The notes under the pieces are model-generated. The model was not told the origin of the DNA, searched no databases, and was given only the letters and a program-made list of their open reading frames with translations. A stretch of DNA of 30,120 nucleotides, taken from positions 1-30,120 of IMG/VR virus record IMGVR_UViG_3300036869_000085; one strand, 5' to 3'. Numbering within the stretch: the stretch's first letter is position 1; each line of letters starts with the position of its first letter. This DNA is from a virus (taxonomy: Duplodnaviria; Caudoviricetes). A program made the position numbers and the translations under genes. This document shows, in pieces, positions 1-30,120 of the stretch.

Positions 1-2048
1 CCGACGACCGCGGTGACGGCGCTCTCCGGCGAACCCGTGCCGTAGGAGAGCGTGGGCCCGGTGCTGCTGGAGAAGCGAAGAGGGCCCACGAAGACCGAGT
101 CCCGGGTGGAGGCGCTGTAGAGGTTCCAGTTCCCCGCCGGCGCCGACTCCACGCCAAGGGCCAGGTTGACGTTCTGGGTCCCGGAGGTCTGCTCGAGGAT
201 AGCGATGCCGTTGGACCTGGTGATGGTCGAGGCAGCGCCCTTGCTCGCGTTGGGGACGCGCACGCCGCTCACCACCGGGTAGGTCACCGCCGCGTTGGCG
301 GTCGCGGCCTGAACGAGCAGGGCGTCGTTGCGCGCAGCGCCGGCGGTCGTGAACGTCACCGCGAATTGGCCGCCGGCCTCCACTCCGCTCACCGCGTTGC
401 CAATGACCGCAAACTGTGCCGTCGTCGACAGAGAGTTGGAGACGCCGAAGGTCCACCGGGTGCCGTCGGTCAGCAGGCCCGGGCCCCATTCAGCGTACTG
501 GCTGGTGTCGTTGGTGTGCGGGAGCGCTGCGTAGTTGTTGAGGAAGTAGGTGCCGAAGACGCTCACCCGGCCGCCCGGGGTGGTGATGAGGATCGGCGTC
601 CCGGTGGCCGAGTTCATCGCGGAGAGCTGGCCGCCGAAGAGGTTGACGGCGTAGGAGTGGTCCAGGGTGATGCCGTTCCTGGTGACCGGGGTCCCCGAGT
701 CCTGGCGACAGAACGGGGTGAGGTTTAGCGCCTGGCTGTCGTGCGCGTAGACGCAGGACCCGGTGTTGCCCTCCGCGCCGCCCACCAGGTTGACCGTCGA
801 GCCGCCCTCGAAATGGTAGCCGTCGCCGGTGTTCGCGTCCGCCGCCGTCGCCGCGAGCGAGCAGTAAGAGCACCACTCTAGGTTGTAGCCGTGGCCGCCC
901 GCGAGCACCGCGTAGGTGGCCGCGAACTCGACGCCCACCGACGAGGCCGGGGTGGTCACGCCGGTGTTGTGCTGGAGGTAGAACCCATCGGAGACCGTCT
1001 TGCTCACCACGGTGTCCCGGATGGAGGCGGAAAGACCGGTGTTCAGCGTGATGCCGCGATAGGTCCCCTCAACGTAGACGTTGCGCACGTAGAGGCTCAC
1101 GGCGTGCGACGGGATGCCATTGTCAACCGCCACCTCGATGCCCGCGCCCGAGGTCGCCGTCACGCTGGCGTCCTGCCAGATAGACAGGTCCTCGAACGCC
1201 ACTTCATCGGAGGTGTAGCGCCCCGCGTCGGTGTATTGGAACACGCTCCCCGCGCAGAAAGACACGACCTGGGTGGACTCGCGCCCCTCGCCGACAATGC
1301 GCGTCCCGCGCTTCAGCACGATGGGGCAGCTCGTCACCTTGTACCGGCCGCGGGGGATGTGGATGGTGCCACCGTTGGCAAAGCCCTTCGGCGAAAGCAC
1401 TCCCGCGTCACCGACATTCAGTGGGAGCGCAGCCATCGCCTCGACGAATGCAGCATTAGTCAGCGTCGCGCCATCGCCCACCGCACCATGAGAGGTGAGA
1501 GTGCCGAGCTCCGCCATCCAGTCCTTGATCGGCCTCGATGTGCTCGTACCGGTGGCCGTGACGAACGTGTCACTTCCCCCCACTGCTCCCACCGCCAGCG
1601 CTGCATCTTGAGCAGCATCGCGCACGGCCTGATCTCGAATCGTCTGCTGGGCTATCTGGGTGAGTCGGTCGAGGGCGCGCTCGTGAACCCTGGCAGAGTA
1701 GGGGCCAGCGGCGGGCAGCGAGATGGGTTGCGTGAGCGGAACGATCCGGCGGATCGTGAGGGTGTACCCGGCGGCGCACTTCGACCCGGCCGTGAGCGTG
1801 ACGGTGCCAGATGCGCCACCGGCGCCAGTCACTAGGTATTCCGTCCCCGTGGCGAGCACGGTCTCCGCTCCCGAGGCGACTAGGGTCTTCGCCACCCGGA
1901 GGTGGGCGTTCTCCAGGAAAGGGAACCCCACCGGGAAGGCGACCGTGGCCCCGTTGCAGGTGTAGGGCCCGGAGATCGAGGTGGTGGAAGGGACCGCGGC
2001 GAAGGCCGGGCCGGCGAGCAGGAGGAGCAGGGGGAGGAGCTTCTTCAT
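1..2048 (-). CDS. Tailspike/tail fibre, partial (at least 682 aa, runs off the window): signal peptide, T7 gp17-like N-terminal anchor, pectate-lyase-like beta-helix
   Basis: Manual translation from the ATG at 2048 (upstream GGAGAG) has no stop to position 1. Starts MKKLLPLLLLLAGPAFAAVPSTTSISGPYTCNGATVAFPVGFPF...LTIRRIVPLTQ...HERALDRLTQIAQQ (anchor domain). Then HGAVGDGATLTNAAF...GGTIHIPRGRYKV...IVGEG (beta-helix cap). Ends YGTGSPESAVTAVV, a motif common near tailspike C-termini. Absent from the ORF track because its stop lies outside the window. Confidence 0.88.
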   Translation of the reverse strand, partial: MKKLLPLLLLLAGPAFAAVPSTTSISGPYTCNGATVAFPVGFPFLENAHLRVAKTLVASGAETVLATGTEYLVTGAGGASGTVTLTAGSKCAAGYTLTIRRIVPLTQPISLPAAGPYSARVHERALDRLTQIAQQTIRDQAVRDAAQDAALAVGAVGGSDTFVTATGTSTSRPIKDWMAELGTLTSHGAVGDGATLTNAAFVEAMAALPLNVGDAGVLSPKGFANGGTIHIPRGRYKVTSCPIVLKRGTRIVGEGRESTQVVSFCAGSVFQYTDAGRYTSDEVAFEDLSIWQDASVTATSGAGIEVAVDNGIPSHAVSLYVRNVYVEGTYRGITLNTGLSASIRDTVVSKTVSDGFYLQHNTGVTTPASSVGVEFAATYAVLAGGHGYNLEWCSYCSLAATAADANTGDGYHFEGGSTVNLVGGAEGNTGSCVYAHDSQALNLTPFCRQDSGTPVTRNGITLDHSYAVNLFGGQLSAMNSATGTPILITTPGGRVSVFGTYFLNNYAALPHTNDTSQYAEWGPGLLTDGTRWTFGVSNSLSTTAQFAVIGNAVSGVEAGGQFAVTFTTAGAARNDALLVQAATANAAVTYPVVSGVRVPNASKGAASTITRSNGIAILEQTSGTQNVNLALGVESAPAGNWNLYSASTRDSVFVGPLRFSSSTGPTLSYGTGSPESAVTAVV

Positions 2049-2053
2049 GGTGG

Positions 2054-5000
2054 TCACTCTCCGTAGAGGGCAGATCCGAGCGAGCCCTGGCGCTTCTTGC
2101 CGTAGGTGGTCCCGAGGACCTTCTCGCCGAAGGTGTCGCTCGGGTCGCGGTCCTCGTCCAGCCAGTAGCCGAGGGTCGCCTTGGCCTGGCCCACCGGCAG
2201 GCCCGCAGCCATGCCGGCCGTCTCGGCAAAGTGAGAGCCGAAGGTGCGGGCCTCGTCTTGCCAGAGATCGTCGTCGAGCCAGGCCTTGGTGGTGCGGTAG
2301 CCCGCCGTGGCCGTCTGGGCGACGCCCGTGTAGACGCGGTCGATGGGCGAGAGGGAGACGTCCTTGCGCCCGTCGGCGACGGCTCGAGCGACTGGGCCGG
2401 CGAGCGGGATGAACGAGAGCGGGGCGAGGGCGGCGCGCCGCGCCATCCATCGCGCCCAGTCGGCGCCGTCGACCTTGCCGTCCTGGTCGTCGTCCTGGGC
2501 GCCCTTCCCCACCGCCAGGTCGGAGACCACCGCGCCGGCCATGACCCAGAAGAAAATCCGGGTGAAGCGGCGCATCGCCCGGCCGTAGGCCTTGTCCCGG
2601 ACATCGAGCTTGGCGTCGGCCGTGGCGCCCAGGAGGTCGTTGAGCCGCGAGCTCGCCCACCCGTGGAAGAGGGTGAACCACTTGGCGTGGGGGCTCCGCA
2701 TGATGGCGGGGAGGTCCTTCGTCGCGGCCGCCGTGAGGGAGAGCCGGACCGTCTGGTCGGCCCAGCGCACCGCCTTGGCGTGGTCGCCGGCGGAGCCCGC
2801 CAGGTCCCGGACCTTGCCCGCCATCGCCTGGTGGTAGGCGCCGAGCCACACCGCGTTGGCGACCACTCCGTCCGAGGCCTGGAAGGCCCACATGGCGACT
2901 TCGCGCGCCCGGTGGATGCCGCCGGTCTTGCCGAGGCTGCGCTCGAGCCCCTCGCGCACGTCGCGGTCCAGGTTGCGCGCCCGGTGCTTCATTTCGGCGC
3001 TCTGCTCGTGGATCCAGTCGATGGCCCGGCCGCGCTCCGCCATGACCTGGGAGATCCCCTTCCACATGAAGGTGTGGTCGACCCGGCTCTGGGCGTTCAC
3101 AACGCCGGTGAGGTTCTGGAGGGCCTGCGCCGCGTTGAAGGCGAAGACGCTTCCGGTGAGGCCGCGGCGGGTCCCGTTGACCATCTGGATCCACATCGAC
3201 TCGCCGCCGTCGGGGACGACCAGGTCGTTCGCGGTGTCCCGAATCCACTTGTCGAGTAGCGGCAGGACCTCCTCGCCGGCGGTGCGCTGGATGGCCGCCC
3301 GGAAGTGGGAATCCGTGACGATCTCGTAGGCCGAGATCAGGGACTCCCGCATCGCCACGTCCTTCGTCGCGTGGTTGAGGTGGCGGTACAGGCCGATGAG
3401 GGAGAGCTCGACCGGCCGGGCGAACTCCTCGACGCGGGCGTTGAGGTGGCCGTGCGGGGTGATGCCGCGCTCGGCGCCCGGCTGGTAGAGCTGGAAGGAG
3501 CCGAGGTCGGACTTCTCTCCCTGGGCCGCGCCGGCGTGCGAGAAGCGCCGGTCGTACACCATGGGGTAGTAGAAGCCGGGGCTCTTGTGGATCTGGCCGT
3601 CGGCCGTCTGGACCTCGAAGGCCTGGAGCTTCACCTTCTTCGGTGCGAGCCCGGTCATCTTCTTCTCGAGCTGCTCCATTTCCGGCCAGAGGCTCTCGAG
3701 CTGCGCGCCGATCCGGTCGACGAGCTCCCAGTCCTTCTTCGTGAGGTGGCGCAGGAACTCCTGGGCGGTGGCCTCGCCGTCCCAGGCCTGGAGGCCGAAC
3801 TTCTCTAGGCCGCCGTACTGCCAGCCCTTCACGATCTTGGACCGGTTGCTGTCGTTGCCCCAGTTGAGGGCCACGGCGAGCGCGGCCTCCATGGTGTAGG
3901 GCTGCCCCTTCACCGTGAAGCGGAGGTGCCGCCAGCGGAGCTTGTCCTCCATCGGCATCTTCTCGAGCTCCGCGAGGACCGGCTTCGCCACCTTCTCGGC
4001 GAGCTCGCTCCAGCGGTGGGTCGCGTCGTTCACCGGGTTCCAGAGGTACCTGGTGAAGGGCCCCTCAAGGTCCCCGCCGTCCGCCTCACGGAAGAACTCC
4101 TCGGGCCGGATCACGCCGGCCTTGAGGCGCGCCACCGCGCGGAGCGCCCTCTTCTTGAAGGAGAGGGTATTCCGGTCGACGACGACCCCGTTGTCGCCGA
4201 AGGTCTCGAAGAGCCGCTGGGAGAGCTCGCCGAGGATGGCCTTGCGCTCGCGCCGCCCCTTCGATGTGAGGAGGGTGTCCTTCACGTGGGCCAGGTGGGC
4301 GATCGACTCGACCGTCTCCCGGATCTCCGAGAGCTCCTCGCCGGAGGCCTCCTTCCAGTGGCGGGTCCGCTTGAGGTTCTCGATCACCCGGTCCGGGACG
4401 AAGGGGTCGCGGTTGAGCGCCTTCTGCTGCTCGAGCCAGGCGACCATCGACTCGGCTACCTTCGGGTCCCCACCGGCAGCGGCGTTGATCTCCCGGCGCC
4501 GGGCGACCTCCGCCATGCTCCTCGAGCTGCGGAGCTCGAGCGAGCCCAGGAGGTCGTCGACGCGCTGGAGGTAGTCGGCGCCAGCGAGGCCGAGCTTGGC
4601 CCGCTCCCGGTCGCCGAGGAACTTCTGGAGGTAGCCGACGTCCTTCCCGGCCTGCTCCCGGACGTCCCGGGCGGCCCGCCAGAGGTAGTGGTTGAAGAGC
4701 TGGAGCTCGTGGGCGTCGAAGGCCTCGCCGGCGAGCTGCCGCCGGGTGCCCTCGTCCTTCGCCTTGGCCGCCTTGGCGAGCAGGTTGATCGCGTCGAGCG
4801 CGCTCTTGCGCTCGGCGGAGAGGGCACGCGCCACCGAGACCTCGGCGAGGGGCTTCTCGCCCATGAACTCGCGGGCCCGCCGCTCGAGCGCCTTGGTGTC
4901 GACGGCGCGGAAGCGGGCCTCGAGGTCCGGATTGAGCCGGCGAGCCAGGATCCGCATGCCGGTGACGACGGCCCGGGCCTGGGCCTCGGTGTGCGTGGCG

Positions 5001-8000
5001 TCGAGCGCGGCCTCGCCGAGCGCCTGTGGGTTCTCGAGCAGGGCGGGGCCGTAGAGCTCCTGGAGCTTCTCCTGGACCCGGGTACGGATCACCTCGCCGC
5101 GGCTGGGGAGCTTGGCGAGGTCGCGCACGAGCTCGTCCCCGGTCTGGAAGCCGAAGTGCTCGGCGACCAGGTCGATCGGTGCGGCCTTCTCCGGGGAGGA
5201 GGTGGTCAGGCCGCGCAGGTTCTCCCGGACGAACTCCGCGCCGTAGCGCGCGACCGCCTCGGCGCGGTCGAGCATGCGCGGCTCGCCGGCGTCGGTAACG
5301 AGCTCGGGGGGCACGGTGCGCCCCTCGGGCATGCGGCCCTCCTTGAGGAAGCGGACGGCCTGGTAGTCCGGCTGGGCGTCGAGCTCCTTCGCCACGTCCT
5401 CGGTGAGGCGCTCCCGCTCGCCCGACATGAACTGGCGGCGCTCCCGGAGGTCGTCGGCGAGGAGGACGCGCTGGAGGTGCTCCTCGGCCTGGCGGCGGGC
5501 CTCGGTCAGGGCGGCGCGGATCTCGGCCGCGTCCTGCTCCGGCATGGCGCGCACGGCCTCCTCGATCTTGGCGGCGTCGGCGTCGGCCTCCCGGAGCGCC
5601 TCGTCGCCGCCCAGGAGCCGGTCGAACATGCGCCGGACGTCGTCCGAGAGCTTGAGCTCGGAGCCGAACTGCTGGCGGTAGGTCTCCTGGATCCCCTGGA
5701 GGCCCCGGTAGAGCTTCACCATCCAGCCCTTGAACTTGGCGAAGGTGCGGCCGAGCTCCGCCGTGGGAGCCTTGCCCTCCGCCAGGTAGAGCTCGAAAGC
5801 GTGGGAGAACCGCTCCTCCTTGGCGTCGACGGCCTTGAGCCGCTCGAGCTCCTCGAGCGTGAGGACCGGCCCCTTGCCGGCGGCCGCCCGGGCGTCCCGG
5901 GTCCTGAGGTCCTGGGCGTCGACGAGCGCGCGCTGGCGCTCCCCGTGGTCGGCGTAGCCCATGGTCTCGAGGGCGGTCCGGTAGAGCTCCCGGTTGATCT
6001 CGGAGGCCTCGGGCCGGCTGGCGAGCTGGCCGAGCACCAGGCTCATCCAGTGGCCGACCTCGTGCGCCGCGGTCGACTCGTCGGCGCCCTCGAGGAGGGT
6101 CACGTCGAAGGCGGAGACGTCCCCCTTGGGGTCGACCTGGAAGCGGATCTCGCCGCGCTTGCCCTGGAAGAGGAGGGCATGCTTCTCGGCCGCGGCGGCG
6201 ATGGCCTGCGCCCGCGCCGCGCCGCGCTTCTGCTCGAGGTCGGACACCTTGACGCCGCCCTCCGGCCCGCGGTCGTCGAAGACCTCGACCTGGAGGCCGT
6301 GCTTCTCGAGGGTGGGCCGGACCCGGGCCTCGACGCTCTGGGGGACCACCGCGACCTGGAACTCCTGGAGGCGGACGGCGCGCGGAGGCTTGGCCTCGAA
6401 GTATTCGGTCGGGGTGGTCCGGAGCTGCTCGGCGAAGACCTCGATCCGCTTCACCAGGTCGGCCGGCATGTCCTTCAAGCCGGAGAGTTCGAGCTCCCGG
6501 GCCAGGCTGACGCCCTTCTTGTACGAGTGGGCGATGGCGACGGCGAGGTTGTCGAGCGTGCCGAAGCCCATGCCCTTCTCGTGGTACGGCGAGACCGCCT
6601 TGACGATCTCGTCCCACTGGCGCTCGAGCGTGCCCTTGACCCGGGCCATTTCCTCGGGCGGGACGAGCCGGGCCCGGTCGGACTGGATCTCCTCGAGGGA
6701 GCGGAACTTCCGGGCGCCGTGAGCGCGTACCCAGCCGAGCCCGCCGGGCGTGTCGCTCTCCCCGCCCTGGAGGCCTCGGGCCTTCATTTCCCGGACGAGG
6801 TTGTCGAGCGTGGCCGGCCGCTTCTTGCCGTCGCTGTAGCGCTCGAAGTGGCGGTCACCGGAGAGCGCCGTGGTGACGCGCTCGCGCGCCCATGCGTCGA
6901 AGACGTCGGTGAGGCCCGCGCTCTGGATGGCGTCGCTGGTCCGCTGCTCCATCGCGTCGCGGTCGACCTCGCGCGTGTCGACCCGCCGAGCGTCGTCGAG
7001 GAACCGGTCGATCTTGTTGGCGGAGAGCTCGCCCTTGGGCCCCAGGTAGGCGAAGAGTAGCTCCTTCTGGAGCTTGTCCAGCCGGGCGGCGTTCTTGCCC
7101 TGCGCCTTCTGCTCGGCGAAGTGGGCCCGGATGGCGTCGCCCACCGCCGTCGAGAGCTCCCGGTCGAATGCCTCGGAGCGGTACTCCACGTTGCTCTTCG
7201 GGTCGGTGACCTCCGGGTGCGCCTTGAAGAAGGCCCGGACCGCGTCGGCCTTCGACCACTGGCTCTCGTTGAGCGTGCGCTCCTTCGTCGGGGCCTCCGG
7301 GGCGATCCCCTTCTCCTTGGCGAAAGCGAGCTCGAGCAGCGGGCGGAGCTGGCCGCCCTCCCAGGCCTTCGGGCCCTTCCTCGCGAGCTCGGCGTTGAGG
7401 TCGCCGGCGTAGCCCGCCGTCTCTCGCTCGAGCGGGCCGAGGAGGTTGCGGAGCTTGTTGACGCCCGTCGTCTTGAGGCCGTGGAAGGTGGTGGGGTGGC
7501 GGGGGGAGTAGACGTCGGCGTCGAAGATCGGGACCTTCGCCTTGGGGTCCACGAGCTGGCGCGGGGCGAGCAGAGTGATCTCGCCGAAGGCGGAGAGCGG
7601 GGACTCCTTCGGGGCGACGGCGATGGAGGGGACCACCAGGCCGCCGAGCTCGTCGGCGTGGAGCAGGTTGTCGGCCGTGAGGTTGTGCTGGACCACCAGG
7701 TTGCGGATCACGGCCTCCTCGGGCCGCTCCGGCTGGAAGAGGACGCCCTCGACCTCCCGGTCCCGGAAGAGCGCGGCGCGGGCCTGCTCGGCCGTCGGGT
7801 TCGGGGCGAACATGGTCGCCTGGCGTGGGTCGAAGGCGGCCTCGTGCGCCCAGGCGCGGAAGCGCTCCTGGAGCTCCTTGGGCTTCCCGGTCTCGAAGAG
7901 CCGGGCCAGCGCGGCCACCGCCGGCGGGACGTCGGCGCCACCGAAGAGCGAGCCCTGGGAGAGGATCTGGTCGACCCGGAGCTCCCGGCGGCGGGCGTCG

Positions 8001-11000
8001 TTGAGCAGGTCGATCGCGGCCTGGACGTTGGGGACCTCGTCGAGGCCGGGGTTGACGCCCTGGACACGCACCAGGGCCGGCGCGATCCGCTCGAGCTTCT
8101 GGAGCATGGCCGGTTGGGTGGCCGCCATGCGGTCGCCGGAGCCGAGGACCCTGCCGAGGAACATGCCCTCAATCCGGTCCTTCGCCTCGTCGGTGAGGGC
8201 GTCGCCGGCGAACCACTGGGCCCGGTTCTGCTGGTTGATCACCCCGTCCCGCTGGAGGAGCTTGACCACCTCGGCCGGGCGGTCCCGCATGACGTCGCGC
8301 AGGCTGGCGTCGCCGGCGGCGCCGAGCAGCTCGCCGATCCCCTGGACCGTCTCGTGGGAGAGGTTTTTCGCCTCCGCCACCGCGCGGGCCCGGGGGGAGA
8401 GGACCTGGGTCATGCCCTCGTTGGTGCGGCGGACCGCCGCGACGAGCTCCTCCTTGGGGGCGTCGCTCTTGAGCCCCTCGAGGACGCGCACCAGGATCGG
8501 GGCGCGCATGCCTTCGACCTGGGCCTTGTCGAGGCCGAAGGCGCCCGCCTTCTCGAGCAGGGCCGCCCGGTAGGCGCCGGCCGTCTTGGGTTCGCGCATG
8601 GCGCGCGCCAGCATCATCGCCCGGCCGTTCCCGCCCATGACGAGGGCCTTCTCGCCGGAGGTGACGAGCGGCGGGCCGTCGACGGCGGAGGGCGTGTCGG
8701 AGAGGACGAGGGCCGGGTTGAGCCGCTGGGCGCCCTGGACGACCTTGACCTGCTCCTCCTGCTGGCGGTGGTACTCCCGCTCCTGCACCCCTTCCGGGTA
8801 GCGCGGGTCCGGCTGGAAGGAGTCCGGCAGGTGGGAGGGGATGAGCTCGGAGGCCTCCAGGACCGCGTACCGGGCCCGCTCGCCCTGGGGGTGCTGCGGC
8901 GTCACCACCGCGGTCTGGGCGCCCAGGGCGCGGCCGCCGTGCGGCGGGGCGGCCGGCTCCGCGTCGCCCGCCCGCCGCACGAACGACTCGCCGTGGCCCA
9001 CCGCTCCACCCTTGCGGCTGTCGCCATACTTGGCCTTGGCGGCCGCCTTGGCGTTGACGAGCTGCGCCAGCGCGGCCTCCTTCGAGGTGCCGACGCCGGC
9101 GTAGGTCGAGAGCTGGTCGCCCGGCGCCAGGGTGCCCTCCGGACCGGCGAGGCGGGCCTGGAGGTCACGCAGGAAGGCGTCCGCGGCCTCCTGGGTGGGG
9201 AAGTGGGCGTAGAACTCGTCCCCCGTGCTCATGCGGTGGGCCTTGCCGCCCTGGGCCCGGGAGGAGGCGGCGAAAGCGTTGCCGTAGGCGATCAGGGCCT
9301 TGTCGCCGTAGGCCTGGCCGAGCTCCGGCTTGGCGTTGCGGGCGCCCAGGCCGGGCATGTCGGAGACGACGTGGACGCCCCCCTTCGCCCCCTCGCTCTT
9401 GAGGAAGGCCTCGTGCGCCTTCTGGTTGCCGAGGGCGGGGACCAGGCCGTCGGTGAAGCCGGCCCGGCCCAGGGCGGCGACGGCCTCCTTGGCCCGGGCG
9501 CTCATGGCGGCGAGCGCCGCGGTGTCGCCGCGGAAGGAGTCCCAGATCGCCGCGCGGACGGCGTCGGGGAGGTCGCCGAAGCCCTCGAGGGCGGCGTGCT
9601 CCGCCGGCGCCGGCGCGGGAGCGGCCGGGGCCGCCTCCGTGGTCAGGACCCGGCCCTCGGCCGGCCCGCGGGGCGCCAGGGCGAGCTCCGCCTGGCCGCT
9701 GGGCTCCTTGGCAGCCCGGGCGGGCGGCTGGCGCGGCGCCGCGTCGGGGGCGAGGGCCAGCGCGGTGGTGCCCTTCTCCGGGCCCTGGAAGCGGAGCGGC
9801 CAGCGCTGGAGGACCTCGGCCGGGGTCATGCCCTCGGTCCGGGAGAGGTGTTCGAGGGCGGCCCGGAAGAGCTTGGCCGTGGCCTGGGCGTCCTCGACGG
9901 TCCGGCGGCCGGAGAGGAGCTCGAGGAACTTGGCGTGCTCGAAGCCGTCGAGCTGCTCGAGCGGCCCGTCCGCGTTGCCGGTGACCCCGCCGAGCGCCTG
10001 CTGGAGCTTCTCCTGCTGCTTCTCCCACTCGATCTGCTGGCGGGGGGTGCGCGCCTCGCCGGAGAGCTTGACGTCCCCCTTGAGGGCCAGGAGGTGGTCG
10101 GTCTTGCCGAGCCGGGCGGTCCACTTCTCGATCGGGAAGGAGAGGTCCGGCAGGAGGCCGGCCTTCACGTGGTCGTACATGGCCCCGCCGTCGTCGGCGA
10201 GGTCGGCGGCCATCTTGCGGGGGTCGACCTTCTGCTTCTGCCAGTAGCCGTCCCAGGCCACCGGGTCCGCGAGGACGCGCGGGGCGCCCTGGGAGAGCGC
10301 CATCTTGCCGAAGAGCTCCTCGGCCTGCTCGGGCGACCGGGTGAGGAGCTCGCTCTCCTTTGCGTGCTCGGCGATCGCCTCGAGCTGGAGCCGCTCGTGC
10401 TCGGTGGCGACCTGGCGGCCGCGCTCGTGGAGGAACTGCCGACCCGGGCCCCATGCGGCGAGCAGGGCCATGTCCTGGATGCCCGCCACGAAGCCGTGGG
10501 CGGTGGCGTCCCACACCGGCTGCCAGGAGGCCTCCTGGCCGTGGGTGCCCTTGGCGATCTCGCCGACGGCCGCCTGGCCGGCCCCGTTGACGGCCATGTA
10601 GGCCCCGCCGATGGCGACGTGCTCGCCGTACTGGCGGAGCGCCGTGAGGGCGGCCCGGGCGGTGGTCTGCTCCACCAGCGCCTTCTCGACGCTCTGCGCG
10701 CCCGCGCGCTCGAGGATCGTCTTGACGATGGGGAAGCGCTTGACGAGCGGCCCGGCCAGGCCGGAGGTGATGCCGGCCAGGGCGAGGGAGCCGGAGACAG
10801 CGAAGGAGCGGGCCTCCGCCTCGGTGAGGAGCGGCGTCTTGCCGTCCCCCTTCTTGAGGCCGGCCAGGGAGCGGTACATCGGGCCGACGTTCTCGAGGAA
10901 GTCGAAGGCCGCGCCGCCGGCGTACTGGCCGATCCCGACGCCGGTGATGCCGCCGGCCACGCCACCCGCGACGTTGCCGACCACCGGGACGGCCGTGCCC

Positions 11001-11968
11001 GCCGCCGCGCCGGCGCCGCCGGTGGTGAGGCCGGCCGCGGTCCCGCCGATGAGGCGGAAGAGGGCAGACCCCACCAGGTAGGGGATCATCTTCGGTGCGC
11101 CCACGATGGCGCGCGAAAGCGGGTTCTTGGCGCCGTAGTCGCGCCCCTGCTGCTGCTTCTCGAGGGCGTCGAGCTCCTTGAGGTCCTCCGGGGTGGCCTC
11201 CCCGAGGAACTGCTTGAGGGCGAGCCGGGGGATGGTGATCGAGTCGGTCCAGCCGCCGGCCGCGGCGCGCGCCCAGGCCGGGGCGACGTCGAGGACGAGC
11301 TCCGGCCGGCCGCCGCCACCCATCGGCACCCAGGGGCGATTGACTTCCTTCCAGCGGCCGAAGAGCCACTCCCATGTGGAGGCGTCGGCGAGCTCGTCCT
11401 TGACGTAGGCGGCCCGGCCCGGGTCGCTCATGTAGGAGCGGAGGACCGGGCTGTCGCGCATCGCCCGCTCGAGCTCCTCCTGCTTGAGCTCGGCCTGGAG
11501 GGCCTCGAGGTTGTCGGCGATGAACTGCGGCGCCAGGTCGGGCCGGACGGCGGCGATGGTCCGGATCGCGAGCCCCTTCTCGGCCGGCAGGTTCTCCTGG
11601 GTGGTGCGCCAGGCCTGGAACTTGGCGTCCAGGTCGGTCTCCTGGGACGCGGCGCGCCGCTCCTCGGCGACCATGTCCGCGACGGACTGGGGGGCGGGCG
11701 GAGGCACGGCGCCCGGGGGCGGCCTGGTGTAGGCCAGGGTCTCGCCGGGCAGCATCGCGCGGGCCGGCGGCGGCTCGGTGACGCCCAGGTCCATCCCGTC
11801 GCCGGTCGGGGCCGGCGCGGGCGGCGCCAGCGGCGCGCCGGGGGGCGGCGGGGCGACGACGGGGGCCGGCGGCGCGCCGGCGGGCGCGGGCGGGGCGCCA
11901 TCGGGCGCGGCAGGCTCGCGGGCGGCCTTGCGCTCGTTGGCGATGATCTCGGCGAGGGTCAGGGGCAC
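2054..11968 (-). CDS. Giant (3304 aa) internal virion/ejection protein, Bbp10-like scaffold with polyvalent domains (GGDEF-like, DdrB-ParB-like, possible ART-like, HExxH zincin)
   Basis: GTG start with GAGG 5 nt upstream. Third and largest gene after the MC-start ejection protein. Gly-rich hydrophobic N-terminal segment. Motifs STGDEF, GGNGR, HNL..LGG..PSIA, ADESTAAHEVGH and EERFSHAFELYLAEGKAP. Confidence 0.9.
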   Translation of the reverse strand: MPLTLAEIIANERKAAREPAAPDGAPPAPAGAPPAPVVAPPPPGAPLAPPAPAPTGDGMDLGVTEPPPARAMLPGETLAYTRPPPGAVPPPAPQSVADMVAEERRAASQETDLDAKFQAWRTTQENLPAEKGLAIRTIAAVRPDLAPQFIADNLEALQAELKQEELERAMRDSPVLRSYMSDPGRAAYVKDELADASTWEWLFGRWKEVNRPWVPMGGGGRPELVLDVAPAWARAAAGGWTDSITIPRLALKQFLGEATPEDLKELDALEKQQQGRDYGAKNPLSRAIVGAPKMIPYLVGSALFRLIGGTAAGLTTGGAGAAAGTAVPVVGNVAGGVAGGITGVGIGQYAGGAAFDFLENVGPMYRSLAGLKKGDGKTPLLTEAEARSFAVSGSLALAGITSGLAGPLVKRFPIVKTILERAGAQSVEKALVEQTTARAALTALRQYGEHVAIGGAYMAVNGAGQAAVGEIAKGTHGQEASWQPVWDATAHGFVAGIQDMALLAAWGPGRQFLHERGRQVATEHERLQLEAIAEHAKESELLTRSPEQAEELFGKMALSQGAPRVLADPVAWDGYWQKQKVDPRKMAADLADDGGAMYDHVKAGLLPDLSFPIEKWTARLGKTDHLLALKGDVKLSGEARTPRQQIEWEKQQEKLQQALGGVTGNADGPLEQLDGFEHAKFLELLSGRRTVEDAQATAKLFRAALEHLSRTEGMTPAEVLQRWPLRFQGPEKGTTALALAPDAAPRQPPARAAKEPSGQAELALAPRGPAEGRVLTTEAAPAAPAPAPAEHAALEGFGDLPDAVRAAIWDSFRGDTAALAAMSARAKEAVAALGRAGFTDGLVPALGNQKAHEAFLKSEGAKGGVHVVSDMPGLGARNAKPELGQAYGDKALIAYGNAFAASSRAQGGKAHRMSTGDEFYAHFPTQEAADAFLRDLQARLAGPEGTLAPGDQLSTYAGVGTSKEAALAQLVNAKAAAKAKYGDSRKGGAVGHGESFVRRAGDAEPAAPPHGGRALGAQTAVVTPQHPQGERARYAVLEASELIPSHLPDSFQPDPRYPEGVQEREYHRQQEEQVKVVQGAQRLNPALVLSDTPSAVDGPPLVTSGEKALVMGGNGRAMMLARAMREPKTAGAYRAALLEKAGAFGLDKAQVEGMRAPILVRVLEGLKSDAPKEELVAAVRRTNEGMTQVLSPRARAVAEAKNLSHETVQGIGELLGAAGDASLRDVMRDRPAEVVKLLQRDGVINQQNRAQWFAGDALTDEAKDRIEGMFLGRVLGSGDRMAATQPAMLQKLERIAPALVRVQGVNPGLDEVPNVQAAIDLLNDARRRELRVDQILSQGSLFGGADVPPAVAALARLFETGKPKELQERFRAWAHEAAFDPRQATMFAPNPTAEQARAALFRDREVEGVLFQPERPEEAVIRNLVVQHNLTADNLLHADELGGLVVPSIAVAPKESPLSAFGEITLLAPRQLVDPKAKVPIFDADVYSPRHPTTFHGLKTTGVNKLRNLLGPLERETAGYAGDLNAELARKGPKAWEGGQLRPLLELAFAKEKGIAPEAPTKERTLNESQWSKADAVRAFFKAHPEVTDPKSNVEYRSEAFDRELSTAVGDAIRAHFAEQKAQGKNAARLDKLQKELLFAYLGPKGELSANKIDRFLDDARRVDTREVDRDAMEQRTSDAIQSAGLTDVFDAWARERVTTALSGDRHFERYSDGKKRPATLDNLVREMKARGLQGGESDTPGGLGWVRAHGARKFRSLEEIQSDRARLVPPEEMARVKGTLERQWDEIVKAVSPYHEKGMGFGTLDNLAVAIAHSYKKGVSLARELELSGLKDMPADLVKRIEVFAEQLRTTPTEYFEAKPPRAVRLQEFQVAVVPQSVEARVRPTLEKHGLQVEVFDDRGPEGGVKVSDLEQKRGAARAQAIAAAAEKHALLFQGKRGEIRFQVDPKGDVSAFDVTLLEGADESTAAHEVGHWMSLVLGQLASRPEASEINRELYRTALETMGYADHGERQRALVDAQDLRTRDARAAAGKGPVLTLEELERLKAVDAKEERFSHAFELYLAEGKAPTAELGRTFAKFKGWMVKLYRGLQGIQETYRQQFGSELKLSDDVRRMFDRLLGGDEALREADADAAKIEEAVRAMPEQDAAEIRAALTEARRQAEEHLQRVLLADDLRERRQFMSGERERLTEDVAKELDAQPDYQAVRFLKEGRMPEGRTVPPELVTDAGEPRMLDRAEAVARYGAEFVRENLRGLTTSSPEKAAPIDLVAEHFGFQTGDELVRDLAKLPSRGEVIRTRVQEKLQELYGPALLENPQALGEAALDATHTEAQARAVVTGMRILARRLNPDLEARFRAVDTKALERRAREFMGEKPLAEVSVARALSAERKSALDAINLLAKAAKAKDEGTRRQLAGEAFDAHELQLFNHYLWRAARDVREQAGKDVGYLQKFLGDRERAKLGLAGADYLQRVDDLLGSLELRSSRSMAEVARRREINAAAGGDPKVAESMVAWLEQQKALNRDPFVPDRVIENLKRTRHWKEASGEELSEIRETVESIAHLAHVKDTLLTSKGRRERKAILGELSQRLFETFGDNGVVVDRNTLSFKKRALRAVARLKAGVIRPEEFFREADGGDLEGPFTRYLWNPVNDATHRWSELAEKVAKPVLAELEKMPMEDKLRWRHLRFTVKGQPYTMEAALAVALNWGNDSNRSKIVKGWQYGGLEKFGLQAWDGEATAQEFLRHLTKKDWELVDRIGAQLESLWPEMEQLEKKMTGLAPKKVKLQAFEVQTADGQIHKSPGFYYPMVYDRRFSHAGAAQGEKSDLGSFQLYQPGAERGITPHGHLNARVEEFARPVELSLIGLYRHLNHATKDVAMRESLISAYEIVTDSHFRAAIQRTAGEEVLPLLDKWIRDTANDLVVPDGGESMWIQMVNGTRRGLTGSVFAFNAAQALQNLTGVVNAQSRVDHTFMWKGISQVMAERGRAIDWIHEQSAEMKHRARNLDRDVREGLERSLGKTGGIHRAREVAMWAFQASDGVVANAVWLGAYHQAMAGKVRDLAGSAGDHAKAVRWADQTVRLSLTAAATKDLPAIMRSPHAKWFTLFHGWASSRLNDLLGATADAKLDVRDKAYGRAMRRFTRIFFWVMAGAVVSDLAVGKGAQDDDQDGKVDGADWARWMARRAALAPLSFIPLAGPVARAVADGRKDVSLSPIDRVYTGVAQTATAGYRTTKAWLDDDLWQDEARTFGSHFAETAGMAAGLPVGQAKATLGYWLDEDRDPSDTFGEKVLGTTYGKKRQGSLGSALYGE

Positions 11969-11975
11969 TTGGGCC

Positions 11976-13883
11976 TCAGGGGGCGAGCGTGCCGACGCGG
12001 AAGCGGGAGAGGCTCTCGAGCTCGGCCTGCTTCCGGTCGTAGGGCTTCATCGTCTCGGGGCGGAGGGGGTTGAGCCCCTGGGTCTTCTCCCAGAGGTATC
12101 GGACGTTGTCCTCGGTGACGGGGAAGGAGGCCGCGGGGTCCGCCTGGAGCTCCTTGACGGCCTCCTTGCGGAAGGCGTCCGGGATCTCCTCGACGAAGGG
12201 CTTGTCCGCCAGGTCGGGGTCGGTGCGGGCGATGGCCGCGGGGACGTCGCTCCGGTCGCCGAACCAGGAGCCGCCGCCGGTGACGGTGCCCTTGCGGAAC
12301 CTCTTGTTGACCTCTTCGGTCCACCTCTTCGGGTCGATGGTGCGGCCGGCCTTCTTCTCGGCCGCCTGGAACTCGAGGAGGTCGCGGACCACCTGCGCGT
12401 GCGCCGCGGCGCGCTTCGGCTCCCAGGTCGCCGGGGCGCCCTTATTGGGGAAGGCGCCGGCGCCGCGGCCCACCTCGACGATCTCGGCCATGACCGAGGT
12501 GGGCAGGGACTCGTCCGGCCGGACCGCCTGGCCCTTGGTCTGGAGGAAGTGGCCGAGCAGCGCCCGGCGGTCGCGCGGCGCCACCTGCGATAGGTAGCGC
12601 TCCTCGAAGGCGGCGCCGTCCAGGCCGACGAACTCGTTGGGCGCATCGACGAGCCGGGTGGCGATGGTCGAGAAGGCGCGCTCCTGCGCCGCGGTGGCTG
12701 GGAGGCCCTGCGCCTCTCGAGCGTCGGCGTCCGACCAGTCGAGCAGGTGCTTCCAGGTGTCGGGGGCGTTGTTGATGAGCCAGCTCGAGGTCTTCCCGTC
12801 GATGGCGGCGAGGCCCTTCCGGCCGCGCTGGTCCGGCCCGCCCAGGTACGCGGTCTTGGCCGAGTCCCAGTGGTCCTTGATCGTGGCGTTCCACCCCTCG
12901 CGCTCCGACTGGAGCAGCCCCTCGAGGTTGGAGACGGCCTCCCGCCGGTAGGCCTTGGGCGCGCCTCGGATGAGCGCCCGGGCGTTCTGCTCGTTGACCT
13001 TGCCGGTCTTGGGGTCGCGGGAGGCGTCGACGGCCTGCTGGGCGCGGTCGAAGGCGTCGACCTGGGCCTGGACGTGGCCGATCCGCTCGACGTACTTGTC
13101 CGCCTCGGTGCCCAGGACCTCGCCGGCGGTGGGGCCGCCGGGGACCATGGGCTTCGAGAGGTAGCCCTGGGCGGCCTCGCCCTCCTTGGCGGCGAGGAGC
13201 CGCTCCACCACCGTCTTCGCCACGTCCTTGCGCCAGAGGCCGAGGAAGACGGCGGCCGGCGTGCCCTCCTTGGGCGGGTACGTGTCGGCGCCCTCGAGGC
13301 CCCGGCGCCGGGCCTCCTGCATGAAGAGCGGCTCCATGTTCTGGCGCTCGCGGTCGATGACGCCCGGCTGGTCGTAGCCGTTGGCGATCGCGTCGAGCGC
13401 GGCCGCGCGCCGGCCCTCGAAGGCCTGCCCCTCGACGATCTGGCGCTGCTGGCCCACGTGGGTCTCCACGTGGCGCTGGGCCTGGACCAGGGTGCCGTCG
13501 GTCCGGCGCCGGAAGGCGGCCCGCTGGCCCTCGTCGGTGAGCCCGTCGGCGATCTGCTGCTGGTCCTTCTGGAGCTGCTCGAGCGTCGAGGCGGACTGCT
13601 CGAGGGCGCCGTGCCCCTGCTGGAAGAGGAAGCCGGGCGCGTCCTTCGTGCCGTAGAGCCGCCCGGTGACCCGCTTCTGGAGCTCCGTCTCGGCGTCCTC
13701 GACGACCGCGACGTCCGCGTTGCGCTTCGCCTCGAGGGCGTGCTTGCCCAGGAGCAGCGCCGCGCCGGCGGCCGCGCCGGAGAGCTCCTCGCCGAAGGCG
13801 CCCCTCGGGTTGAGGTTGAACTGCGGGGTCGGCCCCTGCTGGGGGAGAACGGTCGGGAGGGTCTGGAGGTCGAGCTTCGGCAT
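11976..13883 (-). CDS. Internal virion/ejection protein (T7 gp15-position, Bbp11-like), 635 aa
   Basis: Long helical Ala/Gln-rich ORF with a GAGG RBS, between the small MC-start ejection protein and the giant protein. Assignment rests mainly on synteny. Confidence 0.7.
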   Translation of the reverse strand: MPKLDLQTLPTVLPQQGPTPQFNLNPRGAFGEELSGAAAGAALLLGKHALEAKRNADVAVVEDAETELQKRVTGRLYGTKDAPGFLFQQGHGALEQSASTLEQLQKDQQQIADGLTDEGQRAAFRRRTDGTLVQAQRHVETHVGQQRQIVEGQAFEGRRAAALDAIANGYDQPGVIDRERQNMEPLFMQEARRRGLEGADTYPPKEGTPAAVFLGLWRKDVAKTVVERLLAAKEGEAAQGYLSKPMVPGGPTAGEVLGTEADKYVERIGHVQAQVDAFDRAQQAVDASRDPKTGKVNEQNARALIRGAPKAYRREAVSNLEGLLQSEREGWNATIKDHWDSAKTAYLGGPDQRGRKGLAAIDGKTSSWLINNAPDTWKHLLDWSDADAREAQGLPATAAQERAFSTIATRLVDAPNEFVGLDGAAFEERYLSQVAPRDRRALLGHFLQTKGQAVRPDESLPTSVMAEIVEVGRGAGAFPNKGAPATWEPKRAAAHAQVVRDLLEFQAAEKKAGRTIDPKRWTEEVNKRFRKGTVTGGGSWFGDRSDVPAAIARTDPDLADKPFVEEIPDAFRKEAVKELQADPAASFPVTEDNVRYLWEKTQGLNPLRPETMKPYDRKQAELESLSRFRVGTLAP

Positions 13884-13894
13884 GGAGCCTCAGG

Positions 13895-14428
13895 TCAGAC
13901 GAGCGTGCCGCCGGTGGTGCCGCCGCCGCCGCGCGGGCCGAGCTGGGCCATCTTGTAGGAGGCCCCCATGCTGGCGGCCTGGGCGGCCGTCCCGAGGAGC
14001 GTCGAGGCGGCGCCGTACCTCGAGGAGGTGAGCGCAAGCTCCCCCTGGGCCCGGCTGTTCATGGCGCCGACCTTGTAGCCCCAGGCCTCGCGGGCGGCGT
14101 TGTTCTTCACCGTCTCGACGTCGAGCTCGCTCATCATCCGGGCGTCGGCGATGGCCTCGAGGCCGCCGCCGCTCTCGAGCGCGATCCCGGTGGTGCCGAG
14201 CTGTGCCCGAGCCTGGCCGATCTCCTGGCCCGCCTTCATGCGCCGGATGCCGGCCTCCGCGGCGCCGCGCTGGAGCGCCAGCGCGCCCGACTGCTCGGCG
14301 ATCTTGGCGTTCTCGTTCGCCACCGCCTTCTGGTAGTTGCCCGCCTGCACCTGGCCGTAGGTGGAGACGCCGGCGGCCGCGACGGAGGCCCCGATGGCGA
14401 TCATGGTGAGGGTGGCTGGTTCACACAT
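13895..14428 (-). CDS. Small internal virion/ejection protein (T7 gp14-like), 177 aa
   Basis: True start is MCEPATLTMIAIGASVAAAGVSTYGQVQAG, with the MC-x-P start and Ala/Gly-rich helix typical of this family. GGAGG RBS upstream; overlaps the end of the previous gene. The ORF-track extension to 15076 is spurious. Confidence 0.8.
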   Translation of the reverse strand: MCEPATLTMIAIGASVAAAGVSTYGQVQAGNYQKAVANENAKIAEQSGALALQRGAAEAGIRRMKAGQEIGQARAQLGTTGIALESGGGLEAIADARMMSELDVETVKNNAAREAWGYKVGAMNSRAQGELALTSSRYGAASTLLGTAAQAASMGASYKMAQLGPRGGGGTTGGTLV

Positions 14429-14909
14429 GGGCAGGCCTCCGGAGGACGATGCGGTGGAAGGGCAGGCGGGCGCGCCCGAACGGCGCCGCCGGCTCGATGG
14501 TGAAGCCGAGCCGGCCGGCCCAGCGGAGCGCCTGGGCGTAGCGGGCGTCGACGTACTGCTCGAGCTGCTCGTGCTCCTCGAGCCAGGTGGCGAGCACGGC
14601 CTTCGAGGCCCGCCAGAAGAGGAGCGGGGTCCGCTCGACGTGGTCCCCGGTGAGGAGCCAGGGGTGGGCGGTGGGCGACAGGAGGGTCTGCTTCCCCACC
14701 CCGAAAAGCGCCGCGACCTCGCCGTCGATGAGGCCGGCCCAGGCCGCGCCGTGGAGCCGGGACCACCGCAGCGCGGCGAGCAGGCCCGGGAGCGGACGGT
14801 AGCCGCCGCTCGCCAGGATCTCGGCCGCGTCGCCCTCGCGCATGCTCGGGGCGAGCCGCTCGGCGTGCTCGCGGGTGGCGAGCTCGAAGGTGACGCGCTC
14901 ACGCTCCAC
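14421..14909 (-). CDS. GNAT-fold internal virion protein A-like (T7 gp13-like), 162 aa
   Basis: Motifs MREGDAAEILASGG, AALFGV, PWLLTGD, LEQYVDARYAQALRWAGRLGF are typical of the gp13-like acetyltransferase-fold protein that follows the tail nozzle gene. Confidence 0.78.
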   Translation of the reverse strand: MERERVTFELATREHAERLAPSMREGDAAEILASGGYRPLPGLLAALRWSRLHGAAWAGLIDGEVAALFGVGKQTLLSPTAHPWLLTGDHVERTPLLFWRASKAVLATWLEEHEQLEQYVDARYAQALRWAGRLGFTIEPAAPFGRARLPFHRIVLRRPAHV

Positions 14910-17541
14910 CGACGTCCGCCTCTCTCGTGACCGCGAGGACCGTGCAGGGCAGGGGGTCGACCTGGCGCAGCGCCGCCCGGCCCTTCTTGTTCCAGGTGGA
15001 GAACTGGACGACCTCGGCCATGCCGGAGAAGAGGCCGAGCGGGTCGTAGCCGTCCTCGACGGTGCGCTGCTCCCACTCGACCCAGTCCTCCTCGGGGGCG
15101 TCGAAGCGCTCCGCCACCTGGAGGCCGCGGCTCGCCTCGAGCTCGAAGGCCACCCGTCCCACGTTCTTGACCTGGTTCCGCACGTTGGCGTTCTGGAGCG
15201 CCAGGTCGAGGAGCTCGAGGTCGGAGACGTAGGGCAGGCCCACGTGGACGACGTCGTAGCCGGCGCCGTCGGGGTCGGGAACCACGACCTGGCCGCCGGT
15301 GACGACCAGTGGCTCGCCTGCCGGGTCCTCCCGGTACACGGTCGCGTCCGCGAGGGCGACGACCGAGAGGCCCTCGAGGTGGCCGAGCCCGGTCACCACC
15401 ACCCCAGCGAGGCCCTCGTTATAGGCGAGGCCGCGCGCCGTCACGGCGCCGTCGAGGAAGATCCCCTCCGCGGCGGCTCCGGGCACCGGCTCGCCGTCGG
15501 TGTCGACCTCGATCACGCGGGAGGCCATGCGCTCCACGTAGCGGTGCCAGGTGCCGTCCCCCTTCTGCCGCTTGACGAGCAGGTAGACGACGTCCTCGGT
15601 GCCCTCGGGGATCACGCAAACGTCCTCGACGAGGCCCTGGGTCTCGTGCCACGCCCAGGCCCAGACCTCCTGGTCGCGGACGTAGGTGAGGGAGAGCAGC
15701 TTCCCGTCGCTGCGGACCGCCCACACCACCGACCAGGGGTCCTCCTGGTAGGCCCAGGCCACGATCCCCTTCTTCGTGACGAGGTGGCGCGCCAGGATCG
15801 AGAGGTCGGAGCCGATGAAGCCCTCGCGCCCGCCGTCGTAGACGAGGTCTCGCACCCCGGTCCCCTTGGTCCTCACGTAGAGCAGGACGTCGGGCGGGAC
15901 CACCAGCGGGTCGAGCCAGCTCGCGCCGGCCTCGCCCTGGATCTTCGCCTCCGCCTGGCCCGGCCCGAGCGCCACACCCTGGGGCGGCCGGACCGACCAG
16001 ATCGAGCTCTGGGTCCCGATCACCAGCGCCCCGAGGCCGATGGCCCAGCGGATCTCCTCGCGCTTCCGCCCCACGAGCTCGGGCTCGAAGGCGTCGTCGG
16101 CGACGGAGGGGGAGTGGCGGTCGAAGTTGAAGTAGTCGCCCACGCGCGAGAGGAAGACGGTGGACGGCCGCTGGGCCGTGCCAGCAAAGACCCGTCGCTC
16201 GGCGTTGTAGGTGACGACCGCGGGCTGCTCCGTGCGAACGAGATCGTCGTTGGCGTCGAAGACCTTGAACGGGTTGCGCCCCTGAGGCGGCGAGAGGGTG
16301 AGGTCGGGGACGTCGCCGGTGTCGAGGAAGGTCGACCCGGAGAACTCGCCTACGTAGCCGTGGAAGGTGCCGCGCCCACGGAAGACCCTGCGCGCCACAA
16401 GCCTGGCGCCGGGGACGGTGGTGGCCCAGTTGCCATACACCCAGAGCGTAACGATCTTGTCCGGGTAGACGACCACGGTGGAGGGCAGCGGGATCGAGTG
16501 CAGGACGACCGGGTCGGGGAGCACGACGCCGACGTTGGTCCACCACGGATAGGTGGCCGCGGGCGGCTCGCCCGCCATGACGACCTCCGGTTGATGATTG
16601 AGGTTGGCGGCCTGGGTGCTCTTCCAGAGCTCTCCGCCATAGAGCACCACCGCGTCCAGCGGGTAGCTGAAGGTCGCCTCCCAGAGGTCGCCGTCCTGGA
16701 CCGCGATGCCGTTGACCTTGAGCGGCGCGGTCTCCCACTGGAGGCCGTTGTCGTCCTGCCAAATCTCGGTGATCAGCCAGTCCCACTGCTTGGCGAGGTG
16801 GGTGGCGTCGGCCTCGTAGATGCTCGAGGGGCTCACGTACACCGCGCCATTCGCGGTCGGCACATCGAACGACTCCGCCGTCAGGGTCCAGCTTGCGTGT
16901 CCGAGGCGCCGCAGCTCGAGCGGGTCGTAGCCCTTGCAGGTGAGCGTGATCACGTCCCCCTGCTGAGCGTACTTGAGGAATGGCAGGTCGGCCGCAAGGT
17001 AGGGCGTCGCCACCTCGAGCGTCTCGAACGGCACACCAAGTTGCGACCACGGGAGGTGTAGGACCCGGACCGAAATGCCGTGGAGGTAGACGTAGGTCTC
17101 GTACGTGGTGCCGGGCTCGTAGGACGGGACGCCCATCGCTTCGGCGGCAACCCACACGTGCCCCGCGAATGTCACCCGAGCGCCGGCCGCGTAGCCGGAG
17201 CCGGCGTCCCAGGCCGGCTCGTCTGGGGTCGCGATCGTCGCTCCGCCCACGTGGAAGCGCACGTAGCCCTGGCCGAACTCGAGCACGTAGGCCTGGCCCA
17301 GGTCCTCGGAGAAGATGAAGGGGATGAGGCGCGCGCCGCGGTCCACGGCGGCGGCCGAGTCCTTCGCTTCGAGCACGTGGGTCGTGCCGGCTCGATTGAG
17401 CGCGGCGCCCTCGGGGGCGAGGAAGAAGTTGTGACAGCGGCGGAGGCCCGCGAAGAACTTGGCGAGCCGGGTGGCGCCCCAGAGCCGCGGGGCGAGCTCG
17501 CCGGCGGCGAAGGAGTCCTGGCGGAACGGCTGGAGCGCCAT
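14899..17541 (-). CDS. Tail tubular protein B / nozzle (T7 gp12, Bbp13-like), 880 aa
   Basis: N-terminal QDSFAAGELAPRLWG...NFFLAPEGAALNRAGT...RLIPFIFS...YVLEFGQGYVRF; later VFLSRVGDYFNF, WAWAWHET, HVGLPY. ATG overlaps the upstream TGA (TGATG). Confidence 0.9.
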   Translation of the reverse strand: MALQPFRQDSFAAGELAPRLWGATRLAKFFAGLRRCHNFFLAPEGAALNRAGTTHVLEAKDSAAAVDRGARLIPFIFSEDLGQAYVLEFGQGYVRFHVGGATIATPDEPAWDAGSGYAAGARVTFAGHVWVAAEAMGVPSYEPGTTYETYVYLHGISVRVLHLPWSQLGVPFETLEVATPYLAADLPFLKYAQQGDVITLTCKGYDPLELRRLGHASWTLTAESFDVPTANGAVYVSPSSIYEADATHLAKQWDWLITEIWQDDNGLQWETAPLKVNGIAVQDGDLWEATFSYPLDAVVLYGGELWKSTQAANLNHQPEVVMAGEPPAATYPWWTNVGVVLPDPVVLHSIPLPSTVVVYPDKIVTLWVYGNWATTVPGARLVARRVFRGRGTFHGYVGEFSGSTFLDTGDVPDLTLSPPQGRNPFKVFDANDDLVRTEQPAVVTYNAERRVFAGTAQRPSTVFLSRVGDYFNFDRHSPSVADDAFEPELVGRKREEIRWAIGLGALVIGTQSSIWSVRPPQGVALGPGQAEAKIQGEAGASWLDPLVVPPDVLLYVRTKGTGVRDLVYDGGREGFIGSDLSILARHLVTKKGIVAWAYQEDPWSVVWAVRSDGKLLSLTYVRDQEVWAWAWHETQGLVEDVCVIPEGTEDVVYLLVKRQKGDGTWHRYVERMASRVIEVDTDGEPVPGAAAEGIFLDGAVTARGLAYNEGLAGVVVTGLGHLEGLSVVALADATVYREDPAGEPLVVTGGQVVVPDPDGAGYDVVHVGLPYVSDLELLDLALQNANVRNQVKNVGRVAFELEASRGLQVAERFDAPEEDWVEWEQRTVEDGYDPLGLFSGMAEVVQFSTWNKKGRAALRQVDPLPCTVLAVTREADVGGA

Positions 17542-18233
17542 CACTTCACCCCGAAGCGGAAGCGGGGGTCAATGCCGCCGAGCTCCTGGAAGCCCTCGAG
17601 GAAGTCCGGCGGGCCCGGCTGGTCCTTCTGGCTCTGCCGCGCGGAGTGGACCTGGGCCCGGCCGATGGCGGAGAGGAAGCGGCGCTCCGCCGCCGCGGCG
17701 AGGTCGGCCTTCTTGGTGAGGTGGGTGGCGAAGTCGATGGCGAGGCGCTCGCCGAGCGCGGCCGTGAAGAGGGCGGAGAAGCGCCCCGGGTTGGTGACGT
17801 TGGCCGTGTAGATGAGCTCCGCGGCCTCGAGGTCGCAGAGGAGCACGGTGGCCGTGGGCTCCTGAGAGAGAGGGTCGTCCTCGACCGGCACGGCCGGCGC
17901 GTCGCCCGCCTCGAGCTGGAAGGGGATGGAGTCCTCGGGCCGTGGGTTGCGCATGCCGGGCAGGACCACCTGCTGGGCGGTCCGGCAGTCGGCGGGGAGG
18001 GCGTAGACGTAGCCCCAGTCGGTCCGGGTGACGCCCTCGAGGAGCGCCAGCGCGGCCCGGCGAGTGGAGAAGAACCAGCGGAAGTCCTCGAGGAGCTCGT
18101 CGCGGCGCTGGGGGTAGAAGGTCCGGCCGAAGCCGGCCTCCGCGCCGGCCGCGGTGGCGAGGTCGCCCGCGAGCAGCTTGGTGGCGCCCGCCGCGGCGAG
18201 GGCCAGGTTGACGATCTCGATCTCGGTCTTCAC
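17541..18233 (-). CDS. Tail tubular protein A / head-tail adaptor (T7 gp11, Bbp14-like), 230 aa
   Basis: Motifs EIEIVNLAL, RDELLEDFRWFFSTRRAAL, WGYVYALPADC, FSALFTAALGERLA; GGAGG RBS; lies directly before the nozzle gene. Confidence 0.85.
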   Translation of the reverse strand: MKTEIEIVNLALAAAGATKLLAGDLATAAGAEAGFGRTFYPQRRDELLEDFRWFFSTRRAALALLEGVTRTDWGYVYALPADCRTAQQVVLPGMRNPRPEDSIPFQLEAGDAPAVPVEDDPLSQEPTATVLLCDLEAAELIYTANVTNPGRFSALFTAALGERLAIDFATHLTKKADLAAAAERRFLSAIGRAQVHSARQSQKDQPGPPDFLEGFQELGGIDPRFRFGVK

Positions 18234-18257
18234 GGTGAGGCCCTCCGCGGTGGGGGA

Positions 18258-18292
18258 GCAGCTCGAGGCCCAGGCCGGGCGCCTCGAGCTGC
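18258..18292 (-). terminator. GC-rich stem-loop between head and tail genes (terminator or RNA-stability hairpin, no U-tract)
   Basis: Perfect 12-bp inverted repeat GCAGCTCGAGGC (18258-18269) / GCCTCGAGCTGC (18281-18292), 10 nt after the stop of the upstream gene. Confidence 0.5.
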
Positions 18293-18302
18293 CGGTGTCG
18301 GG

Positions 18303-18854
18303 CTAGACGTCCTGGTCGGCCGCGCGCTTCCGGCGGCCGCCGCGCCCCTTCTTCTCGGGGTCGGCGGCGTCGGAGGCGTCGGAGGCCTCCTCCCCGTCCC
18401 CGCCCGGCTCCTCGCCGCCGGCGTCGCCCGCGGCGTCCTCGCTCACGACGCCGCGCGTCGGGCCGGCCTCGTCGCCCTCGGCCTTGGTGGGCGCCTCGCC
18501 GGCGTCGGCCGCGAGCTCCTCGAGGAGCCGCGCCTTCTCCTCGAGCTGCGCCTGGAGGTCGGCGAGCTCCTGCCGGGCCGAGTCGACGGCGTTGAGCTTC
18601 TCCTGGTCCTTCTCGCGCACGCCGGGCTTGAGCTCGATCCAGGCGTGGGGGTGGCGCTTGCCGACCATGACCTCGCCGGTCTTGAGGTTCTTCTTCCAGG
18701 GGACGATCTTGCCGGCCTTGTCGCGGCTCCAGCCGGGCGGGATCTCGTCCGCGGGGAGGCGGACCTTCTCGCCGGGGCCGTAGAGGGTGCCCTGCCGGTA
18801 GTAGGGCTGCCCGATGGGGTGGCCGGGGATGCGGTACTCGATGAGCTTTGGCAT
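18303..18854 (-). CDS. Hypothetical virion-associated protein (Bbp15 position), 183 aa, acidic low-complexity tail
   Basis: N-terminal PYYRQGTLYGPGEKVRLP resembles small post-capsid proteins of this phage group; short coiled coil; host-like codon usage. Confidence 0.7.
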   Translation of the reverse strand: MPKLIEYRIPGHPIGQPYYRQGTLYGPGEKVRLPADEIPPGWSRDKAGKIVPWKKNLKTGEVMVGKRHPHAWIELKPGVREKDQEKLNAVDSARQELADLQAQLEEKARLLEELAADAGEAPTKAEGDEAGPTRGVVSEDAAGDAGGEEPGGDGEEASDASDAADPEKKGRGGRRKRAADQDV

Positions 18855-18918
18855 GTGGTGGTCTCGGGAGCAGCGGGGCCGCCGGACGGGCCGGCCCCGC
18901 GCTGGTCAGGGTGAGCGA

Positions 18919-19389
18919 CTAGACGAACACGCCCGGCGCCGTGGCGACGTCCATGCAGAGCCCGGCGGTGAGCGCGCCGGCGGTGCCGTCGTTGGTGGCG
19001 ATGGTGATGATGAGGCCGAGGTAGCGCCTCGTGCAGCCGGCCGCGAGGCACCGGAAGCCGCGGAAGCGGTAGCCGGCCACCAGGTCCGCCTTGGCGATGG
19101 CGCCCGAGTCCGCGAGGATGATCGGGTTGCCGGTCAGGTCCGCGGCGTCGGCGTTGACGAGCTGGATCTTGACGGTGGAGGCGCCGGCCGCGGCCAGGTA
19201 GGTGGTCACGATCTGCACCAGGACGTCGACCTCGGAGCCCCGGCCCGGGTCGAAGACCGGAGTGCCGAGGGGACCGGCGGGGAGGGCGGTGCCGCCCCAC
19301 AGGTCGATGACGTTGGTCGAGTTGAAGGCCCCGGCCGCGTGGACGAGGGTCTGCGCGTCGGAGAAGAGGAGCTGCTTGTCGAGCATCAT
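18919..19389 (-). CDS. Capsid cement/decoration protein (Bbp16-like), 156 aa
   Basis: MMLDKQLLFSDAQ...STNVIDL...ADLVAGYR...RRYLGL...TAGALTAGL matches the Bbp16 family pattern. RBS AAGGGAG before the ATG at 19389. Confidence 0.88.
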   Translation of the reverse strand: MMLDKQLLFSDAQTLVHAAGAFNSTNVIDLWGGTALPAGPLGTPVFDPGRGSEVDVLVQIVTTYLAAAGASTVKIQLVNADAADLTGNPIILADSGAIAKADLVAGYRFRGFRCLAAGCTRRYLGLIITIATNDGTAGALTAGLCMDVATAPGVFV

Positions 19390-19465
19390 GTGCGTTCTCC
19401 CTTTCGGTGGTGGGGGCCGCAAGCTCGAGGGCGCCGTTCAGGCCGGCCCCGCGCTCACACGGTCG

Positions 19466-20455
19466 CTAGGCGACCTGGGCCTCCGTGTTGGTGATCGCGT
19501 CGGTGACGCGGACCGGGGCGCCCATGACGCGGGTGACCGGCTTGCCCTCCACGTCCTCGATCGTGATGGTGGCGTTCTTGGTGGCGGTACGGGCCTGCTG
19601 GTGGAGGAACTCGGCCACCTTCCGGTTGCAGTACCAGGCGAGCCGGCCGACGTTCGGATCGAAGATCCGGTAGTAGGCCGAGATCATGGCCGGGACGAGG
19701 GTGTCGCCCGTGGCCGCCAGGTTGGTGGTGTCGATGTTGGCGACGCGCACGAGCTGCCGCGCGTCCTTGACCACCAGGCCGAAGTCCCAGCTCCAGTGGG
19801 TGACCCAGGCGCGGAACTTCTTGCCCGAGCCGTCGTCCCAGAGCTGCTTCCCCATGTCGTCGGGTGTGAGGCCGCCCTGGCTGCCCTTCGGGTAGATGCC
19901 GAAGACGCTCTCCGGGCCCCAGCAGATCAGCCAGATCGACGTGTTGTCGTTGGCGGCGTCGTCGGTGTCGACGCTGATGATCTGCCCGCCGTAGGGGTTG
20001 GTGGTGGCGTCGAGGCGGGGGGCGAGGCCGGTGAACTTCTCCGGCGCCGTCTTGGTCGAGTGGTAGAAGACGCCGGTGCTGATCTCGTTGTTCATGCTCT
20101 GCACGAACGCGAGGTCCTCCGACGCCCGGAAGGCGGCCTCGTTGCCGCCCAGCCGGGCCTGCTTGACGTCGACCGCGCTCATGCCCTCGAGCTGGCCGGC
20201 CGCCTCGTCGTACTGCCCCTTGCGGCTCTTCGAGATCGCGACGCCCTCGTTGTAGCGGCGCCACCCGACGGACGGCAGCCCGACGCGGGTGGTGACGCGG
20301 TGGCCGGTGGTGAGGTTGCCCTCCATGACCACCATGTCCTCGAGGACGGGGTTGCGCTTGGTGAGCGCCTCCACCACCTGAGCGACCGCGCCGTCGGGGT
20401 CGAGCCCCTTCATCTGGTCGAGCAGGGTGGGAAGGTCGGTGCCGATGGTCGCCAT
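19466..20455 (-). CDS. Major capsid protein (Bbp17-like), 329 aa
   Basis: Motifs PTLLD...DPDG, NPVLEDM..MEGN..TGH..T.R.GLP...WRRYNEGV, PEKFTGLAPR, NTSIWLICWG, GIYPKGS..GL, VRVANID, DAITNTEA; AAGGAG RBS. Confidence 0.95.
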   Translation of the reverse strand: MATIGTDLPTLLDQMKGLDPDGAVAQVVEALTKRNPVLEDMVVMEGNLTTGHRVTTRVGLPSVGWRRYNEGVAISKSRKGQYDEAAGQLEGMSAVDVKQARLGGNEAAFRASEDLAFVQSMNNEISTGVFYHSTKTAPEKFTGLAPRLDATTNPYGGQIISVDTDDAANDNTSIWLICWGPESVFGIYPKGSQGGLTPDDMGKQLWDDGSGKKFRAWVTHWSWDFGLVVKDARQLVRVANIDTTNLAATGDTLVPAMISAYYRIFDPNVGRLAWYCNRKVAEFLHQQARTATKNATITIEDVEGKPVTRVMGAPVRVTDAITNTEAQVA

Positions 20456-20503
20456 CTTCTTCTCTCCTTCGTGGTGTGGTTCCCGAGGACGCCCGCGCTC
20501 CGA

Positions 20504-21397
20504 CTAGGTGTCGGTCTCTCCGCGCTCGGCGCGGAGCTGCTCGGCCATCTTCGGGTACATCTTGTCGGTGAACGTCTTGCCCGCCGGCGCGCCGCCGGCC
20601 CCGCGCCCGGTCCTAGCCACCGTGTCGTCCTCCTTGGTGGCCTCGTGGATCCGGTTGAGGAGCTTGATGAACGCCGGGTGCGAGCCCAGGCCCGTCCGCT
20701 CGAGCTCGGAGACGATGGGGTCGAAGTCGGTCCCCGAGAAGCGCTTGAGCGCCTCGAGGCCGTTGTGGAGGATCCCCTCCAGCTTCGCGCCGCCGATCTC
20801 CTTGTCCGCGCGGGCCTGCGTCTCCAGCCCTGCGACGTGCTCCTCGTGCGCCGTGACGAAGGCCTGGGTCACCTTCGCCTGCATCTTCGTCCCCAGGGCG
20901 ACGACGTCCTGGAGCTGCTCCCCCTTGAGGTTGAGCTTCTTGCCGATGCCCTTGAGCTCGCCCAGGAGCTCCTCGTCGGCCTTCTGCCCCTCGGGGAGCT
21001 CGGGCGTCCAGGCGTCGAGGTCGTCCGCCCCGGCCCCCTTGTCGCCGTCCTTCCCCTTCTCGCCGGCGCCGTCCGCCGGCTTCTCGCCGCCCTTCCCGCC
21101 GAGGAGGGTCTTCTTGGGCGGCGGGTCCGCCTTGCCGCCCTTCTTCCCCTTCTCGGCCTTGGCCTTGGCGGCCGCGTCGGCCTTGGCCTTCGCGTCCGCC
21201 TCGACCTTCGCCGCTGCGGCGGCCTTCTCGCTCGCCGCCTTCTCGGCCGCGGCCTTCGCCGCGGCGTCGTCCGCTCCGCCGGCGCCACCTTCGCCCTCGC
21301 CGCCCTCGCCTTCGCCGCCGCCATCACCGGCCCCGGCGGCGTCGTCCGCCTCGGGGGCCATGAGGAACCTCTGTCCGTTCAGCCAGTGCCAGATCAC
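20504..21397 (-). CDS. Capsid scaffolding protein (Bbp18-like), 297 aa
   Basis: Acidic Gly/Ala low-complexity N-half, then ADKEIGG, LERTGLGSHPAFIK, KEDD and C-terminal DKMYPKM; sits immediately before the capsid gene; GTGA overlap start. Confidence 0.82.
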   Translation of the reverse strand: MIWHWLNGQRFLMAPEADDAAGAGDGGGEGEGGEGEGGAGGADDAAAKAAAEKAASEKAAAAAKVEADAKAKADAAAKAKAEKGKKGGKADPPPKKTLLGGKGGEKPADGAGEKGKDGDKGAGADDLDAWTPELPEGQKADEELLGELKGIGKKLNLKGEQLQDVVALGTKMQAKVTQAFVTAHEEHVAGLETQARADKEIGGAKLEGILHNGLEALKRFSGTDFDPIVSELERTGLGSHPAFIKLLNRIHEATKEDDTVARTGRGAGGAPAGKTFTDKMYPKMAEQLRAERGETDT

Positions 21398-21774
21398 GGG
21401 TCTTCTCCTTCGTCCGGGGGATCCCCCGCCTCGTCGCGGAGGTGCTTCACTTCGTCGCGGCCGGCCGCCTGCTCCTCGAGCATCTGGAGGAAGAGGCCGA
21501 AGTCCTCGGCCTTCATCCGGTCGACCAGACCCTTGGCGACGGCCCGCTTCGCCGCCAGGCCGTAGAGCTCCTGGCCGCTCGAGGGCAGGAGGGCCTCGTC
21601 GAGGCCCAGGCCGCGGGCGGGGTGGTAGAGCAGGTCGAAGAGCAGCCGTCGGCCGCGCGGGTTGCTCATGGCCCAGCGCAGGTCCGCCGCGCGGGTGGCC
21701 GCGCGCTCCGCCGCGAGCTCGCGCTCGAGGCGGGCCTGGTCCGGGGTGTTCGCCTTGGAGGGCTTGCTGCTCAC
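21394..21774 (-). CDS. Bbp19-like small head protein, 126 aa
   Basis: DLRWAMSNPRGRRLLFDLL...AAKRAVAKGL resembles the Bbp19 pattern; GTG start overlaps the upstream TGA. Confidence 0.72.
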   Translation of the reverse strand: MSSKPSKANTPDQARLERELAAERAATRAADLRWAMSNPRGRRLLFDLLYHPARGLGLDEALLPSSGQELYGLAAKRAVAKGLVDRMKAEDFGLFLQMLEEQAAGRDEVKHLRDEAGDPPDEGEDP

Positions 21775-22064
21775 CGGCCCCCCTTCGTGGAGTAGGTGAC
21801 GCGCTCGGCCGGCGCGGCGTAGCGCTTCGCCACCTCGCGGCGCACCAGGGCGCGCTCCTCGCGGTTGAGCGGGGCGAGGCTGCTCACCCAGCACGTCTCG
21901 GGGTTCTCGCCGGCGACGATGGCGGCCCGGAGGTCGCCGACCGCCTTCGAGTAGAGCGGGATCCGCCGGCGGACGCGGGCGGCGTGGGCGCGGGCCTGGT
22001 TGGCGCGGCGCTCCGCCAGGAGCTCCTCAGGGGTCGGGATTCGAACGGGCGCGGTGTCGTTCAT
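21771..22064 (-). CDS. Hypothetical protein, 97 aa
   Basis: MNDTAPVRIPTPEELLAERR...; ATGA overlap with the portal stop and GTGA overlap with the next gene, filling the gap exactly. Confidence 0.68.
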   Translation of the reverse strand: MNDTAPVRIPTPEELLAERRANQARAHAARVRRRIPLYSKAVGDLRAAIVAGENPETCWVSSLAPLNREERALVRREVAKRYAAPAERVTYSTKGGR

Positions 22065-23863
22065 GGGATCTGGCCTGGAGGGGCGGGGAGGAGCTGGCTC
22101 GCAAGCGGCCCCATCGCCTGGAGCGCCGGCCCGAGCGCGTTGTCCGCGCTGGGGGCGGGGGTGGAGCCGAGGTCCTTGGCGGCCCCGGCGGCCTGGGCCA
22201 TGGCGGCGCCGCTCTCCGCGGCCTGCTGCTGGCGGGCCTTCGTGGCCCGGAGCGCCTGGACCACCGGCATGGCCTTCACGATCTTCGGGTTGATCCCGAG
22301 CAGCCTGGCGGCCTCGGTGATGATGGTGTCGACGTCGACCAGGTCGACGGCGTTGGGGTCGATGCCCGCGCCCTGGGCCACGAACTCGAGGAAGGACCGG
22401 ACGTTCGTGAGGCCGAGGGCCTTCTGGGCCGCGGCCGCGATCGAGACGTACTCGACGTCGAAGACCGCGATCTGGTGGCCGCGCTTCGCGAGGAGCTCGA
22501 AGACCTTCTGCGGCGGGGGCGGGATGGCGCCGGCGTCGAGCATGCCCTCGAAGAGCAGGTCGATGAGCGGCTCGAGGTACTCGCACTGGATCTGCTCGAG
22601 CACGGGCCCGAGCTGGAGCATGCGCTCCTCCTTCTTCGCCCGGACCTCCTCGGCCGTGTCGGGGGTGGCCCGCTCCCCGTTGAGCATCGCCAGCCAGAAG
22701 TCGACGAAGAAGAACTGTTGGACGCGCTCCTCGCGCCGCTGGATCGCCGCCTCGCACTTGTCCATCGCGTGGGCGATGGCGGCCGAGTCAGTGGTGGGCT
22801 CGATCTTGTCGGCCGCCGGGTTGCCGCTCGAGGGGCGCCAGGAGACGCCGCCGGGCGAGTGGTTGACCCCGCCCGTCTCCTGCATCGCCGCCGGCGCGCT
22901 GGTGGGGGGCTGGGTGAGCAGGGCGAGCAGGAGAGCGTGGCGATACTCGAGCTTCTGGACCTGCCGGTTGGCCGGCGCGGCGTCCATGCCCGGGCTCCGC
23001 CCATAGACGTCCTGGCCGTCGACCGTCCACCGCGGGGTGAGCGCGGGGAAGCGGTTGTGCCCGGAGCGGCGCAGGATGCCTGCCTTGCGGTCCTCTGCGT
23101 TGGCGCTCTCCATCCAGCACGAGCTCCAGCGCTTGCCGCGGGCGTCCGCCTTCGAGGGGTCGTGGTCGCGGTTGGGCTCGATCACGTGCAGGACCGGCCA
23201 CTTGGTGTCGAGCTTGTCGTCCTCGTAGGCGAGCTGCACCTTGCGGGAGCAGGCGTCGAAGCCGAACTCCTCGACGAGCTGCGCCGTGGTGAGCATGAAC
23301 TCCCGGTAGACCGTGTCGATGGTCCCGCGGAAGGAGCTCGCCAGGTAGAACTCGCCGATCTGGAGCGGGTAGAAGCGGAGGATGGTCTCGCGGTCCTTGA
23401 GGACCAGGGTCGCGTGGGTGCCGAAGGTGGCGAGGTCCGGGTAGGCCGAGCCGGCCGTCACGAGGTAGAAGTTGGTCCTCGCGAGCTGCGCCAGCATGCG
23501 CTGCGTCACGTCGTGGCAGTAGGTCTTGGCCTCCTCGAGCTCCATCACCTCCTGGTCGGCGAAGGCGAGGCGCATCCAGGGCCGGCTCGGCGAGGTGACG
23601 CCGGACATGAGGCCAGCGGCCAGCGTCCGGATCGCGTACTGGGCGATGGGGTTGAGGATCTTCTCGTTCTTCTTGGTCCCCCGGTTGGCGTCGGTGAGGT
23701 TGGCCCGGAAGCGGCGGGGCTGCATCCCGTCGGCGAGCTCCCGCCAGTGGGAGTCCCAGGTCGAGCGCTCGCTCTTGAGGCTGGCGAGGCGCTTGAGGTA
23801 GCGCTGGCGCTCCGTCACCTCCGGCTTGCGCTTCCTGGTCTCGACGGTGGCGGTGGCGGGCAT
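22061..23863 (-). CDS. Portal / head-tail connector (T7 gp8, Bbp21-like), 600 aa
   Basis: Motifs LKSERSTWDSHWREL, TLAAGLMSGVTSPSRPW, DLATFGT, IDTVYREF, PRW...DVYGRSPGM, TAEEV...KEERMLQLGPVLE. Confidence 0.95.
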   Translation of the reverse strand: MPATATVETRKRKPEVTERQRYLKRLASLKSERSTWDSHWRELADGMQPRRFRANLTDANRGTKKNEKILNPIAQYAIRTLAAGLMSGVTSPSRPWMRLAFADQEVMELEEAKTYCHDVTQRMLAQLARTNFYLVTAGSAYPDLATFGTHATLVLKDRETILRFYPLQIGEFYLASSFRGTIDTVYREFMLTTAQLVEEFGFDACSRKVQLAYEDDKLDTKWPVLHVIEPNRDHDPSKADARGKRWSSCWMESANAEDRKAGILRRSGHNRFPALTPRWTVDGQDVYGRSPGMDAAPANRQVQKLEYRHALLLALLTQPPTSAPAAMQETGGVNHSPGGVSWRPSSGNPAADKIEPTTDSAAIAHAMDKCEAAIQRREERVQQFFFVDFWLAMLNGERATPDTAEEVRAKKEERMLQLGPVLEQIQCEYLEPLIDLLFEGMLDAGAIPPPPQKVFELLAKRGHQIAVFDVEYVSIAAAAQKALGLTNVRSFLEFVAQGAGIDPNAVDLVDVDTIITEAARLLGINPKIVKAMPVVQALRATKARQQQAAESGAAMAQAAGAAKDLGSTPAPSADNALGPALQAMGPLASQLLPAPPGQIP

Positions 23864-23868
23864 GGGCC

Positions 23869-24099
23869 TCAGGCCTCGGACTCGTCGGCGAGCTTCGTCA
23901 CGGCCACGATCACGGTGCAGGTGGAGCCGTAGGGGTACTCGGCCGCCTCCTTCGTGGGGACGTTGAGGCAGAGCCGGCCGGCCTTGCCGTCGAGCTCCAC
24001 CTCGACGCGCGCCTTGCCGGTCGGCGTGTCGCCCGCCATGACCGGGTACATCGGGTCCCAGCTCGACTCGACCCTGACCACCTTGCCCTTGAGCTCCAT
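23869..24099 (-). CDS. Hypothetical beta-rich protein, 76 aa
   Basis: MELKGKVVRVESSWDP...; RBS AAGGGAG before the ATG at 24099; fills the gap before the portal gene. Confidence 0.65.
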   Translation of the reverse strand: MELKGKVVRVESSWDPMYPVMAGDTPTGKARVEVELDGKAGRLCLNVPTKEAAEYPYGSTCTVIVAVTKLADESEA

Positions 24100-24110
24100 C
24101 GGTTCTCCCT

Positions 24111-24314
24111 TCACTGGCCGAGCAGCGTCTTGCCGCCCACCGTCGGGACCGCGCCCGTGGCGCCGACCGTCGAGGTGAGCAGCGTCTTCCGGCGCCCCTT
24201 GGCCCGGAGCTCCTGGTCCCGCTGGTTCATCCGGGCCGAGCGGACCGCCGTGTCGAACGGGTCGGGCGGCGGCGGGGGCGGCGGCGGTGCGGAAGGCGCG
24301 GAGGGTCCACCCAT
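24111..24314 (-). CDS. Small Pro-rich pre-portal virion protein ending KTLLGQ, 67 aa
   Basis: MGGPSAPSAPPPPPPPP...GRRKTLLT...GKTLLGQ; GAGGAG RBS. Such KTLLG-ending proteins typically precede the portal in this phage group. Confidence 0.75.
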   Translation of the reverse strand: MGGPSAPSAPPPPPPPPDPFDTAVRSARMNQRDQELRAKGRRKTLLTSTVGATGAVPTVGGKTLLGQ

Positions 24315-24325
24315 GGTCGTGCTCC

Positions 24326-25975
24326 TCAGGCGAGGGGGTCGAAGTGCTGCACCGAGCGGGCGGAGACGCCCTCGAGCTCCTCGGGGAGGCCGAGGCCGCT
24401 CTTCGCGTGCAGGTCCGGGACGGCGAAGGTCATGGCGAGCGAGTCGCCGTGGTCCGGGGAGGGCAGGCCGCGCGCCTTCATGTCGTCCTTGCTCTCGAGC
24501 CAGAGCCGGAATTGCTTGGAGTTGCCCCGCTTCATCCCGATCTTGGGGGCGAGCAGGTCCGACTGGAGGACCGCCACGTTGGGCAGGACGAGCCGCTGCT
24601 TGATGCGCTGCGCCGCGGTGGCCCAGACGTAGGTGCGGAGGTTGCCGTAGCGGGCGTCCGGCGACTCCTGGCCGCCGCGGAACTCGAGCACCACCATGCG
24701 GCCGCGCACCAGCTTCCGGATCTGGTTGTAGACCGCGTGGCCGTAGCCGTCGCCGTCGACCACCAGGAGCTCGAGCTGGTGCTTGAGCGCGAGGATGGTG
24801 GCCTGCTGGGCGAGCTCCTCCTCGTCGAGGCCGCGCCACATTTTCGGCCGGAAGACCACGTCCCCCTGCCGGATGGTGAGCACCGAGGGGTCGCCCTGGA
24901 GAGACCAGGCCACGTCGAGCGCGCCGACCTTCGGCTCGTGGACGTACCGCGCCGGCGCGAGGTCGCGCTGGATGGCGGTGAGCAGGTGGTCCGGGCCGAG
25001 CAGCTTGTCCGACGCCACCTTCGGGAAGAGCCCGAGGATGTTCGTCATGACCCAGGGGTCGTCCCGCCCGTGGAGGGCGATGGCCTCACGCGCCTCGTGG
25101 ATGCTGATGCGGGGCGAGCGCTTCGGGTCGTCCGGGTCGCCGGTGATCGAGACGGTCAGGCCGCGCGGCGGGCTCCACTTCTTCACGTCGACGGTGCAGA
25201 TCCGCCAGAGGGGGCCGTCCTGCCGGGTCGGGTTGCCGGCCACCAGGAGCTTCGCCTCCTGCCCCTCGGTGGTGAAGATGCCCTCGGAGGCCGCGAGCAC
25301 GCCGTCAGGGTAGTCGCTCACCTCGTCGTGGACGATCATCACGTGGTCGCCGTGGAGGCCGGCCATGGTGTTCGCCTGCTGCTCGGGGTCGGAGTCGCGC
25401 GCCCAGCCTCGAGCGGAGCACCACCAGGTGGCCGGCGCGTCGCGGCAGGCGATGCGCTCGGCGGAGAAGGTGAAGGTCCGCTGGAGGTAGGGGCTCCGCG
25501 CGTACCACTTGGCGAGCTCCTTCCAGAGGCCGTCCCGGAGGTTCTCGCGGGTGATCGAGGTCACGACGATGTTGGCGTGCGGCCGGGTGCAGAGGAACCA
25601 CCAGATCACCCAGGCCAGGACACAGGACTTGCCCGGGCCCTTGCAGGCCTTCATCGCCACGCGGAGGGCGACCGAGATCGCCGAGAGCACGTCCTCCTGC
25701 CAGGCGTCGACGCCGGAGGGGCTCTCCTTCGTGGGCTTCGGGCGGAACTGGGCCAGCACGAAGGCGAGCGGGTCGTCCCACCAGGTGGCGAGCAGCTCGG
25801 CCGCCTCCTCGGGCGCTACCTGGTCGAGCACGCCCTCGGACACCAGGAGCTCGAGGTCCTCGACGGAGACCTGGTCGTCGGGGGTCGAGAGGGCGGTGGC
25901 GAGGTCGAGCGCCTCCTGGGGGTCCAGGCGGAAGGCGCCGGCCGGGCGCTGGAAGCCGGTGGCGATGGCGCTCAC
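24326..25975 (-). CDS. terL: Terminase large subunit, 549 aa
   Basis: Walker A VAMKACKGPGKS, Walker B VMIVHDEVSD, coupling motif AGNPT, nuclease motifs GALDVA, VDGDGYG, SPDHGDSLAMTF. Start placed at the GTG overlapping the upstream TGA. Confidence 0.93.
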   Translation of the reverse strand: MSAIATGFQRPAGAFRLDPQEALDLATALSTPDDQVSVEDLELLVSEGVLDQVAPEEAAELLATWWDDPLAFVLAQFRPKPTKESPSGVDAWQEDVLSAISVALRVAMKACKGPGKSCVLAWVIWWFLCTRPHANIVVTSITRENLRDGLWKELAKWYARSPYLQRTFTFSAERIACRDAPATWWCSARGWARDSDPEQQANTMAGLHGDHVMIVHDEVSDYPDGVLAASEGIFTTEGQEAKLLVAGNPTRQDGPLWRICTVDVKKWSPPRGLTVSITGDPDDPKRSPRISIHEAREAIALHGRDDPWVMTNILGLFPKVASDKLLGPDHLLTAIQRDLAPARYVHEPKVGALDVAWSLQGDPSVLTIRQGDVVFRPKMWRGLDEEELAQQATILALKHQLELLVVDGDGYGHAVYNQIRKLVRGRMVVLEFRGGQESPDARYGNLRTYVWATAAQRIKQRLVLPNVAVLQSDLLAPKIGMKRGNSKQFRLWLESKDDMKARGLPSPDHGDSLAMTFAVPDLHAKSGLGLPEELEGVSARSVQHFDPLA

Positions 25976-26265
25976 GCGCGCACCCCGCGTGCCAGGGTTG
26001 CTACGACGAGCGCCCAGTCGAGCGCCAGGACCTCGTCCCGGAAGGCGTCGGTGGGCCCGCGGTAGCAGTCGCCGCCCACCCGGAAGCAGCGCTCCGGCGC
26101 GTCGGGGTCCTCCTCGATCTGGTAGGACGCGCCCACCCAGAAGCGGCCGAGCTCCCGGAGCGCCAGGTTGAGCCCCTCGCCGACGGAGCAAGGCCGCTCG
26201 CCGGCCACCTCGGACGGCAGGGCCGACGGCGCCAGCGAAGCAGGGGCGGCCATGCTCCCGGTCAC
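25972..26265 (-). CDS. Hypothetical protein between terS and terL (97 aa from GTG 26265, or 93 aa from ATG 26253)
   Basis: GTGA overlaps at both ends fill the terS-terL gap exactly; plausible globular sequence (LRELGRFWVGASYQIEEDPDAPERCFRVGGDCY). Confidence 0.62.
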   Translation of the reverse strand: MTGSMAAPASLAPSALPSEVAGERPCSVGEGLNLALRELGRFWVGASYQIEEDPDAPERCFRVGGDCYRGPTDAFRDEVLALDWALVVATLARGVRA

Positions 26266-26966
26266 GGCCGCCCGCCTCGAGCCGACGCCGCCGGCTTCCC
26301 GCCAACCCCGGGGCCCGCGCGCCCCGCTGGATCTGCCCTGCGCCGCTCCCGGATCTTCGCGGCGAGGATGAGGAGCTGCTCGTGGGAGAACTTCCCGGTC
26401 ACCTCGAGCTTGTCCTTGAGCCGCCCGAGCACCTTGTTGGCGCCCATGATGGCCTCGACCTTCGGGGCCAGCTTCACCTCGACCGTGCCGAGCTGGACCT
26501 CGAGGACCTCGCGCTCGGTCCCGTCCGGCGCGGTGGTGTCGACCATGAGCCGGGCGGCCTCCGCCCTGGCCTCCTTGCCGACGAGGACCTTGGCGATCCG
26601 GACCTTGACGCTCTGGACCGCCCGGCGGGTGTCCTCGGGGATGGCCCGGAGCGAGGAGTAGATCCGGAAGGTGGCCGGGTCCTCCACCTCGCCGATATCG
26701 GAGTAGGCGCAGCGGGCGAGCTCCTCGTCGAGCCGCTCCGCGGCGAGCTCGAGGCGCTTCACCTGCTTGGCGAGCTTGGGCTCGAGGAAGCGCTTGATGG
26801 CCGGCTTCTGGAGGTTCTCGTGGGCCTGCTGGGCGGCGGCCTTCGGCGAGTAGCCGGCCTCCCGCGCCGCGGCCGCGCCGTCGCCACCGTTCGCGAGGAG
26901 GGCGAGGCAGAAGAGGCGCTGGCGCCGGGTGAGCCCGTCGTCGTCGACCTGCTCGCGCTTCGCCAC
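26262..26966 (-). CDS. terS: Terminase small subunit, 234 aa
   Basis: LTRRQRLFC...GAAAAREAGYS..AAAQQAHENLQKPAI is the classic TerS HTH; C-terminal VEVKLAPKVEA...LGR; strong AGGAGG RBS before the GTG at 26966. Confidence 0.92.
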   Translation of the reverse strand: MAKREQVDDDGLTRRQRLFCLALLANGGDGAAAAREAGYSPKAAAQQAHENLQKPAIKRFLEPKLAKQVKRLELAAERLDEELARCAYSDIGEVEDPATFRIYSSLRAIPEDTRRAVQSVKVRIAKVLVGKEARAEAARLMVDTTAPDGTEREVLEVQLGTVEVKLAPKVEAIMGANKVLGRLKDKLEVTGKFSHEQLLILAAKIRERRRADPAGRAGPGVGGKPAASARGGRP

Positions 26967-27146
26967 GCTGCCCCCTCCTGGTCCACCTGTCGGGTAGGTG
27001 AGGCGCCCCAGGCCGGTCCTGGGGCGCCCCGACGGGTGGAGGGCCGTCCGCTGCAAGGCCCATTGAGGGGCCGGACGGACCTTCCGTCCAGCGTGTGACG
27101 TCACATGCCATGCCACCCACGGGCGGGTGGCCGGCGGCCAGCCGGC
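26967..27146 (-). promoter_or_regulatory. Structured non-coding region upstream of terS (candidate late-gene control or packaging region)
   Basis: 180-bp intergenic region with a long two-part hairpin (26982-27040), two short hairpins and the perfect palindrome TGTGACGTCACA (27094-27105). Confidence 0.5.
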
Positions 27147-27977
27147 CTACCCTGGAGACGGGATCCCGCGCGCCGCGGCATGCAGCCGGACCAGTCCCGG
27201 CGCCTCCCGCGTGAGGACCTGATGGCAGTGGGGCGCGTCCGCGCAGAGCGGAGCGTCGCGCTCGTCCCGTGTTCTCGCGGGGTTGAGCGCATCCGGGCAG
27301 GCCACCACGCTCTGGCCCGCCGGGTCCGCGGGGCAGGGCAGGGCCTCAGGCGGCCTGAGGTCGTCAGGTTGCCCAGCCTGGAGCTGCTCGACCATCGCCT
27401 GGAGCTCCTCGAGCCGCTGCACGGTGGCGCCCGCTGATTGCGAGAGCCGGACCCTAGCCTGCTCACAGGTGGCGAGGGCCTCCGACCGGACCGCCAGGGC
27501 GGCGCCGAGGTGCTCCACGTGGCGCTCGAGCCGCTTCCGGTCGGCCAGGAGCACGGCGATCTCCCGGTCCAGGGCGTCCATCCGGGGGGCGACGAGAGCG
27601 GCGAGCCGGGTGGCGACCATGGCGGCGCCGGGGGTGAGCTCCTTGAGGGGACCGAGCAGGAGCAGCTCGAGCTCCACCGAGCGGGCCTCGGAGGGCCGGA
27701 CCGCCAGCCGGTCCAGGGTGAGCCTCACCTCGGGCGGGCCGAGCCGCTCCGGGTCGCTCGACCACGCGAAGAGGGCGTCGCCAGCCTGCATGATGGGCTC
27801 CCGCTCGGCGAAGGGGCGCCGGGCATGGCGGAGGCGGTGGGAGACGACGTAGAGGAGCCGCGCGGCGTCGCTGAGACCTCCCTCGCGCCCGCGCAGCCAG
27901 GAGCGCCGGTTCAGCGGCGCGAGGGCGAGGAAGATGAAGGTGCTACCGGCGAAAAGTCCAAGGATAAACCACCACAT
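27147..27977 (-). CDS. Hypothetical membrane-anchored coiled-coil protein, 276 aa
   Basis: GGAGG RBS before MWWFILGLFAGSTFIFLALAPL (hydrophobic helix followed by NRR); heptad-like LDREIAVLLADRKRLERHVEHL; four Cys near the C-terminus. Confidence 0.68.
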   Translation of the reverse strand: MWWFILGLFAGSTFIFLALAPLNRRSWLRGREGGLSDAARLLYVVSHRLRHARRPFAEREPIMQAGDALFAWSSDPERLGPPEVRLTLDRLAVRPSEARSVELELLLLGPLKELTPGAAMVATRLAALVAPRMDALDREIAVLLADRKRLERHVEHLGAALAVRSEALATCEQARVRLSQSAGATVQRLEELQAMVEQLQAGQPDDLRPPEALPCPADPAGQSVVACPDALNPARTRDERDAPLCADAPHCHQVLTREAPGLVRLHAAARGIPSPG

Positions 27978-28060
27978 GCGTCCCTCCGGGATCGGGCCAT
28001 GGGTAGGTCGGCGAGCGCTTGGCCCGGGGCGCGCGCCGCGAAATTGCGCCGATCGACAAT

Positions 28061-28282
28061 TCAGGGCCACCACCAGCGGTCGCCCCGCTCCAGCCAGGTC
28101 TCGACGATCTCCTGCTCGGAGGTGGGCGGGGTGCGGAAGAGCTCCGCGGCGAGCCGGGGAGGCAGGTGCAGCTCGAAGCGGCCGGCGTCGCCGGCGGCCG
28201 CGAGATCGCGCAGCGCCTCCCGCTCGCCCGGCCGCCAGGCCACGTCCAGGCTCAAGATCGCCTCGAGGGTGCCGGGCGTCAC
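28061..28282 (-). CDS. Hypothetical protein, 73 aa
   Basis: GTG overlapping the upstream TGA; (M)TPGTLEAILSLDVAWRPGERE...WLERGDRWWWP. Confidence 0.58.
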   Translation of the reverse strand: MTPGTLEAILSLDVAWRPGEREALRDLAAAGDAGRFELHLPPRLAAELFRTPPTSEQEIVETWLERGDRWWWP

Positions 28283-28884
28283 GAGTCCCACCCGTCCGCG
28301 AGGACCTTGAGCCGCTCCAGGCCACGGGTCTCGAGCTGGCGGACCCGCTCCCGGGTCACGCCGAGCAGCTCGCCCACCTCCTCGAGGGTGACGCCCCCCC
28401 GGTCCGCCACGTCCAGGGCGCAGGTTTCGGCGAGGTCCTCGAGCTCCAGGCCGGGGTGGTTGACCTGGAGGCCGCCCGCCGGCGTCACCCCGAGGTACAG
28501 GTGGAAGCGGCAGCCCACGAAGGGGCAGGGGCGGGGCGCGTCCGCGCACTGGCTCCGGCAGGTCGGCCGGGCGAGCTGCGCCCGGGCGATGGCGGAGCGC
28601 ATGCCGGGCCGCGCCCGCTCCCGGCGGGCCGCCCGGGCCACCTGCCGGAAGGTCAGGACCGCGATCTTCCGATGGCCGTAGCCGCCGCCTCGAGCCGACA
28701 CCTCGAGGAGCGGGCCGTCCGCTAGGTCGTCGAGGGCATGCCGGAGCTCGGCGGTCTGGGCCCGGTGGCGCGCCGGGTCGACCCCGGCCTGGCAGTAGCC
28801 GCAGCGGCGGTCCGGGTCCTCGTTGTCGCTCCGCAGCGTCCGGCCGCACTTCGAGCAGGTCCGCGCCCCATCCGGCGCGCTCAC
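28279..28884 (-). CDS. Cys-rich protein with C-terminal sigma70 region-4-like HTH and N-terminal CxxC..CxxC zinc ribbon, 201 aa
   Basis: TLEEVGELLGVTRERVRQLETRGLERL is a sigma70 r4.2 motif, preceded by RPTCRSQC...RPCPFVGCRFHLYL...ETCALDVA; N-terminal CSKC...CGYC. Confidence 0.85.
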   Translation of the reverse strand: MSAPDGARTCSKCGRTLRSDNEDPDRRCGYCQAGVDPARHRAQTAELRHALDDLADGPLLEVSARGGGYGHRKIAVLTFRQVARAARRERARPGMRSAIARAQLARPTCRSQCADAPRPCPFVGCRFHLYLGVTPAGGLQVNHPGLELEDLAETCALDVADRGGVTLEEVGELLGVTRERVRQLETRGLERLKVLADGWDS

Positions 28885-29717
28885 CCCTCTCCCCCTTCCG
28901 GGTCTGACACGGCCTTGGCCCGCTCGACCAGGTCCTCGAGCTGCTCCTGCGGCACCACCTCGGGCCGGCCGGGGGGCGGCGGGATGAGGATGCCCGCCCG
29001 TCCGAAGGTCGTGAGATCCATCGCGGCGGCCTCGATCGCGCGGGCCAGGACGTCCTCCGAGGGCAGGTCGGCGAGCTCGTCGATGACCACCATCGGCTCG
29101 AGCTTGGGGCGGGGTGGGTCCTGAACCACCAGGACCCGGTGCCCGTTCCGCTCGAGGACGCGCCGCGCCGCGGCGAGGGGCGGGTCCAGGAAGGGCGCGG
29201 TGGCCCGGTCCCAGGCCGCCGCCCGCGCCCGCTCGAGGTCGGCCTGGAGGCTGTCGCGCGTCGCCTGGAGGGCGAGGACCTGGTCCTGCACCTCGCCGAG
29301 CACCCCTCGGAGCTGCTCCGCCTCCCGGAGCGCCTCCGCCACCTGCGCCTCCGCCGCGGCGAGCCGGGCCCGGAGGCCGGCGTTCTCCTCGTCGAGCCGC
29401 CGCCGCTCGAGCTCCGCCTGGTGGGCGTACATGATCCCGTCCACCGCCTCCGCCAGCCAGTCGAGGTGGGCGTCCCGGCCGTTGAAGGTCTCGAGGCGCC
29501 GGCCGTAGCGCTTGACCCCGAGGTTCACGCGGGCCCGGAGGAGGGCCAGCGCCACCGCGGCCGCGCCGGGCGCGAGGACCCCCTGGCCTTCGAGCTGGGG
29601 GAGGAGCCGCTCCAGGTCGGCAAGCACGTCCTCCCGGCCGGCCCCGGGGAGCGGCTGGTCGCCCTCGTCGCGGGGCTGGCGGAGCGGGGTCACGTTGCTG
29701 GAGGTCTGGTCGTCCAC
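28881..29717 (-). CDS. Putative MazG-like (all-alpha NTP pyrophosphatase fold) domain plus coiled coil, 278 aa
   Basis: GGGAGG RBS before the GTG at 29717. RVNLGVKRYGRRLETFNGRDAHLDWLAEAVDGIMY fits the phage G..(K/R)YG..L...NGRD...E..D...Y pattern, followed by a long heptad region. Confidence 0.6.
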   Translation of the reverse strand: MDDQTSSNVTPLRQPRDEGDQPLPGAGREDVLADLERLLPQLEGQGVLAPGAAAVALALLRARVNLGVKRYGRRLETFNGRDAHLDWLAEAVDGIMYAHQAELERRRLDEENAGLRARLAAAEAQVAEALREAEQLRGVLGEVQDQVLALQATRDSLQADLERARAAAWDRATAPFLDPPLAAARRVLERNGHRVLVVQDPPRPKLEPMVVIDELADLPSEDVLARAIEAAAMDLTTFGRAGILIPPPPGRPEVVPQEQLEDLVERAKAVSDPEGGEG

Positions 29718-29727
29718 GATGGCCTCC

Positions 29728-29976
29728 CTACGAGAGCAGGACAATCCCGCCCTGGTGGTTGGCGAACTCGCGCAGGATTGCCTGGAGCTCCTGCTTCGAC
29801 CTCGCGGTTTGGGCGTTGGAGGCGAACGCCACCGGCGTCTCCTTGCCGCGGCCGTCGAAGTAGAACAGGACCGCGAAGCCCACCCCTTCGGGGCACGAGG
29901 CCTTGATCTGCTCGGCGATGTTCCTCGCCTGCCAGGACAGCTCCTCCTCGGTGACGCGCCGCTTCTCACCAGCCAT
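29728..29976 (-). CDS. Hypothetical protein, 82 aa
   Basis: AAGGGAG RBS before MAGEKRRVTEEEL...GVGFAVLFYFDG...VAFASNAQ. Confidence 0.68.
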   Translation of the reverse strand: MAGEKRRVTEEELSWQARNIAEQIKASCPEGVGFAVLFYFDGRGKETPVAFASNAQTARSKQELQAILREFANHQGGIVLLS

Positions 29977-30120
29977 GTGTCGCTCCCTTCGTTGATCGGA
30001 TCCGTCGTGAGCATCGAGCAGAAGAAGCAGGCTTCCCATGGGTGATCGTATCAGTAGGGATCTGCTCTTCCGGTGTGGATTACTTTTGCCTACCTCACTC
30101 AAGCGCAGGGCTTTGCTACT

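Follow-up and report, generated by a model that had tools for sequence, protein, structure and literature searches.

Carin-1 Dpo31 and Dpo36 (8CK1, 28LX; PMC13317679), BPP-1 Bbp9, BcepC6B gp18, phiV10 p25 and T7 gp17 share one type of tail anchor, a domain that in Carin-1 is linked to the virion base (excerpts of PMC13317679). The four cultured genes that we inspected from lists of 72 and 122 records, those encoding BPP-1 Bbp9, Carin-1 Dpo31, BcepC6B gp18 and phiV10 p25, are leaderless and start at the anchor. The spike gene described here encodes the same anchor (profile E-value 1.6e-42; TM-score 0.90) and has the anchor plus β-helix layout of Dpo31, to which it adds a leader of 17 residues together with Cys31 and Cys91.

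Signal peptides are found on phage lysins (excerpts of PMC6116005 and PMC10820202) and on one viral NosD-like β-helix protein (excerpt of PMC13452462). Sec-exported endolysins (fOg44 Lys44 and the SAR lysins) and T4 RI (PMC6116005, in the excerpted text) are late proteins kept outside the cytoplasm until lysis, the behavior that we propose for the spike. However, these proteins are lysis factors and not structural parts that rejoin a cytoplasmic particle. A second parallel is provided by the Bdellovibrio MAT fibres, which an excerpt of PMC10769870 describes as phage-fibre-like trimers having signal peptides, so such trimers can be folded after export, as proposed for the spike. The MATs differ in that they are surface adhesins encoded by the host, have an N-terminal domain of their own and are not virion parts, whereas the leader in our window precedes a T7-type anchor within a phage operon.

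Among cultured phages, signal-peptide-like leaders resembling that of the spike are seen on p64, p66 and p67 of the Myxococcus phage Mx8 and on p14 and p15 of Mx9. In both phages (Mx8, L239:36781-39367; Mx9, L246:3501-5310) the leader-like starts are those of a fibre-like protein and neighbouring genes located after the ejection genes, and homology of the fibre-like protein to other phages begins at residue 30, past the leader. The anchor family is a different one: PHROG 1640 does not match Mx8 p64, which gives a weak match to tail fibres, and neither phage is present among the best 40 of the 72 anchor-family records. We found no mention of the leaders of these fibre-like genes in the literature; the excerpted text of PMC10386132, which discusses Mx8, contains one unrelated occurrence of 'signal'. 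Burkholderia phage Bcep781 gp49 (15 cysteine residues) has a visible leader and carries the GenBank note 'possible tail fiber; possible signal peptide domain'. It differs from the spike in having no match to the T7-type anchor and in lying away from the ejection-gene slot, and the signal peptide is an annotation remark for which we found no test in the literature. A full-text literature search gave no description of exported tail fibres of tailed phages (supplementary SignalP tables may mention such leaders) and, as far as that search reaches, the assembly route implied by the present gene is undescribed.

The spike gene and its start

The window, by which we mean the whole stretch of DNA analysed, is an entire linear virus record of 30,120 bases that has a GC content of about 72% and is an estimated 64% complete. 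Profile and domain searches identified a collinear podophage module on the minus strand, in the order small terminase, large terminase (assigned from position and size), portal, scaffold, GP7 capsid, Bbp16, gp11- and gp12-like proteins, gp13-, gp14- and gp15-like proteins and a 3304-residue ejection protein (Table 1). The spike gene (2048-1, minus strand) comes directly after the ejection gene and then runs off the contig end. BPP-1 (bbp10-bbp9) and Carin-1 (gp32-Dpo31) show the same order of ejection protein and fibre. The window phage is a BPP-1/Carin-1-like podophage and its spike gene occupies the fibre slot. The capsid protein is 42-46% identical to those of deposited phages such as BcepC6B and Pseudomonas Ab31-like phages (among the best 20 of 103 rows), and the same capsid type, 43% identical, is found in BK063671.1, which has Methanomicrobiales as its listed host. 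The ejection protein carries ddrB-like ParB, PBECR5 and LPD22 domains (LPD22 below the cut-off), a cargo of the polyvalent-protein type, and residues 111-136 of the gp12-like nozzle form a CBM5/12-like insert that falls slightly under the Pfam cut-off.

Table 1 Features of the spike gene and of the structural module in the window
Position	Strand	Feature	Basis or remark
1..401	-	C-terminal region of spike	Ends at contig edge, ~30 residues short of the expected stop; comparison with P0039
402..1508	-	Right-handed β-helix, ~residues 181-549	Tailspike-type glycan-binding or glycan-cutting domain; fold only
1620..1997	-	Tail anchor, T7 gp17/BPP-1 Bbp9/Carin-1 Dpo31-type, residues 18-143	β-sandwich plus helix
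1776..1778	-	Cys91, predicted disulfide partner of Cys31	Covariation
1956..1958	-	Cys31, predicted disulfide partner of Cys91	Covariation
1998..2048	-	Predicted Sec/SPase I signal peptide, residues 1-17	Simple rule; Ala17 aligned with start Met of leaderless homologues
2058..2062	-	RBS, GGAGA	9 nt 5' of ATG at 2048; overlaps end of upstream gene (TGA 2056-2054)
2054..11968	-	gp16-like ejection protein, 3304 residues	No leader; places fibre gene in canonical slot
11976..14909	-	gp15-, gp14- and gp13-like internal virion genes	No leaders
14899-17544	-	Tail nozzle, gp12-like	PHROG 376 and 394 cover nozzle and adaptor; no leader; presumed docking site with adaptor
17541-18233	-	Adaptor, gp11-like	PHROG 376 and 394 cover nozzle and adaptor; no leader; presumed docking site with nozzle
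18919..27116	-	Head module: Bbp16, major capsid GP7, scaffold, portal, terminase genes	No leaders

Translation of the spike gene opens with MKKLLPLLLLLAGPAFA followed by AVPST. The leader consists of a KK n-region, an h-region having seven Leu residues, a G-P break and A-F-A at residues 15-17, with the predicted cut after Ala17. Hence, it has the three elements on which our own rule for Sec/SPase I signal peptides is built: a basic n-region, an uncharged hydrophobic h-region and small residues at -3 and -1. Inspection of the window leader and the family leaders gave neither a twin-arginine motif nor a lipobox Cys at the cut. The leader calls reported here rest on this simple rule plus conservation across the family. 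Within the window the rule passes 10 of 940 ATG/GTG starts (~1%), two of which belong to the spike gene, and passes only the spike gene among the 18 called genes.

The reading frame stays open upstream as far as 3248, but third-position GC jumps from 0.52 (2198-2049) to 0.96 (2048-1899), with the switch at 2048. As the GC bias switches into the spike frame at this position, the upstream open frame is a shadow of the 3304-residue gene, and on this ground a start at 3248 was rejected. Starting instead at an in-frame GTG (2057) would lengthen the protein by only three residues and retain the leader. Downstream, codons 11-32 contain no ATG, GTG or TTG, and the next Met residue is M178. Judged from these sequence signals, the leader-bearing start is confirmed.

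Spike residues 19-136 match positions 3-117 of PHROG 1640 (E-value 6e-28), and since the match begins at residue 19 and profile position 3, the anchor starts just past the predicted cut. An AF2 model of residues 18-143 built from 124 sequences (pLDDT 92.8) gave TM-scores of 0.90 to Carin-1 8CK1_B and 0.73 to T7 gp17 (7BOZ), with LME-1 orf22 and Kp9 also matched, and the anchor (P0001 in our set) retains 33 of the 42 columns conserved among leaderless forms. These findings bear out what the first-pass annotation had noted: a basic n-region, Leu-rich h-region and A-F-A site in the translation of 1-2048(-), a good RBS (GGAGA, 9 nt ahead of the ATG), a predicted mature N-terminus at the anchor start, no other ATG before M178 and no alternative start that would leave the anchor intact.

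The head (residues 181-549) was modeled with a pLDDT of 81.6, and its Foldseek matches were the AlgE4 A-module, GVE2 ORF18 and CBA120 TSP3 (14-16% identical), with 11-17% identity to solved enzymes. Head homologues carry PF12708/PF13229. The head contains six cysteine residues (241, 265, 393, 396, 432 and 447), which, among the head homologues aligned (33 out of 37), are common only to P0039. P0039 is a protein of 597 residues, 65% identical to the window head, that has a leader-like start, all six head cysteines and no anchor; it may be an independent, exported copy of the head or a second-tier spike. The window protein has the N-terminal anchor, the slot after a large ejection protein and the right-handed β-helix receptor domain of a tailspike, but its translation does not begin at the anchor because the leader precedes it. 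By these predicted features it is a tailspike of the T7 gp17/Bbp9/Dpo31 type that departs from ordinary members by its leader.

The leader and the cysteine pair across the anchor family

Of 33 anchor homologues, 28 begin directly at the anchor and five, among them the three closest, have a leader. When these proteins were combined with loci from three collections, 237 hits were obtained, which fell into 161 groups at 90% identity, with three rows removed (L046 and L162, which are cut, and a weak second hit in L044); the truncated P0137 was also left out. A leader is present in 21 of these 161 dereplicated anchors and 140 lack one. A leader-containing profile listed 120 proteins, 66 of which have a leader by our rule, a share biased upward because the search profile itself included the leader. 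In the merged, dereplicated set 61 of 225 non-redundant anchors have a leader (P0103 and P0114 were counted as leader forms by hand scoring). The leaders diverge in sequence and in length (17-30 residues) and their anatomy is constant. A subset of homologues keeps the predicted signal peptide, a check that the first-pass annotation had proposed, and does so as divergent leaders in register. The predicted leader is a family trait of dozens of uncultured relatives.

The register is precise. In the 66 leader forms the start-Met column is occupied by Ala in 62, the residue at -3 is small in all 66 and Thr is at +1 in 59, whereas 102 of the 140 leaderless forms have M-T at the same column. As the last leader residue, nearly always Ala, takes the place of the start Met, cleavage would yield the usual mature N-terminus, the same as that left by Met removal in BPP-1 Bbp9 and Carin-1 Dpo31. 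A shared internal start that would give a cytoplasmic isoform was also considered and rejected, since no internal start is common to the leader loci examined.

The anchors of L127 and L144 are 88% identical, yet one has a leader and the other does not, and on an 84-row tree the state changes 11-13 times, which argues that export is not required for the anchor. Unconstrained trees hinted that the two main leader clades arose independently, a scenario that AU tests did not support; the data are compatible with one origin (p-AU 0.49 and 0.72).

Columns 31 and 91 of the anchor rank 2nd of 7381 pairs by MI-APC and remain 10th when all Cys-Cys rows are removed, which indicates a contact. Given this covariation, it is quite probable that a Cys31-Cys91 disulfide forms. 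Both residues are present in 53 of 61 leader forms versus 2 of 164 leaderless forms in the merged set and in 17 of 21 versus 2 of 140 in the smaller set. There are exceptions in both directions: 8 of the 61 leader forms are without the full pair and two leaderless forms retain it. The larger leader clade includes eight leaderless members, six of which have just one of the two cysteines. Co-evolution of leader and cysteine pair beyond shared ancestry was not supported, as tests on 6 and 7 independent pairs (too few) gave a median p of 0.625, which is not significant. The sequence pattern may reflect one ancestral event followed by losses.

Proposed assembly route and alternatives

We consider it likely, on the sequence evidence, that the spike is exported, folds in the periplasm and is docked onto virions at lysis. 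The first part of this route is the firmest: Sec export and cleavage of the leader very probably occur, with the spike passing through Sec and SPase I cutting after Ala17. In the periplasm Cys31-Cys91 and the head cysteines would become oxidised and spike trimers would form, while leaderless heads and tails would be completed in the cytoplasm, leaving the sockets of the gp11-like ring empty. Lysis would then mix the two compartments and allow the spike to dock onto the gp11-like ring of the spike-less particles, a step that we expect, with fair confidence, to follow holin/endolysin action. The likely gain is the stabilization of host-recognition parts by disulfides, and a possible side gain is that the spike trims host polysaccharide ahead of phage release. 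P22 heads and tail parts reportedly join in vitro (a study of 1967), a precedent for late docking. Prediction of the adaptor-anchor complex gave a score of 0.00 (mark 0.32), a value that argues neither way on binding. Docking at lysis would have to overcome dilution after the burst.

Near-complete relatives bear on whether the spike is a virion part or a free enzyme. G001 (47.4 kb, 100% complete, with terminal repeats) has a capsid protein 78% identical and a portal 61% identical to those of the window, and G002 and G003 are 97% and 100% complete, respectively. None of the three has an anchor match other than the leader-bearing gene, and no second, leaderless anchor gene was found in G001-G005 or G009 (three of these are incomplete), although a distant second anchor that escaped recognition is possible. 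On contigs of sufficient length the leader-bearing gene usually follows the large ejection gene (exceptions are L167 and L044). Behind the same leader and anchor the heads differ, being a β-helix in the window, GDSL-type in P0004 and about 200 residues in L004 (which is G001) and L005. The two short heads gave no enzyme match, and that of G001 has no family match. A sole anchor gene together with varying, partly non-enzymatic heads points to a virion part rather than a free enzyme. With near-identical anchors occurring in both leader states, the simplest reading is one structural job that may be supplied from either compartment.

Some relatives have additional leader-bearing genes. In G001 three more leader-bearing proteins are encoded downstream (L004:11042-11884, 13779-16196 and 16334-17131), among lysis-type genes; they match no known family, and the ESM Atlas named none for two of them. 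One to three extra leader-bearing genes also follow the fibre in L005, L072, L089 and L140. Given these proteins, an appendage of several parts may be exported. L189:1333-4585 encodes, after a leaderless anchor fibre that groups within the leader clade, two small proteins with leaders, an arrangement indicating that some exported parts outlast loss of the fibre leader.

The first-pass annotation had argued that a tailspike with a virion anchor and a cleavable Sec leader would be exported, a claim strengthened by the in-register leaders of 61 of 225 anchors, the lack of a conserved internal start and the covarying cysteine pair. It had also offered two fates for the exported spike. Joining virions at lysis gains from the sole anchor gene in three of three relatives and from the swapped heads. 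The other fate, a purely secreted depolymerase or agent of superinfection exclusion, fares less well, and such a role may be a side effect.

The alternative that survives best, although we think it improbable, is a dual fate in which an un-exported fraction equips virions in the cytoplasm and the exported fraction is a free depolymerase that clears polysaccharide or blocks superinfection. Free depolymerase does occur in lysates (excerpt of PMC6116005), the window head is a β-helix and P0039 is a leader-bearing copy of that head without an anchor. Judging from the leaderless near-twins, cytoplasmic synthesis of the anchor is feasible. However, leader forms share no second start, so the cytoplasmic pool would keep an uncut hydrophobic leader of 17 residues on its anchor. 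Nor would cleavage then need to restore the mature N-terminus exactly, and the head of the closest complete relative is short and without an enzyme match.

A staged meeting of spike and particle in the periplasm, while the outer membrane is still closed, by a prolonged holin-permeabilised stage or a vesicle-type release, would remove the dilution problem, and the extra leader-bearing genes after the fibre in several relatives suggest a multi-part exported appendage that would suit it. We give this route only a slim chance, as ordinary lysis-type genes are present (G001 encodes a lysozyme) and the part of the G001 gene calls scanned showed no recognisable gene for export machinery.

Slightly less probable still is a purely secreted non-virion protein that has its anchor as a relic, the virion using some other fibre or none. 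Bacteria do secrete phage-fibre-like proteins, such as the Bdellovibrio MATs with their signal peptides (PMC10769870, in the excerpted text), and several head homologues have a leader-like start and no anchor. Against this stand the sole anchor gene in three of three near-complete genomes, its position in the canonical fibre slot and an anchor that mostly retains its conserved columns and stays constant while heads change. Finally, a wrong start or a chance hydrophobic N-terminus is scarcely credible: although the frame is open upstream and the leader was scored by a single rule of our own that passes about 1% of random starts, the RBS and the codon-position GC switch at 2048, the lack of a usable later start and the dozens of divergent leaders in register all contradict an artefact.

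Host range and implications

One leader form, a second-clade member in a deltaproteobacterial MAG (L008:1132-15412), is chromosome-linked, and the genome surveys gave no other. It lies in a truncated prophage situated between host genes, with an integrase, ejection genes, the leader-bearing fibre and lysis-type genes; no head genes were seen. In the phylum of G006, 16 of 401 genomes match the anchor and none of the 18 anchors read has a leader. In the class of G007 the anchor is matched by 13 of 339 genomes, and among the 12 readable cases only G007 has a leader. A plasmid search for the anchor returned only Klebsiella and Bordetella records. Among sequencing runs, no RNA run was listed with a match, and two DNA runs matched in small shares and over short pieces only. 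From the 72% GC content and the Mx8 parallel, our guess is that the host of the window phage belongs to the Myxococcota.

The anchor family is well suited to the question of export, since leaderless structures have been solved (Carin-1 and T7) and near-identical anchors occur with and without leaders. The route is also testable in culture because Mx8 and Mx9 of Myxococcus xanthus carry leader-bearing fibre-like genes. On balance we lean toward a widespread podophage group in which the whole recognition apparatus, comprising the anchor fibre and the further leader-bearing proteins, would be secreted and disulfide-bonded in the periplasm, the phage becoming infectious only once lysis joins the two pools; loss of a leader of 17-30 residues would switch the route off and leave the anchor unchanged. 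If the sole anchored spike is exported, then infectivity would be completed at lysis and would depend on the Sec and disulfide machinery of the host. The timing of infection would thereby gain a step at which host defence might act, and in the laboratory such spikes would need periplasmic expression to fold.
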